Part shown: piece by piece, positions 1-64,000 of the stretch | Layout of the letters: each line of letters starts with the position of its first letter | Numbering within the stretch: position 1 is the stretch's first letter | Source: Clostridiales bacterium | GTDB taxonomy: Bacteria > Bacillota > Clostridia > Christensenellales > Aristaeellaceae | NCBI GenBank assembly: GCA_012523405.1 | Contig: JAAYIN010000045.1 | Coordinates: forward strand, 8,285 to 72,284 | Reading direction: 5' to 3' | Length of the DNA: 64,000 nt | The notes under the pieces: generated by a model | Told to the model about the DNA's origin: nothing | The model's input: the letters and a program-made list of their open reading frames with translations, nothing else | Databases searched by the model: none | Program-made: the position numbers and the translations under genes

Positions 1-75
1 TCTTCCTATTATATATGAATAATCACCATATGCATTGATGTTTATGGTAATCTGTCGAACAAACGTAAGAAGTTG

Positions 76-101
76 AAATAAAAAAGCTGCTTATGGCAGC
101 T
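76..101 (-). terminator. Candidate rho-independent terminator downstream of the LytTR regulator gene
   Basis: Stem agctgc/gcagct (85-90 and 96-101) with a 5-nt loop. The A-run at 76-84 on the + strand gives a U-run after the hairpin on the - strand. Confidence 0.45.
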
Positions 102-204
102 GATTAGGCGAGCATTCTCTTTTGAGCGATGCGCGTGGTTGGCTGGATCGTCATAGATCGATAACAATGCAGCAATATATTCCCGAGCGATCGCATCGTG
201 CCCA

Positions 205-954
205 TCAGCGGATACTTCTTGCCATTTCAAATTGATATTGTTGGTATTGATCCCTAAGGGCAATCCGATTGCTTCTGGACAGCATAATTTCCATGTCATT
301 GTTTAATATCACGCGATCATATAAAAACGACTTGATAAAGCTCATGTTGACAATATAGCTGCGCTGCGGCTTGATGAAATACTTCTCATCGAGTTGCTCG
401 AGGAGATCAGCGCGCGTGGTGTAAGTCTTGATGTCATCGTCATGGGTATGAACGGTCGATATCTTGTCCCTCACTTCAATATAGCTGATGCTTGGGATAG
501 AAACCGGAACAACCCCGAGCCCGCTTTTGATTTCAAGCACCTGATCATGGATAAACCCAATGCGCACGAGACATCGTTTCATGGCCTCTGCGAGATCGGT
601 CATCGCGATAGGCTTGACCAAATAATGCATGGCATTAAGCGCGAACGCTTCAATCGCGTGCTCTGTGCCTGTCGATACAAATACCACCAATGCGTTTCGG
701 TGTTTCTTCATGGCGCGGATTGTATCAAGCCCGCTCATCTGATCCATATAGGTATCGATGAAAACAATATCATAGCGTTCGGTGGAAGCGAGATAATCCA
801 AACCATGGGAATAGCTGTTAATATACGGCGTAATGTGGATGTGATTACAATACTCAATTAACATGGCAGATAGACTTTCGACATCGCGAGGAACATCATC
901 ACATATTGCAATACGCAAAATGACCGCATCCTTCCCTTTTTGTAGATTTTGCAT
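205..954 (-). CDS. LytTR-family response regulator (receiver plus LytTR DNA-binding domain), no adjacent histidine kinase
   Basis: Receiver motifs are present: ICDD acidic pair, phospho-acceptor in DIVFIDTYMD, VFVSTG, HYLVKP. The C-terminal half is LytTR-like (ISYIEVRDKISTVHT...QRSYIVNMSFI). The ATG at 954 has a weak RBS. A TTG at 918 (giving MRIAICDD) follows GGGAAGGA by 10 nt and is an equally plausible start. The ORF-track start at 996 overlaps the predicted promoter. Confidence 0.85.
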   Translation of the reverse strand: MQNLQKGKDAVILRIAICDDVPRDVESLSAMLIEYCNHIHITPYINSYSHGLDYLASTERYDIVFIDTYMDQMSGLDTIRAMKKHRNALVVFVSTGTEHAIEAFALNAMHYLVKPIAMTDLAEAMKRCLVRIGFIHDQVLEIKSGLGVVPVSIPSISYIEVRDKISTVHTHDDDIKTYTTRADLLEQLDEKYFIKPQRSYIVNMSFIKSFLYDRVILNNDMEIMLSRSNRIALRDQYQQYQFEMARSIR

Positions 955-966
955 CTTTGTTTCTAT

Positions 967-996
967 ATTATAGCAAACATAGCTATCATAATTCAA
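967..996 (-). promoter_or_regulatory. Candidate sigma-A promoter of the LytTR regulator gene
   Basis: On the - strand: TTGAAT (996-991), 18-nt spacer, TATAAT (972-967). Confidence 0.5.
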
Positions 997-1324
997 GATG
1001 GTAGAATATGTTTAACTTTTTAGTTATTTCGCAAAATGTATAAATAAGGGCGTGAAGTGATGGTTAAATTTTCTTGTTTTGATTTATAATGAGATATGAA
1101 ATGTATGTCTGGATCCAGAATCGATCTGAGAGGCAGATTTATATCTTCAAAATGAGGGAATATTGAAATATTCTACCGATTGTGCTTGATAATTCCAGCG
1201 ATATCAGTTACAATAAATGGAAGGGTTGGAAACAATTCCCCTGAAACTATCATGTGGATGCATGAATGATACTGGATAATGGATAAATCGAGGTCAGAGG
1301 CAACTGGGATTAGCATTCCAGTCA

Positions 1325-1353
1325 TTGTAATCTGACAATCTGTGCATTATACT
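1325..1353 (+). promoter_or_regulatory. Candidate sigma-A promoter of the pilus/adhesin operon
   Basis: TTGTAA (1325-1330), 17-nt spacer, TATACT (1348-1353). It lies about 140 nt upstream of the first ATG of the operon. Confidence 0.45.
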
Positions 1354-1493
1354 CATCTCCAAGCGCACCACGTTGATTAGGTCGATTGTGCTAATGCATC
1401 ATTCGTACCTTCCCACCATTCCATTGATCTTGAAATAATAATTTCTGGTACATCACCCAAAAGATGGACCCATACCATAAGGAGGATATGATC

Positions 1494-3209
1494 ATGAAGA
1501 CTAGAAGGCTTGTTGCAATAACACTGGCGGTTGCGGTGGCTCTATGCAATGTTTGCGTGTTTACATGCGGGCAGGGGAGCTTTATTACCAGTGCTTATGC
1601 TGCGGAAACACAAACTGTGGACGTTACAACACCAAGTCCGCAGGATACTGACCAAGTAGAATCAGATCAAGAAGGCGAACAAGATGGCGGTGAAACAGAC
1701 CCATCCAATCCGCCGTCCGATGATCAGGATTCCCAAGGCGAGTCTTCTGATAAGGATGCGAAGGTTACTTCAAATCCTGTTTCTGTTACCGGTGAGGTGA
1801 AGGAGACAGAGGAGCCCACATCTGAGCTAACTGAAGTAGCTGACACAGAGGAGCCCACATCTGAGCCAACTGAAGTAGCTGACACAGAGGAGCCCACATC
1901 TGAGCCAACTGAAGTAGCTGACACAGAGGAGCCCACATCTGAGCCGACACAAGAAGCAACAGACGCACCAGCTGCTGATGTTGGTTTCTTGTACGTTTCT
2001 GCAAGCGAAGCGATCTACACGAGCGCTAGCCGTACGACAATCCTCGGCACGATGAACGAGGGCGATGTAGTCTATGCTGAAGTAAGCGAAGCGTTTGAAA
2101 ACGGTACACTGTACAAGGCATATTTCGATACCACTAGAACGACTGATGCAGAAAATAGCGAGAGCGGATATTTTTACGCCTCATCAACCACTTGGCTTGT
2201 TGATGGTGATGAAGCTCTTGCAACGATGGTAAGCGTACGCACCGCTGGTGATGTGAGCATCCCATCCGTTGATTTTGTATATGCTGATGAAAAGCAAGAA
2301 GAAATTGATGATGATAAGATTTATGGTAAAGCAACCAGTAATGTGAAATTCAGACAGGAACCCACAATAGATTCTTCCGTCATCTGTGAACTGAACAAAG
2401 GAACAACCGTTGTCGTTATCGGCTCTGTTCAGAATGAAAAGGGCGAGACATGGTACTCCGTTCAGTCCGCTGACAAGACGGGTTACATTCGCGCTGATCT
2501 TGTAGCAGTTGATGGCGATGTACCTGCACTTGGCGGTGACGTGGATCCTGCAGATGAAACGGCAGAACCGACCGAACCTGCAGACGAAACCGAAGAGCCT
2601 GCCGAAGCAACGGAAACTCCGGAGGCCGAGCCTTCCGAAGAACCCGAAGCAACCGAGACTCCTGTGCCTGCTTATACCATCACCGTACTGGCCGGGGACG
2701 CAACAACGCTTGTATCCTACACGATGGAAGAAGGCACAATCCTAGATGCTGCATCGTTTGATGCTTTTATCATGCTCGACCCCGAGCAGACCTTCAAAGG
2801 CTGGTACCTATGCGATGCAAGCGGCAACGTAGAAGGCGCAGTCACATTTGGCGAAGCAGTCACGCAGTCCATCACCATGATCGCTGTGGCTGAGGAGCCG
2901 GTTGCGACGGAAGAGCCATTGCCGAGTGAAGAGCCTGTTGTAGAAGTAGTAGAGCGTAGCGTACATGTAGCTTTACATGCTGATACTGAGGAACTTACGA
3001 TTGGTAGTTCAGTCACACTTGCTGCTACATTGAATGGCTATGAGGAAGTACAATATGACTTCGTCTGGCAGACGGCGGCAATCGACGAACTTGGTAATAT
3101 CATTGGCGATTGGCAGAACACAGAGATCGATACGCTTGAGTTCAGCTACACACTAGCAGAAGACAACCTAATGGCTGCATGGAGAATGTGTGTAACCATT
3201 ACAGAATAA
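1494..3209 (+). CDS. Secreted acidic-repeat protein with SH3b-like domain, one Flg_new-like repeat and a C-terminal Ig-like domain
   Basis: AAGGAGG lies 8 nt upstream of the ATG at 1494. Signal peptide MKTRRLVAITLAVAVALCNV...AYA/AE. Tandem TEEPTSEPTEVAD repeats. SH3b-like block YGKATSNVKFRQEPTIDSSVICELNKGTTVVVIG...WYSVQ...GYIRADLV. F-KGWY motif. No sorting signal. Confidence 0.8.
   Translation: MKTRRLVAITLAVAVALCNVCVFTCGQGSFITSAYAAETQTVDVTTPSPQDTDQVESDQEGEQDGGETDPSNPPSDDQDSQGESSDKDAKVTSNPVSVTGEVKETEEPTSELTEVADTEEPTSEPTEVADTEEPTSEPTEVADTEEPTSEPTQEATDAPAADVGFLYVSASEAIYTSASRTTILGTMNEGDVVYAEVSEAFENGTLYKAYFDTTRTTDAENSESGYFYASSTTWLVDGDEALATMVSVRTAGDVSIPSVDFVYADEKQEEIDDDKIYGKATSNVKFRQEPTIDSSVICELNKGTTVVVIGSVQNEKGETWYSVQSADKTGYIRADLVAVDGDVPALGGDVDPADETAEPTEPADETEEPAEATETPEAEPSEEPEATETPVPAYTITVLAGDATTLVSYTMEEGTILDAASFDAFIMLDPEQTFKGWYLCDASGNVEGAVTFGEAVTQSITMIAVAEEPVATEEPLPSEEPVVEVVERSVHVALHADTEELTIGSSVTLAATLNGYEEVQYDFVWQTAAIDELGNIIGDWQNTEIDTLEFSYTLAEDNLMAAWRMCVTITE
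1803..1945 (+). repeat. In-frame 39-bp tandem repeat, 3.7 copies, encoding (D/E)TEEPTSE(P/L)TEVA
   Basis: Units at 1803-1841, 1842-1880, 1881-1919 and a partial unit at 1920-1945. Units 2 and 3 are identical and unit 1 differs at 2 nt. Confidence 0.95.
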
Positions 3210-3262
3210 TCCCAATTATATGAAATGGTAAACTCAAATTTCAAGCAGTGAGAGGAGAACCA

Positions 3263-6200
3263 ATGATGAGAAATATGTTGAGAAGGATTGCGGCACTGAT
3301 GTTGTGCGCAATAATGCTTCTTTCGATAGTCCCTCTTGGCGTTGCGGAGGATGGCTTGGTTGTGGATGCTCAAGTGGATGCGAAGACTACTGTAGAGGAA
3401 GTAGCTTCTTCGGTAACTACGACGGATGATGTAACAAATCAACTGAATATTGATAGCACAGATGACTCATCTAATGTAGATGTTAAATCTACTGATGTTG
3501 CCATTGGTACGATCAACTATTCACAGCCGATCGTCATTCTTGGCGCTCAAAATAGTAGCAATGCAATCGGAGAAGATACTACAGAGACTTATAAAATTAC
3601 ATTCGACCTGAATGGCGGAACGCAGGTGACTCCAAATGTACTAGAAGTCTTAATAGGTGAAAAAATTAAAGAATTGCCAATTCCTGTTTATTTAGATACT
3701 GCAGAAGGTGATCTGACTAAGCATAAAATGCAGTTCAGCGGTTGGTACTTAAATGCTGAGGGCACTGGCGATAAAGTTACTATTGATACTAATATTACTT
3801 CAAGTTTGACATTGTTTGCAAAGTGGGATGAAATAGATGTTACAAACTCCCATTATTTAAACTATATATATAAGAATGAAACTCTGGCAGAAGTAAAAAC
3901 AACATATGTTGTGTCAGAAGATCATATCTTAAAACCTTATTCGAACATGCCTGTTATAGCTGATATGACGTTTGTAGGATGGTCTAAGAGACAACAAAGT
4001 ACTCTATCATATACAGAATATGATAGATATAAATTTTCATTCAATACAACAATTTCACCAGAATCAATTAAAGTGGATGAGAAATACACACTTTCACTAT
4101 ATGCTTGGTATGCAAAAACTCGTACAGTACAATTTGTTCCAAATGGTGGATTGTCAATTCCGCCTGTTATTCTTTATGAGGGTGAACTCTTACAACAGCC
4201 AATTGTTGTAAGGGAAGGCTATACCTTAGAGGGATGGTATACATCTCAAGAGTTTGATCCGTTAACGAAGGTTACGTTCACCAATGGAGGACATGCGCAG
4301 ATAACTGCATCGTGCACTTTGTATGCCAAGTGGACAGCTCAGAAGGTAGCCGTGAAGCTAGTTTATATGTATGAAAATGCAAACGATGACGACTATTCAC
4401 CTGCGGCAAGAGATGCCACTACTGTATATGCACCTGCTGGTTCATATGTATCTATCAATAAGACTGACAGCATTAGTAACTTGAGCGCAAGTCATAGTGT
4501 TAAGTATGTTTCGGCTGATAGATTAACAAGTGGGGATGCAACGACTACGGCTAATAATACCATTGCGGCTACAATTCAAGATGTGAGTGAGTATCTATAT
4601 CAATACGATCATTTTTCTGAAGATCCTTCATTTGTGAAACCGGATGGTTCTACGATTATATTGATTTACTATAATCGTGCATTAATCACTTTGACTTTCA
4701 CATATCGAATAAGGAATGAAGATAAAAACGACGATGTTGCTACTGACGATGGAAATATTGTGCCTGATACTCAGCACCAAAGACCGGGAGGCACCAATAC
4801 GTCTGGTAGAGCAAAAATCGATGATGATAAATTGGCAGAACTAAGGTCATCTGGATATAATGCTGACTCTACAGCAAATAACACTGCCACTAATCCGATT
4901 CATTTTACATACAAATTTACCGCAAAATACGGTCAAGATATCAGTGCTGTATGGTTGAGGTCAGGTTGGGTTGAAAACAATTCTGATGAAATTACATATA
5001 AGTATGATAAGGGGGCTAGCGATCAAATTGGTACGTTCGCATACACATTTACTGGTTGGATGACCCCTGCAGGAGTAGCTCAAGTAGGTAATATGTATGT
5101 GCTCGATAAAACTTTATTTGTAACTGGAACTGAGAATAGTCCAGTGTATCATACGACAATTTTCGAGAACAAATTGGTTGCGTCAGGCCAGTTATACGCT
5201 GTTGCATCGCCTTCATCTGATATGCTTTGGATGATATATGCAGTTGAAGCTCTATCAGGAACTACAGGAGATTTTGAGACACAAAGACAAGATGGAACAG
5301 TACTTAAGTCTTATATAATTGATCATACACAAATTGTAAGGCAAACAGGTCACTTCGGCTCAAAGGGTATGGGTGATGGCTTTATAGCGTTACCTTACAA
5401 TGTACCGTTCGGAAGAAATACAAGATCGTTAACGGATTCGAAGGTTGGACCATTTACTAACGCAGGGACAGATGAATACGTAACCCCAACATCGAATAAT
5501 ACTACATTTGAGGGAAAATTTCTGAATGTATTTGCCGATGAACTTAATGGCCAGGAAGAATTTCCTAACACAGATACACAACAAATCCATTTATATAAAA
5601 GAAATAACTTCGTGTTAAAACTTGTTTCAAACGATGGAACGCAGCAAGAATATGTGAAGTCACTTCAATATCAAGCTCCACTTATGGAGGAAATTATTGC
5701 TTCTGAAAAAACGTTAAGTAAAGATGATTATACGTTTGTTGGGTGGTATACAAGTTCTGACTTTAACGAAGGCTCAAAATTTGAGGTTTCTGATAAATCA
5801 ATAATGCCAAATGCTAATATGACATTACATGGAAAATGGGAATCAACAAAGTTTCATGTTGTATATTATTATTCTACTCAGTCTGATCAAATGTTCAAAG
5901 AGCCATTTGGTGTGACAGAAAATGCTTATCTTACGGATTATGAGATGGACAAAGCATACAAGGATAACTTTGACTGTTGGGGCTGGTATCCGCCGAATTC
6001 CAATACACTAATACGTTTTGATTTTGCCATTCCTGTTGGTCGTCTGTTTACAGACGATAGCGACACATTAAAGCTCTATGGAATGTGGAAAGAGACTGAT
6101 GCTACGGTTACTTACGATCCCGGCAGTCAGGGCAAAAATGCATTGGTTGTTACAGATGAAACAAAGTACAAAACTGGAACGGGTGTATTTGAACTACCTG

Positions 6201-7087
6201 ACTATAAAACAAAATGGCCTGATGGCGTCCCTGTGGATGAAGATTATGTTTTTGTTGGTTGGAAAGCACCAAATGATAAAATATATCAACCAGGAGAAGA
6301 GCTTGTTGTTCTATCTTCGCAAATGACATTTGTTGCCCAGTGGGAAGAATGCAAAAATGCTTTTCAAATAATTTATGATGCGAATGGTGGAATGGGTAAT
6401 AACGATCCCACAATCAAGACCTATTCATTTGCTCTGACTGGTTCTGGTGAATATAAGGACACTCCGATCTGGGATAATGAACTTCAATTTAAACAATATT
6501 TTACTTTTGCAGGTTATGAGCTGATGGGTTGGTCTAAGCTGCCAGAAGGCCCTGTAGACTATAAAATAGGCGAGGGGACGATAAGGTTAGAGAAAGGAAA
6601 ACCAACAACCCTCTATGCTATCTGGAAACCCACGACAGTAGCTATTACGATTAAGAAGGTTGTTACTGGCGGCTTCGGGGATGTAGACAAGGCTTTTAGT
6701 TTTAACGCTACTGTTACACCTAAAAATGGAGTAAGTACTACAGTGGAGTTCACACTAAAGAATGGTGATGAGGGGCACTTGCTTAAAGATGTTCCAATCG
6801 GTTCAAAGTTAGTAATTGAAGAAACAGGCGCAGGTGACTACGAACTTTCGGTTACAGCTACTGGAATTGTCGAGGGGTCGCTAAGTGGTTTTGTGTACAC
6901 TGTTTCTGAAGTTAAAAAGAGCAAAGTTGATGATGACATTCTCATTACATTCACCAACAACAAAGAAGCAACCATCGACACTGGTGTTCTTCTTGACTCC
7001 TTGCCCTACATACTGATCCTTGGAGCAGCGGTAGCTGGCATTGTGATATTCCTACTTCGGAAGCGTCGCCGTGATGATGAAGAGTAA
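3263..7087 (+). CDS. Giant sortase-anchored surface adhesin (putative pilus tip protein) with Flg_new/Listeria-Bacteroides repeats and a C-terminal pilin-type isopeptide domain
   Basis: Signal peptide MMRNMLRRIAALMLCAIMLLSIVPLGVAEDG. At least 7 repeats carry the F/L-xGW(Y/S/K)...(L/F)(Y/H/V)(A/G)xW signature (for example YTLEGWYTSQEF...CTLYAKW). The C-terminal domain is VAITIKKVVTGGFGDVDKAFSFNATV...LVIEETGAGDYEL...ITFTNNKEA. It ends with TIDTG, a hydrophobic helix and RKRRRDDEE. Confidence 0.85.
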   Translation: MMRNMLRRIAALMLCAIMLLSIVPLGVAEDGLVVDAQVDAKTTVEEVASSVTTTDDVTNQLNIDSTDDSSNVDVKSTDVAIGTINYSQPIVILGAQNSSNAIGEDTTETYKITFDLNGGTQVTPNVLEVLIGEKIKELPIPVYLDTAEGDLTKHKMQFSGWYLNAEGTGDKVTIDTNITSSLTLFAKWDEIDVTNSHYLNYIYKNETLAEVKTTYVVSEDHILKPYSNMPVIADMTFVGWSKRQQSTLSYTEYDRYKFSFNTTISPESIKVDEKYTLSLYAWYAKTRTVQFVPNGGLSIPPVILYEGELLQQPIVVREGYTLEGWYTSQEFDPLTKVTFTNGGHAQITASCTLYAKWTAQKVAVKLVYMYENANDDDYSPAARDATTVYAPAGSYVSINKTDSISNLSASHSVKYVSADRLTSGDATTTANNTIAATIQDVSEYLYQYDHFSEDPSFVKPDGSTIILIYYNRALITLTFTYRIRNEDKNDDVATDDGNIVPDTQHQRPGGTNTSGRAKIDDDKLAELRSSGYNADSTANNTATNPIHFTYKFTAKYGQDISAVWLRSGWVENNSDEITYKYDKGASDQIGTFAYTFTGWMTPAGVAQVGNMYVLDKTLFVTGTENSPVYHTTIFENKLVASGQLYAVASPSSDMLWMIYAVEALSGTTGDFETQRQDGTVLKSYIIDHTQIVRQTGHFGSKGMGDGFIALPYNVPFGRNTRSLTDSKVGPFTNAGTDEYVTPTSNNTTFEGKFLNVFADELNGQEEFPNTDTQQIHLYKRNNFVLKLVSNDGTQQEYVKSLQYQAPLMEEIIASEKTLSKDDYTFVGWYTSSDFNEGSKFEVSDKSIMPNANMTLHGKWESTKFHVVYYYSTQSDQMFKEPFGVTENAYLTDYEMDKAYKDNFDCWGWYPPNSNTLIRFDFAIPVGRLFTDDSDTLKLYGMWKETDATVTYDPGSQGKNALVVTDETKYKTGTGVFELPDYKTKWPDGVPVDEDYVFVGWKAPNDKIYQPGEELVVLSSQMTFVAQWEECKNAFQIIYDANGGMGNNDPTIKTYSFALTGSGEYKDTPIWDNELQFKQYFTFAGYELMGWSKLPEGPVDYKIGEGTIRLEKGKPTTLYAIWKPTTVAITIKKVVTGGFGDVDKAFSFNATVTPKNGVSTTVEFTLKNGDEGHLLKDVPIGSKLVIEETGAGDYELSVTATGIVEGSLSGFVYTVSEVKKSKVDDDILITFTNNKEATIDTGVLLDSLPYILILGAAVAGIVIFLLRKRRRDDEE

Positions 7088-7098
7088 TGGTGATGTGA

Positions 7099-7425
7099 AT
7101 GGATAATAGGAAATCGACCAGAAGGAGAGCCTCGCAGCAGCCCGAGCCAATTGAACCCGCACCCATTGTCAATCGCGAGCAAAAGCGCATTGCACAGTGG
7201 CTCAACAAGGTCAAGTTTCGCAAGCAGCTCTTTGGAGGTGTCAGCGAGCGTGATGTGTGGAAGAAGATTACGGAGCTCAATGAACTATACAACGAGGCGA
7301 TCTTCGCAGAGCGAGTAAGGTATAACACTTTGCTGGATCAATGGCGCAGAGCCAATCAGGCGGGCGGCAACGCCCGCAAGCACTACAGCAATAACAATCG
7401 AGACAACGGAGGAGAAGGGGAGTGA
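7099..7425 (+). CDS. Small basic cytoplasmic protein with DivIVA-like N-terminal motif
   Basis: No signal peptide. The block WLNKVKFRKQLFGGVSERDVWKKITELNELYNEAI fits the DivIVA/GpsB N-domain pattern (F-x4-G(G/Y)-x4-V). Its stop overlaps the next start (GTGA at 7422-7425). Confidence 0.6.
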   Translation: MDNRKSTRRRASQQPEPIEPAPIVNREQKRIAQWLNKVKFRKQLFGGVSERDVWKKITELNELYNEAIFAERVRYNTLLDQWRRANQAGGNARKHYSNNNRDNGGEGE

Positions 7426-7973
7426 AGAAAAAGAAAAAGAAGCTTGGATCGATCGCGGATGTTATCGCAAAGCGTAAGAGCAAGCTCTTCACTCAAGAAG
7501 GTTACCGAAGCCTACTCATCCGGTTGATCGTGATTGTAGTAGCGGGATATCTACTCTTAACTCAGGTATTCCTAATCACTCAGGCAACTGGCATGGACAT
7601 GTTCCCCGCTGTCAAGGACGGCGACCTGATGATCGCCTTCAGACTGCAGCAGGATTATGTGACGGATGATGTGGTGGTGTATGTTGCCGATGGCAAACAG
7701 CGCTGCGGACGCATTGTCGCTACGGAATATGATTCTGTTGATCTCAGCGATGGCGGTTCTCTCAGGGTCAACGGCACGACACAAGGCGGAGAAATCCTGT
7801 ATCCAACCTATGCCAAAGAGGGGATTGAGTACCCCTACCGTACCCCAGCAGGATGTGTGTTCATCCTTGGTGATTATCGTACGCAAGCCACGGACAGCCG
7901 AGACTTCGACGCCATACCAATGGCAGATGTCCAAGGCAAGGTGATCACCATACTCCGAAGGCGTGGACTGTAA
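7422..7973 (+). CDS. SipA/LepA-like signal peptidase I homologue with the catalytic dyad replaced (putative pilin chaperone)
   Basis: GGAGGAG lies 6 nt upstream of the GTG start. N-terminal TM helix. S26 boxes are recognisable: box B TGMDMFPAV (Asp59 where Ser is expected), box C KDGDLMI, box D GRIVATEYDSV (Gly96 where Lys of KR(I/V)IGLPGD is expected), box E LGDYRTQATDSRDFDAIP. Confidence 0.85.
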   Translation: MKKKKKKLGSIADVIAKRKSKLFTQEGYRSLLIRLIVIVVAGYLLLTQVFLITQATGMDMFPAVKDGDLMIAFRLQQDYVTDDVVVYVADGKQRCGRIVATEYDSVDLSDGGSLRVNGTTQGGEILYPTYAKEGIEYPYRTPAGCVFILGDYRTQATDSRDFDAIPMADVQGKVITILRRRGL

Positions 7974-8151
7974 GGTTTATGCCAATGGATACCCGCTCAT
8001 CGCATGAGCATAGCCGCATGCTCTGGTGGGCAGAGCAAACCCCAAGCGCGGGACTTTCGTCCCGATTCGCTAAGAGGAACAACCACAGGTTATTTCCATG
8101 GAAAGCATCCGCTTTTCGTAGGCAATAAATCAAAAAATGGAGGCATGTCAC

Positions 8152-9135
8152 ATGAGCAAGAAAATTATGGCAATCCTAATGGTAATGATGATGGTGCTTG
8201 GAATGAGCACAATGGCAATGGCAGCGGACGAAGATCCGACAATTACTAAGACCTATGAAAGTCTAGGAGATGGTTCGAGCCCTGCAGAGACCTTTACTTT
8301 TGACGAGTGGAAACTTTTTGCAGAGGACTCTCCTCTATCAGTAGAAGAAGTTGAGGCACTTGGGATGCCTAGCATTGGCGAAATCACATTTATAGAGGGT
8401 GCAGCCGGTAATACAACAGATGGAGTTAAATCGGCAGGCATAAACCTTCCTACATATACGAGAGTTGGTATATATACATATACATTCAATGAGGCGGCTG
8501 GCGATACAGCAGGTGTTACTTATCATTCAACTCAAATGACATTAAAAGTAACAGTGACTCAGGGTGCAGATGGTTTGGTAACCACCTCTGCAATTTATGC
8601 AGATGGAGTTGGAGAAGGCATCACTAAGACTGACAACATAACCAATACCTATGCCTCTGGTAAATTAACTGTAAAAAAGACAGTTTCTGGTAACGCGGGC
8701 GATCTGAAAAAACCGTTCACATTCACAGTAGTGTTGACCGTACCAGATAAAAAAGTAAACCGTAGTAAAATTGGTGCTGTTTTAAAGTCACAAATCGAGG
8801 GGAATACATTATCGGATCCTTCGACTGATGGTAATACAATCACCTATACCTTTGCGTTGGCTAATGGTGACACAGTTGCTTTTACTAATATTCCAGCAGG
8901 TGTCACCTATAGTGTAACGGAAATTGCTGAAGACTACACATCCTCTTTTGCAGAAGGTGCAACGTCTGGCGAGATTACAGGTAACGCTGATGTTAATACA
9001 ACAATTAATAATAAAAAGGATACAACCCCCGACACCGGTATTTCCCTTGACAACATTCCTTATATCATTCTGCTAAGCGTAGCATTCCTAGGCTTGCTGT
9101 TCTTCGTAACCAAGCGTCGTGCGATCAACGAATAA
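8152..9135 (+). CDS. Backbone pilin, Spy0128/T-antigen (FctA) type, two isopeptide domains
   Basis: GGAGG lies 8 nt upstream of the ATG at 8152. Signal peptide ends AMA/ADE. Family blocks: VGIYTYTFNEAAGDTAGVTYHSTQMTLKVTV and LTVKKTVSGNAGDLKKPFTFTVVL. The C-terminus is TPDTG, then a hydrophobic helix and KRRAINE. Confidence 0.85.
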   Translation: MSKKIMAILMVMMMVLGMSTMAMAADEDPTITKTYESLGDGSSPAETFTFDEWKLFAEDSPLSVEEVEALGMPSIGEITFIEGAAGNTTDGVKSAGINLPTYTRVGIYTYTFNEAAGDTAGVTYHSTQMTLKVTVTQGADGLVTTSAIYADGVGEGITKTDNITNTYASGKLTVKKTVSGNAGDLKKPFTFTVVLTVPDKKVNRSKIGAVLKSQIEGNTLSDPSTDGNTITYTFALANGDTVAFTNIPAGVTYSVTEIAEDYTSSFAEGATSGEITGNADVNTTINNKKDTTPDTGISLDNIPYIILLSVAFLGLLFFVTKRRAINE

Positions 9136-9159
9136 TTATTCCAAGCAAATGACCTTTCC

Positions 9160-9235
9160 TTCCGATGGGAGGTACGTCTCCTTCGGAATGTAGACCATTG
9201 GTATTGCGTGCAGGGCGGTACGTCGCCTTGCACGC
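9160..9235 (+). promoter_or_regulatory. Two tandem stem-loops with identical GTACGT loops between the pilin and sortase genes
   Basis: H1 spans 9160-9188 (ttccga.gggag GTACGT ctcct.tcggaa). H2 spans 9206-9235 (12-bp stem gcgtgcagggcg/cgccttgcacgc with one G-U pair). Neither is followed by a U-run. Confidence 0.5.
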
Positions 9236-9304
9236 TTACCGCGGTTCGCAAATCATGCTTGGGAAAGGAAACCATGGCGATTTCACCATGGGAACAATAA
9301 ATAA

Positions 9305-10099
9305 ATGTCACGTCAATTATTACGGTTGCTCAATGGTTTGGTCAGTACGGTGATTGTGCTGGCACTGATCGTTTCAGGCGTATATGCAGGATACGCCCTA
9401 TGGGATAATGAACAGATTTATGCATCGGCTGAAAATGTTCAAGCGGATATGATTCAGCTGAAACCCAAAGTCGTGGAAACAGCAGATGCTGAGGAAGAGG
9501 CAGGGCCATCCTTTGCGGAGCTGCTCGCCATCAACCCCGATGTATGCGGATGGGTGACGATGGATAACACAAGAATTGATCACCCCGTTTTGCAGGGCGA
9601 ATCAAATTTCTCTTATATCAACACGGATGTTTATGGAGACTTTGCACTCGCTGGCAGCATCTTTTTAGACTACAGATGCAACAAAGCGTTTACAGATTAT
9701 TATTCACTTACCTATGGCCATCATATGGTCAATGGCGGTATGTACGGCGATTTGGAACTTTATAAAGACAAAACGTTCTTTGAAGAAAATCGCACAGGAA
9801 CATTGATTACCCCCGATCGGGTATACTTACTTGAGACATTTGCTTGCCTAGTGGTGATTTCATCGGAAGATAATATATTCTATCCACAAAAATGGCAGGA
9901 TGAAATAGACGGATTGATCGACTTTGCGAAGCTGAATGCTATGCACCTTCACAATGACACGATCGATGCGATGCTGGAAGAAGAACTGGAAACAGGAGTA
10001 ATACCACAGGTGCTGGCGCTCACAACCTGCTCCTCTGAGTTTACAGATGCAAGAACCATTATACTGGCTGTGATGAAAGAGTACACACCAGCGAAATAG
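9305..10099 (+). CDS. Class B sortase (pilin-polymerising type)
   Basis: N-terminal TM anchor. Class B blocks: TRIDHPVLQGESNFSYINTDVYGDFALAGSIFLDYRC...LTYGHHM (His), LALTTCSSEF (Cys), TDARTIIL (Arg). Confidence 0.9.
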   Translation: MSRQLLRLLNGLVSTVIVLALIVSGVYAGYALWDNEQIYASAENVQADMIQLKPKVVETADAEEEAGPSFAELLAINPDVCGWVTMDNTRIDHPVLQGESNFSYINTDVYGDFALAGSIFLDYRCNKAFTDYYSLTYGHHMVNGGMYGDLELYKDKTFFEENRTGTLITPDRVYLLETFACLVVISSEDNIFYPQKWQDEIDGLIDFAKLNAMHLHNDTIDAMLEEELETGVIPQVLALTTCSSEFTDARTIILAVMKEYTPAK

Positions 10100-10114
10100 G
10101 GAGGATATTTGATT

Positions 10115-10774
10115 ATGAAGAAGAGCTTTCGTAGCACGGTCATTATGCTGTGCGCAATGGTACTATGCCTGATGGTGTGCACCTCTGGAGCATTGGCTGC
10201 TCAAAAGACTGTTTCGATTGATGTCGAGATCAAGCTGGAGGGTACGCCGCTGCCATCTCCCGCTGAGACATATACCGTGTTGATGCGCGCAGATGACGCA
10301 TCCTTTCCCATGCCTTCAGGCAGTTCTACCGGCTATTACGAGCTGAAGATCACAGGGGCAGGCACTGCAAAGTTCCCAGTGACGACCTATGATAAAGTAG
10401 GTGTCTACACGTATACCATTCAGCAGGTCGTTGGCGCGAATGCCCAGTGCACCTATGATCAGCGCATCTATGATTTGACGGTGACGATTACCAACAAGCT
10501 TCCTAATTATGATGGCTTTGATGCCTATGTGGCTTTCAACGAAAAAAGCGCAACGGAAAAGCCTGATAAGGCAGAGTTCATCAACAAGTATCCTATTGTC
10601 ACGCCAACCCCCACCACACCACCCTCCTCAGGCGACGGTACCATTACCGCTACAGGCGTAACAGACTCCTGGCCTTATTACTTGGCTGGTGCAGCTGTGC
10701 TGGTGATCATTGCCTTCGTTATGATTATGATCATGCGCCGTAAAGAGGATGAGACCGATGGTGAAAAAAACTAA
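10115..10774 (+). CDS. Small base pilin (FctB-like) with proline-rich tail
   Basis: GGGAGGA lies 10 nt upstream of the ATG at 10115. Signal peptide ends ALA/AQK. One pilin domain (VGVYTYTIQQVVGANAQCTYDQRIYDLTVTITN...AEFINKY). Tail PIVTPTPTTPPSSG. ITATG is followed by a hydrophobic helix and RRKEDE. Confidence 0.75.
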   Translation: MKKSFRSTVIMLCAMVLCLMVCTSGALAAQKTVSIDVEIKLEGTPLPSPAETYTVLMRADDASFPMPSGSSTGYYELKITGAGTAKFPVTTYDKVGVYTYTIQQVVGANAQCTYDQRIYDLTVTITNKLPNYDGFDAYVAFNEKSATEKPDKAEFINKYPIVTPTPTTPPSSGDGTITATGVTDSWPYYLAGAAVLVIIAFVMIMIMRRKEDETDGEKN

Positions 10775-11777
10775 GTCGGTTTCTCGCAAGCGTAGAGTGA
10801 GAAGAAGCAAGCGCATTGCGATGTGTGTGCTGATTCTGGCGCTTGTTATTGCTGCGGTTTTGGGCGTTCTCGCTTATGCTGAGATCAATGACCGAAAAGC
10901 TGGTGTGGACTATTACGACTCACTCGCATCTGCGAATCAAACGGATGCAAACACTGCGTCGCAATCTGTCGATCAAGCAAGCAATAGCCAAGGCAGTGCA
11001 TCAGGCGATCAGTCATCGCAGTCTAGTATAGATGACTATTTACAGTCGTTTACTGACGATGATGACGAGTATGCAACATCAGCTCAGCAACAGCCGTCTG
11101 CCGCAGACCAGTCTGGGACAGACCAATCTGGCACAGACCAGTCTGCTCCAGAAGCAACCGCTGCAAATGCCATAGCCTCAACGGCTGAGCCAGAGAAGAA
11201 AGTCGTCGTTCAATCGGAAATCGACTTTGAAACGCTCTGGAAAACCTGTCCTGATGTGGTTGGCTGGATTCGCTGCGAGGGCACTGTGATTGACTATCCC
11301 ATCGTTCAGGGAACGGATAACGACTACTACTTAGCCCATTTACCAGATGGCACTGCAAACAGAGCGGGCTCCATTATGATGGATGTCTCCTGCGACCCCG
11401 CATTCACCAATGACGTGACAATTTTGCACGGTCATAACATGAAGAGCGGTAAGATGTTTGGCGATCTATTTCGGTTCGGCGTAGAGGAGTACTATCTGAG
11501 GTTTCCGATATTGAGACTGTATACGCCAAGCGGTGATTACGATGTCGAGATATTTGCAGGTTGTACAGTCAACGGCGCAACATTTGGCTATCCGACGGTG
11601 TTTGCATCGGAGGAAGAGTACATTGCCTTTGTAGAGAAAATCGTGAAGGCAACTGCTTACGAAACGAATGTTGAGGTCAATTATCCGGATGAGATATTGC
11701 TGTTGTCAACATGCGCATATTCCTATCAGAATCAAAGATTCATCCTCGCGGGAAAGATCATGTTTCCAGAGGATTGA
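10758..11777 (+). CDS. Second class B sortase with a long low-complexity linker
   Basis: TM anchor CVLILALVIAAVLGVLAY, then about 100 aa rich in S/Q/D including DQSGTDQSGTDQS. Class B blocks follow: TVIDYPIVQGTDNDYYLAH...ILHGHNM, LLLSTCAYS, NQRFILAG. It overlaps the end of the base-pilin gene. Confidence 0.9.
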   Translation: MVKKTKSVSRKRRVRRSKRIAMCVLILALVIAAVLGVLAYAEINDRKAGVDYYDSLASANQTDANTASQSVDQASNSQGSASGDQSSQSSIDDYLQSFTDDDDEYATSAQQQPSAADQSGTDQSGTDQSAPEATAANAIASTAEPEKKVVVQSEIDFETLWKTCPDVVGWIRCEGTVIDYPIVQGTDNDYYLAHLPDGTANRAGSIMMDVSCDPAFTNDVTILHGHNMKSGKMFGDLFRFGVEEYYLRFPILRLYTPSGDYDVEIFAGCTVNGATFGYPTVFASEEEYIAFVEKIVKATAYETNVEVNYPDEILLLSTCAYSYQNQRFILAGKIMFPED

Positions 11778-11782
11778 AATGA

Positions 11783-11818
11783 AAACCATCCCTGATTGAA
11801 GTCAGGGATGGTTTTTTC
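11783..11818 (+). terminator. Rho-independent terminator closing the pilus operon
   Basis: 13-bp stem aaaccatccctga/tcagggatggttt followed by TTTTT. Confidence 0.85.
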
Positions 11819-11939
11819 TTGCAGATATGAATGTGCGGTGAATCTTTTGCAAATGCTGCCGGAAGCATTGTAATATTGTTTTTCATGCTTACAATAGGAA
11901 GAGTAGAGCATCAAATCCTATATCAAAGGAAGTAAGCAT

Positions 11940-12905
11940 ATGAAGATTACCAACGAGATGATGAATCCAGAGGTTAGGCTGAAGGGGAGCATCGTTCGCA
12001 AGCTCTTTCGGTTTAAGAGCCGCGAGACATTTGTTCGGTCGCAGAAAATGGTGGTGAAGGTGCGCAAGTTCATGAAGCCTAGGGCATTTGCATTCATTGA
12101 GCGAACGATCACCACCAGTGACAATAGCAGCTTAAGGCTGTGCCAATACCAAGCCTTTGAAACCAAACCGAATGCAATCGGTCTTTTGTGGATTCATGGC
12201 GGGGGATATGGGGTGGGTACGCCTGAGCAGGATATTGCGTTCATGAAGAGTTTCTTGGAGACAGCGAATTGCGTGATTATATCGCCTGACTACAGGCTTG
12301 CCATCGACGCCCCCTATCCAGCAGCTATGAATGATTGCTACGCTGCGCTTCTATGGATGCGCGAGCATGCCGAGGAATTGGGCATTAGAGAGGATCAGCT
12401 GTTTGTGGGCGGGGATAGTGCAGGCGGCGGGCTATCGGCGGCTACGGTGCTGTTTGCGCGCGACAACGGTAAGGTGAACGTAGCGTTTCAAATGCCGCTG
12501 TATCCGATGATTGATGACCGCATGATCACGCCCTCTTCGCAGGATAATGACGCACCCGTTTGGGATTCAGCCGCTAATAAAGTTGGCTGGCAGATGTATC
12601 TGGGCGATTTGTTCGAAACCGACGCAGTGCCCCCATATGCCGCACCAGCGAGGGCGAAGAACTTTGAGGGACTTCCACCCACATATACCTATGTAGGCAA
12701 TATTGAGCCCTTCTACGACGAAACAAAGCAGTATATAGATGACCTGAAAGCGGCGGGTGTGCAGGCAGAGCTTGATATATACCCAGGCTGCTTTCATGCG
12801 TTTGATATCATGTGCAAGAATTCCGCGGTTGGCAAACAAGCATCCGACCGTCTCAAGAAGCAATTCAAGTATGCGAGCGAGCATTATTTTGCAAAGCAGC
12901 CATGA
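11940..12905 (+). CDS. Alpha/beta hydrolase, esterase/lipase (HSL-like, Abhydrolase_3)
   Basis: Oxyanion motif WIHGGGYGVG, nucleophile elbow GDSAGGG, C-terminal GCFHAFD. Confidence 0.85.
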   Translation: MKITNEMMNPEVRLKGSIVRKLFRFKSRETFVRSQKMVVKVRKFMKPRAFAFIERTITTSDNSSLRLCQYQAFETKPNAIGLLWIHGGGYGVGTPEQDIAFMKSFLETANCVIISPDYRLAIDAPYPAAMNDCYAALLWMREHAEELGIREDQLFVGGDSAGGGLSAATVLFARDNGKVNVAFQMPLYPMIDDRMITPSSQDNDAPVWDSAANKVGWQMYLGDLFETDAVPPYAAPARAKNFEGLPPTYTYVGNIEPFYDETKQYIDDLKAAGVQAELDIYPGCFHAFDIMCKNSAVGKQASDRLKKQFKYASEHYFAKQP

Positions 12906-13181
12906 AACAGCATGGAGATTATGCGGTGATCATGCGCCCTATGTTTCGTAAGTTTCGGACAAATCAAATCCGCCAAGAGTTTATGAAAACAATCGAAAAG
13001 CAGCAAAATCGCGTGTAACCTTATGAAAACAGCCTCAAAAAGAATAAATCAGGCGAATAAAATGCATTAATTTAACATTTCTTTAAATCGTTTTCATAAT
13101 TCTCTTCCCATTTCGCAAAAATTGCTGTATATTATATAGAGTGACTAAAGATTGTATAGCGTATAATGGGAGTGAGACACT

Positions 13182-14075
13182 GTGGAAAAATCATTTAATA
13201 GTTTGAAGCAGCTAGAGCGTCATGTTGATGATTCTGTGCGTATGTACATTAACAGAGAATCAGATGATTATCCACGTCATTGGCATAATTCCTATGAGGT
13301 GATTATGCCGATTGAAAACACGTATTCAGTTGCAGTGGCTGAAGAAACCTATGTTTTGCAGCCGTATGATATACTCATCATCCCATCGGGCGTGGTGCAT
13401 GAGATTTACGCGCCAGAGAGCGGCAAGCGATACTTTTTCATGATCGATCAAAGTGAATTCTATGATATTGAGGGCATTGCTGCGGTTCAGCATTGCTTTT
13501 ATCCTTGTGTGTTCTTTGGACATAATGATGAATCCAGTGAGCTGGTTGGGATTCGTGACGCGCTTGCGCAGGTTACGGATGAGTTTGAAGAGAATGATTA
13601 TTTTGCGAGGACTTCGATACGCCTATGGCTAGGCGTTTTTTTCGTGCGCTCCAGCCGTTGGCTCATGGAAAAAGGGCAGATGACCCAGACGATTGCATCA
13701 GCAAAGCGCCACCAGACAACAGCTATACTGCTGGATGTCTGCAACTACATTGCGAAGAATTGCCACGAGAAGCTCTGTCTTGACGACATCGCTGCCTACA
13801 GCGGGTATAGCAAATATCACTTTGCAAGAATTTTTAAGAGCTTTTCAGGCATGAACCTATATGAATTTTATATGAGGCAGAGAATCACCCTATGTGAAAG
13901 GCTACTTGCTGACTCTTCGCTGACCATTACCGAAGTCGCATTACAGGCTGGATTTGATAGCATTGCGACATTCAATCGCATTTTTAAGCGATATGAAAAT
14001 GCAACGCCTTCACAATTTAGGCAAATGCTTCGCGAACGAAATATTCGAATTGTAAAGAATAATAGCAATAAATGA
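13182..14075 (+). CDS. AraC-family transcriptional regulator (cupin sensor plus HTH_18)
   Basis: GTG start. N-terminal cupin-like region (HWHNSYEVIMPIE). C-terminal AraC HTH (YSKYHFARIFKSFSGMNLYEFYMRQRI...AGFDSIATFNRIFKR). Confidence 0.9.
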   Translation: MEKSFNSLKQLERHVDDSVRMYINRESDDYPRHWHNSYEVIMPIENTYSVAVAEETYVLQPYDILIIPSGVVHEIYAPESGKRYFFMIDQSEFYDIEGIAAVQHCFYPCVFFGHNDESSELVGIRDALAQVTDEFEENDYFARTSIRLWLGVFFVRSSRWLMEKGQMTQTIASAKRHQTTAILLDVCNYIAKNCHEKLCLDDIAAYSGYSKYHFARIFKSFSGMNLYEFYMRQRITLCERLLADSSLTITEVALQAGFDSIATFNRIFKRYENATPSQFRQMLRERNIRIVKNNSNK

Positions 14076-14269
14076 TAGTCAAATGACGCTCAACGATTGG
14101 TGACACTTTACTTAAATGTTGTACCATTTGGAAAGAGAGACTCGTAAATTTACATGGTACAGGTGCTGCAATTGCTTCTCAAGCGAGAAGTATGATCAAA
14201 TGGCGCTCAAAAGGCGTCTACACGCTTTTTGAAACCGTGTTGGATCGCAGCCGAGGAGGGATGAGTGTT

Positions 14270-15241
14270 ATGAATCACAAGGGTGTGCGGAAAGAAAAAC
14301 TGGCGGCAAGTGATATTGCTATGCTGGGTAAGAAGGAAAAATTATCGACGCATATTGCAAAAAACTGGCAGCTATATGCTTTTTTAGTGATCCCAATTAT
14401 TTATTATATCGTCCTACGCTACATTCCTATGGCGGGCAATGTCATTGCATTTCGCAGATACCGCGCAGGAAGCAGCATTTTTGGTGACGAATGGAGCGGG
14501 CTGAAGTACTTCAGGCAATTCTGGCGCGACGGCAGCTATTGGCGTGCGTTTAGGAATACATTGACACTGAATATCTCCTATCTTGCATTCCGTTTCCCGA
14601 TGACATTGATTTTTGCATTGCTTCTAAACGAAATTAAGAACGTACGTTGGAAGAAACTCGTTCAAACGGTTTCGTATCTACCGCACTTTATCTCCATGGT
14701 TATTATCGCAGGTATGGTGCGCGAGCTGCTTTCCAGCAATGGTCCAATCAACCACATGCTGGTTGCGCTGGGAATGGATAAGATTTCATTTATCGCATTG
14801 CCCGAATGGTTCCCGACGATTTTCGTTGGCTCAGGTCTCTGGCAGGGGCTTGGCTGGGGTACAATCCTCTATCTGGCTGCGATGGCTAATATCAGCCCCA
14901 ATCTGTATGAGGCGGCAGAGGTTGATGGTGCAAGCCACTTCCAGCGCGTTATGCATATCACGATTCCAAGCATTATGCCAACCATTGCAACCCTTTTGAT
15001 ACTGGATATCGGCGGTTTGGTTGGTTCTGGCGGCTCGTTTGAAAAGGTATTCCTGCTGTATAACCCCATGACGTACGAAACGGCAGATATCGTTTCAACC
15101 TATGTTTTCAGAATGGGTCTTGGCTCTGGTAACTACAGTTATGCTACGGCAGTTGGTTTGTTTGAAGGCATTATCAACCTCGTCCTCCTGACCTTAGCAA
15201 ACATGATCTCATCTCGTTTAACTGATAATGGCTTGTGGTAA
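14270..15241 (+). CDS. Carbohydrate ABC transporter permease (LplB/MalF type)
   Basis: GGAGG lies 9 nt upstream of the ATG at 14270. Multi-TM protein with the EAA-type loop YEAAEVDGASHFQRVMHITIP. Confidence 0.9.
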   Translation: MNHKGVRKEKLAASDIAMLGKKEKLSTHIAKNWQLYAFLVIPIIYYIVLRYIPMAGNVIAFRRYRAGSSIFGDEWSGLKYFRQFWRDGSYWRAFRNTLTLNISYLAFRFPMTLIFALLLNEIKNVRWKKLVQTVSYLPHFISMVIIAGMVRELLSSNGPINHMLVALGMDKISFIALPEWFPTIFVGSGLWQGLGWGTILYLAAMANISPNLYEAAEVDGASHFQRVMHITIPSIMPTIATLLILDIGGLVGSGGSFEKVFLLYNPMTYETADIVSTYVFRMGLGSGNYSYATAVGLFEGIINLVLLTLANMISSRLTDNGLW

Positions 15242-15254
15242 GGAGGTTATCTAA

Positions 15255-16175
15255 ATGGCACAAACAGTTCAAACAAAGCCCGCACATTTAGGTAAACCGA
15301 TGCATGTCCGCGAATCCACGGGCTATCGTATCTTTACGGTTTTCAACACCATCTTGATGATTATCATTTGTGCGGTCACGCTGTATCCGTTCCTATACTT
15401 GGTCGCGCAGTCGTTTTCGTCCGAGCAGGCGATCATTCAGGGCAAGGTTAGCATCATCCCGGTTGAGTTTAACATCACAACCTATCAATCCGTGCTCGCA
15501 AAAGGCGATTTCCAGCGCTACTACCTCAATACCATCATCTATACGATTATCGGTACGGTTCTATCGCTGTTCACGACTGCATTGCTGGCATATCCGCTTT
15601 CAAAGAAGCACCTAAGGCTCAATAAGTTTTTTACACCGTTTATCATCTTCACCATGTATTTTGGCGGCGGCCTCATTCCTAACTACATGCTGATGGTAAA
15701 CCTAGGGGTGAAGAACACGGCAATGGGCTTCATTCTACCCGGCATGATCGGCACGTATTATGTGCTGTTGATGAAATCATTCTTTGCAGGGGTATCGCCT
15801 GAGCTTGAAGAAGCGGGCGAGCTGGATGGGCTGAGCAAGTTTGGCGTATTCTTTCGAATCGTCCTGCCGCTATCCATGCCAATCGTCGCAACGATGCTCC
15901 TGTTTTACGCATCAGGCTATTGGAACAACTGGTTTAACGCGTATCTCTATCTGGATGACAAGGAGAATTGGCCGATTGCATACTACCTCAAGACCATTAT
16001 CTCGGGTGCATCCACATCCGCAGACCCCGGTGAGGTAAGTGCTGAATCGATGCAGGTTGCAGCTAACATCAAATCCTGCTCAATGGTGCTGATGTCACTG
16101 CCCATCATCTGCGTATATCCATTCATTCAAAAGTATTATGTCCAAGGCATGATGCTCGGCGGTGTGAAGGAATAA
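15255..16175 (+). CDS. Carbohydrate ABC transporter permease (LplC/MalG type)
   Basis: Multi-TM protein with the EAA loop LEEAGELDGLSKFGVFFRIVLP. Confidence 0.9.
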   Translation: MAQTVQTKPAHLGKPMHVRESTGYRIFTVFNTILMIIICAVTLYPFLYLVAQSFSSEQAIIQGKVSIIPVEFNITTYQSVLAKGDFQRYYLNTIIYTIIGTVLSLFTTALLAYPLSKKHLRLNKFFTPFIIFTMYFGGGLIPNYMLMVNLGVKNTAMGFILPGMIGTYYVLLMKSFFAGVSPELEEAGELDGLSKFGVFFRIVLPLSMPIVATMLLFYASGYWNNWFNAYLYLDDKENWPIAYYLKTIISGASTSADPGEVSAESMQVAANIKSCSMVLMSLPIICVYPFIQKYYVQGMMLGGVKE

Positions 16176-16244
16176 TCCTATCGTGACTCAAGGTGCATGG
16201 ATTGCATCATAAAAATATGAAAAATATGGAAGGGGACATTGTCA

Positions 16245-17924
16245 ATGAAGAAAATTCTTAGTCTAGTTCTTACTCTAGCAATGCTTTTGAGCATGGTAAG
16301 CGTCATTGGCGCAAGCGCTGAAGAAGCGGTTGGCTACACCTATGGCGACACATTCTACTCAGAAGAGCCCGTAACCTACAGCATGTATTTTAGCGATGCA
16401 AGCTGGTACCCCATGGTCGAAACTTGGGAAACAGAGGGCGTTTTCAAGAAGATTGAAGAGCTAACCAACGTAACCATCGATGTTCATTCTTATGACAGCG
16501 GCGATTACAACAGCAAGACAACCCTAGAGATCAACGCTGGACAGTCCGCATACATCATTCCTAAAGTGTATGACGAATCCCCCTTTGTTGACGGCGGCGC
16601 AGTTGTAGCAGTATCTGACTACGTTCAGTATATGCCCAATTACACCAATTTCTACGAGAGGTACGACCTCAAGGGCGACGTTGACACCATCGTTCGTTCC
16701 AATGGCAGCTACTATCGTCTACCTGGCATGCACGAGACTCCTTTGCAGGATTACACCCTCATGATCCGTGATGATATCTTCCAGGCAGCTGGCTATGATG
16801 TAGCAGCTCTTGAGAAGGACTGGACATGGGACGACCTTTGCGAGATCCTTGTCGGCGTAAAAGCTTATTTGGTAGCAGAAGGCAAGATCACAGAAGACAC
16901 TTACATCTGGAGCGACCTGTGGTGCGGCAGTGAGAGCGGACAGGGCAACGGCGGTAACCTGCTGAAACTTATCGCAGCAAGCTATGACGTTCCTTCCGGT
17001 TGGGCAGTCGGCAACGGCATGATGTTCGACGCTGAGAAGAATGAATGGTATTTCGCTTCCACAACCGAAGATTACAAGGAATTCGTTACTGTTGCTAACA
17101 AGTTCATCAGCAATGGCATCCTTGATCCCGAAACCTTCACACAGGATGATACCACCGCAACCAACAAGTTCTATAACGGCGAGACCGTTATCATGAGCAT
17201 GAACCGCGGTCAGTACACCACATGGATGAGCGGCCTTGAGACCGGTCTTGGCGAAGGCAACTACTCCACATATGTTACTGTTTATCCTAAAGGCTCCAAT
17301 AACTACGTGTCTGAGAACAGCCGTCTTGAGTGCGGTGTGATGATCTCAAACAATGCACTTAAAGCGCTTGGCGAAGATGGCTTCATCAAGATGATGCGCT
17401 TTGTTGACTGGCTCTGGTATGGCGAGCAGGCTTATGACCTCACCAAGTGGGGCGTTGAAGGCGAGACCTACGAAGTCGTAACTGACGAAGCAGGCAACGC
17501 TGTCAAGCAGCTTCTACCCGGCTTCAAGTGCGGCGGTCTTGGTATCTCCGGCGCTGAAGAAGATGTTGACATTCGCTTGCAATGGGGCTATGCAGGCGGT
17601 AACTTCTGGTATGGCCACTCCTTGGCACAGAACAGCGACAATTTCATTCCCGTCATTCGTGATTATTTCAACCGCATGGGCGAGTATCGTGACATCCGTC
17701 CGATCAACCCCTCTGTTGTAACAACCGAAGATGAGAACGAGCAGATGAACCTTTGGAAGACCCCTCTCATTGACAACGTCAATGCTTGGACACTTCAGTT
17801 CGTCACCGGACAAAAAGACATCACAGCTGATTGGGATGCTTATGTAGCAAGCTGCAACGGCCTCAATGCTGAGTCTTTGGCTCAGATGACCAACGAAGCA
17901 TACGCTCGTACACAGGCTGAATAA
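16245..17924 (+). CDS. Extracellular solute-binding protein (large LplA-type)
   Basis: RBS GGAAGGGGA, then the ATG at 16245. Signal peptide MKKILSLVLTLAMLLSMVSVIGASA. About 560 aa, typical of LplA-like oligosaccharide binders. Confidence 0.9.
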   Translation: MKKILSLVLTLAMLLSMVSVIGASAEEAVGYTYGDTFYSEEPVTYSMYFSDASWYPMVETWETEGVFKKIEELTNVTIDVHSYDSGDYNSKTTLEINAGQSAYIIPKVYDESPFVDGGAVVAVSDYVQYMPNYTNFYERYDLKGDVDTIVRSNGSYYRLPGMHETPLQDYTLMIRDDIFQAAGYDVAALEKDWTWDDLCEILVGVKAYLVAEGKITEDTYIWSDLWCGSESGQGNGGNLLKLIAASYDVPSGWAVGNGMMFDAEKNEWYFASTTEDYKEFVTVANKFISNGILDPETFTQDDTTATNKFYNGETVIMSMNRGQYTTWMSGLETGLGEGNYSTYVTVYPKGSNNYVSENSRLECGVMISNNALKALGEDGFIKMMRFVDWLWYGEQAYDLTKWGVEGETYEVVTDEAGNAVKQLLPGFKCGGLGISGAEEDVDIRLQWGYAGGNFWYGHSLAQNSDNFIPVIRDYFNRMGEYRDIRPINPSVVTTEDENEQMNLWKTPLIDNVNAWTLQFVTGQKDITADWDAYVASCNGLNAESLAQMTNEAYARTQAE

Positions 17925-17942
17925 GCTACTTTAGAAACTCTC

Positions 17943-17970
17943 GGGGCAGCGTTGAGCTGCCCCTTCTTTT
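17943..17970 (+). terminator. Rho-independent terminator or attenuator after the SBP gene
   Basis: Stem ggggcagc/gctgcccc, 5-nt loop, then TTCTTTT. Confidence 0.8.
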
Positions 17971-18020
17971 ATGCTAAACTATCATTGAGATTATTCAAAT
18001 GTAGAAAGGTGACCAACAGA

Positions 18021-21000
18021 ATGCAGCAGCTTTTGAATGGTGGCTGGTCGTTTTGCAAGATGCCGCTTGGCAGCGAAATTGAGGATTTACAGGGAGCTCA
18101 TTGGGCGAATGTGGATTTGCCTCATGATTGGCTGATATCCCAGTCGCGTCTGTACCAATCTAGCGACGGCTGGTATACCCGCACGCTTCATATTGAGGAT
18201 GCAGCAGACAGCTACTATGTGCTGCGCTTTGAGGGCGTTTATATGGACGCTGCTGTCCTTGTCAATGGGCAGGAGGCAATGAGCCATGCATACGGTTATA
18301 CGACCTTTGACTGCCATATGACGCCGTTTTTGCATGCGGGTGAAAACACGATCCATGTGCATGTGCGCTATCAAGCCCCTAACTCGCGTTGGTACTCGGG
18401 CGCAGGTATATTCCGCGATGTGACTCTGCATGTACTGAGCAACTATCATATCGCGATGGATGGGCTATATGTGCAGGCAACGGTGAACGGCGATGAGGCT
18501 TTTGTGGCAATAGAAACGGATCTGGAGAGCTTTGAAGCGGGCAGCTCTTTGCCAAAGACGCTTACCCACCAGCTGTATAGCCCGCAGGGAGTGTGCATTG
18601 CGGCAAGGACAGCGGAGGTTTGCCATGCCTCTGATCAAACCGGGAAATGGGCGGGATGCGTTGGGATGACGCTTGCTGTTCACGAGCCTGAGCTTTGGAG
18701 CTGCGAAGCGCCGACACTCTATCGTTTGGTAACGACGCTTGGCGATCAAACCTTCACGACCAATGTCGGTTTCCGCACCATAGAGATGACCGCAGACCGC
18801 GGTTTCTTCCTCAATGGCGAGAATATCAAGCTCAAGGGTACCTGTCTGCATCACGACCTTGGAGCACTGGGTGCAGCGTACAGCAGCGCAGCAGCACGCA
18901 GGCAGCTTGTCATCATGCAGCGCATGGGCGTGAATGCACTTCGCACCGCTCACAACCCGCCTGCCAGCGATGTGATGAACCTGTGCGACGAGCTGGGTAT
19001 ATTGGTGATCGATGAGCTGCTGGATATGTGGGAGCGTCCAAAGACCTCCTATGACTATGCGCGATTCTTCGGCGACTGCTACAAGGCGGATGTGCGCAGC
19101 TGGGTGAGGCGTGACCGCAATCATCCGTCCCTCATCATGTGGTCGATTGGCAATGAAATTCTTGACACCCATATTGACGGACGCGGGCTTGAAGTCACCA
19201 AGATGCTCGCAGCTGAGGTGATCAAGCATGATCCAAAGGGCAATGCAAAGACCACTATTGGGTCGAACTTCATGCCTTGGCAGGGCGCACAGAACTGCGC
19301 GGACGAGGTGGAGGTTGCAGGGTATAACTATGCTGAGAAATACTACGATCAGCATCATGCGCAGCACCCAAACTGGATCATCTATGGAAGCGAAACCGCA
19401 TCGACGCTTTCAAGCCGCGGTATCTACCGCTTTCCGATAGAAGCACCCATTCTCTCAGACAACGATCTGCAATGCTCGTCCCTTGGCAACAGCACGAGCA
19501 GCTGGGGCACAAAGAGCCTCGAACTATGCATTGTGGATGATTTGAATACACCATATTCGCTGGGTCAATTTCTCTGGTCAGGCATTGACTACATAGGCGA
19601 ACCCACGCCTTATTTCACTCGAAATTGCTATTTTGGGCAAGCGGACACCGCATGCTTTGAAAAAGACTCGTACTATTTGTTCCAATCACTGTGGACAAGC
19701 AGCGAGCATAATCCTATGGTGCATATTGGCGTGATTTGGGATTTCAATGCAGGTCAGTTGATTGATGTGCCGGTGTACAGCAATGCGCACGAGGTGGAGC
19801 TGCTGCTCAATGGTCAGTCCATTGGTCGCAAGAAGCTTGATCGCCATATCGTAGAAAACTGCGACGCCAAGTGGAAAGTCCCTTATCAGGCGGGCACGCT
19901 GGAAGCACGAGCCTATGATGAGCAAGGTAACCTTATTGCGCATGATGTGCAAAAGAGCTTTGGGAACGCTGCATCCATCATATTGACCATGCAAAACGAA
20001 ACCCTGGATGCTAGCGGTGAGGACATCGCATTTGTTGAAATTACAATGGCAGATGCGGATGGCAATCCCGCTCGGAATGCTAACAATCGAGTTTTAGTCT
20101 CGGTAGAAGGCGAAGGGCGATTGCTCGGCATGGATAATGGGGATAGCACCGATCTTGACGGGTATCAGGTGAATTCCCGCCGCCTGTTCAGCGGCAAGCT
20201 CCTTGCTATGGTCGCGGCCAACCAGCAGGCTGGCGAGATTGTGGTGAGGGTTTCATCGGCTGGTCTTATGGATGCTGAGCTAAGGTTGCAAAGCAGCGAA
20301 GCAACCATGCGAGATGGTATTGCATGCAGCCGCAGCGTTGAGCACGCTCCTGCTAATGCGGAAATCCCCATTCGAAAGCTCGATATCACCATCCTTGGCG
20401 GCGATCACCTAAGCGCCGAGAACCCAAAATGCGAGGTGGTGACGAAGATTATGCCAGATAACGCTACCTACGGCGACATCACATTTTGCATGACCAATGA
20501 ACTCGGCATCAATACGCCCTGTGCTAGCATCGTGCGAGAGGATGGACGGGTATTTGTGCAGGCGGCAGGCGACGGAATGGTATATCTGCGCGCTATGGCG
20601 AATAACGGCTATGACCATCCACGCATTATTTCGCAAAAGGAAATCACCATCACAGGCATGGGCACGCCGCTCCTTGATCCGTATGAGCTCATTTTAGGCG
20701 GCATGTATGACCTATCGGAGGGCGATGTTGGTCCGGGGAATGAGAAGGGCGTAGCGACCGCGCGTGATGGGTGGAGCATGGTAGGCTTTCAGAATGTGGA
20801 TTTTGGTGACGCTGGAGCGGATGAAATCACATTGCCTATCTTTGCGCTCAATGATGAGATGTATCCGATTCAGATATTCAGCGGTGATCCGCGCAAGGAT
20901 GGAAGCGAGAGGATCGGCATCATCAATTATCAGAAGCCATCGATTTGGAATGTTTATCAAGAGGTAACGCATCGCTTTGATACGCCGCTTTATGGTGTGC

Positions 21001-21446
21001 AGACGATTTGCTTTGCACTGGAAAAAAAGGTGCATATCAAGGGCTTCTCGTTTGCACGCAGGATGAAGGCGTATACAGCGCTTTCAGCAACTCGCTGCGA
21101 CTCTGTCTATGGCGATCAATTTGATAAGACAGAGCAAGGCATCGAATCGATTGGTAACAACGTATCCATTGTATATGAGAACATGAACTTTGACGGCGAG
21201 AAAACGGCAGCATTATCGATTTGCGGCAAGACGTCTTTGACCAGCCAGCCGATTACGCTGCGCATGCTAAACCATGAGGGGGAAGAGCTATCCCAATTGG
21301 TGGAGTTCAAGCCATCGGACGATGAAAGCACACAACGCTTCACGGTCAGCGTATTGCATGGTCAGTGCAGCGTTAGCCTTGTGTTCTTACCGGGAAGCCA
21401 GTTTGATTTCTTTGGTCTTCAGTTCACAAGAAAATCATCCATTTAG
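18021..21446 (+). CDS. GH2 beta-galactosidase with extended C-terminal accessory domains
   Basis: GH2 blocks: WANVDLPHDW, acid/base region RNHPSLIMWSIGNE, nucleophile region NWIIYGSETAS. About 1140 aa. The ATG at 18021 was chosen over the ORF-track start. Confidence 0.9.
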   Translation: MQQLLNGGWSFCKMPLGSEIEDLQGAHWANVDLPHDWLISQSRLYQSSDGWYTRTLHIEDAADSYYVLRFEGVYMDAAVLVNGQEAMSHAYGYTTFDCHMTPFLHAGENTIHVHVRYQAPNSRWYSGAGIFRDVTLHVLSNYHIAMDGLYVQATVNGDEAFVAIETDLESFEAGSSLPKTLTHQLYSPQGVCIAARTAEVCHASDQTGKWAGCVGMTLAVHEPELWSCEAPTLYRLVTTLGDQTFTTNVGFRTIEMTADRGFFLNGENIKLKGTCLHHDLGALGAAYSSAAARRQLVIMQRMGVNALRTAHNPPASDVMNLCDELGILVIDELLDMWERPKTSYDYARFFGDCYKADVRSWVRRDRNHPSLIMWSIGNEILDTHIDGRGLEVTKMLAAEVIKHDPKGNAKTTIGSNFMPWQGAQNCADEVEVAGYNYAEKYYDQHHAQHPNWIIYGSETASTLSSRGIYRFPIEAPILSDNDLQCSSLGNSTSSWGTKSLELCIVDDLNTPYSLGQFLWSGIDYIGEPTPYFTRNCYFGQADTACFEKDSYYLFQSLWTSSEHNPMVHIGVIWDFNAGQLIDVPVYSNAHEVELLLNGQSIGRKKLDRHIVENCDAKWKVPYQAGTLEARAYDEQGNLIAHDVQKSFGNAASIILTMQNETLDASGEDIAFVEITMADADGNPARNANNRVLVSVEGEGRLLGMDNGDSTDLDGYQVNSRRLFSGKLLAMVAANQQAGEIVVRVSSAGLMDAELRLQSSEATMRDGIACSRSVEHAPANAEIPIRKLDITILGGDHLSAENPKCEVVTKIMPDNATYGDITFCMTNELGINTPCASIVREDGRVFVQAAGDGMVYLRAMANNGYDHPRIISQKEITITGMGTPLLDPYELILGGMYDLSEGDVGPGNEKGVATARDGWSMVGFQNVDFGDAGADEITLPIFALNDEMYPIQIFSGDPRKDGSERIGIINYQKPSIWNVYQEVTHRFDTPLYGVQTICFALEKKVHIKGFSFARRMKAYTALSATRCDSVYGDQFDKTEQGIESIGNNVSIVYENMNFDGEKTAALSICGKTSLTSQPITLRMLNHEGEELSQLVEFKPSDDESTQRFTVSVLHGQCSVSLVFLPGSQFDFFGLQFTRKSSI

Positions 21447-21448
21447 GA

Positions 21449-21494
21449 AAATACCGCCGCATGAGGAAAATCATCCTTATGCGGCGGTATTTTC
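21449..21494 (+). terminator. Rho-independent terminator after the GH2 gene
   Basis: 12-bp stem ataccgccgcat/atgcggcggtat followed by TTTTC. Confidence 0.8.
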
Positions 21495-21521
21495 ATCTGC
21501 GGAATTCTGCAGTCTGAATAC

Positions 21522-21552
21522 AAAAAACACTCTATGGCTATGCCATAGAGTG
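21522..21552 (-). terminator. Rho-independent terminator of the convergent membrane-protein gene
   Basis: 10-bp stem cactctatgg/ccatagagtg. The A6 run at 21522-27 on + gives a U-run on the - strand. Confidence 0.75.
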
Positions 21553-21583
21553 CATGAATGCTGAACAGACGAATGATACCATA

Positions 21584-22099
21584 TTAATCTTTAAAATTGG
21601 GGAGAGCCTTTTCCAGCAATCGAATCAGAACAATGGCGACTACCAAGCCGATTGCGCCTTGTACGAGGTTGCCGGGGATGCTTGCAGAGGCGGCGAGGCC
21701 TTTGCCGAGCAGGAGGCAGCTATAGAGGAAATAACCAATTACCATCCAAATTTCTGCCGCAAGACCGCTAAGCGTGCGCTTAAGGTCTACATTCTTCATC
21801 TTGGATTTGCTAAGCGCGGAGAATACGCCGCAAGCGATTACTGCCATGAGTGCCTTGATAACAAAGGTGCCGGGCACGTAATGTGTATAGCCTGTCAGTA
21901 AATCTGCTAAAGCCGAGCCAACCCCTGAAACCAATGCGCCATAGACTGGACCTAGTTGCCATGCACTAATCAGCACAATACAGTCGCCTAGATTTACGTA
22001 GCCGGTCATGGGGGAGGGAATCTGAATGATCATCGTCGCAACGCAGCATAGTGAGGTATAGAGAGCTGCAAGAACGATTTTGCGAAGTTTCTGATCCAT
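21584..22099 (-). CDS. Small polytopic membrane protein, ECF S-component-like / Gx-transporter (Hpre_diP_synt_I)-like
   Basis: AAGGAAG lies 8 nt upstream of the ATG at 22099. 171 aa with Gly-rich TM helices. It sits directly downstream of a NusG-domain-II gene, a pairing I recall for this family. The family call is tentative. Confidence 0.55.
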   Translation of the reverse strand: MDQKLRKIVLAALYTSLCCVATMIIQIPSPMTGYVNLGDCIVLISAWQLGPVYGALVSGVGSALADLLTGYTHYVPGTFVIKALMAVIACGVFSALSKSKMKNVDLKRTLSGLAAEIWMVIGYFLYSCLLLGKGLAASASIPGNLVQGAIGLVVAIVLIRLLEKALPNFKD

Positions 22100-22220
22100 T
22101 GGAGCACTTCCTTTTGTCGTGATATATTTCAGCATTCGGCTGATTATACAACCAAATCCATCATTTGTAAATCAAAGGACAACGGATGAACAATCCATCA
22201 GGTGAAAAAACATCCAAGGC

Positions 22221-22766
22221 TTACTGGGTCATCGCGGCCGCTTCCTCAGCTGTTAATAGTTCAAGCATGACCTGATTGGGAAGGCATACGATCATGTTTT
22301 GAAGCACGCGCAAATCCCTGTTATCAAGCGTGACTGTGCCTTGCTGCACGCAGTCCTGATTATCACAGGAAGCGGACTTCATGCACACGCTGTCGCGGGT
22401 TACATGCACTACATTCTCGGTAGATTGGTCATTTTGATACAGCGTGAAGTCGCCTTCCTCAAGCAAAGGAATGGGCTCGTAGCTGACATCGCCAACCGAT
22501 ACAAGCAGGTAGGCAGCGGCGGGCGCTGCGGCTGCTTCATCTGTAGCGGCAGGCGCGCCGGTGGTCACAGGCTCGTCGCTTGCTTGGGGCGCTTGCGCTG
22601 GTTCTTGGGATGGCGTAGGCTCGGATGTGACGATCACATCATCGGGAAGGGTCTGAAGATTATCGGGTGTTTGGGGATTGCGCTGCATAAAATACGCAGT
22701 AGCGCCTAGGGCAGCGGCGATCAGAATCACGACGACAATGATCAGAAAGTCATTCTTCTTTAACAT
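22221..22766 (-). CDS. Membrane-anchored NusG-domain-II (DUF1312)-like protein
   Basis: N-terminal TM helix, a Pro/Ala/Glu-rich linker, and a C-terminal beta domain with VCMKSASCDNQDCVQQG...IVCLPN. Confidence 0.6.
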   Translation of the reverse strand: MLKKNDFLIIVVVILIAAALGATAYFMQRNPQTPDNLQTLPDDVIVTSEPTPSQEPAQAPQASDEPVTTGAPAATDEAAAAPAAAYLLVSVGDVSYEPIPLLEEGDFTLYQNDQSTENVVHVTRDSVCMKSASCDNQDCVQQGTVTLDNRDLRVLQNMIVCLPNQVMLELLTAEEAAAMTQ

Positions 22767-22883
22767 TGAGTTAGCTCCTTGTTATACAAGCTTTAAATTG
22801 ATGGAGAGAAAGCTTGGCATATGATTGGTTTAAACAGCCCAACTTTCAAACTAGGAAAGCTGGGCTGTTGGTATCTTGCGGGA

Positions 22884-24308
22884 TTATGCTTCGTCTCTTT
22901 TGCGCCTTGCCACTTCGTCTGCAACAACCATGCCTGTAACGCCTGCCTGCATGAGACCGCGCGTGATGCCTGCGCCATCGCCGATGGTGAACAGACCCTT
23001 CACTGAGGTTTCAAAGTTGTTGTCAACAAGCACCTTGCTGGAATAGAATTTGACCTCTACGCCGTACAGAAGTGTGTTTTGGCTGTAAAGACCGGGCGCA
23101 ACATTGTCAAAGGCACGAAGCGCTTCAACGATGCTGGTGAGGTGACGAGCGGGAAGCACGAAGCTCAGGTCACCCGGAACAGCGGTTGAAAGGGTCGGAA
23201 CAGTGGTGGACTTCTTGAGGCGGGATTCATCTGTGCGGCGACCCTTCAGGAGGTCACCCAGACGCTGCACCATGATCGGACCGCCTGTCAGCATATTGCC
23301 AAGCTGCGCGATATAGCGGCCGTATTCGATGGGCTGGTTGAAGGGCTCGGTGAACTTGGTTGACACGAGCAGCGCGAAGTTGGTGTTGCCTGTGCGCTTT
23401 TCCTGTGCCTCGTAGCTGTGACCGTTGACAACTGCGATGCCGCCCTCATAGTATTCTTGACTAACTTCTCCACCGGGATTCATGCAGAAGGTACGCACCT
23501 TGTTTTCGTACGTGTCGCTGTAATAAACCAGCTTCGCTTCATATAAATCCTTGGTCAGATGATCCATGATGGAGTTTGGAACCTCAACGCGAACGCCGAT
23601 ATCCACTTCGTTGTTTTGAGTAGGCAGACCGAGCTTGCCCATGGTTTCCGTCAGCCACTTTGCGCCGCCGCGGCCAGGGGCTGCGACTACGTAAGGTGCA
23701 TAGACGATTTCGGGCTCATGTCCGCGCTGGTGAATCTTGACGCCAACCACTTTGCCATCCTCGCATAGGATGTCCTCTGCATTGGTCAATTCAAGGAAGG
23801 TAGTGTTGGTTTCATTGACCAAATAGTCATGCATTGCACCCAGAACAGGACCTGCATTCTCCGTGCCAAGGTGGCGAACGGGGCAGGGTACGAGGTGAAT
23901 GTTATGGCGGCTGCACTCATAGGCGATTTCGTCCACGCGCGAGTTGTTCAGACCGTGGACGGTCTCGCTTGCGCCAAAGCGCAGATATTGCTCGTCTGCA
24001 TGATGGATGTATTCCATGGCACGCTTGTGGCCGATATAGTCGCTTACGTGACCGCCGACCTCGTCGCTGAGGGAGAGCTTGCCGTCGCTGAATGCGCCAG
24101 CGCCAGCCCAGCCATGGACGATGCCGCAGGGGTCGCAATGCACGCACTGTCCGTTAACGCGGGCAGGGCAGGTGCGGCGCGCGATCGCGCGGCCTGTATC
24201 GATGATGAGTAGATGGCTGTCGGGGCGTTTTTCCGTCATTTGTAGGGCGGTAAAGATACCTGCAGGACCTGCTCCAATGATGATCATATCAAAATGTTTG
24301 TTTTCCAT
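22884..24308 (-). CDS. FAD-dependent oxidoreductase (COG2509-like)
   Basis: Dinucleotide-binding motif [14 protein letters not shown] and a C-terminal GDGAGITRG motif. Confidence 0.8.
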   Translation of the reverse strand: MENKHFDMIIIGAGPAGIFTALQMTEKRPDSHLLIIDTGRAIARRTCPARVNGQCVHCDPCGIVHGWAGAGAFSDGKLSLSDEVGGHVSDYIGHKRAMEYIHHADEQYLRFGASETVHGLNNSRVDEIAYECSRHNIHLVPCPVRHLGTENAGPVLGAMHDYLVNETNTTFLELTNAEDILCEDGKVVGVKIHQRGHEPEIVYAPYVVAAPGRGGAKWLTETMGKLGLPTQNNEVDIGVRVEVPNSIMDHLTKDLYEAKLVYYSDTYENKVRTFCMNPGGEVSQEYYEGGIAVVNGHSYEAQEKRTGNTNFALLVSTKFTEPFNQPIEYGRYIAQLGNMLTGGPIMVQRLGDLLKGRRTDESRLKKSTTVPTLSTAVPGDLSFVLPARHLTSIVEALRAFDNVAPGLYSQNTLLYGVEVKFYSSKVLVDNNFETSVKGLFTIGDGAGITRGLMQAGVTGMVVADEVARRKRDEA

Positions 24309-24325
24309 GTGGATTCCTCACTTGC

Positions 24326-25345
24326 TTATTTTCCGTGTTCTGCAAAACCGACCTTGCGGCGAACTTTGCTTAGGGTGCGGCTTGCGAGCATTGATGCTTT
24401 TTCTGCGTTCTCGTCGAGGATGGAGTGCAGGTAAGGCTTGTCGGCCATGAGCTTCTTATGCTCGGTTTGCAGCGGCTCAAGGGTTTGGATGACGCAATCG
24501 GTCACGCGATCCTTGAGTGCACCGTAGCCCTTGCCTGAAAGCTCCGCTGTGATATCCTCAATGCTCCTATATTCAAGGGCTGCGATGATGCTAAGCAGAT
24601 TGCTGACACCGGGCTTGTTTTCCGTATCGAAGCGGATTTCGCCATCGCTGTCAGTGACGGCACGCTTGATTTTGCGGCGGATGACATCGGGCGGATCAAG
24701 AAGGTTGATGAAGGTATCTTCGGGATCGGATTTGCTCATCTTGCGCTCCGGCTCTTGCAGGCTCATCACGCGGCTGCCAACCTTGCCAAAGTAGCCTTCG
24801 GGAACGGTAAACACATTGCCGTGCACATTGTTGAAGCGTTGCGCGATATCACGCGTAAGCTCCAAATGCTGCTTCTGATCTGCACCGATAGGCACAAGAT
24901 CCGTTTGAAACAGCAGAATATCAGCAGCCATCAGTGCGGGATAGGTGAACAATCCTGCGTTGATATTGTCCTGATGCTTGGCACTTTTATCCTTAAACTG
25001 CGTCATGCGGCTCAGTTCGCCCATGTAGGTGTAGCAGTTGAGAATCCATGATAGCTCTGCATGCGCGGGTACATGGCTCTGGCAATAAATGATGTTCTTC
25101 TTGGGGTCAAGGCCTGATGCAATATAGATCGCAGCGAGCTCTAAGCAACGCTGGCGAAGCTTGGAAGCCTCTTGGCGCACGGTGATCGCATGCATATCGA
25201 CAACGCAGTAAAGACACTGAAACTCATCTTCGAGCAATTTGAAATTTCGAAGTGCGCCGATGTAGTTCCCCAGTGTCGATGTGCCTGAGGGCTGAATGCC
25301 TGAAAAAACTGTTTTTTTGCGGGTCGTGGGGGTGGCGGTTTCCAT
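24326..25345 (-). CDS. trpS: Tryptophan--tRNA ligase
   Basis: AAGGAGG lies 8 nt upstream of the ATG at 25345. FSGIQPSGTSTLGNYIGAL (TIGN-type HIGH motif), KMSKS, and strong overall resemblance to Bacillus TrpRS. Confidence 0.95.
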   Translation of the reverse strand: METATPTTRKKTVFSGIQPSGTSTLGNYIGALRNFKLLEDEFQCLYCVVDMHAITVRQEASKLRQRCLELAAIYIASGLDPKKNIIYCQSHVPAHAELSWILNCYTYMGELSRMTQFKDKSAKHQDNINAGLFTYPALMAADILLFQTDLVPIGADQKQHLELTRDIAQRFNNVHGNVFTVPEGYFGKVGSRVMSLQEPERKMSKSDPEDTFINLLDPPDVIRRKIKRAVTDSDGEIRFDTENKPGVSNLLSIIAALEYRSIEDITAELSGKGYGALKDRVTDCVIQTLEPLQTEHKKLMADKPYLHSILDENAEKASMLASRTLSKVRRKVGFAEHGK

Positions 25346-25381
25346 AGTATATTCCTCCTTGCGGCTCATAAGGCCGTACGA

Positions 25382-25720
25382 TTATAGCGTGAGTGTGAGC
25401 ACGATGCCCAATATGATCACTAGATTCCCGATGAGCTTTCGCCTGGAAATCTTCTCCTTGAGAAAGAAGTAGGACAGCAGCATCACATATAGGTAGCCTG
25501 AGGCTTCCAGCACGCTTGCGGTGGTTAAATCCAGCGTGCGAAGCGCCACCACATTGAGTAGCATACAGCCAAAGAAGAGCCCGTAAGCGAAAATAACAGG
25601 AAAGTTGAGATAGGTAGCAACGCCCTTGTACTTGGGGTTATCGGCGGCTTTCTTGAGGATGAGCTGGGAAAGCGCGGATACAAGAGGGGTGATAAGGTAG
25701 ATGATGACGCCGCTATTCAT
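25382..25720 (-). CDS. Half-size EamA/DMT membrane protein (ArnE/F-like)
   Basis: 112 aa with 4 predicted TM helices. It overlaps its paralogous upstream partner by 8 nt. Confidence 0.7.
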   Translation of the reverse strand: MNSGVIIYLITPLVSALSQLILKKAADNPKYKGVATYLNFPVIFAYGLFFGCMLLNVVALRTLDLTTASVLEASGYLYVMLLSYFFLKEKISRRKLIGNLVIILGIVLTLTL

Positions 25721-26078
25721 GATCAGTCACCACGAGCAATACTCCGATCAAGACTACAACAAGCCCGATCGCCTTTCCCCATGTAATGCTCTCGCCAAAA
25801 AAACAAATCCCAAATAAGTAAGTCCATAGCGTGCAGATACCCTTGTTGCTAAAAGCAAAGCTCAGGGGCATACGCTTGAGGGTTTGCTGCCATAGGATGG
25901 AGTAGATGAGCAGCGTCAGCACTTCCAGTCCCAGATATACAAAGGTGAGCTGAGTGTTTTGCAGCTCCATATTGATGCCGGCAAGCTTTGCAAATATGCT
26001 GACAACGGCATACAGAAAAAGTGTGCCGTGAAGCAGCAGCAACTGTTGAAGGGAGTGACGCGATCGTAGTTCGCTCAA
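25713..26078 (-). CDS. Half-size EamA/DMT membrane protein (ArnE/F-like)
   Basis: 121 aa with 4 predicted TM helices, paired with 25382-25720. Confidence 0.7.
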   Translation of the reverse strand: MSELRSRHSLQQLLLLHGTLFLYAVVSIFAKLAGINMELQNTQLTFVYLGLEVLTLLIYSILWQQTLKRMPLSFAFSNKGICTLWTYLFGICFFGESITWGKAIGLVVVLIGVLLVVTDHE

Positions 26079-26092
26079 GCTGATCCTTCCTT

Positions 26093-28471
26093 TCAGTCGG
26101 TGATTTCGGGTAGGTGTTGCAGCGCTCTGAGCGCGTGCAGAAGAGGACTATCGCCAAGGGAGCATTTGATTGGAGGCGATAGGGTATAAGCAAAGGGCGA
26201 TTCGGTAAAGTTGATCAGCCCGAGCTGCCTAAATGCATGCATCCCGCATCTGACCTGAGATGCGGTAAGACCTGATGCCTGCGCAACTTGGTGCAGCGAG
26301 CGATAGGAAGCAGCCCGAAGCGCTTTGTACAACGTGCGATAGGCGGCATCGCCTGCATCCAGATCGGTGGCGACATTTGAGACAGCGTTGCTGTTTGCAA
26401 GTGAGAAGATCGTTGATTCGGGACATAATTGCTGCCATAAGGCTGATTCGCCTTCAAAAATTTCGCCGTCAATGAGCCAAATCTGCCTCCAATGCCCTTT
26501 GATGAGGGAGGGGATGGGGGCGAGCAGCAGCGTATGAAATCCGCGTGCGTCACTTGGCGCGTGCCTGCAAATATCCATTTCACATTGCTTGAGTGCAGCG
26601 GCGGCGGATGCCCTTGTACGGGATATCACAAGCACTCCGCGGTCATGGGCAGCTAGCTGTAAAGCTAGGTCGGCCCAGGTCTTCACCATCAATAATACTT
26701 CTGTATCCAAGACGGTTTTTCCTGCCTGCAATTCAAAAGCGTCAAGAAAACCATCGAGCAGCTCGCTTTGTTCTTCCAAGGGAGCGGTGCGCTTAAGCAT
26801 TTCAATTTGCGCCTGATAAACAGGGCGGAGGGCTTTGACCTCAAGCTGCAATGTCGTGCGGCCGCGGAATGTATTTCGCCCAAGCGCAAAGATGCCGTCC
26901 AATGCATCGGGCATGTTGGATGCCATCTTGCCCATGGAAAAAGCAATGCCGTCCATGACGCATCGATCTTGGCGAAGGGTCAGCTTTAAATGCGAACCAT
27001 CTGCGCCAACTGCACGCTTTTCCTCGGGCAATAGGTTGGTAGCATAAAACAGGGGAGCGGGGTTGTCGCATCCGAAAGGCTCCATCAAGAGCAGCTCGTC
27101 AAGAAGCGAGTCTGTGCAGTCAGCAAGCGAAACCTGCGCATCGTATTCCTGCGCGGGCACAAATAGCTGAGGGTCATAGGCGGCGATGGCTGTTTGCAAA
27201 CGCTCATAAAAAGCATCATAGTTTTCAGATGCCAGCGTCACGCCTGCTGCTTGGTCATGCCCGCCGTAGCGAAGCAGAAGATCATCGCATGATTGCAGGC
27301 ATTTGTGGATATTCACGCCAGGGATGCTGCGCAGACTGCCGTGGAGCATGCCGTCCTCTTCGCTGAGTACGCAAACAGGACAGAAATAATTTTGGCAAAG
27401 TTTGCCCGCTGCCAATCCGATTACGCCTACATGCCAGCTGTCGCCCTTGATGATCAAGGCGCGGTGCTTGGTAAAATCATGCAGTGCAGCTTTCTCGCTC
27501 GCTTCCTTGAGAAGGTTGCTCTCGGTGGTCTTGCGTGCGGTGTTTAGTTCATCCAGCTCTTGGGCTAGTGCGTTAGCCTCGGCGGGGTCATCGGTCATCA
27601 TGAGGCGTACGGCTTTGTTCGCATCATCCAGCCGTCCGGCGGCATTGATGCGCGGTCCAAGGCGGAAGCCCAGCGCACCGCTGTCAATGGGGTCAGGGTC
27701 ACCGCTCACATGGAGCAGCGCTCTGAGGCCGAGTCGCTCGCGCGACTGAATGCGCCTTAGACCATAGGACACAAGCACACGGTTTTCGCCCGTGAGGGGG
27801 ACAATGTCGGCGACTGTAGCAAGCGCAACGAGATCAAGATATTCCATGCACTGATCTAGCCCTAGCAGGACGGTCGCAACCTTAAACGCAACCCCTGCGC
27901 CGCATAATTTGCGGTAGGGATAGCTGCCAAGCAGCGGGTTAATCACCGCATCAGCAGGGCTCGGATCAAGCCCAAGTCCGTGGTGATCGGTGACGATTAC
28001 GGTCATGCCAAGGGACTGCGCTAGGCGCACCTCTTCATGGTTTGTAATGCCTAGGTCGACTGTCACCAGCAGCTTGTAGGTCTTGGCTAGTGATTTGATC
28101 GCGTCTACATTGAGGCCATAGCCCTCATCGCGCTTTGGAATATGCGGGGCGGCGTCAATGCCGTACCGCCTGAGCGCTTGCGTCAAAATCGTACAGGCAG
28201 AAACGCCGTCTACATCATAATCCCCATATACAACACAAGGGATATTATCCTCCCGTGCGCGCGAAAGAATAGCGGCTGCCTCAGGCATGCCGCTCATAAG
28301 CATTGGGTCATGAAGCCCGGATAGGGACGGATGCATGAATGCATCTGCATCAGGGGCTGTGGTAATACCGCGCGAGTGAAGCAACTTGGCTGTGATGCCG
28401 CTATATGGGCGGAGCGCAGCAGCTGCCAGCTCATCAAAAGGAGCGGTATCGCGGGGGATAAAACGAAGCAA
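26093..28471 (-). CDS. recJ: Single-stranded-DNA-specific exonuclease RecJ
   Basis: DHH motifs VVYGDYDVDG, TVDLGI and VIVTDHH. DHHA1 block GGHDQAAG. Confidence 0.9.
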   Translation of the reverse strand: MLRFIPRDTAPFDELAAAALRPYSGITAKLLHSRGITTAPDADAFMHPSLSGLHDPMLMSGMPEAAAILSRAREDNIPCVVYGDYDVDGVSACTILTQALRRYGIDAAPHIPKRDEGYGLNVDAIKSLAKTYKLLVTVDLGITNHEEVRLAQSLGMTVIVTDHHGLGLDPSPADAVINPLLGSYPYRKLCGAGVAFKVATVLLGLDQCMEYLDLVALATVADIVPLTGENRVLVSYGLRRIQSRERLGLRALLHVSGDPDPIDSGALGFRLGPRINAAGRLDDANKAVRLMMTDDPAEANALAQELDELNTARKTTESNLLKEASEKAALHDFTKHRALIIKGDSWHVGVIGLAAGKLCQNYFCPVCVLSEEDGMLHGSLRSIPGVNIHKCLQSCDDLLLRYGGHDQAAGVTLASENYDAFYERLQTAIAAYDPQLFVPAQEYDAQVSLADCTDSLLDELLLMEPFGCDNPAPLFYATNLLPEEKRAVGADGSHLKLTLRQDRCVMDGIAFSMGKMASNMPDALDGIFALGRNTFRGRTTLQLEVKALRPVYQAQIEMLKRTAPLEEQSELLDGFLDAFELQAGKTVLDTEVLLMVKTWADLALQLAAHDRGVLVISRTRASAAAALKQCEMDICRHAPSDARGFHTLLLAPIPSLIKGHWRQIWLIDGEIFEGESALWQQLCPESTIFSLANSNAVSNVATDLDAGDAAYRTLYKALRAASYRSLHQVAQASGLTASQVRCGMHAFRQLGLINFTESPFAYTLSPPIKCSLGDSPLLHALRALQHLPEITD

Positions 28472-28582
28472 TGGAGTGCCTCCTTCTGAGTATCAAAAAA
28501 GCTCGGGGCTATGCCATTTCGTGCGGTCTTTGTGCAGACGCTTTATCGCCGCATTTGCATAGAAAATCGTTGCTGGACAAGC

Positions 28583-30142
28583 TTACGCGTCCTTCTTTTC
28601 CTCGTGGTATTCTTGCTCGGTGTTCACACTCCAGATATTCTCCTTGCCTGTCTTGCCTGCTTGCAGGTTCTTGACGGCCTCAAAGGAGGTAGCCATGGAG
28701 TGATCCATGTTGTTATAGCGGTGCTGACCATTGCGGCCAACGCAGTAAAGGTTTTCAAAGGAGCTAAGATAATCCACAACCTTGTCCATTTCATCATAGG
28801 TGTCAAAGTATGCGGGATATGCTTTTTGCACGCGCTCGCGATGGCTATCAAGCACATCTTCGCGGCTGTTGATCACGCGCATGGAAATGAGCTCATCAAT
28901 CGCCTTCGTCACGCATTCATTCTCGTCCATACTCCAGAACGAATCGCCTTCATTGCAGAAGTATTCAAGACCAACCCATACCTTGTGCTCTGGATCGGCA
29001 ACCAGATAGGGAGACCAGTTGTTGAAGATCTGGATGCGGCCAAGCTTGACATTGGTATCTTGAACATAGATCCAGCAATCTGGAACGATATTGTTTAGCG
29101 TTTTGAGCTTTGTTTCGTTTTTTAGGTTGAGCTTATCAACCAGCAGACCAACGGTCACGAAATCGCGATAGGGAAGTCCCTTGGCGATGCGTGCCACATC
29201 GGCAGGTACGTCATTGGTGCCGCCAACCAAGTCCTTAACAGGCATGGAAGAAATGACGTGGTCAGCGTCCATGGTATGTTCGCCCTGTGCATCCTTGTAG
29301 CGAACAGCGGTGACTTTGCTGCCCTCAGTTACAAGTCCCAGTACTTCGCAGCCAAGAACCAGCTTACCGCCCTGAGCAGTAAAGTCGGATGCGGCGGTTT
29401 CCCAAAGCTGACCGGGACCGAACTTGGGATAGCGGAATTCCTCGATGAGCGAGGTTTGCACCTTCTTTGCACGCTGCTCCTTGCTCATGAAGATCTTGGA
29501 GAACATGTCCTTGAGGATGCCCATGATGCTCAGTTCCTTGGTGCGCTGCTTGCCCCAGTCGGCGGCAATTTCGCGCGGATGACGACCCCAGAGCTTCTCT
29601 GTATAGCCTTCAAAGAACATGCTGTAGAGCTTCTTACCAAAGCTGTTGATGTAGAAGTTTTCCAAGTTGTCATTGGGCAGCTTGTGGACAACGGTTTTGA
29701 GGTAGCTAAAGCCAACCTTCATCGTTGTGACAAAGCCCATGGTTTTCAGCGTATCCCATTTGAGGCTGATGGGGTAATCGAAAAAATGATGATCGTAATA
29801 AATACGGCTTACGCGATTACGTGTCAGCATGACGCGGTCTTCTGTTTGGGGATCAGGACCGCCCGCATGCAGCGGAACTTCGCGGCCAAGCACCTTGTCA
29901 TCAAAGGAGGGCGCGCCTTGCATGGGCATGACATCTTCCCACCAGCGCATGACCTGTTGATCCTTGCTGAAAAAACGATGACCGCCGATATCCATGCGGT
30001 TTCCGTTATAAAAAACGGTACGGGAAATGCCGCCGATTTCATTTGTTTTTTCAAAAATGGTCACATCGTATCCGAGTTTGATCAATTCGTATGCGGCAGT
30101 TAGCCCCGCTGGACCTGCACCGATAATCAGTATTTTAGACAT
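28583..30142 (-). CDS. NAD(P)/FAD-dependent oxidoreductase (amine-oxidase / UDP-galactopyranose-mutase-like fold)
   Basis: [18 protein letters not shown]...[13 protein letters not shown]...IGGHRFF. Confidence 0.8.
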
Positions 30143-30183
30143 ATGTAACTCCTATTCTATCACTAGTATATATTGCAGATTAC

Positions 30184-30212
30184 AGTATACATTTTTTCTA
30201 ATGGAATAGCAA
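30184..30212 (-). promoter_or_regulatory. Candidate sigma-A promoter of 28583-30142
   Basis: On the - strand: TTGCTA (30212-30207), 17-nt spacer, TATACT (30189-30184). Confidence 0.45.
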
Positions 30213-30279
30213 GGTAGGGGCAATCAAATTGCCCTCCCAGCATCACTGCAGGGAGGGCGAAAAGGCGGAAAAACGGACA

Positions 30280-30308
30280 TAAAAAGAGCGCACAGTAATT
30301 TGTGCGCT
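30280..30308 (-). terminator. Rho-independent terminator after the coiled-coil gene
   Basis: Stem agcgcaca/tgtgcgct, 6-nt loop, then a U-rich tract on the - strand (CTTTTTAT). Confidence 0.7.
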
Positions 30309-30326
30309 GCTTATCAAATGATGCGA

Positions 30327-31214
30327 TTATGGGGTGGTTGTCACGATGGGAATAAAACTTGGACGAGGAGACGGAGCAGGTGCCTCTGTTTTCGTAGGTG
30401 CCGCGGTTTTCACAGGCGCGGCAGTTTGAACAGGGGTCTTGATCTGTGTTGGCGCGGGGCTGTGCGCAGGCATGTCCGATGGCACTATCGCAGCGGTCGG
30501 AGTTGCCTGCGGTACTTCAAGATTTGGCAGGATGAATATGCTATCCGGATACGAATCTTCAAAAGTCCGCTTGAGTTGATGGAGCGATGTTTCCTTTGCA
30601 TCGCCTGACCTCACGCGCCCCCAAAACGTCAGCAGTTCCATGAATGCTTCGCCTTCGCTTGTTAGGTCTTTGATCGACTGCTGATCTGCGATGAGGCTTT
30701 GATCATAAGCGGCTGATGCTGCGACGCTCTTGCCTACCTCCAGCTCTAAATCTCCCCTGGCAATGGCAAGGGCTTCGCTTAGGTTATCCCGCTGAGCCGT
30801 CATATCATCAAGATCGGTTTCCAGCGCATTCGCATCGTCTTGCGATTGAGTGAGCGCATCGCTTAGAGCGCTGATCTCTTGCTCATGCTTTATCGCGCTA
30901 TTTTCCATATCCGTTGTTTGCTGCGCAATTGCATCGTTGGTTTCATTGATGGAACTCATGACATCATCAAGATTAACGCGGAGTTCATCTCGCTGCGCAG
31001 TGATGACTGTAAGGGACGCGGCTTGAGAATCTGCTGTGGTTTGTAGGTCATCGTAGAGCGATTGCTGCTCTCGTAGTTTGAGCTTGAGATTTGCGACCGC
31101 GCTCGCTTGCATCGTGAGTTGATCGGATTGCGTGATATTGCCCGCTACGATGAACCCTGTTACGAGCAGCAAAGCAACCATAAGTACCGTTAAGAATGTA
31201 ATGGATTGTCTCAT
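30327..31214 (-). CDS. Membrane-anchored coiled-coil protein with Pro-rich C-terminus
   Basis: N-terminal TM helix, about 170 aa of heptad-like Q/D/L-rich sequence, and a C-terminal PAPTQIKTPVQTAAPVKTAAPTKTEAPAPSP. Confidence 0.7.
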   Translation of the reverse strand: MRQSITFLTVLMVALLLVTGFIVAGNITQSDQLTMQASAVANLKLKLREQQSLYDDLQTTADSQAASLTVITAQRDELRVNLDDVMSSINETNDAIAQQTTDMENSAIKHEQEISALSDALTQSQDDANALETDLDDMTAQRDNLSEALAIARGDLELEVGKSVAASAAYDQSLIADQQSIKDLTSEGEAFMELLTFWGRVRSGDAKETSLHQLKRTFEDSYPDSIFILPNLEVPQATPTAAIVPSDMPAHSPAPTQIKTPVQTAAPVKTAAPTKTEAPAPSPRPSFIPIVTTTP

Positions 31215-31309
31215 GATCTATTCCCTCCCATAAAAAACGCCTGACTTCTGCCTTAGCATACGTCAAGCGTTTGAAAACTATACAGTTGGGGGCGCGCAAT
31301 CATCTGTGC

Positions 31310-31861
31310 TCACTCAGCCGCGGCAGGAAGACTGGCGGAAGGCGGCTGCTCGGGCGGAGGCAGCGGGGGCAATTCACGAATGTCGGAGATGCCGAAATGC
31401 TCAAGAAAACGGTCAGTTGTTCCATAAAGGATCGGACGACCAAGTGCTTCCTTGCGTCCAAGCTCCTTGATCAAATCCTTGCTGAGCAAGGACTGGATGG
31501 AGTAATCGCATTTAACGCCGCGCACATGCTCAACCTCGCCCTTTGTTGCAGGCTGACGATAAGCGATGACGGCGAGGGTTTCCATAGCGGTCTGGGACAA
31601 GCTCTGCTTTTGCACGGGTTGGAGCAGCCTCTCAACATAAGGTGCATATTCAGGGCGGGTTTCGAGCCTGAGGTGATCTCCGTATCGGCGAAGCGTGATG
31701 CCGCGCCTGGTGTTGTCAAGATCGCGCTGCAGGTTTTCAATCACCGTGACGATTTCCATCTCGCTTAATTCAAGAGCTGCGGCGATGTCTGCAATTCGTA
31801 CAGGTTCACCAGACACAAATAGGATGGCCTCAATGATGTGAGGAACTTCATTCATCTCCAC
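31310..31861 (-). CDS. scpB: Segregation and condensation protein B
   Basis: IIEAILFVSGEPVRIADIA...TLAVIAYRQPATKGEVEHVRGV. Confidence 0.9.
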   Translation of the reverse strand: MEMNEVPHIIEAILFVSGEPVRIADIAAALELSEMEIVTVIENLQRDLDNTRRGITLRRYGDHLRLETRPEYAPYVERLLQPVQKQSLSQTAMETLAVIAYRQPATKGEVEHVRGVKCDYSIQSLLSKDLIKELGRKEALGRPILYGTTDRFLEHFGISDIRELPPLPPPEQPPSASLPAAAE

Positions 31862-32582
31862 TTGACTCTCTCCTTCCGGGCATTAGCGTGATTTCGTCAA
31901 ATACGCTGTTTTGCAGTATATGTGCTTTGCCGAGCTTGAGCAGCTCCAGCAGTGCCATGAATAGCGTCACGACTTCCTCGCGGTCGGGCGCATCGCTGAA
32001 AAGCTCATCAAAGGTAGCGCGTCCAACGCTTAGGCGGCTTTCGATCGCCTCCATGCAGCCTTCCACCGTATAGTTATCACGCCTGATGTCGCGCAAACGG
32101 AAATCCACTTCTTTAGGCTCGTTTGGCGTGCGGCTTTGTACGCGCAGGAGCGCTTCCCAAAGCGAGGAAAGAGTTAGACCGTCAAGGTCGAAGGTGGGCG
32201 GGGGGAGCGGGTATTCCTCAGGCAATTTGCCAAAAATCTGCTTGGCACTCAGTTCAAAAGAAGCCATGCTTTGCGCGGATTCTTTGAATTGCTTATAGGC
32301 AATGAGGCGATCAATCAGCGCTTGTTCGGGGTCTTCTTCCTCTTCTTTGGGAGGCTTTGGAAGCAGATGCCTGCTCTTGATTTCCACAAGAAGCGCGGCC
32401 ATGGTGATGAATTCGCTCGCTTCGTCCATGTCAAAGTCGGACGCTTGGCGAACCACTTGGATGTATTGATCGGTGATCTCGCTGATGAAGATATCCTTGA
32501 GGTCAATCTTCGCCTTGCCAATCAGATGCAAGAGCAGGTCAAGCGGACCATCAAACTGTTTGAGGTGAAAATCTACAGCCAT
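31848..32582 (-). CDS. scpA: Segregation and condensation protein A
   Basis: LKQFDGPLDLLLHLIGKAKIDLKDIFISEITDQY. The ATG at 32582 lies 1 nt after the upstream stop. The alternative start at 32600 would overlap the upstream gene. Confidence 0.9.
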   Translation of the reverse strand: MAVDFHLKQFDGPLDLLLHLIGKAKIDLKDIFISEITDQYIQVVRQASDFDMDEASEFITMAALLVEIKSRHLLPKPPKEEEEDPEQALIDRLIAYKQFKESAQSMASFELSAKQIFGKLPEEYPLPPPTFDLDGLTLSSLWEALLRVQSRTPNEPKEVDFRLRDIRRDNYTVEGCMEAIESRLSVGRATFDELFSDAPDREEVVTLFMALLELLKLGKAHILQNSVFDEITLMPGRRESSGDE

Positions 32583-32583
32583 G

Positions 32584-33384
32584 TCAGCCCTTTCCTGCAA
32601 TCAGCAGTAGGAAATTCAAAACGACATTTTCGACGCCGCCAATGATGGAGGATAGAACGCCTGAGAGTGCGCCGGAAAAGATGAGTACCATCAAAACGAC
32701 TTGCGCGATCTGGAACATATTGCCCGTCAGTTGGAATCGACCTTTAAAGAGAATGTCATTAAAGATGTGGAAACCGTCCAGCGGGGGAATGGGCAGGAAG
32801 TTGAAAATCGCGATGGAAAGGTTCATGTTCGCTAGGAGCAGGAGGAAACGCTGCACATGCTGCAGCCAAGGGAAGCGCATGAACTCAGATAGCTGCGTGC
32901 CTTCGCCGACCAACAGCACGTTCACGATCCAGCTCCTTGAGGACAGAAATGCCTTTGCTCCGCCGTTTGCATTGATCACTTCGGGTCTCCATAGCAAGCT
33001 ATTGATGCCGATGGCGAGGGAGAGGGCAAGCAGGAACATGATGAAGTTGACGGTAATACCTGCTATGCTGACCAAGAAATCATCGCGGCGGTAGTTTTTA
33101 AAATTGCGCGGGTTTACGGGTACGGGCTTTGCCCAACCGAAACCAAGAAACACAAGGCATAGCGTTCCGATAGGGTCTAGGTGCTTGCGGGGGTCAAGGG
33201 ATAAGCGTCCTAGCATCTTTGCCGTTGGGTCCCCGCAGCGCCAAGCCACATAGCCATGCGCCACTTCATGGAAGATCAAGGTGATCAGGATACAAACAGC
33301 AAAATAGAAAAGATAAAGTATAAACCCGACTGGGTCGCTCATGAGCCAGCTATAATAGCTCTGTAAACGATTCAAAATACCCAT
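32584..33384 (-). CDS. Site-2 protease family (M50) membrane metalloprotease
   Basis: HEVAHG zinc motif in a TM helix, and a later NFLPIPPLDG motif. Confidence 0.85.
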   Translation of the reverse strand: MGILNRLQSYYSWLMSDPVGFILYLFYFAVCILITLIFHEVAHGYVAWRCGDPTAKMLGRLSLDPRKHLDPIGTLCLVFLGFGWAKPVPVNPRNFKNYRRDDFLVSIAGITVNFIMFLLALSLAIGINSLLWRPEVINANGGAKAFLSSRSWIVNVLLVGEGTQLSEFMRFPWLQHVQRFLLLLANMNLSIAIFNFLPIPPLDGFHIFNDILFKGRFQLTGNMFQIAQVVLMVLIFSGALSGVLSSIIGGVENVVLNFLLLIAGKG

Positions 33385-33533
33385 TGTTCAGCCTCATTTC
33401 AAAATAACATCCGTGGTGATTAGGATGAATGGTTAACCATTCTATTATACCGTGGAGGTGATAAAATGGCAAGTAAGGGCTGCTTTTGAGGGTGAAAAGT
33501 AACGGTATGTTCATAGAGACGCAAGCAATGGGC

Positions 33534-33565
33534 AAAAAGAAAAGAAGCAGCAAATCGCTGCTTCT
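33534..33565 (-). terminator. Rho-independent terminator after the ABC-F gene
   Basis: Stem agaagcagc/gctgcttct, then TTTTCTTTTT on the - strand. Confidence 0.75.
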
Positions 33566-33612
33566 TACATGTTGTTATATCTGGCATAGTCCCAAGCTCT
33601 TTGGGTAATTGC

Positions 33613-35211
33613 TTATCGAGCTTTCTTCCATGCAAGGAAGTCTTCGAACTTGCCTTCGTAGTCGAGGCAGCCCTCTTTGCCAAGCGGAATCTCAATGATG
33701 CGGTTGGAAATCTCATCGATGAACTGATAGTCATGGGATGAGAACAGCAGATTGCCCGTATATGCGGCAAGACCGTTTGAAAGCGCTGTGATGCTTTCAA
33801 GGTCAAGGTGGTTGGTGGGTTGGTCAAGGACGAGCGCATTGGCTTGGCTCATCATGAGGCGCGAGAGCATGCAGCGAACCTTTTCACCGCCTGATAGAAC
33901 CTTTGCGGGCTTGTAGACATCATCGCCTGAAAAGAGCATGCGTCCTAGGAAGCCGCGCAGATAGCTTTCGGTGGTATCCTTTGAATACTGGCGCAACCAC
34001 TCAATGAGCGTGCCGTCAAAGTCTTCAAAAAATCTGGTGTTGTCTTTGGGGAAATAACTCTGGCTGATGGTAACGCCCCAGCGGAAGGAACCTTCATCGG
34101 GATTCATTTCGCCAATGAGAATGCGGAACAGTGCAGTAGCACCAGCCTCGTTCTCGCCGACAAATGCGATCTTATCGCCCTTTTTCATGGTGAGGGTGAG
34201 GTTGTCGATAACTTTCACGCCGTCCACGGTCTTGGTGAGGTTTTCGATCATGAGGATGTCGCGACCTGCCTCGCGCTCGGGCTCAAACCCTACGAAGGGG
34301 TATTTACGGCTGGAAGCAGGCATTTGCTCGATCTGAATGGTGTCAAGCATCTTCTTACGGCTGGTAGCCTGACGGCTCTTTGATTTGTTTGCAGAGAACC
34401 GACGAATGAAGTCCTGCAGGTCCTTGATCTTCTCTTCACGCTTCTTGTTTTGATTGCGAAGCAGCTGCTGCATGAGGGTGCTCGCGTCATACCAGAAGTC
34501 GTAGTTGCCTGTGTACATTTTGCAGGCTGCGTGGTCAACGTCTACGATATGGGTACAAACGGAGTTGAGGAAGTGACGATCATGGCTGACGACGATGACG
34601 ATTGCATTACATTCGACAAGGAAGTCCTCAAGCCATTCTGTGCTTTCCACATCAAGACCGTTTGTAGGCTCATCTAGGAGGATGATGGAGGGTTGTCCAA
34701 ACAGAGCCTGAGCCAAAAGAACTTTGACCTTTTGGCGGCCGTCAAGGGTCTCCATCTGTGAAAAATGGAGATCGGTTGCAATGCCGATGCCGTTGAGCAG
34801 CTGCGCTGCTTCGGTCTCCGCATCCCAGCCGTTCATCTCAGCAAATTCGCCTTCAAGCACAGCAGCGCGTTCGCCGTCGGCATCCGTGAAGTCTTCCTTT
34901 GCATATAAGGCATCTTTTTCATTCATGATTTCATATAGTCTCGGGTTGCCCATGATGACTGTCTCCATCACAGAATGCTGATCGTACTTAAAGTGATCTT
35001 GCTCAAAAACGCTCATACGATCATCCTTTTGCATGCTCACAGTTCCGGTTGTGGGTTGGAGTTCACCTGAAATAATGCGTAGCAGCGTACTTTTTCCTGC
35101 TCCGTTCGCACCAATAATGCCGTAGCAAAAGCCGGGCTGGAACATCAGGTCTACGTGCTTATAAAGCAGATCTCCTGCAAATTGTAGGCTCACATCGTTA
35201 ATGGTTAACAT
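33613..35211 (-). CDS. ABC-F family ATPase (YkpA/YbiT-like), no TM domain
   Basis: AAGGGGA lies 5 nt upstream of the ATG at 35211. NBD1 has GANGAGKST and ILLDEPTNGLD. The inter-domain linker is basic. NBD2 has LSGGEKVR. Confidence 0.9.
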   Translation of the reverse strand: MLTINDVSLQFAGDLLYKHVDLMFQPGFCYGIIGANGAGKSTLLRIISGELQPTTGTVSMQKDDRMSVFEQDHFKYDQHSVMETVIMGNPRLYEIMNEKDALYAKEDFTDADGERAAVLEGEFAEMNGWDAETEAAQLLNGIGIATDLHFSQMETLDGRQKVKVLLAQALFGQPSIILLDEPTNGLDVESTEWLEDFLVECNAIVIVVSHDRHFLNSVCTHIVDVDHAACKMYTGNYDFWYDASTLMQQLLRNQNKKREEKIKDLQDFIRRFSANKSKSRQATSRKKMLDTIQIEQMPASSRKYPFVGFEPEREAGRDILMIENLTKTVDGVKVIDNLTLTMKKGDKIAFVGENEAGATALFRILIGEMNPDEGSFRWGVTISQSYFPKDNTRFFEDFDGTLIEWLRQYSKDTTESYLRGFLGRMLFSGDDVYKPAKVLSGGEKVRCMLSRLMMSQANALVLDQPTNHLDLESITALSNGLAAYTGNLLFSSHDYQFIDEISNRIIEIPLGKEGCLDYEGKFEDFLAWKKAR

Positions 35212-35371
35212 GGCTGTCCCCTTATTCATATAATTTAGGTGCACACGCGTAAGATTTGGGCGTAGGCACACAATTTAGCGTATCATGTTTAGCATTGTTT
35301 GTCAAAACCTTAATGCGTGTTTTGATAGAAAAATTTTCAAAAAAACGATGCGGCACGTTATTTGGCATAGC

Positions 35372-35401
35372 AAAAACCGCATATCCAATTCGGATATGCG
35401 G
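35372..35401 (-). terminator. Rho-independent terminator after galK
   Basis: 10-bp stem ccgcatatcc/ggatatgcgg, then TTTTT on the - strand. Confidence 0.8.
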
Positions 35402-35415
35402 CTAGATCAATTGAC

Positions 35416-36723
35416 TTATCCCTTCAGATGCACACAAGCAGGACCAATGGGGCGAATGCTTAGCACTTGGCAGCTGTGCGCGCCAAAGACAGCATCCATG
35501 TCGCGAACGAAGCTTTCCAGTTCCTTATGGGGAACAAAGTTAAGCGTCGTCCCTGCAAAACCGCCGCCGTGCACGCGCCAAGCTCCCTTGCCGCGCAGCG
35601 TGTGCTCGGCAAGCATGAGGGCGAGGGAGAGCTGTTGCTCTTTGGGCGATGCAAAGACATTTTGCAAATAACAAAAGCTGCTTCTGCCGCTTTGGATGAT
35701 CAAGCTGAGGAATGCGGAGATATCATCTTCCTTAAGTGCCGCAAATTCCTCTGCAACGCGGTGATTTTCCTCGAAATAATGAGAGGCGCGCATGATCGCG
35801 CGATCCGCATTGACTTGGCCCTTCAGCTCTTCACGAACAGCGGGAAGGCTTTGATAGAAGCGCTCAGGCTGTACGGGACGCAGGAACTTCTCACCAAAAC
35901 AGGCAGCAACAGCAGCCATTTCAGTGGTGATATCGGTATAGCTTGCGGTCAAATCTCCGTGATCGCCGCCTGTGTTGACCACAACCAAGGAATAGCCCTT
36001 GCTGGTAAAATCATAGTGAACTTCTTTGAGCTGAGGGTCTTTGTCTTGAAAGTCGATGTATGCGAGACCGCCGACACTGCTCGCCATTTGATCCAAAAGT
36101 CCGCTCGGTTTGCCAAAGTATACGTTCTCGGCATATTGGCAAATCTTTGCACGATGCTTTTTGTCCAGACGATTGCCGCCGTATAGTTCGTCGAAAATGG
36201 CACAGATCATCACTTCAAATGCGGCGGAGCTGCTAAGACCGCTTCCGCCTTTGACTGTGGAGGTGACAACCGCGTCAAAGCCGCCGATGGGCAGACCCTC
36301 TTCTTGGAGCTTGGCAGCGACGCCGCGGATCAAGGCAGCGGTTGTGCCTAATTCGGATTCACGCATGGCTAAATCATCCAGCGAAATGGTGAGCGGGGCA
36401 TAGCCCTCGCTGTATACGTTGACGTTTTGATCACCACGAATGGTCACCGCAGCTACGGTGTCAAGGTTTACGGCAGCTGTCAGCACTTTGCCCATATTAT
36501 GGTCGGTGTGATTGCCGCCGATTTCTGCACGTCCGGGTGCACTAATGAGGCGAATACCATCTTCAGTATGTGAGCCGATCAGCTCTTCATGACGCTTGAG
36601 CAAGCGCGTATAGCGCGTGGTTTGCGCAACCAACATCCCTTTTTGTACGCCATAGAGATTGTTCAGCTGCTTCATCACAACAGGAGTTTTCAGTTCGTGT
36701 ATCATCTGCGCATACTGTTTCAT
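35416..36723 (-). CDS. galK: Galactokinase (GHMP family)
   Basis: SAPGRAEIGGNHTDHN signature and the GHMP ATP motif GGSGLSSSAAFE. Confidence 0.9.
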   Translation of the reverse strand: MKQYAQMIHELKTPVVMKQLNNLYGVQKGMLVAQTTRYTRLLKRHEELIGSHTEDGIRLISAPGRAEIGGNHTDHNMGKVLTAAVNLDTVAAVTIRGDQNVNVYSEGYAPLTISLDDLAMRESELGTTAALIRGVAAKLQEEGLPIGGFDAVVTSTVKGGSGLSSSAAFEVMICAIFDELYGGNRLDKKHRAKICQYAENVYFGKPSGLLDQMASSVGGLAYIDFQDKDPQLKEVHYDFTSKGYSLVVVNTGGDHGDLTASYTDITTEMAAVAACFGEKFLRPVQPERFYQSLPAVREELKGQVNADRAIMRASHYFEENHRVAEEFAALKEDDISAFLSLIIQSGRSSFCYLQNVFASPKEQQLSLALMLAEHTLRGKGAWRVHGGGFAGTTLNFVPHKELESFVRDMDAVFGAHSCQVLSIRPIGPACVHLKG

Positions 36724-36772
36724 TGCTTATCCCATCCTTCTTTGGTGGTTATATTGAAGTGTCGAATGGCAA

Positions 36773-38278
36773 TCAATTATCGAGTGAATCAGCAATCGAT
36801 TGCCAGAAGGATACCATCTCATCCATGCCGTTATCAATCAGGCCTTGCCTGAACTGAGAAACGGTTTCATCAGTGATCTGGGTTTGACCTAGAATAAACT
36901 TGGAGATGCTCTCGTCAACAAAAGCACCGAGCTCATTTTGAAGGACGAGTACCTCAGCGCGTTGTTGGGTGGTGAGGGTGTAGGTGGGGAAAGGCTGCTT
37001 AACATAGGGGGTGAGCTTGCTCAGCTCGCTATTGATGCGCCTGACGGATTCCTCTGCATATTGATTATAGAAATCCATTGGGAACAGCCATGGCATTTCG
37101 CCGCTGTCGTAGATGCTCAGCTCGTTAATGGTGGTGGTAGAGAGGCTTTCAATGCCGCCCTTCCATTGCCAAAAGCCGTCCTCATCAACGATGTAGGCAT
37201 CGCCTTCCTTGCCTAGCATCGCTTCGATTGCGCCTTCCTCCGTATAGAGGATATCAATCCATTGGAGCAGCGCGGCAGGATCGGATGCGGCGGAGGTGAT
37301 GGCAAATGTACCGCGCGTGATGGGTCCGACTAAATCGCGGTAGATCTGCGTGCCTTCATAAACAAAGGGCTCAACAGCAACAAAATTAGTTGCCATGCTA
37401 AAGGGCAGGAGATTGACGGGGGTGGGGGAGAAGAACGCGCCATAGGTCAGCGTCGCTTCTTCATCCGTAATGCGCCTTAGGGTATCGGCGGTGCGAAAGC
37501 CGCTTTGATCCAGAAGCTTTGCTTCATACATGTCGCGAAGGTCTGTGATCATGTCAATGAAGCTATCCTCATTTGGCCAAAATTGGACCTTGCCGCTGTC
37601 ATCCAGATAGGTGTTGTAGTCAGTGATGACCACGCCATAGGCATGCGATAAGAATTTGAGCTCCCAAGGACCCATAAAGGTCAGAGGAACTTCATCTTGC
37701 TTGCCGTTGCCGTTTGGATCGTTATGGAGGAATGACGAAAGCACATCCTTGAGGGAAGCCATATCGGCGGGCATCTCAAGGGATAGCTTATCCAACCATG
37801 CCTGATTGATCCAAAGCACATTCTGGGTGGGTACGGGCTGAATGGCTGGCAGTGCACCGATCTTTCCGTTGGGCAATGTGATGGATGTAAGCCAGTCGGG
37901 GTATGCTTCAAGCAACGCCCAAAGATTGGGGGCATGCTCGGGCAGAAGGGGGAGCAGATCGACGATCTGTCCGCTGTCCGTGTAGCGAATCAGTTCATCT
38001 GTGCTCAGGGAAGCTTTAAACAGTACATCGGCTAGTTCGCCAGTGCTAAACATGGTGTCCTTAGCGGTTTGCCATTCGTCGATTTTTGTGTACTGATCAA
38101 AGGTGAAGGAGATTCCTGTCCGCTCCTGCATACGGGTAAAAAATAGGTTAGTGGACCATACGTGTTGGCTATCAGTGCCGTCAAAGCCTGCCATGGTAAA
38201 ACCCTGCTCTGCAAAACAAAGAGAGGGTAGAAGCACAAGCAGCAAGCACATGAGGCAACACAGCGTGCGTCGAAACAT
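36773..38278 (-). CDS. Extracellular solute-binding protein (LplA-like), no adjacent permease genes
   Basis: GGAGG lies 7 nt upstream of the ATG at 38278. Signal peptide MFRRTLCCLMCLLLVLLPSLCFA. Confidence 0.85.
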   Translation of the reverse strand: MFRRTLCCLMCLLLVLLPSLCFAEQGFTMAGFDGTDSQHVWSTNLFFTRMQERTGISFTFDQYTKIDEWQTAKDTMFSTGELADVLFKASLSTDELIRYTDSGQIVDLLPLLPEHAPNLWALLEAYPDWLTSITLPNGKIGALPAIQPVPTQNVLWINQAWLDKLSLEMPADMASLKDVLSSFLHNDPNGNGKQDEVPLTFMGPWELKFLSHAYGVVITDYNTYLDDSGKVQFWPNEDSFIDMITDLRDMYEAKLLDQSGFRTADTLRRITDEEATLTYGAFFSPTPVNLLPFSMATNFVAVEPFVYEGTQIYRDLVGPITRGTFAITSAASDPAALLQWIDILYTEEGAIEAMLGKEGDAYIVDEDGFWQWKGGIESLSTTTINELSIYDSGEMPWLFPMDFYNQYAEESVRRINSELSKLTPYVKQPFPTYTLTTQQRAEVLVLQNELGAFVDESISKFILGQTQITDETVSQFRQGLIDNGMDEMVSFWQSIADSLDN

Positions 38279-38405
38279 GATTTCGCCTCCATTTTCATAC
38301 ATCATGCACTTCTATTGGGGTATAAAAATGCATTTTCCATTTCATCATTATACCTTATTGTTAAAGTTTTGCAAAGTATTTAAGAGGCATTTGCCAAATT
38401 GGACA

Positions 38406-40112
38406 TCATGCACTGATATCGTTGTTTGCAATACAGGCCTGTACTTCATGATTGCCAATGCTTTCCAGAGAAAGGAGCATGGCGGTGATGTCCTCCCACG
38501 CGGCTGCATAGCGCGATAAAACACTTGCGGCGAGATTTTGACCTAACTTGAGCCACTGCTGAGCTGCCTGATCCTTTTGTGACTGAGAGAAGAGGTAGAC
38601 ATCATCGCTTTGAGGAAGCATGCCCCATTCGTTTACCATACGCATGGCGAGGGAGGTGGCTTTTTCGATATCATTGGATGCGCCCGTGCTCACGCGTTCA
38701 CTGCCAAGCAACAAAGCCTCTGCTTCGCGTCCGCCAAGCGCGACGGCGATATGATGGAGAAGCTCTTGCTTTTGGTGAAACATCCGCTCGGGCGCAATGG
38801 CCATGCTGTATCCAGCTGCGCCTTTTCCCGTTGGGACAATCGATACCTTTTTGATATTGCTTTCGGGGAGCAAAATAGCGGTTAGGAGTGCATGCCCTGC
38901 TTCGTGGGCGGCGGTGATTTCACGCTCGCGCTCAATGCTGGCGATGCCGTGCCTGTCCATGCCAAAGAGCATGTGGTCCATCGCGCGGTTGACATCCTCT
39001 GTCTCGATGGATTCGGCGTTTCTCTTGGCAGCGAGTATCGCTGCTTCATTGAGCACGCTTTCAAGTTTTGCGCCTGAAAAAAGAGCGGTTTGGGAAGCGA
39101 GGTCCTTGAGGGAGACATCCTTTGCCATGGGTTTGTTCTGTGCGTGAACGGTCAGAATTTTCACGCGCTCCTCAAGCCCTGGAAGCGGAACTTCGATATG
39201 CCGATCAAAACGACCTGCACGAAGGAGCGCTTCATCAAGGGTATCGATTCGGTTGGTTGCGGCAAGCACAACGATCCCGTCTTGGTCGCGAAAACCACTC
39301 ATCTCTGAGAGCAGCGCGTTGAGTGTCTGTTCGCGTTCATCACTTCTGTTGTCGCGCTTTTTGCCGATGGCGTCGATCTCGTCAATGAATATGACCGCGT
39401 TGCCGGCCTTGCGCGCTTGTTTGAATAGGGAGCGAATGCGGCTAGCGCCAACGCCCACATACATTTCCACAAAGTCTGCGCCGTTTACCGCAAAGAACGG
39501 AACGCCTGCTTCACCTGCAAGTGCACGCGCCATCAGTGTTTTGCCTGTGCCGGGCATGCCATAGAGCATGACACCGCGAGGGATGCGTGCGCCAAATCGG
39601 TTGTAATGCTCGGGAGACTGAATAAAGCTGAGCAAATCGCGAAGACTTTCAAGTGCTTCCTCGTTTGCTGCTACATCGTCAAATTTGATGGATGGCACCG
39701 TGCTTTCTTTGGCATGACCAATGCTGCCAATGAATCCGCGTTCGCTTTGGCGATTCTTTTTTTTCAAATAAAATGCACCCAGCAGCACAGCCGCGAGCAA
39801 AACGGCATACCCCACAGCATCGCCTGTATTTTCCGTAACGGAAGCGCCGCTGAGCAGCAGCATATGCTTGAAGTTATCCATGCGAGGGTTATCAAAGGTC
39901 AGTGAATGACCCTCTGTATCTTTTGCGGTCAGGGTTTGAGAAGTTGTTAAGTTCACCTCTGCAATCTCGCCGCTTGTGAGTTTTTCCAAAAACGCAGGAT
40001 ACGTTATATGCTGCGCGGGCATCTCTTGTGAACGCCATTTGATGACGGCGAGAGTCATGCACATCAAAGCAACGAGCGCGATAGATATGATGCGCTGTGT
40101 TTTTTGTTGCAT
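38406..40112 (-). CDS. ftsH: FtsH-family ATP-dependent zinc metalloprotease (short form)
   Basis: GGAGG lies 8 nt upstream of the ATG at 40112. Two TM helices, Walker A GMPGTGKT, Walker B VIFIDEIDA, SRH ATNRIDTLDEALLRAGRFDR, and the HEAGHAL zinc site. Confidence 0.85.
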   Translation of the reverse strand: MQQKTQRIISIALVALMCMTLAVIKWRSQEMPAQHITYPAFLEKLTSGEIAEVNLTTSQTLTAKDTEGHSLTFDNPRMDNFKHMLLLSGASVTENTGDAVGYAVLLAAVLLGAFYLKKKNRQSERGFIGSIGHAKESTVPSIKFDDVAANEEALESLRDLLSFIQSPEHYNRFGARIPRGVMLYGMPGTGKTLMARALAGEAGVPFFAVNGADFVEMYVGVGASRIRSLFKQARKAGNAVIFIDEIDAIGKKRDNRSDEREQTLNALLSEMSGFRDQDGIVVLAATNRIDTLDEALLRAGRFDRHIEVPLPGLEERVKILTVHAQNKPMAKDVSLKDLASQTALFSGAKLESVLNEAAILAAKRNAESIETEDVNRAMDHMLFGMDRHGIASIEREREITAAHEAGHALLTAILLPESNIKKVSIVPTGKGAAGYSMAIAPERMFHQKQELLHHIAVALGGREAEALLLGSERVSTGASNDIEKATSLAMRMVNEWGMLPQSDDVYLFSQSQKDQAAQQWLKLGQNLAASVLSRYAAAWEDITAMLLSLESIGNHEVQACIANNDISA

Positions 40113-40292
40113 ACAGATCACCTCCAAATTTGTTCCGTTTTAAGTATACACAAAGAATTTGTGATGTGTAAATGGTACATATTGTTGCAAATACCATGGT
40201 TTTTGTAGCTCAAAAAAGAGCATAGTAACCACGAGCAATGCGCGGCAACTGTTTGATGAATGTGAAAAGTCAGCCGCTTTGGGGGTAATTGG

Positions 40293-43200
40293 ATGAAGAA
40301 ATCGAAGCGCAGGCAAATTCAAGTGCAGCAAGACCCTGATGAAATGCCTCGGCAGGAGCAGGATGAGCCCGTAGAAGCTGAAGCGGAGGGCACAGAAAAT
40401 GCTGATGAGCAGGTGACGATAAGGTCTGGCGGGCGAAAAGCACGTAAAAAGGCAAAAATGGAAGAACGCAAGGCGGCAAAGTCATTTGATAGCGAAGATG
40501 CATCGCTGGATGAGACGATCCGTGACTTGCCTCAGCCGCTTGAGGAAATGCATGCTAGGCGAAAGGCCATGCCGGAACTCATGCGCGAGAAACCGCAGGA
40601 TGTGTTTGCGGATGAAATCGAAGATGAGACGGGGGATGAAGTTGCTGGCGGAGATCAGCCGCTGGAATCGCCTGATCATCAGGATGAAGCGAATGACTCT
40701 GAGCCTCAGGAGCCAGAGGAGAACGATGAAGAAAACAAACCTGAAAAATCACCTCGAAAGCGCAAGCGTGATGAAGAGGCGGCGTATTTCTCGCGTGAAT
40801 CGGACCTGAAGAAGCGGACGGCACTGCGATATGCCAGATCACGCCGAAAAGCAGCCAGAGTGCTGCACACGCCCAATATCAACCGCACAGGCGTACCGCG
40901 CAAGAGTCATTTTTTCAGGAATAGCTTCCTAACGGTGCTTAGCCTTGGCGTGATTGTGCTAATCGGGGCGTTCTTTTATTTTGATATGGCCAACTGGCAA
41001 TCACTGGACGTGGATAGGATCACGGCGGCAGCGCAAACAGGGCGCATGTACGACAATGCAGGCGAGCTGATTACGGTGATTAAGGGCGTGGAAAACCGTG
41101 TGGTCATTCCGCTGGAAGAGATTCCGGAGGATATCCAGAATGTCTTTCTGGCGGCGGAGGATTTGCGCTTTTACAAGCATCACGGCATCGACTTTGTGCG
41201 CTTATTTGGTGCAGTGGTCGCAAACGTGAAGGAAGGCGGCTTTGCGCAAGGAGCGAGCACCATCACGATGCAGCTGATACGCCAAAGCCATTTGAGCACA
41301 CAAAAGACGATTGCCAGAAAACTTGAAGAAGTGTACCTTGCGTTTATGCTGGAGCAGTCGATGAGCAAGGACGATATCTTGGCAATGTATCTCAATTACA
41401 TCTATTTTGGCAATGGCGCATACGGTCTGCAAACCGCGGCGCAAACCTATTTTGGTGTGGATGCAAAGGACCTTAGCCTCACGCAAGCGGCTGCGCTTGC
41501 CTCATCCATCAAAGCGCCTAGCTACTATTCGCCCACTGCGAGCGAAAGCAACAACCGCTCCCGCAGGCGATATATTTTGGACACGATGCTAGAGCAAAAG
41601 ATGATCAGTCAGGATGAGCATGATAATGCAGCCAAAGCAGAGCTGGTTTTGGTGAAAAAGCCTGCCGAAGACCTGCCTTATGGATGGTTTGTAGATGCGG
41701 TGTTGGTTGAGGCGGAGAGCATTCTTGGCGTGAGCAGCGATCAGGTGCTGTCAGGCGGCTATACGATTGATACAACCCTTAGCCGAACGCATCAGGAAAC
41801 GCTTGAGAAACAGTTCAAAACCGATGTTTTTCCTGCAAAGGCAAGCGATGGTACAGCGGTGCAGGGCGCGGCGGCATGTGTGAATGTGAAAACAGGCGAA
41901 GTGCTTGCGGTGGTTGGCGGCCGTGAATACACGGTTAGGCGCGGGCTCAATAGGGCAACGCAGCTGCGCCGTCAACCTGGTTCATCGCTGAAGCCGCTTG
42001 TGGTATTCGCGCCTGCGATTGATCGATTTGGCTATATGACGGCAAGTGTGCTCAAAGATGAGCCGATCAACTTCAACGGTTACAAGCCAAGAAACAGCAG
42101 CTACACCTACTATGGCAATGTCAGCATACGATCAGCCATTACCAGCAGTCTAAACGTCTCGACCGTTTCGCTTTTTAATGATATTGGCGTGGCAGCGGGC
42201 AGAGAATACTTGGAGAAGGTCGGTATCCCGCTGGATGCGAGAGATGCGAGCCTATCCCTTGCCCTTGGCAGCATGACCTATGGCGTGTCGCCTGTACAGC
42301 TTGCAGCTGCATATTCACCGTTTGCCAATGGCGGTAAATTCTATTCGCCTCATTTCGTTCGCAAAATCACTGATCCAACAGGGCGCGTGGTGTACCAAAA
42401 CAGAGATTCTGGCACAAGGGTGATCAAGGAAACCACATCCTTTTTGATGACCAGCTTGCTTCAATCGGTCACTTCGTCGGGTACAGGCGCAAAGCTATCG
42501 GGCGCAGGAACGCCTGTAGCAGGTAAAACAGGTACGGTCAATATGACGGGCGGCGGCAACCGCGACATTTGGATGGCGGCATACAATAGCGAGATTTCAA
42601 CGGCATTTTGGATGGGCTTTGACGAATCCGACAGCAAACACAAGATGCAAAGCTGGGTCAGCGGCGGTGATAACACGGCTGCGATGGCGCGCAATTACTT
42701 CAAGGCGCTGTATCAAAACAGGAGCAAGCCGCAGTTTGCGTCTGCTCCCAAGGGTATCGTTGCACTTGAAATTGACAAGCAAGCAATCAAATGGCGTGGC
42801 GAAGCGATGCTTGCGGTGGATGTGACCCCCAAAGCCTATCGATATACGGAGTATTTCACTTCGGACAATCGCCCCACCAGAAAGAGCGATGTGTGGACAC
42901 CGCCTCGTTCAGCAAACAAATTCACGGTTGGGCATAGTGATCAGGGCTATCCGCAGCTGATGATTCAGCCGTCGGATACGGCGATCTACCGCGTACAGCG
43001 CGATACGGAGGGCGAGAGCTTTATCCTAACCGAACTATACGGTTCTGCCGGCGAAACCCTCTACTACACCGACACGTCCGCGCGGGCAGGCATCGTCTAC
43101 ACCTACCGCGTCATTCCGGTGCATGCGGAGCTTCTCAACAACGGCGTACTGCTGGAAGGTGTGCAGTCGGTGCAGGTGGCACAGGCGAGGATATCAGGCG

Positions 43201-43325
43201 GGCAGAGCATTTGGGACAGTGTCTTGGATTTCTTTGGCGGAGGGAAAACGGCAGAGGTTGAGCAAGATGTGGTGGAGAGCATGACGGAAAATCAAACATC
43301 GATCTTTTGGAACAACGCGCCGTAG
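40293..43325 (+). CDS. Class A penicillin-binding protein (glycosyltransferase plus transpeptidase) with a long charged N-terminal tail
   Basis: GT51 motifs AAEDLRFYKHHGID and GASTITMQL. Transpeptidase motifs SSLKP, SLN and KTGT. The C-terminus is Fn3-like. Confidence 0.9.
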   Translation: MKKSKRRQIQVQQDPDEMPRQEQDEPVEAEAEGTENADEQVTIRSGGRKARKKAKMEERKAAKSFDSEDASLDETIRDLPQPLEEMHARRKAMPELMREKPQDVFADEIEDETGDEVAGGDQPLESPDHQDEANDSEPQEPEENDEENKPEKSPRKRKRDEEAAYFSRESDLKKRTALRYARSRRKAARVLHTPNINRTGVPRKSHFFRNSFLTVLSLGVIVLIGAFFYFDMANWQSLDVDRITAAAQTGRMYDNAGELITVIKGVENRVVIPLEEIPEDIQNVFLAAEDLRFYKHHGIDFVRLFGAVVANVKEGGFAQGASTITMQLIRQSHLSTQKTIARKLEEVYLAFMLEQSMSKDDILAMYLNYIYFGNGAYGLQTAAQTYFGVDAKDLSLTQAAALASSIKAPSYYSPTASESNNRSRRRYILDTMLEQKMISQDEHDNAAKAELVLVKKPAEDLPYGWFVDAVLVEAESILGVSSDQVLSGGYTIDTTLSRTHQETLEKQFKTDVFPAKASDGTAVQGAAACVNVKTGEVLAVVGGREYTVRRGLNRATQLRRQPGSSLKPLVVFAPAIDRFGYMTASVLKDEPINFNGYKPRNSSYTYYGNVSIRSAITSSLNVSTVSLFNDIGVAAGREYLEKVGIPLDARDASLSLALGSMTYGVSPVQLAAAYSPFANGGKFYSPHFVRKITDPTGRVVYQNRDSGTRVIKETTSFLMTSLLQSVTSSGTGAKLSGAGTPVAGKTGTVNMTGGGNRDIWMAAYNSEISTAFWMGFDESDSKHKMQSWVSGGDNTAAMARNYFKALYQNRSKPQFASAPKGIVALEIDKQAIKWRGEAMLAVDVTPKAYRYTEYFTSDNRPTRKSDVWTPPRSANKFTVGHSDQGYPQLMIQPSDTAIYRVQRDTEGESFILTELYGSAGETLYYTDTSARAGIVYTYRVIPVHAELLNNGVLLEGVQSVQVAQARISGGQSIWDSVLDFFGGGKTAEVEQDVVESMTENQTSIFWNNAP

Positions 43326-43344
43326 ATCAAAATGCGGACATATG

Positions 43345-43377
43345 AAAAAAGGAAGTCTTTAAAGGACTTCCTTTTTT
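43345..43377 (+). terminator. Rho-independent terminator after the PBP gene
   Basis: Stem ggaagtc/gacttcc with flanking A/T extension, followed by TTTTTT. Confidence 0.8.
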
Positions 43378-43443
43378 CGTGTTTTGCATGAGTGGTGATG
43401 TGCTATAATGTACATACAACCATAATCAAGGGAGGGAATATAA

Positions 43444-43821
43444 ATGATTGATTTTCAAAATGCGAACTATCTCAAACTGAAAGCTGTTGCCCTCAATTCA
43501 TTTGAAAAGATGATTGCGCCCATGCTGGTTCAGGGCGAACAAATCATTGATGCATTCCAATCCGTGCGCGATGGTATTGTGTTCACAAACAAGCGCATAA
43601 TCGCGATCAATGTACAAGGCTTAACTGGTAAAAAGCGTGATTTCACTTCTCTTCCATACAATAAGATTCAATCTTTTTCTGTTGAAACAGCTGGCGTCAT
43701 GGATCTGGACAGTGAGCTAATCCTGTGGTTTTCAGGCATGGGCATGATCAAGTTTGAATTCACAGGCGGGTCAGATGTTTTTGGAATCGCTCGCATGATC
43801 TCTGGATTCGTGCTGGGGTAA
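43444..43821 (+). CDS. Bacterial PH-domain protein (YokE-like)
   Basis: GGGAGGG RBS. 125 aa. The block VFTNKRIIAINVQGLTGKKRDFTSLPYNKIQSFSVET is typical of bPH domains. Confidence 0.7.
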   Translation: MIDFQNANYLKLKAVALNSFEKMIAPMLVQGEQIIDAFQSVRDGIVFTNKRIIAINVQGLTGKKRDFTSLPYNKIQSFSVETAGVMDLDSELILWFSGMGMIKFEFTGGSDVFGIARMISGFVLG

Positions 43822-43842
43822 AGCTTGTAGGAGCTAAAACGC

Positions 43843-43870
43843 GCGGGCGGCTTTTAGTCGCCCGCTTTTT
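43843..43870 (+). terminator. Rho-independent terminator after the PH-domain gene
   Basis: Stem gcgggcg/cgcccgc followed by TTTTT. Confidence 0.75.
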
Positions 43871-43872
43871 GT

Positions 43873-43912
43873 ATGAAGAAAAGCCGCTCGATCCCTTAGG
43901 ATCAAGCGGCTT
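43873..43912 (-). terminator. Rho-independent terminator after the IclR gene
   Basis: 14-bp stem aagccgcttgatcc/ggatcgagcggctt on the - strand (one G-U pair), then TTTTCTT. Confidence 0.7.
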
Positions 43913-43975
43913 GCGTTATAAGGATGTTATCTGGCAGCGGTGATAAACAAAGCAATAATAGCGATTGAAATCTTC

Positions 43976-44767
43976 TTACTCCTCGTCTTGTGTATCATCG
44001 CATGCCCCTGTAATCTTTGTGGTGACTTTATCAGCAATGCTGCATAGCAAAGGTGCAAATTCAGTCTCATAAAGCAGCTTGGACATGCGTGAGATTGGAC
44101 CGGATATGCTGATGGCAGCACAAACGCGATCCATCACGTCATAAACCGGAACGGCAATGCAGCGCATGCCGATTTCGCATTCCTCATCATCAATAGCATA
44201 CCCGCGTTCTTTGCACTCTTTTAGTTCATACTGAAGGTCTTTTTTTGTTGTAATGGTATGCGGCGTGAGGGATAACAGACCTGCATCTTCGATATAGCGA
44301 TCCAGTTCCTCCTCGGTGTATTGCATCAAAAACAGCTTACCGCTGCCCGTGCAGTGCATTTTGCCAGAGTGACCAACCTGCTGGCGAATGGTGATCATGT
44401 TGCCGCGTCCCTCGATCACGTCGATGTAGCGTACCTTGTGATGATCTTCAATCGCAAGGCAGCAGGACTCTCCTGTAACCTGCGAGATTTGACCAAGGTA
44501 TGGATGGGCGATATCACGTATGCTGAAATGAGCCGCAGCCATTTGACCAATTTTCAAAAAACGCATTGTCAGCCCATAGCGGCAAGGTTCTTCCTCTTCT
44601 TGATAAGCGTAGCCCATGCATACAAGTGTCTTCGCCATTCTGAGGACAGTGCTGGCGGGCATAGAAACCATTTTTGATAATTCTGACAAGCGCAAGGGTG
44701 TGCTGGACTGCGCCAAGGCTTCGATAATTTTAAGTGTCTTTTCTACAGAATGATTACGGTTAGTCAT
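43976..44767 (-). CDS. IclR-family transcriptional regulator
   Basis: GGAGG lies upstream of the ATG at 44767. N-terminal wHTH (VEKTLKIIEALAQSSTPLRLSELSKMVSMPASTVLRMAKTL) and a C-terminal IclR effector domain. Confidence 0.9.
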   Translation of the reverse strand: MTNRNHSVEKTLKIIEALAQSSTPLRLSELSKMVSMPASTVLRMAKTLVCMGYAYQEEEEPCRYGLTMRFLKIGQMAAAHFSIRDIAHPYLGQISQVTGESCCLAIEDHHKVRYIDVIEGRGNMITIRQQVGHSGKMHCTGSGKLFLMQYTEEELDRYIEDAGLLSLTPHTITTKKDLQYELKECKERGYAIDDEECEIGMRCIAVPVYDVMDRVCAAISISGPISRMSKLLYETEFAPLLCSIADKVTTKITGACDDTQDEE

Positions 44768-45157
44768 TGAGTGTTTTCCTCCAATTAATCCCTTATATTG
44801 CGAAATATGCATGTCGTTTTCCGTATTGATATGCGGGTCATCGCCGTGTGTTTTGCCGATCAGCTAGCTATAAAAATTCGTTTTGATAGCTAAGCAGGCT
44901 TATGAGTTTCATTAATTATAATTCTATTTCATTTATACTATGATATCTGGGTTCTGTCAAGCATTGATGGGTAAATATTGTAATTATTTGCTAGGTTTTG
45001 GTATTTGTACTACAATTGGGGAAATTCAAACCGATGATTATATTGATATCACATCATATCTCAAATGAATGTCTTGATTGTTGTGTGTGAAGTATTTCAC
45101 TCGATATAATCAAATGCGAAATCATATTATAATCATGATATTTCCATCATGGATAGG

Positions 45158-45187
45158 TTGACATTCATCAGTTATTTGTGTTAATAT
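45158..45187 (+). promoter_or_regulatory. Candidate sigma-A promoter of the ThDP-enzyme gene
   Basis: TTGACA (45158-45163), 18-nt spacer, TAATAT (45182-45187). Confidence 0.5.
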
Positions 45188-45202
45188 AAATCATAAACGT
45201 CG

Positions 45203-45217
45203 TTTCATTAAATGAAA
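45203..45217. promoter_or_regulatory. Palindromic operator candidate TTTCAT-TAA-ATGAAA
   Basis: Perfect 6+3+6 inverted repeat 16 nt downstream of the predicted -10. The same core occurs at 54141-54155. Confidence 0.5.
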
Positions 45218-45297
45218 TCATATTGTCTTTTTAAAGGTTATCACATCAAGAGAACAACAACAAATTACATCGTTAACGTAAATAGTGGGAGGATACC

Positions 45298-46998
45298 GTG
45301 TTGAAAATAACAGTTTCGGAAGCTCTGGTTCAAATTCTGGTTAAGGAAGGCGTGACAACAGCCTTCGGCATTCCCGGTGCTGCGATTAATCCGGTTTATA
45401 AGTATTTAGAGAATGCGCCTATTGAACACTATACAATGCGTCATGAGGAAGCCTGTGTACATGCGGCTGATGGCTATTACCGTGCGAAGCACGAAATCGC
45501 GATCGCTATTTGTTCCGCTGGACCTGGTGCGACGAACTTCGTTACTGGCCTATATACAGCGTTGATCGATTCTATGCCTGTTTTCGCTATCGTCGGTCAG
45601 GCGAACAGCAATCAACTCACACAGGAGCCTTTCCAGTGTGTCGATATGCCGCAAATCGCGAAGACCGTTACCAAAAAAGCTTGGAGTCTGCATACCCCGC
45701 AGGATTTGCCTGCGATGGTCAAGGAAGCCTTCTATGTGATGCGCAGCGGTCGACCTGGCCCTGTGCTCTTGGAGTTACCCCTAGATATGCAAAAAGCAGA
45801 GATTGACTTTGATATTGATGATTATCTGCCTGCTGAAATTCCCGTTGCTGCTCCTGCAGCTGAGGATATCGACAAGGCTGTTTTGATCCTTAAGAATGCC
45901 AAAGCCCCCGTCATCATCATGGGCGGCGGATGCGTGCTATCCGATTGCACCGCAGATGTCGTTGCGCTTGCTGAATATCTTCAGGCTCCGGTCATCACCA
46001 CCTATATGGCAAAGGGCGGCATTCCCGTGCAGCACCCGCTCAATGCAGGGCATATGGGCATACAGGTAGGTCAACCGATTGGCAACCGCGTATTCCTTGA
46101 TTCGGACGTAGTGCTGGGCATTGGTTGCCGCTTCTCAGATCGCCATACGGGTGATCTTGAAACTTATTGCAAGGGACGTACATTCATTCATATCAACATT
46201 GAGGAGTCGCAAATCGGGTTGGTGTTTAAGCCAGACCTCGGGATCGTGTCGGATGCGAAGCTTGCAACAGCCGCGTTGTTATCAGCGGTTAAGAAAGCTG
46301 GCCTCAAGCCTGTAAATCAGGAGTACGTTAAAGCTCTTCCTGCGCTTCGCAAGGAACTTGCTCGCAAGACCGATTATGACTGCGCGCCCATGATGCCTCA
46401 CCGTGTTTTTCAAGAGGTCAACGAAGCATTTGATACAAATACCACCTATTTCACATCAGGCTGTGGAATTACGCAGATTTGGAGCGGTCAGTTGCAGGAC
46501 ATCAACGCAGCAGGCATGTATCTGCCTTCAGGCGGCGCAGGTACGCTTGGGTTTGAGATCCCTGCTTTACTGGGCATTAAGGTGGCTAAGCCGGATCACA
46601 CTGCCGTAACGGTGGTTGGCGATTTTGGACTGACATTCATGGGTGAAGAAATCGCAGTCGCCTCTGTTTATCAAAAGCCGATCATTGTGATCGTGCTGAA
46701 TAATGCTTATCTCGGCTTGATTCGTCAAAACCAAAAGGGTTACGGATTTGAGTATGCCGTGGATATGCCTTACAATCAGGATGGCACAATCGACTATGTG
46801 AAGCTTGGCGAGGCATATGGCTGCAATGCAGAGCGAGTGTTCTCTCCCAAGGAGCTTAGGGATGCTTTGATTCGCGCAAAAGCATCATCCGAGGCATCGG
46901 GAAGAAGTTATCTGATTGATGCGATTTGCGTCAAAACCCAGCTTTGTGACATGGGTGGTTCCATCGCTAATATCAAGTCTTGGGCACCAGAAGTGTAA
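45298..46998 (+). CDS. Thiamine-diphosphate enzyme, glyoxylate carboligase / acetolactate synthase family
   Basis: Blocks GIPGAAINP, MRSGRPGPVLLELP, GIGCRFSDRHTGDLETYCKGRTFIHINIE..QIG...PDLGIVSDAK, GDFGLTF and NNAYLGLIRQNQ. From memory these track E. coli Gcl closely. RHEE keeps the cofactor-activating Glu. Confidence 0.85.
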   Translation: MLKITVSEALVQILVKEGVTTAFGIPGAAINPVYKYLENAPIEHYTMRHEEACVHAADGYYRAKHEIAIAICSAGPGATNFVTGLYTALIDSMPVFAIVGQANSNQLTQEPFQCVDMPQIAKTVTKKAWSLHTPQDLPAMVKEAFYVMRSGRPGPVLLELPLDMQKAEIDFDIDDYLPAEIPVAAPAAEDIDKAVLILKNAKAPVIIMGGGCVLSDCTADVVALAEYLQAPVITTYMAKGGIPVQHPLNAGHMGIQVGQPIGNRVFLDSDVVLGIGCRFSDRHTGDLETYCKGRTFIHINIEESQIGLVFKPDLGIVSDAKLATAALLSAVKKAGLKPVNQEYVKALPALRKELARKTDYDCAPMMPHRVFQEVNEAFDTNTTYFTSGCGITQIWSGQLQDINAAGMYLPSGGAGTLGFEIPALLGIKVAKPDHTAVTVVGDFGLTFMGEEIAVASVYQKPIIVIVLNNAYLGLIRQNQKGYGFEYAVDMPYNQDGTIDYVKLGEAYGCNAERVFSPKELRDALIRAKASSEASGRSYLIDAICVKTQLCDMGGSIANIKSWAPEV

Positions 46999-47022
46999 TT
47001 GAATCGTGTTTTTCATCTTGAC

Positions 47023-47055
47023 TACGGCGGCTGTGTGAAGCAACGCCGTATTTTT
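47023..47055 (+). terminator. Weak terminator candidate after the ThDP-enzyme gene
   Basis: 7-bp stem tacggcg/cgccgta with a 14-nt loop, followed by TTTTT. Confidence 0.45.
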
Positions 47056-47060
47056 GCTGG

Positions 47061-47093
47061 ATAAAGTGCCGTCCCCATGCAGAGGACGGCACT
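47061..47093 (-). terminator. Hairpin after the dehydrogenase gene (weak U-tract)
   Basis: 10-bp stem agtgccgtcc/ggacggcact, followed on the - strand only by TTAT. Confidence 0.4.
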
Positions 47094-47117
47094 TGCAATG
47101 ATGGCAGCTGCGGATGC

Positions 47118-48083
47118 TTATGCATTCACAACGTTTATGGGCTGCCCTTTGAGAAATGATTGGATATTCGCCACAGTGCAATCCAAAATGCGCTGCCTGC
47201 TCTCCCGCGGTGCCCATGAGATATGGGGGGTGATGATGCAATTGGGTGCATCGAGCAGAGGATTATTATCTTGAATTGGCTCAGTCGAAACGACGTCTAC
47301 TGCCGCTGCGGCAACCTTACCCGATTTTAACGCATCTGCGAGGTCTTGTTCGACCACAAGCGGACCGCGTGAGTTGTTAATCAGAATCACACCGGATTTC
47401 ATTTTGCTGATGTTTTCACTGCAAATGATGCCCTGCGTATCTGGAAAGAGCGGGCAATGCAGCACAATAACATCTGATTGCCTGAGCAATTCATCCAGAG
47501 CGACATAATTTGCAATCTCGTGCCCGCTATCGGTGGGAACGTTATCCACGGCTAAAATGTTCATGCCTAACGCTTTGGCAATTCTTCCTGTTGCTTGTCC
47601 GATACGGCCAAAACCGATGATGCCCATCGTTTTACCATCTAGCTCAATCAGCGGTTTTTTCCAAAAGCACCAGTCAGGGTTGGTTTGCCATTCACCTGAG
47701 TGAACCGCATTGCTGTGCAACGCTACGCTGCTGCATATTTCCAGCAGCAGGGCGATTGCGAATTGTGCCACGGAAGCCGTGCCGTAAGTGGGTACGTTTG
47801 CAACAGGAATGCCCCTCCTCTTTGCCGAAGCTGTATCAACCACGTTATAGCCAGTGGCTAGCACACCGATGAATTGCAGGCCCGGGCAGGCGGCAAGCGT
47901 AGTATCGGTCAGAGGTGTTTTGTTGGTCAATACGATCTGTGCATCACAAATACGGTCGATGATTTGGCTTTCGTTCGTGATATCTGTGCGATCATATACC
48001 ACAACGTCACCGATTGCCTCAAGCGGCGACCAAGACAAATCACCTGGATTCTCCGTATAGCCATCTAAAATCACGATTTTCAT
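47118..48083 (-). CDS. D-2-hydroxyacid dehydrogenase, glycerate dehydrogenase/hydroxypyruvate reductase-like
   Basis: N-terminus MKIVILDGYTENPGDLSW. NAD motif GIIGFGRIGQATG. Catalytic region INNSRGPLV...VDVV..EP...ITPHISW. Confidence 0.9.
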   Translation of the reverse strand: MKIVILDGYTENPGDLSWSPLEAIGDVVVYDRTDITNESQIIDRICDAQIVLTNKTPLTDTTLAACPGLQFIGVLATGYNVVDTASAKRRGIPVANVPTYGTASVAQFAIALLLEICSSVALHSNAVHSGEWQTNPDWCFWKKPLIELDGKTMGIIGFGRIGQATGRIAKALGMNILAVDNVPTDSGHEIANYVALDELLRQSDVIVLHCPLFPDTQGIICSENISKMKSGVILINNSRGPLVVEQDLADALKSGKVAAAAVDVVSTEPIQDNNPLLDAPNCIITPHISWAPRESRQRILDCTVANIQSFLKGQPINVVNA

Positions 48084-48101
48084 GTCTGGGTATCCACCCT
48101 T

Positions 48102-49001
48102 CTATTCATCTTCAAGGAGCGACCAAGCACGGTTGATGACACGCTTGGTATTGGCAAGAATCAAATCTTCTTCTTCATCGCCCCATGGCTTTACTTCGAT
48201 GCTGAGCACATAGGGGTTGTCGGCGCAGAAGAAGCCTTCCTGTTTGAGCACCTTGAAGTAATCAAGCAGCTCTGCAACATCATTTGCACCATCCTTGAAG
48301 CCAAAGCGCGGATGCATATCACCATACGCTTCGCAGTCAGCTTTCACTACTGCGTTGCCAAGATGCAGATGCGTAATGTAGGGACGGAGGGTGCGAATCA
48401 CATCATGGCTAGTTTCATATGTGATGGGGAAGTGGCTTAGATCAACAATCAAGCCAAAATTGGGATGTTTGCACCGAACGTCCCCGGCAAATCGCGCTGC
48501 TAAGGGGGCGGGGCCGATGAGTGCAGCTTTGTCCAGATCGTAGTCGAAGACTTCAAGCTCTACAATCATGTTCTTGGGCTGCGCGGCATGGCAAACAGCG
48601 CAAGTTGTTTTAACCAGCTGCTGATAGGCTTGGTCAAAGGTTTCTGGTTCCCATTTGCCGGCTAGAAATGCAATCCCCTTGGCGCCGAGATATTCAGCTT
48701 CGTCAAGTGCTGCGATCAAGGCATCTTCAGCCTTTTTACGTTCTGTTTCGTCTATCGCATTCGGATTTAGATTGCCACTGAGCAGCGTTGGCTGTGCTCC
48801 GTAGCACACGCGCATATGGGATTGCTCCAGCAGCGTTTTGGCTTGCTTGCGTTTATGTTCGTCTTGAAAATGACAAAGTTCGATTGCATCAAAATAGTCA
48901 TCCGATGCAATATCCCGAATCGATTGTATAACCTCTCGCTTCGGATGGCTCATCCATTGGATTACGCCAACTTGGAAGTACTTATGAATGGATTCGCGCA
49001 T
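48102..49001 (-). CDS. Xylose-isomerase-like TIM-barrel protein (sugar phosphate isomerase/epimerase family)
   Basis: GAAGGAG lies 8 nt upstream of the ATG at 49001. AP_endonuc_2-type blocks: LGAKGIAFLAG, IVELEVFD, LIVDLSHF, THLHLGN, SIEVKP. Confidence 0.8.
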   Translation of the reverse strand: MRESIHKYFQVGVIQWMSHPKREVIQSIRDIASDDYFDAIELCHFQDEHKRKQAKTLLEQSHMRVCYGAQPTLLSGNLNPNAIDETERKKAEDALIAALDEAEYLGAKGIAFLAGKWEPETFDQAYQQLVKTTCAVCHAAQPKNMIVELEVFDYDLDKAALIGPAPLAARFAGDVRCKHPNFGLIVDLSHFPITYETSHDVIRTLRPYITHLHLGNAVVKADCEAYGDMHPRFGFKDGANDVAELLDYFKVLKQEGFFCADNPYVLSIEVKPWGDEEEDLILANTKRVINRAWSLLEDE

Positions 49002-49137
49002 GATGGTCACTCCTTCACTTATTCGTTTTTTATTAATGATTTGATTGGATGGGCATCTTGGATGTCCTTGGGTAGATGCATGTCCGTTGCGATCAATACA
49101 GGTAATGCCTGTTGGCACCGGCAACCCATGGTGAGAG

Positions 49138-50541
49138 TTAGATGAGGGTAGGATCAATGCCTAGCATAACTTGTAAACGCCTAATATCGATATCACCTAC
49201 GTTAACGCCGCTGCTCACGGATAGTGCTGCTGCTGCGCCGGCAGCTTCGCCTGTAATCATACAAGGAGGCTGGTTGCGTAGGTGCTTATTTGCCATGATA
49301 TCGCAAGAAACAATTTTGCCGGCAACCAGTATACGTTTGGAATCCTTGGGAATCAAGATGCGGTATGGAATTTGATACTCAACGTAATCCGCGATAGCTT
49401 CGCGAATAACGGTATCTTTTTCACTGCCCTCTCCGCCGTCCGGACTATGCCCTTCGCCCTTGAACCCCAAAACCTGCCTGTTTTTGCCGATTCCGATACA
49501 GTCCGTGAAAACCACCTGATCGGTGATGTCGTCCTCGGTCATTTTATATTCGCCGACAATGCGGCGAGAATCGCGGACACCAATGCTCTGCGCGGAGGTA
49601 AGCAGATAGCAGTTTTCTAGTCCCGGAATATAACTGCGCATAAACTTCAGCAATTGTTTTTGCTGCTTGCGTGCTGAGATGACAGCTGCGGATATATCAT
49701 CGCCGCTCGTGCCATCGACTTTGTAGATCCTGATGGTATTAACGGTTCCGATGCCCTTGTCCGCAAAGATGCTTTCAATGCGGAAATAGTGGAATGTATC
49801 GTCCAAATCACCGTTTTCGCGCGCTTTTCTAACCAAATCAAAAAAGCCGAAGATGCGCAGCTCACCTAATTCCATATTCACGATGCATTGGTTTGGATCG
49901 GGAGCAAACTGTGATGGGTTTTCCTGAACATAGGATACGAGGCGATTGACATCAATGCCGCCAATTGAAAACAGCAATGTCATGGGGCGCATCATCTGAT
50001 CGGATTCTCTGCCCATCATATAGGCGTAGTCCGCTGCTGCACACACATCCCCATCGCCGCTGGCATCCACGATTCTGCAAGCTAGTATAGCGCTGAAGCC
50101 TGATTTGTTAAGCGTGCATACCCCTGCGATGTCTGCATTGTCCCTGATCACATCAACCACCCAAGTATCCAGCAGAAGGCGGACGCCTGCTTCTTGGAGC
50201 ATATCGAACATTTCAAGGGTACATTGCTCAATGTCAAAAGGAACCGTTTCGTCGGGAATAGCTGCTTTTTTAGCAACCAATCTTTCAAACAGCTCTTTGC
50301 CAATGCCTGTTAGTCCGTTATACGGTGCGTAAAACAGATTCATCAGACCGGCTGTTGCAGTACCGCCGATTGTTTGTGTGCGTTCGATTAGGCACACTGA
50401 AGCTCCGTTTCTGGCGGCAGAAACAGCAGCGGCAAAGCCAGCCAATCCTCCGCCAGCGACAAGAACATCAAACCGCTTGGTCGCAGGGAAAGAGATGGTT
50501 CCTTTGGCGAAATTCTTGTCATCATTTAAAAGCAAATTCAT
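49138..50541 (-). CDS. FAD-dependent oxidoreductase (PF12831 FAD_oxidored-like)
   Basis: FDVLVAGGGLAGFAAAVSAARNGASVCLIERTQTIGGTAT. Confidence 0.85.
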   Translation of the reverse strand: MNLLLNDDKNFAKGTISFPATKRFDVLVAGGGLAGFAAAVSAARNGASVCLIERTQTIGGTATAGLMNLFYAPYNGLTGIGKELFERLVAKKAAIPDETVPFDIEQCTLEMFDMLQEAGVRLLLDTWVVDVIRDNADIAGVCTLNKSGFSAILACRIVDASGDGDVCAAADYAYMMGRESDQMMRPMTLLFSIGGIDVNRLVSYVQENPSQFAPDPNQCIVNMELGELRIFGFFDLVRKARENGDLDDTFHYFRIESIFADKGIGTVNTIRIYKVDGTSGDDISAAVISARKQQKQLLKFMRSYIPGLENCYLLTSAQSIGVRDSRRIVGEYKMTEDDITDQVVFTDCIGIGKNRQVLGFKGEGHSPDGGEGSEKDTVIREAIADYVEYQIPYRILIPKDSKRILVAGKIVSCDIMANKHLRNQPPCMITGEAAGAAAALSVSSGVNVGDIDIRRLQVMLGIDPTLI

Positions 50542-50567
50542 AGTTGCATCTTTCCTTTTCTGAATGA

Positions 50568-51398
50568 TCAGCCTTTTACAGCACCGGCGGTTAGACCGTT
50601 AATGAACTCTTTTTGCAGGAATTGAAATAAAATAGAGGATGGCAGAAGCGCTATGCAGGCTGCCGCCATAACGGTGCCCCAACGTATCTCGCTCATCTCG
50701 CTGATGAACTCGGAGATTTTGACGGGCAGTGTTTTCATGACCTGCTTGGTCATGATGACAGAGGAGTACAGATATTCGTTCCACGAGTTAATGAGCGCAT
50801 ACGTCAGAATGGCTGCGATCCCGGGTGCGGAAAGGGGAATGATAACGCTGAGAAATGTGCGGATCGCTCCTGCTCCGTCGATGATGGCACTCTCGTCAAT
50901 CGACTTAGGTATCGTATCCATATAACTGCGAAGCAGGAAGATACCATAGGGGATGGTAAACGTCGTATGCGTAATAATCAAACCAAAATAGTTGTTTGTG
51001 AGCCCAAGACCAGCGATGATCATATATAGCGGCAAAACCAGCAAAATAGCAGGGAATACATACGCAAATATGATCGATGCACTCATCACTTGTTTCATAG
51101 GGAAAGTATACCGAGATAGCGCATAGGCACCCATTGTCACAACCACAAGGTTGACAAGCATCGTGCCAAAGGATACGGCAAAGCTATTGAAGATATTGCG
51201 TACAATGGGCGTAGTGTAGAGAATCTCTTCATACCACTGCGTGGTAAGTTGCTTTGGAACAAGGCTGAAATCAGTTGTAAAGAATTCAGTTGCAGGCTTT
51301 AATGATGTGAAAAATACGTTAATCACCGGGAAGAGAATGACGAGAGCCAGAAGGAATGTCACACCAGTAAAGCACCATCGTTTGGCGTTAGTACTCAT
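50568..51398 (-). CDS. Carbohydrate ABC transporter permease (MalG type)
   Basis: 6 TM helices and the EAA loop IDESAIIDGAGAIRTFLSVIIP. Confidence 0.9.
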   Translation of the reverse strand: MSTNAKRWCFTGVTFLLALVILFPVINVFFTSLKPATEFFTTDFSLVPKQLTTQWYEEILYTTPIVRNIFNSFAVSFGTMLVNLVVVTMGAYALSRYTFPMKQVMSASIIFAYVFPAILLVLPLYMIIAGLGLTNNYFGLIITHTTFTIPYGIFLLRSYMDTIPKSIDESAIIDGAGAIRTFLSVIIPLSAPGIAAILTYALINSWNEYLYSSVIMTKQVMKTLPVKISEFISEMSEIRWGTVMAAACIALLPSSILFQFLQKEFINGLTAGAVKG

Positions 51399-52279
51399 CT
51401 TAATTCCTCCTCGTTGCTGCGATTCATACGGAAATAAACCATGACTAGGATTAACAGCACCATAAACATCAGCATTGCGATGGCGGAAGCTTCACCGAAG
51501 CGGTAGCTGCCAAAGGCGCTCTTATAGATCAAGATTGGCAGGAGCTCGGTGGATGATGCGGGGCCGCCGCGTGTGAGCTGCCAAGTTAGGTCAAAGAAGT
51601 TGAATACCCATATGGCGCGGAATAGAATAATGGTAGCTATTGCATTGCGGATAATGGGCAAGGTGATATAAATGGTGCGTTTGAAAGTGGACGCGCCATC
51701 AATAATCGCGGCTTCGGTTAATTCCTGGGGGATGGCTTGAAGAGCTGATAAAAAGCTAATCATCATAAGCGGATAGCCGCGCCAGATATTCACTAGGATA
51801 ACCGTTGGCAGTGCTGTGCTTACAGTTGCCAAAAACGGAAATCTCTGCGCTGTTATTCCCAAAGTATATAGGTAATAGGTGATGGCACCCCAACGTTCAT
51901 GTAGCATCATTTGCCAAGCTAAAGCGGTTACAACGGTTGGCAAAACCCATGGAAGAATAAACAATGAACGAAACAGTCCAGAACCATGCAATTTGGTGTT
52001 GAGCAAAAGTGCAAAAATAATTGCCAGCACAGCTTGCCCAGCCAAGGAAACAACCGAGTAGATAATACTGTTGCCCAAAGCATTAAGGAATTGAGGACTG
52101 CTTAAAAGGTCTCTGTAGTTTTGCAGACCAATAAAGGCATCTTTTTTGGTGAACCAGTTAAAATCGCGAAAACTAAGGTAGACAGTACGGACAAAGGGAT
52201 AGGCAACAAAACTCGAAAAGAAGATCAATGCTGGTAGAAAGAATAAAAAGCCGGTTAATTGTCGTTTCCGGATGCTCAA
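51395..52279 (-). CDS. Carbohydrate ABC transporter permease (MalF type)
   Basis: 6 TM helices and the EAA loop LTEAAIIDGASTFKRTIYITLP. A 4-nt overlap with the next gene. Confidence 0.9.
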   Translation of the reverse strand: MSIRKRQLTGFLFFLPALIFFSSFVAYPFVRTVYLSFRDFNWFTKKDAFIGLQNYRDLLSSPQFLNALGNSIIYSVVSLAGQAVLAIIFALLLNTKLHGSGLFRSLFILPWVLPTVVTALAWQMMLHERWGAITYYLYTLGITAQRFPFLATVSTALPTVILVNIWRGYPLMMISFLSALQAIPQELTEAAIIDGASTFKRTIYITLPIIRNAIATIILFRAIWVFNFFDLTWQLTRGGPASSTELLPILIYKSAFGSYRFGEASAIAMLMFMVLLILVMVYFRMNRSNEEELR

Positions 52280-52353
52280 AGTAACAACCCCCTCTGGCGG
52301 TTATGCTACGGGGAAGCCGTTTGTTACGACGGCTTCCCCGCAATGACAAGGAA

Positions 52354-53730
52354 TCACTTCGCGTAGGGTCCCTCGATTGGGTAGCTATACTCAACCATTA
52401 AATCTTGGAAGCCTTTATCAAGCATATTATATGCCTCTTCAATGGGCATGCCGTTGAAGAGATAGGCTTGGAAGGCGTCGCTTGCAAACAGCGTTGCAGA
52501 GATTTGACCAGCTAATACGGAAGGGCCGGCTTCAAAGCCAACGCGGGTGCAGTGAGGAAGAATGTTCTCCATGATATAGGAGATGTCGTCTAGGAACATG
52601 GCGGTTACAGGGTCGTTCTTAAAAATAGGTGATTCAAGAACGCTTTGCATGACCGGAATGTTGTACACAGGACGAGCGGTCGTTTCTAGTGCTACGTTGT
52701 CAGGCTGATAGACGAATTCGATCCATTTTTCAACAGCTGCTTGTTTAGCTGCGTCTTCAGTCTTTGTGACGGACCAGTACCAGCCGCCAAAGTCATGGAT
52801 GGCTGTGTCTGTGGTGCTGGGTCCAGTGGGATGAGCAATGACGCACAGGTTACTGAGCATATCGGGATTCACTTCAGCAGCGATGCCAATATCTCCGCCC
52901 CATGAAGAGGTGAAACCAAGTTCGCCGTTGGCCATTGCGGTACGATAGTCGGCCCATTTCCAGTTTGATACGCCGCTGGGAAGCTGACCGTTGTCAAACA
53001 GTTTTTTGATGTATTCCATAGCTTCGATGATTTTGACTTTGGTATCTTCCTGATTGAGCAGATAAGCGCCAGTTTGAGGATCAAAGTAGTAAGCTCCGTT
53101 TGCATATGACCAGATGAACAACTGTTGTTGTGCACACTGTTCACGTGCAAGTGCCATACCCATAGCGGTGATCCCATCGCCTTCAATAGCTGCCATTGCG
53201 CTATCTAGATCATCCCATGTCTTGATGCTATAGGGATCGATTCCTGCTTCTTCTAAAAGGTCTTGGCGAGTCCAGAGACAGTTGATGTTAACGGAAAAAG
53301 GAATGCCATACAGATTGCCGTCGCCTCCACGCGCACTGTTTACAGCTGCCGTGGCGTTTGCAAAATCTGTGCCATCTGGGTCCATCTTTGCAAACAAGTC
53401 ATCCATTGGCGCGATGATATCCTGTGCAACGAGCCATGAAACCTCGCTTTGATCAAGCTGGCACATATCAGGACAGTCATCATTCATGATGGCAGTCATC
53501 CAACGCGTATACCAGTCAGAATGTGATACATACTCCACGGTTATCGATATATCCGGATTTTCTTTTTGGAAGGTATCGATCAGGGTTTCTTGAACGGCTT
53601 TGTCGGCATTGGAGGTCAGCGGTGTCCAGAAAATGAGTTCAACATTTTCGGCGGCTAATACGGTGGCGGGCAACAGAGTGCAAAGTACACACAGGGCTGT
53701 TACGAGTGCGATAGACTTAAGATGTTTCAT
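52354..53730 (-). CDS. Sugar ABC transporter substrate-binding protein (family 1)
   Basis: GGAGGG lies 6 nt upstream of the ATG at 53730. Signal peptide MKHLKSIALVTALCVLCTLLPATVLAA. Confidence 0.9.
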   Translation of the reverse strand: MKHLKSIALVTALCVLCTLLPATVLAAENVELIFWTPLTSNADKAVQETLIDTFQKENPDISITVEYVSHSDWYTRWMTAIMNDDCPDMCQLDQSEVSWLVAQDIIAPMDDLFAKMDPDGTDFANATAAVNSARGGDGNLYGIPFSVNINCLWTRQDLLEEAGIDPYSIKTWDDLDSAMAAIEGDGITAMGMALAREQCAQQQLFIWSYANGAYYFDPQTGAYLLNQEDTKVKIIEAMEYIKKLFDNGQLPSGVSNWKWADYRTAMANGELGFTSSWGGDIGIAAEVNPDMLSNLCVIAHPTGPSTTDTAIHDFGGWYWSVTKTEDAAKQAAVEKWIEFVYQPDNVALETTARPVYNIPVMQSVLESPIFKNDPVTAMFLDDISYIMENILPHCTRVGFEAGPSVLAGQISATLFASDAFQAYLFNGMPIEEAYNMLDKGFQDLMVEYSYPIEGPYAK

Positions 53731-53995
53731 GAAATACCCTCCTGCAAAAATATTTTCTTGGCGCCATGCCATTTGGAAACAAAGTATGTTGGATTTACGT
53801 TAGATAGTGAAACGATCTGTTTACGCGGGTCGGGGCTGCCATGCTTTCCTACTGCACCCTTCCCCTTCGCAAAACAAATCTTCTCTTGTTGGTCTTGATG
53901 AGTATCAGAATAGAGTGATCCCATTAATCAATGTTAGATTTAACCTCCTTTGCAAATCTGACGTTTCAATATGTGAAATTATATTTCTTAAAATG

Positions 53996-54024
53996 ATTAT
54001 ATCATAAAGTTTTCATGAATGCAA
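53996..54024 (-). promoter_or_regulatory. Near-consensus sigma-A promoter of the ABC/FAD/TIM/dehydrogenase operon
   Basis: On the - strand: TTGCAT (54024-54019), 17-nt spacer, TATAAT (54001-53996). The spacer contains TTCATGAA (54012-54019). Confidence 0.6.
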
Positions 54025-54137
54025 CCCTCATATTTTAGTTTTTTACACTTTTATAAAGCAATCAAAAATACATTGCTAACACATGTGTGATAATGATTAC
54101 GATCATCCCAATTATTGTAAATATCTATTTCGACATA

Positions 54138-54158
54138 GCGTTTCATATAATGAAACGC
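54138..54158. promoter_or_regulatory. Perfect 21-bp palindrome GCGTTTCAT-ATA-ATGAAACGC (operator candidate)
   Basis: Perfect 9+3+9 inverted repeat with the same TTTCAT-N3-ATGAAA core as 45203-45217. It lies about 115 bp upstream of the -35 at 54024. Confidence 0.5.
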
Positions 54159-54252
54159 AAGACGGTCAAAATAGGCCCTACGACTATGAAAAGTGCAATA
54201 TGCCAGAGATCCTGCCAATTACAGCGATCGATGAGATGCACGCTACATCAGC

Positions 54253-54276
54253 AAAAAAACATCCCCGAAAGGGATG
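54253..54276 (-). terminator. Orphan rho-independent terminator with no upstream ORF
   Basis: Stem catccc/gggatg, loop cgaaa, then U7 on the - strand (A7 at 54253-59 on +). Confidence 0.55.
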
Positions 54277-54464
54277 CTCAAATAAATATGAAGTATTTCG
54301 TTAACTGTTATTCTATGAAGTGATCGTAGATTGCTTGTTTTGACGAACAAATAGTAAGCAAAGACTTTGTCAATCAATGTCTCTTATTCCTTGTTTTTTC
54401 AGTTCTCATATGGTCCTAATGTCAGGCACTCGCTCTCTTTTGAAATTAAGAGGACATATGGCAT

Positions 54465-54524
54465 AATCAGGGTGTGTAAATTAGCCACTCTGATTTCTGC
54501 AAATCCGCAAAGAATCAGGGTGTG
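54465..54524 (+). repeat. Two direct copies of AATCAGGGTGTG, which matches an internal segment of the adjacent tRNA-Lys in inverted orientation
   Basis: Copies at 54465-54476 and 54513-54524. The tRNA sense strand contains TAATCAGGGTGT (anticodon-stem 3' side plus variable loop). Confidence 0.7.
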
Positions 54525-54534
54525 GAAAAATTTC

Positions 54535-54578
54535 CAATAAAAAACCGCAAACCTATATAAATACAAGGTTTGCGGTTT
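54535..54578 (-). terminator. Rho-independent terminator of tRNA-Lys
   Basis: 12-bp stem aaaccgcaaacc/ggtttgcggttt, then TTTTT on the - strand. Confidence 0.8.
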
Positions 54579-54581
54579 GGG

Positions 54582-54658
54582 TGGTACACCATCAGGGATT
54601 CGAACCCTGGACACCCTGATTAAGAGTCAGGTGCTCTAGCCAACTGAGCTAATGGTGC
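54582..54658 (-). tRNA. tRNA-Lys (anticodon CUU), CCA encoded
   Basis: The reverse complement is GCACCAT TA GCTC AGTTGGCTA GAGC A CCTGA CTCTTAA TCAGG GTGTC CAGGG TTCGAAT CCCTG ATGGTGT A CCA. It folds as a full cloverleaf with a GTTCGAAT T-loop, 77 nt. Confidence 0.95.
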
Positions 54659-54798
54659 ATGCGGTGTTAAAACCAGCGAGATTTATTATACCCTGTTTAC
54701 GTTAAATGTCAACCCCTAATTTTCAAAATAATTGCTTTTTTGCAAAAATCCTCATCAGGGGGAAGAAGATGGTTTTTTTCCCCCTGATGAGATAAGGT

Positions 54799-57255
54799 TT
54801 ATGCGATGTCAAAAACGCTGCGTACACGCAGGTTTTCGGCCGATCCGCGAAGAAGCTTAACGCGAGTCTCGCCTGCATTGACATCAAAGAAATTATCGGA
54901 TAGGAGCATGTCGGCATCATCGGATTGGATGCATATGCTCTTTGCAAAAGCGGCGGCGGTGACGATGATGTCATCCCCTTCATTGCGAGCGGTAAGCGCA
55001 GGATCGATGAATTCGAAATGCTTGGGCGCGCAAAATAGCTTCGTTCCGTCCGTTATGGTCTTGCCATCTACCTCAAATGAGAAGCTGGCATAGGTTGCTG
55101 TGACGGAGGTATCGCCAAAGTCCAGCTTATCAAGCCATGCGGAGGATAATGCGGGGACGGTGACGGCGGTGTCGCCGCTTGTGATGATGGAAGCATCGGG
55201 ATTGCGCAGTGCCCAGTGCACCACGCCGCTCACGTCAGCTCTTGATTCGTTTGCAATGCATAGCGTGATGCTGCGCTCAATATGCTCTGGATGAAATTCG
55301 TTGATTTTGGGGTTCTGGCTGACTTCGCCTTCTTCAAGAGCGGAAATCATGATGGGGGCAAAGAAGCGCTTGGCTGCATAGTGCATTGCCTTCCAGCGAC
55401 CAAAATAGTCAATGGATGCCCATGATGCGACAGGCCAGCAGTCGTTCAGCTGCCAGATGATCGCGCCCATGCAGCGACCGCGGTTGCGCCGCCAGTGTTC
55501 AACGCCGTAGCGAATTGCATCGGCTTGCAGGAGCTGCGAGGTGTAGAGCAGCTGATCGAAATCCTTTGGATACAGGTAGGTTTGCGACATGTAAGCAAGG
55601 ATTTTGCCGTTGGCAGCCTGATTGCGTTGGTGGCGTTCCATGACGCGGGAGAATATATTGCGATCGCTGGGCAATGTGAAGCTTTCAACGGTTTCTAGGC
55701 AGGGAAAGGACTGGAACCCGAATTCCGAAACATAGCGGAAGTGGAATTTATGATAATCGGTGAAGGGCTTTTCGCCATGCCAAACATCCCAGTAATGCAC
55801 ATCGCCTCGGTTTTGATCGCCCGTGTTGTCAAACGACCCGCCGGATGAGGGCGAGGACGGCCAATAAAAGGTTTGCGGTGCATACTTCTCGCAAAGAGAG
55901 GGCAGGAGATACTCATACATCTTGATGTAATCTGCGTGATGGTGCTGAGCGGAGGGCGCGAAGGCTTCCATATCGCCTTTCATGCGTGCGTGGATACAGG
56001 CTTCGTGGAACGATTCCATTTCATTGTTGCCGCAGAAAAGGGCAAGGGAAGCATGATGGCGCAGACGCTTGATGTTCTGAATGCTCTCGATGGTGATCGA
56101 CTTTTCGAACTCAGGCGTGAGGTCATAGTAAGCGCATGCATACATGAAGTCCTGCCAGACCATCAGACCCAGCTCATCGCAGATATCAAAGAAGAAATTA
56201 TCGGGGTAGTATCCGCCGCCCCAAATGCGGATGGTGTTGAAGTTGGCAAGCTTTGCATCTTCAAGCAGACGGCGGGTGCGCTCGGGATTAACGCGCTGTA
56301 GAATGTTGTCTTCTGGAATGTAGTCCGCGCCCATGGCAAAGACCTTCACGCCATTGATGATATGGCAGAATTCCTCGCCCCACTCGTCCTTGTCGCGGGA
56401 GATGCTAAGTGTCCTCAGACCGATTCTGCGATTCCAAGTATCCTGCTTGACGCCATCGGCATAGAGCGTGACACATACATCATACAATGGCTGTGCACCA
56501 TAGCCGGCTGGCCACCAAAGCTCGGGATCCTCGACGATGATTTTGCCGTCTTCATCCGCTGCGTATTCTTTGCCGTCAGGAGCGGTGACGGCGGCTGTCC
56601 ATGTGGTCTGCGCATCGCCTAGGATCTCAGGGGTGAGGGTTAATGCGACTTGGTTTTCGCTGTGCTCTTGATGGATCATGACGCTCTCAAAGCGTGCCTG
56701 ATCGATTAGCAGAAGCGAAATATTGCGCCAAATGCCTGCATCAGGAAGGCGCGGACCCCAGTCCCAACCGTACATGCAATGCGCCTTGCGGATATGCTGA
56801 AAACCGGGCGTTGCGTCCGATGAACCCCAGCCCGGGCTTTTCTCATAGGCATCAAGAGCGTACTCGATGGGAGAATCAAAGTGAATGCTGATCTCGTTTG
56901 TGCCGCTGTGCAGCAGGCTTTTGACATCCCATTCCCATGTGATATACATATTATCGGCATCGCCGACCTTCTGGCCGTTGATCGTTACTTGTGCGAGTGT
57001 ATCAAGACCTTCGCAGCAAAGCAAAATGGATGGGGTGTTTAGCGTATCTATGTCAATGTCAAAGCTGCGGCTGAATGTGAAATCCTTGCGAAGCAGCTCA
57101 AACGCCTCTAGTTCGTTTTCTCTATAGAATGGATCGTCCATTGTCCCATCTGCAAGAAGTGCGGAATAAACAGAACCGGGGATAAGTGCTTCGTGTTGAT
57201 CGATTTGATCGGCAATTTTCATACGCCAGAGACCATTTAGTGCGATGGACTTCAT
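54799..57255 (-). CDS. GH2 beta-mannosidase
   Basis: NFNTIRIWGGGYYPDNFFFDICDELGLMVWQDFMYAC, acid/base region FCGNNE, nucleophile region VSEFGFQSFP. The ATG at 57255 is preferred, with a TTG at 57264 as the alternative. Confidence 0.9.
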   Translation of the reverse strand: MKSIALNGLWRMKIADQIDQHEALIPGSVYSALLADGTMDDPFYRENELEAFELLRKDFTFSRSFDIDIDTLNTPSILLCCEGLDTLAQVTINGQKVGDADNMYITWEWDVKSLLHSGTNEISIHFDSPIEYALDAYEKSPGWGSSDATPGFQHIRKAHCMYGWDWGPRLPDAGIWRNISLLLIDQARFESVMIHQEHSENQVALTLTPEILGDAQTTWTAAVTAPDGKEYAADEDGKIIVEDPELWWPAGYGAQPLYDVCVTLYADGVKQDTWNRRIGLRTLSISRDKDEWGEEFCHIINGVKVFAMGADYIPEDNILQRVNPERTRRLLEDAKLANFNTIRIWGGGYYPDNFFFDICDELGLMVWQDFMYACAYYDLTPEFEKSITIESIQNIKRLRHHASLALFCGNNEMESFHEACIHARMKGDMEAFAPSAQHHHADYIKMYEYLLPSLCEKYAPQTFYWPSSPSSGGSFDNTGDQNRGDVHYWDVWHGEKPFTDYHKFHFRYVSEFGFQSFPCLETVESFTLPSDRNIFSRVMERHQRNQAANGKILAYMSQTYLYPKDFDQLLYTSQLLQADAIRYGVEHWRRNRGRCMGAIIWQLNDCWPVASWASIDYFGRWKAMHYAAKRFFAPIMISALEEGEVSQNPKINEFHPEHIERSITLCIANESRADVSGVVHWALRNPDASIITSGDTAVTVPALSSAWLDKLDFGDTSVTATYASFSFEVDGKTITDGTKLFCAPKHFEFIDPALTARNEGDDIIVTAAAFAKSICIQSDDADMLLSDNFFDVNAGETRVKLLRGSAENLRVRSVFDIA

Positions 57256-57340
57256 CTGTTTCAACTGCTTTCAATTATATACTTTACAAAGCGTGCATGA
57301 TGCCTTATGCTTGTCCTAGTTTTGAATTTGGAGGGTACTA

Positions 57341-58693
57341 ATGATGTCACTAGATATGACACAAGGTAAACCGCTTCGTCTGATTGTAAGATTCGCGTTG
57401 CCTTTCATGTTTTCCTCCATCCTCCAGCAGCTTTATACGATGACCGATAGCGTGGTTGTTGGCCGAGCGCTTGGCGCACAAGCCTTTGCGGCGATTGGTT
57501 CGTCGAGTTTTTTACAATGGTTTTTGCTCAGTGCCATCATCGGCCTCACACAGGGATTTGGCGTTGTGCTTGCACAGCGATTTGGTGCAAAGGACTGGCA
57601 GGGGTTTCGCAGGGCGGTTTCCATGAGCCTGATGCTGGCGGCAGGGCTTTGCGCATTGCTGACGCTTATCGGGCTTGTTTTTTTGGAGGAAGCACTCACG
57701 CTGCTGGGTACCCCTATAGAACTTAGAGCCTATGTGTCGCAATATTTACGGGCCCTTTGGTCTGGCTTGATGCTCTCGGCGATATACAATGTGTGTGCGG
57801 CGGTGCTCAGGGGCATGGGCGATAGCCGTACGCCTTTCATTGCGCTGGTAATATCAACTGCGCTGAACATTGTGCTTGATATCCTGCTGCTGATGGTCTT
57901 TGGGATGGGCGTGGCAGGCGCAGCGATTGCAACGCTGATTGCGCAGGCAGTCGCGCTTGGGTATTGCTTGCGTACCTTGTGGAGGTCGCAACTAGCAAAA
58001 CCCTTGCGGGAGGATTGGGCACTTGATCGCCCAACGGTACGTGAGCTTTTGCGGCTCGGCATGCCGCCGATGTTCAGCCATATGGTCATATCAACAGGTG
58101 AACTTGCGATGCAGAGTGCCATCAATGCATATGGTGTGGATTTTGTCACAGGTATGACGGCTTCTCAGCGGTATTTCTCGCTGCTCAATATCATTGGCTC
58201 AGCACTTGAGGGCGCAGTGGTCACGTTTGTTGGGCAGAATGTCGGAGCAAAGAAATTGCGGCGTGCGCTGGATGGAACTAGGGCGGCGATTTTGCTTGGC
58301 GTTGCATCTGCGCTGGCAACAACGGCACTTGTCGTGATCTTTGCTAAACCACTGATTCGGTTTTTTCTGCCTACATCAGGGGCGGAGATCGTTGGCATAG
58401 GCATGGGTGCGTTGCGCGTGGAGGCCTTCTTCCTGATAGCACTCTACTTGCTATGCCTCTATCGGGCAGCGATTCAAGGCATGGGCGATGCCATTGTTCC
58501 CATGATATCAGGATTTTTGGAGTTGGCACTTCGGCTTGTGTGGGTGCTATGGCTTGCTGAAAGGCTGCTTGGACGTGAAGGCCTATACTTCACGGACGGA
58601 ATTACATGGGTAGGAACGGCGGTGTACTTGATCATTTCTTATTACAAACGCCGAGCAAAGATCATCTCAGAGCTTGAGGCACAAGCTCAATGA
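57341..58693 (+). CDS. MATE-family efflux transporter
   Basis: 12 TM helices. N-terminus GKPLRLIVRFALPFMFSSILQQLYTMTDSVVVGR. Confidence 0.9.
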   Translation: MMSLDMTQGKPLRLIVRFALPFMFSSILQQLYTMTDSVVVGRALGAQAFAAIGSSSFLQWFLLSAIIGLTQGFGVVLAQRFGAKDWQGFRRAVSMSLMLAAGLCALLTLIGLVFLEEALTLLGTPIELRAYVSQYLRALWSGLMLSAIYNVCAAVLRGMGDSRTPFIALVISTALNIVLDILLLMVFGMGVAGAAIATLIAQAVALGYCLRTLWRSQLAKPLREDWALDRPTVRELLRLGMPPMFSHMVISTGELAMQSAINAYGVDFVTGMTASQRYFSLLNIIGSALEGAVVTFVGQNVGAKKLRRALDGTRAAILLGVASALATTALVVIFAKPLIRFFLPTSGAEIVGIGMGALRVEAFFLIALYLLCLYRAAIQGMGDAIVPMISGFLELALRLVWVLWLAERLLGREGLYFTDGITWVGTAVYLIISYYKRRAKIISELEAQAQ

Positions 58694-58725
58694 AAAACAC
58701 CATTCGGGTGAAAGGATGAACGACG

Positions 58726-59922
58726 TTGGGTTCTCAAAACTATAACAAAACACTTTATGCAAGCTTCGTTGGATACATTGTACAGGCGATTGTTAATAAC
58801 TTTGCGCCGCTTCTGTTTCTCACATTCCAATCTCACTACGGCATTCCATTGGCTAAGATTACGGTGCTGGTAACCGTAAACTTCGTGCTTCAATTGCTGG
58901 TTGATCTTGCGTCCATTGGCTTTGTAGATAAACTGGGCTACCGATTCTGCGTGGTGATTGCGCATATCTTTGCGGCGGTGGGTATCGTACTGCTGGCAGT
59001 GCTGCCGGAAATACTGCCTGATCCATTTGTTGGTCTGCTTATTGCGGTGACCGTCTATGCGATTGGCGGCGGACTGCTGGAAGTGCTGATCAGCCCAATC
59101 GTGGAAGCCTGCCCTACCAAGAACAAGGAGCGGGCGATGAGCTTGCTGCACTCGTTTTATTGCTGGGGTTGTGTAGGTTTGATTTTGATTTCTACATTGT
59201 TTTTTGCAGTGTTTGGTATTGAAAACTGGAAGGTGCTGGCGGTTTTACTTGCGCTGGTTCCTGCTGTGAATGCGGTTGTATTTAGCAAAGTCCCGATTGC
59301 ATCGCTGGATAACGGCGGGCATGAAGGGCTCAAACTCAAAGGTTTGTTTTCAAACAAGGTATTTTGGATTCTGATGCTGCTGATGGTCTGCGCTGGTGCG
59401 AGCGAGCAATCGGTGAGCCAGTGGGCATCGACCTTTGCAGAAAAGGGCTTGGGGTTTACCAAAACCCTTGGTGATCTCGCAGGACCCATGATGTTCTCAG
59501 TCCTCATGGGTACATCTAGGGCGATTTATGGAAAGTTTGGTGACCGCATCCCGCTATCCCGCTTTATGGTGTATAGCAGTGTGCTCTGCTGCTTTTCCTA
59601 TCTCTTGATCTCACTTACTGCATCCCCCGTGCTTGGGTTGATTGGCTGCGGGCTTTGCGGACTGTCGGTCGGTATCCTCTGGCCGGGTACGTTTAGCAGT
59701 GCAGCGGTATCGGTTCGCGGCGGAGGAACGGCAATGTTCGCGCTGCTGGCACTTGCGGGAGACTTAGGCTGCGCAGGCGGACCGACGTTTGTGGGGCTCA
59801 TTTCAAGCGCATTCAGTGATAATTTGAAAATTGGTATTTTGGCGGCCATTGTATTCCCTGTACTGCTCCTTGGGGGCATGTACTTGATGAAACGAAATGT
59901 ACCAAAGGCCGAAAGCCTATAA
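58726..59922 (+). CDS. MFS transporter
   Basis: TTG start 9 nt after AAAGGA. 12 TM helices. Confidence 0.8.
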   Translation: MGSQNYNKTLYASFVGYIVQAIVNNFAPLLFLTFQSHYGIPLAKITVLVTVNFVLQLLVDLASIGFVDKLGYRFCVVIAHIFAAVGIVLLAVLPEILPDPFVGLLIAVTVYAIGGGLLEVLISPIVEACPTKNKERAMSLLHSFYCWGCVGLILISTLFFAVFGIENWKVLAVLLALVPAVNAVVFSKVPIASLDNGGHEGLKLKGLFSNKVFWILMLLMVCAGASEQSVSQWASTFAEKGLGFTKTLGDLAGPMMFSVLMGTSRAIYGKFGDRIPLSRFMVYSSVLCCFSYLLISLTASPVLGLIGCGLCGLSVGILWPGTFSSAAVSVRGGGTAMFALLALAGDLGCAGGPTFVGLISSAFSDNLKIGILAAIVFPVLLLGGMYLMKRNVPKAESL

Positions 59923-59930
59923 GAAAAGTC

Positions 59931-59974
59931 ATAGCAAAAGGGTCATCCCAGCGACGGGGTGACCCTTTTGCTAT
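59931..59974. terminator. Bidirectional terminator between convergent genes
   Basis: 19-bp stem atagcaaaagggtcatccc/ggggtgacccttttgctat (one mismatch), 6-nt loop, T-rich flanks on both strands. Confidence 0.8.
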
Positions 59975-60036
59975 GTATTTTGGTTTTTGAAAATGAAATA
60001 AACGCAGCTTTGGGCGAATCAACGTCGCCCGCAATG

Positions 60037-60351
60037 CTAGTCTAGCATGTTGTTATCTCGCAGAGCAGCATACGCCTGATTATCCTCAGCAGTTGGATGC
60101 AGGTATTCGCCGCAAGAGGGGCAATAGCCTTCTAGGAATATATGCCTCAAGCGGCGATTGCACGATGGGCAGCCATATTCATATATAGCAAGATTTTTCG
60201 GATGTGCTGTAATTTGACCTTCTGCATAATTCCTCCATTGGCGTACATCTTTGCATTCGGTGGCGGTTTGTCTATATTCCATGATAGCAGTACGCAGCAT
60301 GCGTATCAATACATAAGCAGCCCATTGCCATCCCAACAACAGGCTGCGCAT
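60037..60351 (-). CDS. Small hypothetical protein with a C-terminal CxxC...CxxC zinc ribbon
   Basis: CPSCNRRLRHIFLEGYCPSCG. The ATG at 60351 lies 4 nt after the upstream stop. There is no good RBS, and the longer ORF-track form overlaps the upstream gene. Confidence 0.4.
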   Translation of the reverse strand: MRSLLLGWQWAAYVLIRMLRTAIMEYRQTATECKDVRQWRNYAEGQITAHPKNLAIYEYGCPSCNRRLRHIFLEGYCPSCGEYLHPTAEDNQAYAALRDNNMLD

Positions 60352-60355
60352 GGTA

Positions 60356-61360
60356 TTAAGTTTTGTTCTCCTTGCTGCGTACCGCTTGATATGTGACGAT
60401 AAGCGCTGCAAAAACAACACCTGCAACAGGCCAAATAATCCAGCTGCTGTTCCATTTGTCTGTGATAAGGCTGTATCCAAGATAAATAGCAGTGACAATT
60501 AACCAGTAAACGGCACTTAGGTTTTCTGTACCTTGGTTCATTGCTTTTTGCTTCTTTGTATACTCGCCTTCTTCCAGCAACTTTTGCATGCTCGCCCAAT
60601 TGATGCCTGCAATAATGAAGAAAACCACGCCGATGCCGACCAAGAGCAAGTTCAGAGCGACTGCACTAACCATGTAGAACCCTTGCATCGTGTTTTCAGG
60701 CAGCAGAATACTGACGAAAATCGGGATGACTGACAAGATACAGAGGCAAGTACCAAGAACGTTATACTTGGTGTGGGTGTTGCTGTAGCGGCTTCGCCTT
60801 TCACCTACCATGCTGGAAACACCATAGGCGGTATCAATGGATTCGTTTTCAAGAAATTCGAAGGTTTCTGTTTTTTTACCGCAGATAATGAAGAGCGAGA
60901 CGGCGGGTACAAGAATCAAGATCAACAAAATAAGACCGAGGCCGACAGCAAGGTTGTCAGAGATGGATAATTGCCCAAACTCTGATGCGGCACTGAGCAG
61001 CAGAAGCGGAATGGGAGAGATGATGCAAAGAAAGGTAGCAAATGCAATCCACTTAGCGGTTTGTTCTTTGACGGACAAAAAGTCATTGGCTTGTTCAAGT
61101 GAAATGCGGCGCGCTGCTTGATCTGTAGTGTCCACCTCTTGGATTTGATCTTCTTCAAGTTCTACTTCATCCTTAAGCAGGTAATCAGTGCTTACGCCAA
61201 ATATTTCTGAGAGCTTGAGTATTTTCCCTAGGTCAGGGACGGACATCGCACTCTCCCATTTGGAAACCGATTGTCTGGATACGTCCATTTGATTTGCTAA
61301 TTCTTCCTGTGACCATCCGCTCTTTTTCCTGAGCATGATGATTTTATCTGCTAAAATCAT
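60356..61360 (-). CDS. XRE-family HTH protein fused to a polytopic membrane domain
   Basis: GGTGAAGGAA RBS, then the ATG at 61360. LADKIIMLRKKSGWSQEELANQMDVSRQSVSKWESAMSVPDLGKILKLSEIFGVSTDYLL, an acidic linker, then about 6 TM helices. Confidence 0.8.
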   Translation of the reverse strand: MILADKIIMLRKKSGWSQEELANQMDVSRQSVSKWESAMSVPDLGKILKLSEIFGVSTDYLLKDEVELEEDQIQEVDTTDQAARRISLEQANDFLSVKEQTAKWIAFATFLCIISPIPLLLLSAASEFGQLSISDNLAVGLGLILLILILVPAVSLFIICGKKTETFEFLENESIDTAYGVSSMVGERRSRYSNTHTKYNVLGTCLCILSVIPIFVSILLPENTMQGFYMVSAVALNLLLVGIGVVFFIIAGINWASMQKLLEEGEYTKKQKAMNQGTENLSAVYWLIVTAIYLGYSLITDKWNSSWIIWPVAGVVFAALIVTYQAVRSKENKT

Positions 61361-61487
61361 TTCCTTCACCTCTTCTTTGTTTTGCGTCATCCGACAAAAA
61401 CAATGTACCATGATTGACGGTTGCGAGCTATAAAGCGGGGTTGGAAGTTTGTCAACCAGTGGTTGCGAATGCGTTATTATGCGGGGT

Positions 61488-61943
61488 TTAGGCTTGATAT
61501 ACGAGCTTGAAGTCTTCAAAGACAACCATCTGATCCTCTGTAAACTCATACCCAAGCTCTACGCCCTCTTGCGTGAAGCTCGGGATATGTGCTTCGCGCC
61601 ATGTTTGAAGGCACTCATCCTCGCCTTCTCTTTTGCAAATATCAAACGTCATATCACGAAGGGAGAGGAGTGTCACTTGGGTTGTTTGGATCACGCATTT
61701 GGGCGTGCCATCCCAATCGGTAACGATGCTGTAGCCCCCCACTTTTGGCAGCTCATCACCTTCTATCTCATATGCTTTCAAACAGCTGGTAGTCGCTTGC
61801 TTTTGTCCGATCAATACGAGTGCGAGCAATTCGTTTGCCAGCTTTTCATCTGATCCGAAATGAAAAGAATCAATGTATTTGGTGCCTTCGCTGAGTCTAG
61901 CCTCCGTGATATAGATCAGCCAAAATTCACCAATTGTCATCAC
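61488..61943 (-). CDS. ASCH-domain protein
   Basis: FHFGSDEKLANELLALVLIGQKQATTS...VVFEDFKLVY, typical of the YqfB/ASCH family. Confidence 0.75.
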   Translation of the reverse strand: MMTIGEFWLIYITEARLSEGTKYIDSFHFGSDEKLANELLALVLIGQKQATTSCLKAYEIEGDELPKVGGYSIVTDWDGTPKCVIQTTQVTLLSLRDMTFDICKREGEDECLQTWREAHIPSFTQEGVELGYEFTEDQMVVFEDFKLVYQA

Positions 61944-61964
61944 GGTTCCCCCTTTAACAATAAA

Positions 61965-62405
61965 TTATAGCCACTGGATGAATGCGGTCTTATCCTCGCG
62001 ATTAAAACCCGCTTTTTCATAGAAGCGTAGGGTTTCTTCTTTTTTTGAACTCGTCATGAGCATGATCTTGTAGCAATTTTGATTCATAGCCAACTGCTTT
62101 GCAAAATCTAGCAGCGCAGACGCATAGCCCTTGTTTCGATGTTCTTCATGTGTGATCACATTTTCGATCAAGGCATAAGGGCGCTGCTGATGGGTGAGAT
62201 TCGGCATAGTGATCAACACGCAGGAGCAAACCAATAGATCATCGCTCAAACCGACGATGACGTGATGGTTCTGATCGGTCATGATGTTATTCCACAGGCC
62301 TCCAATGGCCGAATCCATGGCGGACATTTCATTGCCGTGCAGTTGGGTATATAGTGCAAGCAATGCTTGCAGGTCATGGCTCTGGGCTTCTCTGATGAGC
62401 ATCAT
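61965..62405 (-). CDS. GNAT-family N-acetyltransferase
   Basis: Acetyl-CoA motif HEEHRNKGYASALLDFA...FYEKAGF. Confidence 0.9.
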   Translation of the reverse strand: MMLIREAQSHDLQALLALYTQLHGNEMSAMDSAIGGLWNNIMTDQNHHVIVGLSDDLLVCSCVLITMPNLTHQQRPYALIENVITHEEHRNKGYASALLDFAKQLAMNQNCYKIMLMTSSKKEETLRFYEKAGFNREDKTAFIQWL

Positions 62406-62425
62406 AATGTGACTCCTTTGCGCTG

Positions 62426-63370
62426 CTATTGGTGATTGGATGCTAACTCTTGAAAATTCCTTAGGAAGCGTATCTTCTCAAGTGCTTTTTCAGACTTCCA
62501 CCAGTTTTCACTGATGGCAAATTGTTTAAAATATTGCTCCAGGTTATCAAACCATGTCCATGTGATGCCCCAAACATCGTTCTGTGGCAATGTGTCCAGC
62601 AGATAGTGATACTCAGCTAGAACGAGCGCCTTGTTCTCCTCAAAGAATGGGCTGCTGGGGGATTTGATGTAATTGGAAGGGCGAACGCCATAAAACGCCC
62701 AACGGGAAGCATCTTTATCAATGGCTTTTTTCACCAACTCATGCAGCCTGCTTTGCATTTTGTTGCAGTCAACACCGTCAAGCTTTAAACGCCTGAGTGT
62801 CTCAATCAATACGATGAAGCCGTCAATGCCCATATCGCCGAATTGATTGCTGCTAAGCATCTTCGCGGCTAAGTCATTGATGAGAAGAAGCGCCTTTTGA
62901 TATAGGGCGGAGCCTTGATCAAAGTAGGTTAGAATGAATGAGCACAGCTGAGCTGTCACATCGTAGCGCTCCAGTTGATTCGCTTCCTCTGAATAATTCC
63001 ACCAAGGCGCATGCGGATAATCATCGTTTGATGCAATGGTAAAGCGCCATCCATTATCCATCAGATCCTTTTGGCTGGTCAGGTATGCCATAATGCCTTG
63101 ATAGATGGGATGGCTTAAGTCGAAATATTCGCGATCCCTTAGCGTTTTGATGGCGTGAAGTGTGGTAATTGGCGTTGCGTTTGGATTTCAATGATCCGCT
63201 TCCAAGGCGTGACCAAATCCGCCATCTGCGTTTGGATAGGCTGGTAAAGCGGATAGCACTTCTTCCTTTGATCCGTCTTCAAAGTGGTATTTCCACATGG
63301 TCAGTTCGATTTCTCGTGCGTTTAGGTGAACCCGGTTTTTAATGCTTTGGAATTGCTGCTCAGTCAACAT
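62426..63370 (-). pseudogene. 314-codon reading frame (NADGGFG-motif, alpha/alpha-toroid-like protein) interrupted by one in-frame TGA
   Basis: The 60-aa ORF (63188-63370) ends ...[14 protein letters not shown]. The same frame continues NPNATPITTLHAIKTLRDREYFDLSHPIYQGI-MAYLTSQ... into the 221-aa ORF (62426-63091). There are no other stops. Confidence 0.6.
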
Positions 63371-63391
63371 GGATTCGCTCCTTTATTCAAG

Positions 63392-64000
63392 CTATGGTCT
63401 TGCTGGCATTTGAAAATCTGCAAGAGCCCTATTGAGAAATGCATTGAATGGCTGCATTGCGATGAATGCTTCAGTTGCCATGGGAATGAAATCATCCGCG
63501 GTAAGCTGCTTATCTGAAACAGGGCATTCCAAATACCAGCTCTTGTTTTTGAGGAACTCCGCTTGCGGATGCAGCGGGTCATATCCGCGAGGCACGTTTT
63601 TGAGCGCAGCCCCTTTCACCACGAAATGCTTTGTAAAAGCGGTGTCGCTGATGAGCGCGCCCCATTCTTCGCCGTTTTGTGTGATGTAGTCCCTAATCAT
63701 TGTGGTTGCATCCTTGAACATATCGGCAAACAGACCACCGCCCAAAAAAGAACGGTTGTCGGGCATGATCATGAGGTAGTAGCCAACTGGAATAGGCAGT
63801 TTTCCCTTGGAGGATATATGCGCTCGGAATGCAGGTCGGTAGGGGGATTTGTCATGGCTGAATCTGGTATCTCGCATCAGTTTGAAGGTTACTTCCTTTG
63901 GATCGTTATGAAGGATGCTATCATCGGTTTGACCAATTTCAAAGATCAGCGTTTGGATGATCTGCAGGAAAGCAGCATTGGCTGTTTTATATTCTTCTTT
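63392..64000 (-). CDS. DUF2461 (TIGR02453) family protein, 5' end outside the window
   Basis: RDTRFSHDKSPYRPAF...GGGLF...PRGYDPLHPQAEFLKNKSW. The frame stays open to position 64000. Confidence 0.75.
   Translation of the reverse strand, partial: KEEYKTANAAFLQIIQTLIFEIGQTDDSILHNDPKEVTFKLMRDTRFSHDKSPYRPAFRAHISSKGKLPIPVGYYLMIMPDNRSFLGGGLFADMFKDATTMIRDYITQNGEEWGALISDTAFTKHFVVKGAALKNVPRGYDPLHPQAEFLKNKSWYLECPVSDKQLTADDFIPMATEAFIAMQPFNAFLNRALADFQMPARP

Follow-up and report, generated by a model that had tools for sequence, protein, structure and literature searches.

A predicted SipA/class B sortase (T-antigen) type pilus operon in the genome of an uncultured Clostridiales bacterium

Positions 3263-11777 of the window (the whole stretch of 64,000 nucleotides of DNA that was analysed) very probably code for a heterotrimeric, self-contained pilus that is assembled by sortases and is of the SipA/class B sortase (T-antigen) type, because every component had homologues and the synteny was conserved. 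In the list of open reading frames of the window, eight intact ORFs, all on the + strand, ran co-directionally from 1494 to 11777 and were followed by a terminator hairpin, so that the eight-gene operon proposed in a preliminary description was found with all its ORFs in place. The features were as follows:

1464/1494-3209, + strand: gene 1, secreted 571-aa SH3b protein
3248/3263-7087, + strand: gene 2, candidate tip adhesin of 1279/1274 aa (the ORF opens at 3248)
7099-7425, + strand: gene 3, 108-aa small protein
7422-7973, + strand: gene 4, 183-aa SipA/LepA-like protein
8137/8152-9135, + strand: gene 5, backbone (shaft) pilin of 332/327 aa
9136-9304, + strand: structured intergenic RNA between the backbone pilin and sortase 1 genes
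9305-10099, + strand: gene 6, class B sortase 1 of 264 aa
10109/10115-10774, + strand: gene 7, base (anchor) pilin of 221/219 aa
10749-11777, + strand: gene 8, class B sortase 2 of 342 aa
11781-11816, + strand: intrinsic terminator that ends the operon, a 16-bp hairpin and U-run

Two pairs of genes overlapped (7422-7425 and 10749-10774), and the widest intergenic gaps were of 178 nt (7974-8151) and 169 nt (9136-9304), showing that the earlier figure of about 170 nt was right. The strong terminator proposed at the end of the operon was also present, as a perfect hairpin of 16 bp with a U-run after it (-24.3 kcal/mol, z -6.0), which a simple consensus scan missed. The RNA of the 9136-9304 gap had a minimum free energy of -71.8 kcal/mol (z -5.8) and contained a GC hairpin of 12 bp that lacked a U-tract; for the equivalent gaps after the pilin gene in 52 related loci, the median z against mononucleotide shuffles was about -5. 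This RNA may be an mRNA stabiliser or an attenuator.

The same gene order was found in about 86 related loci, a non-independent sample most of which came from one human-gut lineage, with the adhesin in place in 64/65, the small protein in 71/77, the backbone pilin in 70/70, the first class B sortase in 57/58 and the base pilin in 48/49. The SipA-like protein was encoded on more than 575 metagenome stretches, and the locus belongs to a large, undescribed family of gut and digester loci. The product of gene 1 had a signal peptide, an SH3b domain (SH3_3, 9.6e-10) and four acidic repeats of 13 aa, readable in the translation as previously noted, but no sorting signal. Gene 1 lies 38-53 nt upstream of gene 2 and is probably co-transcribed with the operon. 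Its inclusion in the pilus unit, as first proposed, is nevertheless doubtful, since a homologue was located upstream of the adhesin in just two of the 86 related loci (L012 and L028).

HMM searches for Peptidase_S26, FctA, Flg_new and the class B sortase model all gave matches in the operon. The gene 4 product matched Peptidase_S26 (5e-11) and TIGR02227 (1e-20), and its best matches in the PDB were S. pyogenes SipA (4n31, 1.9e-25) and LepA (4k8w, 2.8e-25), with true signal peptidases at 1e-4 or worse. The position of the catalytic Ser was occupied by D59 (GMDMFPA) and that of the Lys by G96, which was invariant in the family; S. pyogenes SipA has Asp48 and Gly85 at these dyad positions (PMC4049620). 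Judging from its sequence, the protein is anchored in the membrane and is homologous to signal peptidase I, but it lacks the Ser/Lys dyad and so cannot be a peptidase of that kind; by analogy with SipA of S. pyogenes and S. pneumoniae, it is presumed to be a non-catalytic chaperone or scaffold for pilus polymerisation.

The backbone pilin matched T18.1 (6e-26), T3.2 (9e-18), Spy0128 (5e-12) and PitB (7f7y, 4.5e-6) in the PDB, as well as the Pfam families FctA (8.9e-10) and DUF7601 (6.4e-19). Its block LTVKKTVSGNAGDLKKPFTFTVVL aligned with LTVKKKVSGTGGDRSKDFNFGLTL of Spy0128, corroborating the resemblance to the Spy0128 C-domain that had been pointed out before. Two isopeptide triads were predicted (K33/E114/N165 and K176/E257/N287), all six residues being 96-100% conserved among 71 homologues, and a Lys in the loop before N165, here the candidate pilin lysine K159, was found in 71/71. 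These features identify the protein, at the level of sequence, as a two-domain pilin of the Spy0128/T-antigen type, in which two Lys-Asn isopeptide bonds would form spontaneously in each subunit, K33-N165 and K176-N287.

The candidate tip adhesin had a signal peptide, Flg_new (Listeria-Bacteroides) repeats (9.4e-32) and a C-terminal pilin-like domain (DUF5979, 6.5e-7; DUF7601, 1.1e-6) with 27% identity to the C-domain of the backbone pilin; neither a thioester domain nor a TQxA motif was found in it by domain and motif searches. Behind its sorting signal, ATIDTGVLLDSLPY, came a TM segment and RKRRR; the signal of the backbone pilin was TPDTGISLDNIPY. Tip and backbone shared their signal across the related loci: about 50-58 distinct tails of each had the form [IPV]D[TML]G[VI]x[LM]Dx[LA]PY, a new signal, xDTG...LDxxPY, common to both proteins.

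The base pilin consisted of one FctA-type Ig domain (Pfam FctA, 1.4e-9), the proline-rich tail already recognised in the translation (TPTPTTPP) and the sorting signal ITATGVTDSWPYY, and it had a Gln in place of the isopeptide Glu. In FctB, too, this residue is a Gln (Q67) and the isopeptide bond is absent (PMC7900414). Sequence matches in the PDB were to FctB3 (8k6t, 1.2e-4) and FctB (3klq, 1.7e-4), and when an AF2 model of modest quality (pLDDT 60, five sequences) was compared by Foldseek, the top four matches were all FctB (2e-5 to 7e-5, TM-score to target 0.63-0.69), which indicates an FctB-like pilin as far as this model allows. The two pilins were thus matched to Spy0128 and FctB, and both sortases, as stated in the preliminary description, belonged to class B (TIGR03064, 158.3 bits for sortase 1 and 162.7 bits for sortase 2, above the NCBI curated cut-off of 153.75 bits).

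Sortase 1 had the conserved His (GHHM), Cys (LTTC) and Arg, and was closest in the PDB to Spy0129 (3psq, 1.9e-33, 119 bits; 4y4q, 5.6e-31), with anchoring SrtB enzymes at 1e-21 or worse. Sortase 2 consisted of an N-terminal TM segment, a Ser/Gln/Asp-rich linker of about 100 aa and a catalytic domain with His, Cys and Arg kept; its best match was B. anthracis SrtB (2oqw, 6.8e-34, 120 bits), followed by L. monocytogenes SrtB (5jcv, 1.5e-29), and Spy0129 was matched at only 5.9e-14 (55 bits). From these resemblances sortase 1 is presumed to be the pilin polymerase and sortase 2 the anchoring sortase of the base pilin. Instead of the tip and backbone signal, base pilins of the related loci carried ITATG, [ST]P[KQ]TGD or LIQTGQ, and this signal tracked the type of the second sortase (a class B enzyme with a long linker, a short class B enzyme or a non-B sortase of 198-213 aa), a co-variation suggesting that the polymerising and anchoring enzymes are distinct. 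To our knowledge, the characterised class B pilus substrates EVPTG, QVPTG and VTPTG all differ from the signals found here, so that the specificities of both sortases are ones that we infer.

Taken in this way, the adhesin, backbone and base pilin would be Sec substrates, retained in the membrane by the C-terminal TM segment and basic tail seen in their sequences. Sortase 1 would cut xDTG after the Thr in adhesin and backbone and join this Thr to K159 of the next backbone subunit, as the conserved residues and the common signal suggest; incorporation of the base pilin would end growth, and sortase 2 would then cleave ITATG and transfer the fibre to peptidoglycan. A fibre might also be made with sortase 2 redundant or dispensable and anchoring left to sortase 1 or to a housekeeping sortase encoded elsewhere, which we consider a possible but clearly less favoured arrangement. 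In S. pneumoniae PI-2, polymerisation needs SipA and one sortase, and neither PitA nor SrtG2 is required, so a second sortase need not anchor (PMC10548224); some of the related loci (L031, L045) had no second sortase, and the roles of SrtB1, SrtB2 and SrtA of C. perfringens are still unsettled. However, the base-pilin signal here differs from that of tip and backbone, and from lineage to lineage this signal and the kind of second sortase change in step; sortase 2 also has all its catalytic residues and resembles anchoring SrtB enzymes most closely.

It is highly improbable that no fibre is formed and that the adhesin and the two Ig-domain proteins are attached individually to peptidoglycan, as by SrtB of C. 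difficile. Class B sortases of Clostridia are best known as anchoring enzymes, and the (S/P)PxTG motif of C. difficile SrtB substrates resembles the [ST]P[KQ]TGD signal of base pilins in relatives. Against this, the backbone pilin is a full homologue of polymerising T-antigens with the K161-equivalent loop lysine in every relative, a three-pilin architecture with an FctB-like terminator pilin would be purposeless without polymerisation, and SipA-type proteins have been reported only from pilus loci (PMC4049620). For the locus and its close relatives we infer, on the pilus reading, polymer formation, the linkage sites and a requirement for SipA.

No signal peptide or TM segment was found in the 108-aa protein, which is thus presumably cytoplasmic, and the stop codon of its gene overlapped the start of the SipA-like gene. 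The protein had no match in Pfam or NCBIfam. We found 57 word-indexed homologues and 669 representative clusters at E <= 1e-3, with W34, F40, G46-G47 and D52-V53-W54 invariant; a member of the family, including the most divergent one (P0177), was the neighbour of SipA in 71 of 77 loci, and the family is a conserved one that lies between adhesin and SipA. The label of DivIVA-like given to it at first did not hold. That the protein acts in the manner of DivIVA, shaping membrane curvature or serving as a scaffold to determine where pili are assembled, is unlikely: the motif FGGVSERDV resembles FRGYDEDEV of DivIVA at the junction of loop and long helix, and an AF2 model (helix 24-37, loop, helix 50-89, pLDDT 68) gave the topology of short helix, loop and long helix, but four family members had no match to DivIVA in Pfam at E <= 10, hhalign against sequences of B. 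subtilis DivIVA and GpsB gave a probability of 0.2%, Foldseek found no match in the PDB, and the single PDB profile match, to an NtrC-type HTH, was non-significant (E 0.37). Speculatively, the protein could be translationally coupled to SipA and be an accessory one, perhaps a partner of the conserved cytoplasmic tail of SipA or a regulator.

The core gene order was the same as in S. pyogenes FCT-2/3/4 (cpa-sipA/lepA-fctA/tee-srtC(Spy0129)-fctB), as proposed for FCT-2/3 in the preliminary description. In both systems Asp/Gly take the place of the dyad in the SipA homologue, the backbone has two domains and two Lys-Asn triads, and the pilin lysine lies in a loop and not in a YPKN motif; both also have a polymerising class B sortase and an FctB-like base pilin with a proline-rich tail and without the isopeptide Glu. 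The different tip adhesin, sorting signals and extra genes that had been described were upheld by the homologies and the synteny: the adhesin here carries Flg_new repeats but lacks a thioester domain, the signal is xDTG...LDxxPY against EVPTG, QVPTG or VPPTG, that of the base pilin is ITATG against LPXTG for SrtA, and a second class B sortase and a 74-108-aa cytoplasmic protein between adhesin and SipA are additional. Unlike in S. pyogenes, there were no RofA/Nra regulators or fibronectin-binding genes, and the host is an uncultured Clostridiales bacterium. The PI-2 islet (pitA-sipA-pitB-srtG1-srtG2) resembles the locus in having SipA and two sortase genes, and the backbone pilin found here is detectably homologous to its PitB (7f7y, 4.5e-6), but the islet has neither an FctB-like base pilin between the sortases nor a small cytoplasmic protein, and its signal is VTPTG.

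The statement that this pilus type had been characterised functionally only in streptococci has to be corrected, because formation of the necrotic-enteritis pilus of C. perfringens VR-10B (cnaA, fimA, fimB, signal peptidase and class B sortase) was demonstrated by ladder, immunogold TEM and mutants; its three pilins, signal peptidase and sortase are encoded in one transcript, from a locus reported to be syntenic with streptococcal loci (PMC8088525). [quoted passage not shown] Its second SrtB gene adjoins the locus outside the operon in opposite orientation, while ours is inside, and its base pilin is, in the authors' view, a substrate of sortase B (PMC8088525). FimB has a TIGR03063 signal domain, for which our locus gave no match.

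A pilus of the SipA/class B sortase type, known from S. pyogenes and C. perfringens, would thus also be encoded in an uncultured Clostridiales genome, in a locus family that has in addition a small conserved protein and a second sortase of its own, and in which tip and backbone carry the new signal xDTG...LDxxPY.

We found eight successive ORFs on the + strand, spanning 1464-11777, in agreement with the preliminary description, which had counted eight co-directional genes ending at a strong terminator. Two pairs of ORFs overlapped (7099-7425 with 7422-7973, and 10109-10774 with 10749-11777), and the widest gaps in the operon were of 178 nt (7974-8151) and 169 nt (9136-9304). The features are the following:

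1494-3209, + strand: gene 1, secreted protein with an SH3b domain and four tandem 13-aa acidic repeats (EEPTSEPTEVADT), without a sorting signal
3263-7087, + strand: gene 2, tip adhesin, a secreted 1274-aa protein of Flg_new repeats with a C-terminal pilin-like DUF7601/DUF5979 domain and a sorting signal
7099-7425, + strand: gene 3, 108-aa small protein
7422-7973, + strand: gene 4, SipA-like protein
8152-9135, + strand: gene 5, backbone pilin
9305-10099, + strand: gene 6, sortase 1
10115-10774, + strand: gene 7, base pilin
10749-11777, + strand: gene 8, sortase 2
11781-11816, + strand: terminator, a perfect 16-bp hairpin and then a U-run, directly after the last stop codon

The terminator hairpin had a free energy of -24.3 kcal/mol (z -6.0 against shuffles) and was absent from the output of a simple consensus scan for terminators.

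The product of gene 4 is a signal-peptidase-I homologue whose best PDB relatives were the S. pyogenes SipA/LepA structures 4n31 (1.9e-25) and 4k8w (2.8e-25), whereas genuine signal peptidases matched it at 1e-4 or worse. The Ser/Lys dyad is missing, the Ser position being taken by Asp (GMDMFPA) and the Lys position by Gly (CGRIVA). Among 24 relatives, D, G or E occupied the Ser position, whereas the Gly at the Lys position never varied. S. pyogenes SipA carries Asp48 and Gly85 at the dyad positions and is not a peptidase, yet it is essential for polymerisation (PMC4049620).

When the backbone pilin was compared with the PDB by phmmer, it matched T18.1 (6e-26), T3.2 (9e-18), Spy0128 (5e-12) and PitB (4.5e-6), and the Pfam domains FctA (8.9e-10) and DUF7601 (6.4e-19) gave it a two-domain, Ig-like organisation. 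Alignment with Spy0128 located two predicted Lys-Asn isopeptide triads, K33/E114/N165 and K176/E257/N287, at the positions of the Spy0128 triads K36/E117/N168 and K179/E258/N303 (numbering of Kang et al. 2007). All six residues were 96-100% conserved in 71 homologous pilins of related loci. The acceptor lysine of Spy0128 is K161; K159 of the gene 5 product lies one residue off that column, in the loop before N165, and a Lys just before N165 in this loop was present in 71/71 relatives. The YPKN pilin motif was not found in the gene 5 sequence.

The base pilin contained one FctA-type domain (Pfam 1.4e-9), and its weak sequence matches in the PDB were FctB3 and FctB, at about 1e-4. Its AlphaFold model had a pLDDT of 60 and was shallow, being built on five sequences only, because the word-indexed search gave just these 5 homologues. 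In a Foldseek search with this model the top four PDB matches were all FctB (E 2e-5 to 7e-5, TM-score 0.63-0.69, target-normalised), followed by T-antigens. Like FctB, the protein has a Gln at the position of the isopeptide Glu (YTIQQ, compared with YRVYQ in FctB) and a proline-rich tail (TPTPTTPP). The 327-aa and 219-aa pilins therefore matched Spy0128 and FctB as the preliminary description had expected, the former by phmmer and the latter by Foldseek of its model.

Both sortases also fell in the class assigned to them from the sequence, exceeding the curated TIGR03064 class B cut-off of 153.75 bits with 158.3 (gene 6) and 162.7 bits (gene 8), and both kept the catalytic His, Cys and Arg when aligned with Spy0129 and B. 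anthracis SrtB. They differed in their closest PDB relatives. Sortase 1 was nearest to Spy0129 (1.9e-33, 119 bits) and then to 4y4q (111 bits), presumably the pneumococcal SrtG1, with the anchoring SrtBs at about 80 bits or less, whereas sortase 2 was nearest to the anchoring SrtBs of B. anthracis (120 bits) and L. monocytogenes (106 bits), with Spy0129 at 55 bits.

At least 1,497 SipA-like homologues were present in the protein collection, nearly all of them from metagenomes, and at least 575 metagenome stretches, many labelled human gut, encoded such a relative. In 86 loci, counted without copies of the window organism, the gene order was near-invariant: variable adhesin, small protein, SipA, backbone pilin, SrtB and base pilin. 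The loci are not independent samples; the majority come from a single human-gut lineage. The adhesin lay upstream in 64/65 loci with room for it, the small protein was adjacent in 71/77, and the backbone pilin, sortase 1 and the base pilin were found in 70/70, 57/58 and 48/49, respectively. A goat-rectum MAG (L002) contained the same seven genes, from the adhesin to the second sortase, at about 50% identity. Component homology and this synteny together uphold the reading of the locus, which belongs to a large uncultured clostridial family, as a pilus operon of the T-antigen/SipA/class B sortase type. This reading is well supported, and the operon would make a covalent polymer that depends on SipA and the sortase. 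A near-identical contig was present in a Logan assembly (L004), and a 'Clostridiales bacterium' MAG has 100% identical copies of the 108-aa and 219-aa proteins, annotated as hypothetical (NLO84846.1, GX096_05390, GX096_05410).

The 108-aa protein of gene 3 has neither a signal peptide nor a TM segment. The stop codon of gene 3 and the start of the SipA gene overlap. Searches of Pfam and NCBIfam gave no match to it. A profile search with its family recovered at least 669 representative clusters at E <= 1e-3. The conserved core of the family is REQKRIxxWLxKVRFRKxLFGGVSERDVWKKIxELNxMYNxALxAERARYDALL, in which W34, F40, G46-G47 and D52-V53-W54 were invariant or nearly so; the most divergent member found was located between a DUF7601 protein and the next gene. 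In the model (pLDDT 68) a short helix leads through a loop into a long one. The suggestion that this protein is DivIVA-like did not hold: Pfam gave no match for 4 members at E <= 10, Foldseek gave none against the PDB, hhalign against B. subtilis DivIVA and GpsB gave a probability of 0.2%, and the sole resemblance was a 9-residue motif. The only match of the protein, a non-significant similarity to an NtrC-type HTH (E 0.37), was as weak as that motif, and an HTH regulator is no more than a possible reading that was not adopted. Longer family members were checked for fused domains and gave nothing useful, the one CoA_trans match among them being probably a mis-called ORF. The position of gene 3 and its translational coupling to the SipA gene suggest that its product works with SipA or regulates the operon.

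Across loci, the tip adhesins and backbone pilins had a common sorting signal, [IPV]-D-[TML]-G-[VI]-x-[LM]-D-x-[LA]-P-Y, which precedes a TM segment and a basic tail (consensus from 52 and 58 distinct tails, respectively). In the window it appeared as IDTGVLLDSLPY (IDTG) in the tip adhesin and as PDTGISLDNIPY (PDTG) in the backbone pilin, and the base pilin had ITATG instead. This xDTG...LDxxPY signal is unlike the EVPTG, QVPTG, VPPTG and VTPTG signals of the streptococcal pilus systems, and the NCBIfam sortase-signal models gave no match to the pilus proteins of the window. The signal of the base pilin varied among loci together with the gene that follows it.

Table. Base-pilin sorting signal and following gene in the window and in related loci (L numbers)
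Base signal; next gene; loci
ITATGV.D.W.YY; long-linker class B sortase, 306-358 aa; window, L012, L002
TP[KQ]TGDE; class B sortase, 262-270 aa; L015-L017, L024
LIQTGQ.NWP; non-class-B sortase, 198-213 aa; L006, L022, L035, L069 and others
other PKTGD/PQTGD-type; second sortase absent; L031, L045

The non-class-B second sortases of the main human-gut lineage (L022, 12876-13472; L069, 6990-7631; L035, 12247-12843; L006, 13389-14012) gave only weak class C/D/E-like NCBIfam matches, below the cut-offs of those models. The linker of sortase 2 in the window, at residues of about 45-150, is a low-complexity stretch of ~100 residues that joins the membrane anchor to the catalytic domain; it is rich in Ser, Gln and Asp and contains a QSGTD repeat. 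Its length varied widely among the second sortases of relatives (proteins of 262-358 aa), and it could set the distance of the enzyme from the membrane.

The tip and backbone signal was therefore constant and went with sortase 1, whereas the base-pilin signal co-varied with sortase 2, a pattern that fits a polymerase and a dedicated anchoring enzyme. The division between SrtC and SrtA in S. pyogenes is a parallel. Since the second sortase of pneumococcal PI-2 is dispensable (PMC10548224), we go no further than to infer that sortase 1 polymerises the pilins and that sortase 2 anchors the base pilin.

No thioester-domain Pfam match at E <= 0.01 and no TQxA motif were found in the gene 2 product, so a Cpa-like thioester tip was rejected for this adhesin. 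In two related loci (L007, 7191-9581; L008, 491-2881) the head of the adhesin was a VWA domain with a GBS104-like Ig domain, as in RrgA/GBS104, on a C-terminal pilin domain and with a sorting signal that were the same as elsewhere. Differing heads over one C-terminal domain and signal indicate that adhesin heads are swapped on a constant assembly module. One sub-lineage had two extra genes before the adhesin (325 and 230 aa; L090, 6389-8166; L091, 157-1934), which gave no Pfam match. Homologues of gene 1 were found upstream in two related loci only, and for this reason gene 1 was not counted in the pilus module; its product, which is secreted, may bind the wall and be expressed along with the pilus. 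The C-terminal segment of this protein resembles a Flg_new-type repeat (FKGWYL...).

The 9136-9304 gap, after the backbone pilin gene, formed a very stable RNA (-71.8 kcal/mol, z -5.8) holding a 12-bp GC hairpin (about 9206-9236) without a U-tract. In 52 related loci the corresponding gap (53-640 nt) was unusually structured too, with a median z of about -5, calculated against mononucleotide shuffles only. This region may act as an mRNA stabiliser or attenuator, boosting the output of pilin relative to sortase. The 178-nt stretch that precedes the backbone pilin gene showed moderate structure (z -2.7) and could contain an internal promoter or a processing site. The Rfam search of the window gave a single match, a tRNA (54585-54658, - strand); ahead of the operon it gave neither a riboswitch nor any other known RNA.

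The G+C content of the locus was 44.5%, lowest in the adhesin gene (39%), as compared with 49.3% in the rest of the window (12000-64000), where ordinary chromosomal genes were found (RecJ, FtsH, PBP1, ABC transporters and GH2 glycosidases). Some related loci were flanked by an integrase (L006, 6018-7337) or a resolvase (L090, 5495-6085), which together with the low G+C of the locus hints at horizontal movement of the module. A search of PLSDB for a plasmid location returned ordinary lepB genes only and no SipA-type match. Upstream of the locus and divergent from it, a LytTR-type response regulator (Response_reg and LytTR domains) is encoded at 205-996 on the - strand, with no cognate kinase visible before the window edge. 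We considered it as a conserved partner of the pilus and rejected it, because none of the flanks of related pilus loci contained a homologue; it is probably not a dedicated regulator.

In its core the module shows homology to the S. pyogenes FCT-2/3/4 pili and the pneumococcal PI-2, and it would work like them. Compared with a strict S. pyogenes FCT region, the window has no Cpa-type thioester tip, its tip and backbone proteins lack QVPTG/EVPTG-class signals and its base pilin lacks an LPXTG-type SrtA signal; by gene content and signals, the locus falls outside the strict definition of an FCT region. The preliminary description had also held that this type of pilus was characterised functionally only in streptococci, which is contradicted by the C. 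perfringens VR-10B pilus, for which a ladder, immunogold TEM and pilin mutants have been reported (PMC8088525). The VR-10B locus, compared here through the description in that paper, has an adjacent second SrtB and a base pilin with a TIGR03063 sortase-B sorting-signal domain, which in the window had no match in 10109-10774 at E <= 0.01 (PMC8088525). The 'conserved pilin' of the gut clade TANB77 (PMC11680825) was rejected as a relative, being an unrelated Tad/type IV pilus. Full-text literature searches gave no description of this clostridial pilus family, its small protein or its sorting signal.

Three features set the clostridial loci apart: the small cytoplasmic protein, which is conserved; the xDTG...LDxxPY signal; and a second sortase, encoded in the operon, that is exchangeable and matched to the base pilin. 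It is possible, although we consider it rather unlikely, that these loci make up a distinct and self-sufficient sub-type of SipA/class B pilus, with an obligatory small protein, its own xDTG/LDxxPY signal class and a dedicated exchangeable anchoring sortase. In such a sub-type the small protein would be an obligatory component of assembly or control acting from the cytoplasmic side, for example through the N-terminal cytoplasmic tail of SipA, which was conserved within the clostridial SipA-like family, and the signal of the base pilin would have its match in the exchangeable anchoring sortase. We know of no cytoplasmic partner for any sortase pilus.

Nearly all work on pili that need SipA and a class B sortase has, to our knowledge, concerned streptococcal pathogens, the exception being one C. 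perfringens locus. The principle of assembly is a known one, and the locus brings no new principle and no surprise in this respect. The family sits in uncultured gut and digester Clostridia, where it keeps the whole streptococcal core and adds the small protein and the second sortase. Its natural variation offers a handle on the function of SipA and on the specificity of class B sortases (xDTG...LDxxPY versus base-pilin signals), the small protein is a candidate new assembly or regulatory factor, and the predicted Lys-Asn isopeptide domains would be new ones of the kind used in protein engineering. For the organisms themselves, the pilus is likely an adhesion organelle of abundant commensals with swappable tips, of Flg_new repeats here and of the VWA/GBS104-like type elsewhere.

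Follow-up and report, generated by a model that had tools for sequence, protein, structure and literature searches.

What does a signal peptidase I homologue do in a pilus operon when both of its catalytic residues have been replaced? This question was raised by a gene at positions 7422-7973 (forward strand) of a Clostridiales DNA stretch of 64 kb, called the window here. A first-pass annotation of this DNA had read Asp in place of the catalytic Ser and Gly in place of the catalytic Lys, had pointed to the same pair in Streptococcus pyogenes SipA/LepA, and had proposed as checks an alignment with SipA and active signal peptidases (SPases) and a structure prediction, both of which were carried out. 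We propose, with a probability of about 80%, that the gene product is a non-catalytic, membrane-anchored S26 pseudo-peptidase that, by analogy with SipA, would aid the polymerisation of an FctA-type pilin by class B sortases.

The gene starts with a GTG that shares bases with the stop of the ORF before it (GTGA), and a GGAGG stands about 9 nt 5' of this start. Its 183-aa product matched PF10502 (Pfam Peptidase_S26; 43.2 bits against a cut-off of 22.9, E 5e-11) and TIGR02227 (NCBIfam "signal peptidase I"; 74.1 bits against a cut-off of 47), so that membership in the S26 family is well above chance. The protein consists of a K/R-rich cytoplasmic tail (residues 1-28), a single TM helix (about residues 29-52) and an extracytoplasmic S26 domain (residues 53-183). 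The structural S26 boxes G-x-x-M-x-P, GD, R-I-x-A and GDxR...DSR are kept, and the motifs quoted in the first-pass annotation, TGMDMFPAV, CGRIVATEYDSV and GDYRTQATDSR, were all found in the translated sequence. An AlphaFold2 model built from 55 sequences (mean pLDDT 80.9) showed a helix at residues 11-49 followed by a beta-rich domain with the SPase-type fold. An independent assembly from Logan, L007, was 99.99% identical to the window over 14 kb.

The replacement of both catalytic residues held up when the codons were read directly and the protein was aligned by two methods. Asp59 (gac, 7596-7598) and Gly96 (gga, 7707-7709) occupy the Ser and Lys positions: in a HMMER alignment to the active SPase 4nv4, the Ser of GKSMMPT was paired with Asp59 and the Lys of VKRIIG with Gly96, and a MAFFT alignment of 153 sequences placed both residues in the same columns. 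Active S26 enzymes can be recognised by a Ser in box B (S-M-x-P) and a Lys in box D (K-R-[IV]); the product of 7422-7973 has neither at the dyad positions. When aligned to S. pyogenes SipA by HMMER, Asp59 fell on Asp48 and Gly96 on Gly85.

We then compared these positions across the family. Among 121 close homologues (the query and 120 homologues at 60% identity or more), position 96 was Gly in 117 and Ala in 4, while position 59 was Asp in 51, Gly in 51, Ala in 10, Glu in 6 and Ser in 3. Residues G57, M60, F61, P62, R97, D151, R153, D158, S159 and R160 were invariant in this set, and no conserved substitute Ser or Lys was found near the dyad positions. In a diverse set of 150 representatives at about 35-60% identity, aligned with MAFFT, Ser and Lys occurred together in exactly one (P0257); in the others the Lys position was Gly, Ala, Ser, Leu, Arg, Asn or Thr, and the Ser position was Asp, Gly, Ser, Glu, Asn, Ala, Tyr and others. 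As P0257 nests among dyad-less representatives in a neighbour-joining (NJ) tree calculated without support values, the SipA-like subfamily is not uniformly inactive. Pilus-linked SipA homologues of S. suis and S. agalactiae have likewise been reported with an intact dyad (PMC4049620). In these alignments, what the SipA-like family has in common is that the Lys is gone, in most cases replaced by Gly; this is its conserved hallmark. An Asp at the variable position 59 is incidental, in agreement with SipA mutagenesis, in which mutation of Asp48 or Lys83 was without effect (PMC4049620).

The same columns bear on whether the protein could be an active, pilin-processing peptidase that relies on alternative residues, such as Asp59 with Arg94 or Lys92. 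The S26 scaffold and the DSR motif are retained, some homologues have Ser at position 59, and the polar pocket formed by Asp48 and Lys83 was once considered as an alternative site in SipA (PMC4049620). However, an alternative nucleophile at position 59 would have to be D, G, A, E or S in close homologues, with Gly as frequent as Asp; position 94 varies among H, R, Y, Q, K and E in the 121 close homologues, position 92 varies too, and Gly96 has no side chain. The Asp48 and Lys83 mutants of SipA were unaffected, moreover, and cleavage was not detected (PMC4049620). We therefore regard an active peptidase as very improbable.

The gene lies inside a pilus operon (3248-11777, forward strand). The adhesin gene and a small ORF precede it; after it come a two-domain backbone pilin of the FctA/T-antigen type and two class B sortases, between which a small pilin is encoded. 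The first gene (3248-7087) encodes a putative tip adhesin of 1279 aa. This protein has a signal peptide and, at its C-terminus, a pilin-type DUF5979/DUF7601 domain (Pfam/NCBIfam); it also contains Listeria-Bacteroides repeats. The putative backbone pilin (8137-9135; probable start at ATG 8152, as in the gene call in L007) matched Pfam FctA, DUF7601 and TIGR03786, and its best matches in the PDB were S. pyogenes T18.1 (6e-26), T3.2, Spy0128 and T13 and pneumococcal PitB. A small one-domain FctA-type pilin (10109-10774; Pfam FctA, TIGR03786) is a candidate basal or minor subunit. Class B sortase 1 (9305-10099) scored 158 bits with TIGR03064, above its cut-off, and class B sortase 2 (10749-11777), which has a long low-complexity linker after its TM segment, scored 162.7 bits and also matched Pfam Sortase. 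The best PDB matches for the sortase were 3psq (E 1.9e-33 with sortase 1) and 4y4q, the former of which we take to be the S. pyogenes pilus sortase Spy0129/SrtC1.

All three pilus proteins have signal peptides that end in A-x-A-like sites (AMA/ADE, ALA/AQK and GVA/ED). Each also has a C-terminal sorting signal followed by a hydrophobic TM segment and a basic tail: IDTG in the adhesin (C-terminus encoded at 7035-7087), PDTG in the backbone pilin (9070-9135) and TATG in the small pilin (10690-10774). With its adhesin, backbone and small pilins, class B sortases and sorting signals, the operon has the components of a sortase-B pilus locus of the FCT/PI-2 type. The three signals are non-canonical with respect to both LPXTG and the streptococcal EVPTG/VPPTG, which suggests that these class B sortases recognise a motif of their own, x-[DA]-T-G. 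Recognition may therefore differ in detail from that in streptococci. IDTG was also present in the adhesin of one related locus, L002. A consensus scan of 900-12200 for promoters and terminators did not rise above the shuffled background, and the operon boundaries were not defined by it.

Further genes are found on either side of the operon. A LytTR-type response regulator (205-996, reverse strand; Pfam) is encoded divergently upstream, and no histidine kinase was visible in the available sequence. Between this regulator and the adhesin lies a gene (1464-3209, forward strand) whose product, a secreted protein of 581 aa, contains an SH3_3 domain and TEEPTSEPTEVAD repeats in tandem; the gene stops 39 nt short of the adhesin gene. 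Elsewhere in the window (16239-21446, 54799-57264 and other parts), the content resembles that of an ordinary Clostridial chromosome and includes genes for a sugar ABC transporter, GH2 glycosidases, ScpB, RecJ, a class A PBP, an acetolactate-synthase-like TPP enzyme and an ECF S-component; none of these was linked to the pilus finding.

The relationship of the protein to streptococcal SipA was assessed by sequence, structure and phylogeny. Its closest PDB sequences were SipA (4n31; E 1.9e-25, 92.7 bits) and LepA (4k8w; E 2.8e-25), and active SPases in the PDB matched at E 1.4e-4 or worse and 24.8 bits or less. Foldseek likewise returned SipA 4n31 as the best match of the AlphaFold model, with a target-based TM of 0.85, an rmsd of 2.3 A and 40% identity; S. 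aureus SpsB (23-24% identity), E. coli LepB and LexA/UmuD ranked behind it. In an NJ tree rooted on a single outgroup, the active SPase 4nv4, and calculated without support values, the query and S. pyogenes SipA fell in the same dyad-less radiation. The product of 7422-7973 is a member of the SipA/LepA subfamily. SipA itself, with Asp48 and Gly85 at the dyad positions, lacks peptidase activity (PMC4049620) and retains an SPase-like fold with its cleft, and pilin polymerisation requires it (PMC4049620; PMC7900414; PMC3178606). This requirement has been established in S. pyogenes and S. pneumoniae only. The description in the first-pass annotation of a non-proteolytic SipA/LepA protein that is needed for pilus polymerisation and carries the same Asp/Gly pair thus agrees with the literature, and the residues correspond exactly in the alignment.

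The first-pass annotation had gone further and described the pair as the same dead-enzyme solution in a distant lineage, arguing from this for a conserved non-catalytic role. A non-catalytic role is indeed probable, but the independence of the two cases did not hold. The simplest account of the shared Asp/Gly is that the two proteins have a common ancestor or that the locus was transferred as a whole, because the protein is about 40% identical to SipA, the operon is homologous and both proteins belong to one dyad-less radiation. Convergence would require a housekeeping SPase to have been inactivated and recruited to pilus loci twice, in Clostridia and in streptococci. The hosts do belong to different classes (Clostridia and Bacilli), and position 59 is labile, so that Asp could arise repeatedly at this site. 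Nevertheless, we consider an independent origin unlikely, given the gap between SipA (92.7 bits) and the active PDB enzymes, the placement of query and SipA in the tree rooted on an active SPase, and the homology of the entire operon, its T-antigen-type pilin and class B sortases included. The GC content of 3248-11777 (43.5%, against 49.3% for the remaining window) is also compatible with a mobile island; it hints at mobility and would fit horizontal acquisition of the locus. A tblastn search of PLSDB with the SipA-like protein, as a check for plasmid carriage, gave no match.

We also asked how widely such proteins occur. A word-index search with the SipA-like protein returned 1497 protein clusters at E<=1e-3, and an exhaustive search of representatives at 50% identity returned 4617 at E<=1e-3, 1044 at 1e-10 and 56 at 1e-30, the weaker matches of which certainly include active SPases. 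Related genes are present in Lachnoclostridium sp. An138 as well as in MAGs of Eubacteriales and Clostridiaceae. Eight independent loci were compared for gene order (the window with L007, then L002, L003, L004, L008, L009, L010 and L011). All eight had the order adhesin, small ORF, SipA-like gene, pilin and class B sortase, with the small pilin and the second sortase as optional members.

This distribution argues against the view that the gene is a decaying, functionless relic of a signal peptidase. Such a view could appeal to the loss of both catalytic residues and to residue 163 (codon 7908-7910, DSRDFG), an Asp in place of the nearly invariant Gly that follows the box E DSR (Gly in 118 of the 121 close homologues). 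Yet L007, assembled independently, has the same Asp163, and in the closest relative, P0001, the position is occupied by Glu. The reading frame is unbroken, with a ribosome-binding site and translational coupling, more than 1000 clusters match at E<=1e-10, and synteny is kept in 8 of 8 loci. An alignment of 55 homologues (about 63% identity) contained 33 invariant and 42 nearly invariant columns, a pattern that indicates strong purifying selection on the SipA-like protein. A relic is, in our judgement, even less probable than an active enzyme.

Several of the related loci carry an additional element upstream. In L008, L009, L010 and L011, a tyrosine recombinase gene (Phage_integrase) lies directly upstream of the adhesin gene, and L008 has two such recombinase-adhesin pairs. 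Inverted repeats of 18-26 nt, 96-100% complementary, flank a segment of 203-265 bp between recombinase and adhesin in L008 (3649-3944), L009 (1455-1709) and L011 (3679-3979); in L010 the recombinase was present and the inverted repeat was not found. In L008, L009 and L011 this arrangement looks like an invertible-promoter architecture, that is, a candidate phase-variation switch. The window had neither a recombinase nor inverted repeats upstream of its adhesin gene.

How might a pseudo-peptidase of this kind act? The role that we propose joins the observations on this protein (that it is a SipA homologue without the dyad, its fold, and the content and synteny of its operon) to the streptococcal literature, from which we infer both a need for it in polymerisation and a mode of binding. 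It would be a type II membrane protein with a short basic tail, one TM helix and an extracytoplasmic SPase-I fold. By analogy with SipA, the retained peptide-binding cleft at the membrane surface may hold or present pilin precursors, or a pilin-sortase intermediate, without proteolysis. The co-encoded class B sortases would then polymerise the FctA-type backbone pilin (8137-9135), and the same sortases would attach the tip adhesin (3248-7087) and the small pilin (10109-10774). The 64-kb window contains no further S26 homologue and thus no second, intact S26 peptidase; its remaining ORFs of similar length (about 180 aa) encode an ECF S-component, a NusG-II protein and ScpB. The signal peptides of the pilus proteins would therefore have to be removed by a housekeeping SPase encoded elsewhere in the genome. 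Pull-downs of S. pyogenes SipA with pilin, sortase and peptides were negative (PMC7900414), so that the mechanism is a matter of inference even for S. pyogenes.

A possible lead on this mechanism comes from the small ORF immediately upstream (7099-7425, forward strand), the stop codon of which overlaps the GTG of the SipA-like gene. It encodes 108 aa with no TM segment and no signal peptide, and a hypothetical protein from a Clostridiales MAG has the identical sequence (100%). Each of the 8 Clostridial loci compared had a homologue at this position, and in each its translation was coupled to that of the SipA-like gene. The family shares the core W-L-x2-V-[KR]-F-[RK]-K-x2-[FL]-G-G-V-x-E-x-D-V-W-K-K-I-x-E-L-N-x-[LM]-Y, within which FRKxLFGGVSERDVWKKIxELNxMY is very conserved and F-x5-GGV-x-E-x-DVWKK invariant. 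The protein had no match in Pfam, NCBIfam, PDB sequences or, by Foldseek, among known folds; none of the 57 database clusters of the family carried a Pfam domain, and Pfam at E<=10 gave only noise for four orthologues. A model of the small ORF consisted of a short helix, a loop and a long helix.

The F-x5-GG-x3-E-x-DVW motif and the helix-loop-long-helix model had suggested a DivIVA/GpsB-like protein. This was not supported: hhalign against B. subtilis GpsB gave a probability of 0.2%, and Foldseek found nothing. A profile of the small ORF searched against the PDB gave matches at E>=0.35 only, among them a weak match to the NtrC/Fis HTH, and identity as a small HTH regulator is as unproven as DivIVA/GpsB. 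The product is predicted to be cytoplasmic and helical, and could be a cytoplasmic partner that binds a K/R-rich tail, either that of the SipA-like protein or that of the sortases; alternatively, it could regulate the operon as a small regulator. We tentatively raise the possibility, to which we give rather less than even odds, that the ORF encodes a dedicated part of the SipA-type pilus systems of Clostridia that has so far gone unrecognised. Should it interact with SipA, it would offer a first handle on the mechanism of SipA-type pseudo-peptidases.

These results also have a bearing on annotation. Because a dyad-less protein such as this one would be named "signal peptidase I" automatically, the analysis has value for annotation: public relatives P0042 and P0071 bear that name with the dyad absent, and the equivalog naming by TIGR02227 amounts to systematic over-annotation of the SipA-like clade. 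Such genes would be better named SipA/LepA-like pilus-assembly factors. The conserved change from Lys to Gly and the incidental Asp sharpen the criteria by which they can be searched for. With hundreds of clusters, SipA-dependent sortase-B pili appear to be widely distributed among Clostridia of guts and digesters, in which the pili probably mediate adhesion, and the Clostridial small ORF and, in some relatives, the recombinase and inverted-repeat switch could help in the study of the SipA mechanism. The streptococcal SipA/LepA proteins were already known, as was a C. perfringens sortase-B locus with a "signal peptidase" (PMC8088525), and current understanding is not overturned by the Clostridial finding.

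Lastly, we compared the window with known systems. The fold, TM anchor and boxes B-E of active SPases (E. coli LepB, B. subtilis SipS, S. aureus SpsB and B. anthracis 4nv4) are recognisable in the window protein. In contrast to these enzymes, it lacks the Ser-Lys dyad, its similarity to them is weak (E 1e-4 or worse, 23-24% identity), and its gene belongs to a pilus operon rather than to the housekeeping set. [quoted passage not shown] It resembles the window, by its locus description, as another Clostridial sortase-B pilus operon with a signal-peptidase homologue; its tip protein is a Cna-type collagen adhesin, unlike the window adhesin.

The content and order of the window locus are those of the streptococcal FCT-2/3/4 loci (cpa-sipA-fctA-srtC-fctB; PMC7900414) and PI-2 loci (pitA-sipA-pitB-srtG1-srtG2; PMC3178606). 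The backbone pilin matches PitB of the S. pneumoniae/Mitis-group PI-2 pilus (7f7y, 4s3l), and the GC content of the PI-2 islet is below that of its host genome (PMC3178606), just as the GC of the window operon is below that of the rest of the window. Relative to PI-2, the window has an extra small pilin between the sortases, an extra small ORF, and a much larger adhesin with Listeria-Bacteroides repeats.

The closest likeness was to S. pyogenes SipA/LepA of the FCT-2/3/4 pili (4n31, 4k8w), which shares with the window protein the S26 fold, the N-terminal TM anchor and Asp/Gly at the aligned positions. Its extracellular domain is about 40% identical to the window protein, and its gene is likewise placed between tip adhesin and backbone pilin, upstream of a class B sortase. 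The loci differ in that the window host belongs to the Clostridiales, has two class B sortases and a coupled small ORF upstream, and uses pilin signals of the form x-D/A-T-G where streptococci use EVPTG/VPPTG. We know of no described streptococcal counterpart of the coupled small ORF. Between the two proteins, the window has Arg94 where SipA has Lys83, an SPase-like Gly in box E (GDYR) where SipA has Asn140 (NDYR), and Asp163 in place of the conserved Gly after DSR.

Follow-up and report, generated by a model that had tools for sequence, protein, structure and literature searches.

The described system to which the locus considered here comes closest is the gcl-hyi-glxR-glxK cluster of Escherichia coli, whose Pseudomonas aeruginosa equivalent is PA1498-PA1502 (PMC12694930). 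The E. coli cluster, under AllR in the allantoin regulon, shares with the present locus a Gcl-family ThDP enzyme, a PF01261 TIM barrel, an NAD(P)-dependent reductase and a neighbouring regulator of the IclR family (here with 31% identity to AllR of E. coli), and orthologous Firmicute trios lie in allantoin clusters with orthologues of allB, allC, allW and glxK. Differences are that the TIM barrel here and Hyi are not orthologous, that the reductase is a member of the D-2-hydroxyacid dehydrogenase family where GlxR/GarR are of the 3-hydroxyisobutyrate dehydrogenase family, and that glycerate kinase is encoded elsewhere, with allantoin genes absent from the window, i.e. the whole 64-kb stretch of DNA analysed.

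Other comparisons are relevant. Firmicute CUT1 sugar ABC importers share the MsmX ATPase, an example being Bacillus subtilis FrlONM for Amadori compounds, and the importer here conforms with its one lipoprotein-type SBP_bac_1 protein, two BPD_transp_1 permeases, no ATPase in the operon and TOBE_2 ATPases elsewhere, while differing in that its solute-binding protein (SBP) is without a close characterised relative. Glycine oxidase, glyphosate oxidoreductase and iminodiacetate oxidase are flavoenzymes that free glyoxylate by oxidative C-N cleavage. The role proposed below, of an FAD enzyme that would turn a substituted C2 unit into glyoxylate, is modelled on them by analogy; unlike the glycine oxidase group (DAO family, PF01266), the flavoenzyme here is of PF12831, with TM ≤0.45. 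Keto- and C-glycoside cleavage systems also bring together in a single operon an oxidoreductase (GFO or GMC), a PF01261 TIM barrel (there a lyase) and an importer for sugars, but the oxidoreductase family is a different one, those of the known systems being, to our knowledge, GFO/IDH/MocA or GMC and not PF12831, and comparative genomics puts the present TIM barrel in the Gcl module.

What sets the locus apart is that a glyoxylate-to-glycerate route of known type is combined with a rare importer of the sugar type and with a flavoenzyme that is uncharacterised. From gene content, orthology, recurrent co-location and a palindrome shared by its promoters we infer the enzymatic steps, the substrate, the flavoenzyme reaction and the IclR effector, and on balance lean towards a route under IclR control: the flavoenzyme would oxidize a solute brought in by the importer, with release of glyoxylate, which would then be made into glycerate.

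Gene map and control regions

Eight genes occupy positions 43976-53730 on the strands described in an earlier note on this DNA, with the genes for the SBP, two permeases, FAD oxidoreductase, TIM barrel and dehydrogenase on one strand and the ThDP gene convergent with them and divergent from the IclR gene (Table 1). The start of the SBP gene, an ATG at 53730 preceded by GGAGGG, agrees with the end coordinate first given, and the sole correction to the gene map concerns the TIM barrel, whose ATG at 49001 is preceded by AAGGAG and replaces an ORF-track start at 49157. That an ATPase gene is lacking was also borne out: none is present within the locus, and six of TOBE_2 type, as well as two glycerate kinase genes, are found elsewhere in the same genome. 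No allantoin genes were found in the window and no gene for an electron acceptor of a flavin dehydrogenase in the locus; the hosts are probably anaerobes. The two hairpins in the convergent gap, seen by eye in the sequence at a place where the scanner gave no flag, are likely terminators.

Table 1. Features of the locus, in window coordinates
Feature	Positions	Strand	Remarks
Terminator-like hairpin, 14-bp stem and T tail	43881..43912	-	downstream of IclR gene, left edge of locus
IclR-family regulator, 278 aa, AllR-like	43976..44812	-	Pfam HTH_IclR and IclR_C
Promoter-like site, IclR gene	45037..45064	-	TTGAGA-16-TATAAT, 11/12, consensus match only
Promoter-like site, ThDP gene	45158..45187	+	TTGACA-18-TAATAT, TG extension, consensus match only
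Operator-like palindrome TTTCATTAAATGAAA	45203..45217	undefined	16 nt downstream of ThDP-gene -10 element
Gcl-like ThDP enzyme, 565-566 aa, Glu-type	45298..46998	+	three TPP domains
Two hairpins, convergent ThDP/dehydrogenase gap	47024..47092	undefined	ACGGCG...CGCCGT then ATTTTT; GTGCCGTCC...GGACGGCAC
D-2-hydroxyacid dehydrogenase, 321 aa	47118..48083	-	Pfam 2-Hacid_dh and 2-Hacid_dh_C
Xylose-isomerase-like TIM barrel, 299 aa	48102..49001	-	PF01261 (AP_endonuc_2)
FAD-dependent oxidoreductase, 467 aa	49138..50541	-	PF12831, 324 bits
ABC permease, 276 aa, MalG/UgpE/GlcU-like	50568..51398	-	BPD_transp_1
ABC permease, 294 aa, UgpA/MalF-like	51395..52279	-	BPD_transp_1
CUT1-type SBP, 458 aa	52354..53730	-	SBP_bac_1 and SBP_bac_8
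Promoter-like site, importer operon	53978..54005	-	ATGATA-16-TATAAT; leader ~250 nt
Operator-like palindrome TTTCATATAATGAAA	54141..54155	undefined	core of 21-bp perfect palindrome GCGTTTCATATAATGAAACGC

Perfect TTTCAT-N3-ATGAAA occurs twice in the 64-kb window, once in each promoter region of the locus and nowhere else (P ~6e-4 for each in composition-matched shuffles of the intergenic region), and related boxes are present in three of the related loci considered below (L013, L022 and L015). The IclR protein, orthologues of which adjoin the Gcl-like gene across related loci with the exception of L031 (a 6.7-kb contig in which no IclR gene was detected), may bind the boxes at both promoters. 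A single IclR/AllR-like repressor would serve both modules; by analogy with AllR and IclR, its release would probably be brought about by glyoxylate or a small acid akin to it. An Rfam search of the leader of the importer operon returned no element.

A trio shared with allantoin clusters

Judged by sequence, the ThDP enzyme, TIM barrel and dehydrogenase are not orphans, a related trio being present in allantoin-degradation clusters. The orthologous trio is known from such clusters of Enterococcus and Clostridia, with allB, allC, allW and glxK or allFG/AllH adjoining. L022 has the three genes side by side, together with a PF11392 (AllH) gene and homologues of AllF and AllG, and the identity of the trio's proteins to those of the window is, in the above order, 76, 68 and 66%. 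For the trio of Enterococcus L023, where a glxK homologue (40%) and orthologues of allC (60%), allW (56%) and allB (58%) follow, the values are 68, 61 and 58%. Elsewhere a Gcl-like gene adjoins allE, allC, allW and allB (L044) or a GarL-like aldolase, Hyi homologue and GlxR-like reductase (L041). One of two readings in the earlier note had likened the three genes to gcl-hyi-glxR, and it is upheld by these orthologues, 58-76% identical and in allantoin clusters with glycerate kinase; we read the trio, module A, as a Firmicute version of that route.

The models that best match the ThDP enzyme are those for Gcl, with scores under their equivalog cutoffs (609.5 against 791 and 502.3 against 711.2), and its nearest solved relative is Gcl at 449 bits, with ALS at 270. 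Identity to E. coli Gcl is 41-43% and the Gcl motif NNAYLGLIRQ is retained, but RHEE stands where Gcl has RHVE, putting Glu at the position of Val51 of characterised Gcl, and N283D and R484K are further differences. Given this Glu and the sub-cutoff scores, the reaction could differ from that of Gcl. Might the enzyme then be no glyoxylate carboligase but a decarboxylase or C-C cleaving enzyme acting on the keto product of the flavoenzyme, following the logic of IolG/IolE/IolD, with the TIM barrel and dehydrogenase tidying up? The scores and the catalytic Glu, retained as in ordinary ThDP enzymes, would suit it, as would three spirochaete loci (L017, L029, L030) and a short metagenome contig (L031) whose clusters hold no enzyme genes beyond those for the flavoenzyme and the ThDP enzyme. 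However, members of the same clade, 68-76% identical and with identical signature positions, are encoded in allantoin clusters devoid of flavoenzyme and importer, and enzymes linked to an importer come out as polyphyletic within the clade in the ThDP tree (at least three changes are forced by well-supported branches), so that there is no specialised subgroup; the window enzyme itself clusters with those of L021 and allantoin-linked L022 with support of 100/100. We consider this alternative unlikely, and the enzyme is probably a tartronate-semialdehyde synthase, which with its canonical Glu would convert two glyoxylate to tartronate semialdehyde and CO2.

From tartronate semialdehyde so formed, hydroxypyruvate would be produced by the TIM barrel. 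BLAST of the latter against E. coli Hyi gave no match; its predicted structure (pLDDT 87.6) has ketose 3-epimerases and the Hyi-like 1k77 and 3ngf as closest folds, being equally near sugar 3-epimerases and Hyi-like proteins, and the 3-keto-D-glucoside 4-epimerase YcjR is also among the near folds. It is probably a tartronate semialdehyde/hydroxypyruvate isomerase. The dehydrogenase, at 331 bits against PRK06487 (cutoff 448) and with glyoxylate/hydroxypyruvate reductases among its solved relatives, is not a GlxR orthologue and is probably a hydroxypyruvate reductase/D-glycerate dehydrogenase. The D-glycerate it would yield from hydroxypyruvate would be phosphorylated by a glycerate kinase with its gene elsewhere in the genome.

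A rare importer and flavoenzyme cassette

A separate and rare cassette, module B, encodes the SBP, both permeases and the PF12831 flavoenzyme; it is present in representatives of four spirochaete species and in a few contigs from metagenomes. Among solved structures the SBP has only distant matches, to binders of sugars and of glycerol-3-phosphate (best E-value 2e-15, N-terminal third alone). For the flavoenzyme a sequence search of solved structures gave no relative and a fold search gave generic flavoprotein matches only (TM ≤0.48), glycine oxidase and sarcosine oxidase being among the remote ones (TM ≤0.45). Characterised relatives of importer and flavoenzyme were sought and none found, and the earlier note was right in finding no characterised pathway to match the combination as a whole. 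It is proposed that the flavoenzyme is the first, glyoxylate-releasing, enzyme: the importer, powered by a shared MsmX-type ATPase with its gene elsewhere, would bring in a small, sugar-like solute whose oxidation would free glyoxylate for module A. Module B, on this proposal, probably makes glyoxylate from a nutrient.

The flavoenzyme clade of the window type, delimited at 50% identity or above, comprises eight loci, seven with a Gcl-like gene (the window, L013, L016, L017, L029, L030 and L031); six have both this gene and one for IclR, L031 being without the latter. In L015 the importer and flavoenzyme are not accompanied by a Gcl-like gene, and alphaproteobacterial relatives (48-50% identity) likewise have none nearby. 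The SBP is 83% identical to that of L013 and 81% to that of L015, and the MalG-like and UgpA-like permeases are 87 and 84% identical to those of L013.

The second reading in the earlier note paired flavoenzyme and TIM barrel in keto-glycoside cleavage, the former oxidizing an imported glycoside and the latter, as lyase or isomerase, freeing the aglycone. The CUT1 type of the importer, the nearness of the TIM-barrel fold to YcjR and the GH5 enzyme and large uncharacterised protein in PF12831 operons of L021 and L042 are in its favour. Yet each partner occurs without the other: in L022 and L023 the TIM barrel accompanies the Gcl-like gene and dehydrogenase with flavoenzyme and importer both absent, and every spirochaete locus with flavoenzyme and importer is devoid of a TIM barrel. 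With the oxidoreductase also of another family than in known systems, such cleavage is very unlikely. Of the interpretation first offered, the glyoxylate-to-glycerate route finds support and the glycoside reading does not, and the two-module build was missed.

Recurrent union of the two modules

Conserved co-occurrence, which it had been suggested to look for, was found: genes of the locus are together again in seven further loci (counting the near-duplicates L013 and L014 as one), and so the arrangement exceeds chance. In L013 all seven genes are on the same strand; its importer and flavoenzyme are 74-87% identical to those of the window, and its module A only 58-67%.

The modules could nevertheless be mere neighbours, metabolically uncoupled, with the carbon of a sugar-like nutrient bypassing glyoxylate and the adjacency due to mobile-island history or shared regulation. 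The locus is missing from 36 same-genus genomes and from the same-order genomes searched, and so looks acquired, which would be in keeping with this, as would the absence of a nearby Gcl-like gene from L015 and the alphaproteobacterial relatives. Against it are the independent unions, at least three, in the ThDP tree, the single-strand arrangement of L013, the same palindrome at both window promoters and the reappearance of the pairing with other flavoenzymes, and we hold uncoupled modules to be distinctly improbable. In the last of these cases two further PF12831 clades, ~30% identical, are again accompanied by a CUT1 importer and adjoin genes for a Gcl-like enzyme and for IclR (L021 and L042).

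The PF12831 operons of L021 and L042 also hold the GH5 enzyme and large uncharacterised protein mentioned above. L016 and L021, without TIM barrel and D-2-hydroxyacid dehydrogenase, carry an Fe-ADH of 427-430 aa (53% identical), as would suit other ways of turning tartronate semialdehyde into glycerate.

Composition of the locus

The analysis confirms a genuine and conserved locus with a modular build. Judged from its gene content, one half appears to be a recognisable, non-canonical glycerate pathway (the Gcl module: ThDP enzyme, TIM barrel and D-2-hydroxyacid dehydrogenase) and the other a rare importer-flavoenzyme cassette (SBP, two permeases and a PF12831 protein) that would feed it. Every gene named by the earlier note was recovered, with the IclR gene divergent from that of the ThDP enzyme and the minus-strand operon convergent with it. 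The importer has the make-up of the CUT1 type, an SBP_bac_1 protein with two BPD_transp_1 permeases. As had been stated, the locus holds no ATPase gene; six TOBE_2-type ABC ATPases, the cognate type, are encoded elsewhere in the genome, which fits the common habit of Firmicute CUT1 importers of sharing an ATPase. Comparison of the SBP with solved structures gave nothing beyond remote, generic sugar and glycerol-3-phosphate binders.

Features of the locus and its flanks (positions in the window)
Feature	Position	Strand	Remarks
1010-aa protein	40293-43325	+	charged N-terminal tail
Bacterial PH-domain protein (bPH_1)	43444-43821	+	directly left of the locus; own strong terminator 43843-43865
IclR regulator	43976-44812	-	ORF map and profile searches
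Palindrome 1, TTTCAT-N3-ATGAAA	45203-45217		16 nt downstream of the -10 element of the predicted ThDP promoter
Three-domain ThDP enzyme	45298-46998	+	divergent from IclR; ORF map and profile searches
D-2-hydroxyacid dehydrogenase	47118-48083	-	convergent operon; ORF map and profile searches
PF01261 TIM barrel	start ATG 49001	-	AAGGAG precedes the start; 49157 is not the start
PF12831 flavoenzyme	49138-50541	-	ORF map and profile searches
Permease	50568-51398	-	ORF map and profile searches
Permease	51395-52279	-	ORF map and profile searches
SBP	52354-53730	-	start 53730 with GGAGGG ribosome-binding site
SBP start to tRNA-Lys	53731-54581		AT-rich, non-coding; operator and promoter-like sites
Palindrome 2, TTTCAT-N3-ATGAAA	54141-54155		upstream of the importer operon, within a 21-bp perfect palindrome
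tRNA-Lys (CTT)	54582-54658	-	about 850 bp past the SBP start
GH2 beta-mannosidase-like gene	54799-57264	-	Glyco_hydro_2_N2, Mannosidase_ig

The Gcl-like enzyme and its partners

With all three ThDP-enzyme domains found, the ThDP enzyme scores 609.5 bits on NF008431 (cutoff 791) and 502.3 on TIGR01504 (cutoff 711.2), under both Gcl equivalog cutoffs, and its closest solved structures are those of Gcl (about 449 bits; best ALS 270), so that it is Gcl-like but short of equivalog. In Gcl a Val (V51 in E. coli) replaces the canonical cofactor-activating Glu. The R-H-E-E of the window enzyme aligns to the R-H-V-E of E. coli Gcl (2pan/8beo), and hence the canonical Glu is present, as it is in all 15 members of the clade examined. 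Gcl N283 and R484 are represented by Asp and Lys, and the NNAYLGLIRQ block is retained. Xsc-like sulfoacetaldehyde chemistry was rejected (276 bits on the Xsc model vs 609 for Gcl) and an IolD-like role was dropped. The ThDP clade, with over 120 clusters at >=67% identity (Eubacteriales, Oscillospiraceae and Enterococcus), far outnumbers the flavoenzyme. Nearer home it is sparse: a search of 24 genomes of the genus and 16 of the order did not find the Gcl-like gene, and 6 of the 399 class genomes sampled carry it. Here, then, is a widespread Firmicute and spirochaete clade that keeps the catalytic Glu and whose partners are not Hyi and GlxR orthologues, and since the equivalog models miss it, annotations of gut anaerobes probably understate their capacity for glyoxylate assimilation.

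In a locus of Enterococcus sp. (L023) with orthologues of the trio, IclR is divergent from ThDP-TIM-2HADH (2HADH being the D-2-hydroxyacid dehydrogenase); beyond 2HADH come a homologue of glxK, a cupin gene and orthologues of allC, allW and allB (60, 56 and 58% identical to those of E. coli). In another (L022) the genes divergent from IclR are TIM-2HADH-ThDP, and after them come one of the acetate-kinase family, homologues of AllF and AllG, and a PF11392 gene (AllH); in anaerobic allantoin degradation AllFGH serves as the oxamic transcarbamylase (PMC11326118). A third (L044) has IclR and the ThDP gene with allE, allC, allW and allB alongside, and in a fourth (L041) the ThDP gene is accompanied by genes for a homologue of Hyi and for an aldolase and a reductase that resemble GarL and GlxR respectively. 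The ThDP orthologues of L022, L023 and L044 are thus associated with genes of the glyoxylate-producing allantoin pathway and of glycerate consumption. No allantoin genes are present in the window itself, where the ThDP enzyme, TIM barrel and dehydrogenase are 76, 68 and 66% identical to their counterparts in L022 and 68, 61 and 58% to those in L023; taken together, these identities and neighbourhoods show that in clusters of allantoin orthologues the trio immediately follows the Gcl-like gene or adjoins it, a position similar to that held by hyi and glxR beside gcl in E. coli. As to the acetate-kinase-family gene of L022 (PF00871, 10706-11908 of that contig), its neighbours are the Gcl-like gene on one side and the homologue of AllF on the other; in E. 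coli it is a carbamate kinase gene, of another family, that adjoins allFGH.

The earlier note had likened the genes to the gcl-hyi-glxR route from glyoxylate to glycerate. The occurrence of trio orthologues in allantoin clusters sustains the route, but the identity of its later enzymes does not carry over. The window TIM barrel gave no BLASTP match to E. coli Hyi at E<=1e-3, and its sole NCBIfam match is a weak one to IolO; its model (pLDDT 87.6) superposes on the Hyi-like 1k77 and 3ngf with TM 0.68, with ketose 3-epimerases equal or better. The reductase, unlike E. coli GlxR and GarR, is a PF00389/PF02826 protein and does not have the 3-hydroxyisobutyrate dehydrogenase fold (PF03446). Its 2-Hacid_dh domains are present, it scores 330.8 on PRK06487 (cutoff 448), and its solved relatives at 130-150 bits include GRHPR (glyoxylate/hydroxypyruvate reductases) and glycerate dehydrogenases. 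An isomerase would have a logical role here because a 2-oxoacid reductase requires hydroxypyruvate rather than the aldehyde. Two glycerate kinases are encoded elsewhere in the genome.

Distribution, linkage and putative control of the importer-flavoenzyme cassette

Flavoenzyme homologues are rare, with four clusters above 60% identity, a next tier at 50-56% and a best match of 36% among 36 same-genus genomes. A single-protein scan of species-representative genomes gave no match; an alignment-based scan of them yielded four spirochaete genomes, and a metagenome scan one contig. Closest in content is L013, with a flavoenzyme 74% identical and, all on a single strand, ThDP-TIM-2HADH-SBP-perm-perm-FAD divergent from IclR (FAD here being the PF12831 gene). 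In Breznakiella homolactica (L016) IclR is divergent from ThDP-SBP-perm-perm-FAD-FeADH, and in a member of the Spirochaetia (L017) from SBP-perm-perm-FAD-ThDP, with no other gene in the cluster; two more Spirochaetaceae MAGs (L029, L030) and the metagenome contig (L031) repeat the core. The conserved co-occurrence for which the earlier note had suggested a search is therefore borne out, a Gcl-like gene standing beside the flavoenzyme in seven of the eight loci of the window-type clade. The exception (L015, a contig of GCA_024712465.1) has importer and flavoenzyme 65-81% identical without a Gcl-like gene; its IclR, of 232 aa with a weak HTH, is shortened, and the copy is surrounded by small ORFs that match no Pfam family. 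Alphaproteobacterial relatives at 48-50% identity have a different, weakly PhnS-like SBP and an ATPase, and the ThDP gene is absent nearby.

The association has arisen more than once. In the maximum-likelihood ThDP tree the importer-linked enzymes are polyphyletic, well-supported branches forcing at least three changes, and the window enzyme groups (support 100/100) with those of L021, a further importer-bearing locus, and of allantoin-linked L022, apart from L013 and the spirochaetes. Window and L013 are 74-87% identical in importer and flavoenzyme and 58-67% in the Gcl module. Such polyphyly and unequal identities argue that the cassette was joined repeatedly to resident Gcl genes. The ThDP signature positions are identical in importer-linked and allantoin-linked members. 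Two further PF12831 clades, about 30% identical, are likewise paired with an importer and a Gcl-like gene: L021 has ZnADH-GFO-SBP-perm-perm-GH5-PF12831-FeADH divergent from ThDP-IclR-glycerate kinase, the GH5 being nearest to a putative beta-xylosidase, and in L042 a ThDP gene divergent from IclR is followed by SBP-perm-perm, the gene of an 851-aa protein and PF12831. That 851-aa protein (14977-17532 of its contig) gave no Pfam or solved-structure match and may represent an unrecognised family of glycosidases or lyases.

Two loci without the TIM barrel and 2HADH (L016 and L021) carry an unusually long Fe-ADH of 427-430 aa (53% identical). It lies 3' of PF12831 in these two otherwise differing operons (L016 11404-12696; L021 1-484) and scores below all NCBIfam cutoffs; it may reduce tartronate semialdehyde or take part in the chemistry of the flavoenzyme. 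We infer that the Fe-ADH and the TIM barrel-2HADH pair serve as alternative means of turning tartronate semialdehyde into glycerate.

The two modules also share a candidate operator. The 64-kb window contains just two perfect copies of TTTCAT-N3-ATGAAA, one in each of the two promoter regions of the locus; in dinucleotide-preserving shuffles of these AT-rich intergenic regions each had P of about 6e-4, and both together occurred in 0 of 20,000. In L013 and L022 the intergenic region next to IclR contains ATTTCAATAAATGAAAT, and in L015 ATTTCATATATTGAAAT precedes the SBP gene. Since L022 has no importer, box and regulator belong to the Gcl module, and in the window the importer operon appears to have come under this control as well. 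The regulator, with HTH_IclR and IclR_C domains, is 31% identical to AllR and scores 109 bits on the AllR model (cutoff 406), 127 on IclR (380) and 165 on BhcR (350). An Rfam scan of both leaders found no riboswitch.

Possible chemistry and the flanks

What might the flavoenzyme contribute? Its PF12831 match is full-length (324 bits, profile positions 1-415 of 416) and above the gathering score. Its model is confident (pLDDT 93.4), and Foldseek returned generic flavoproteins with two dinucleotide-binding domains alone (TM <=0.48, identity <=15%), among them geranylgeranyl reductases, halogenases, FixC and fumarate reductases; by sequence and fold alike, solved structures gave generic flavoprotein matches and no close structure. 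The open literature searched assigns no characterised function to PF12831, and yielded nothing relevant on the gene combination, the Gcl-like clade, carboxymethyl/glyoxylate flavoenzymes or metabolic reconstruction in Breznakiellaceae. The locus holds no gene for an electron acceptor. The second earlier reading, in which FAD enzyme and TIM barrel together cleave glycosides by way of keto-sugars, is abandoned: the oxidoreductase is of PF12831 and not GFO or GMC, and across loci the PF01261 TIM barrel goes with the Gcl-like gene, beside which it is encoded in the window, L013, L022 and L023, and not with the flavoenzyme.

Most parsimoniously, oxidation of the imported solute would release glyoxylate for the nearly always present Gcl-like partner; the remainder of the solute would enter central metabolism without dedicated enzymes. 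Among the candidates are sugar-like or amine scaffolds bearing substituted C2 units. That the PF12831 enzyme catalyses a previously undescribed reaction freeing glyoxylate from the imported solute is a tentative proposal, which we would rate somewhat below an even chance; the enzyme might, for instance, oxidatively cleave a C-N or C-O bond in a sugar-like compound that is N- or O-carboxymethylated or bears glycolate. If true, it would be the first biochemical function for the large PF12831 flavoprotein family and would add, for gut anaerobes (both termite-gut spirochaetes and Clostridia-like Firmicutes), a new entry to the glycerate pathway. With PF12831 enzymes of three separate clades tied to sugar-type importers and a glyoxylate sink, the chemistry is directly testable, and since one host, B. 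homolactica, is cultured, a defined experimental system exists. The locus is a good lead for enzyme discovery.

As to the flanks, relatives lack the locus, and the tRNA-Lys gene next to it may mark a site of integration; in same-genus genomes the two locus-flanking genes are on separate contigs or about 23 kb apart. The GH2 gene beyond the tRNA is kept at 60-71% identity in 18 of 36 other genomes of the genus, and so is core genome, outside the locus. On the other side, same-genus orthologue alignments of the 1010-aa protein mostly start at query residue 100-170, its N-terminal tail thus being variable, and in five relatives there is one in-frame TAG or TGA within the match.
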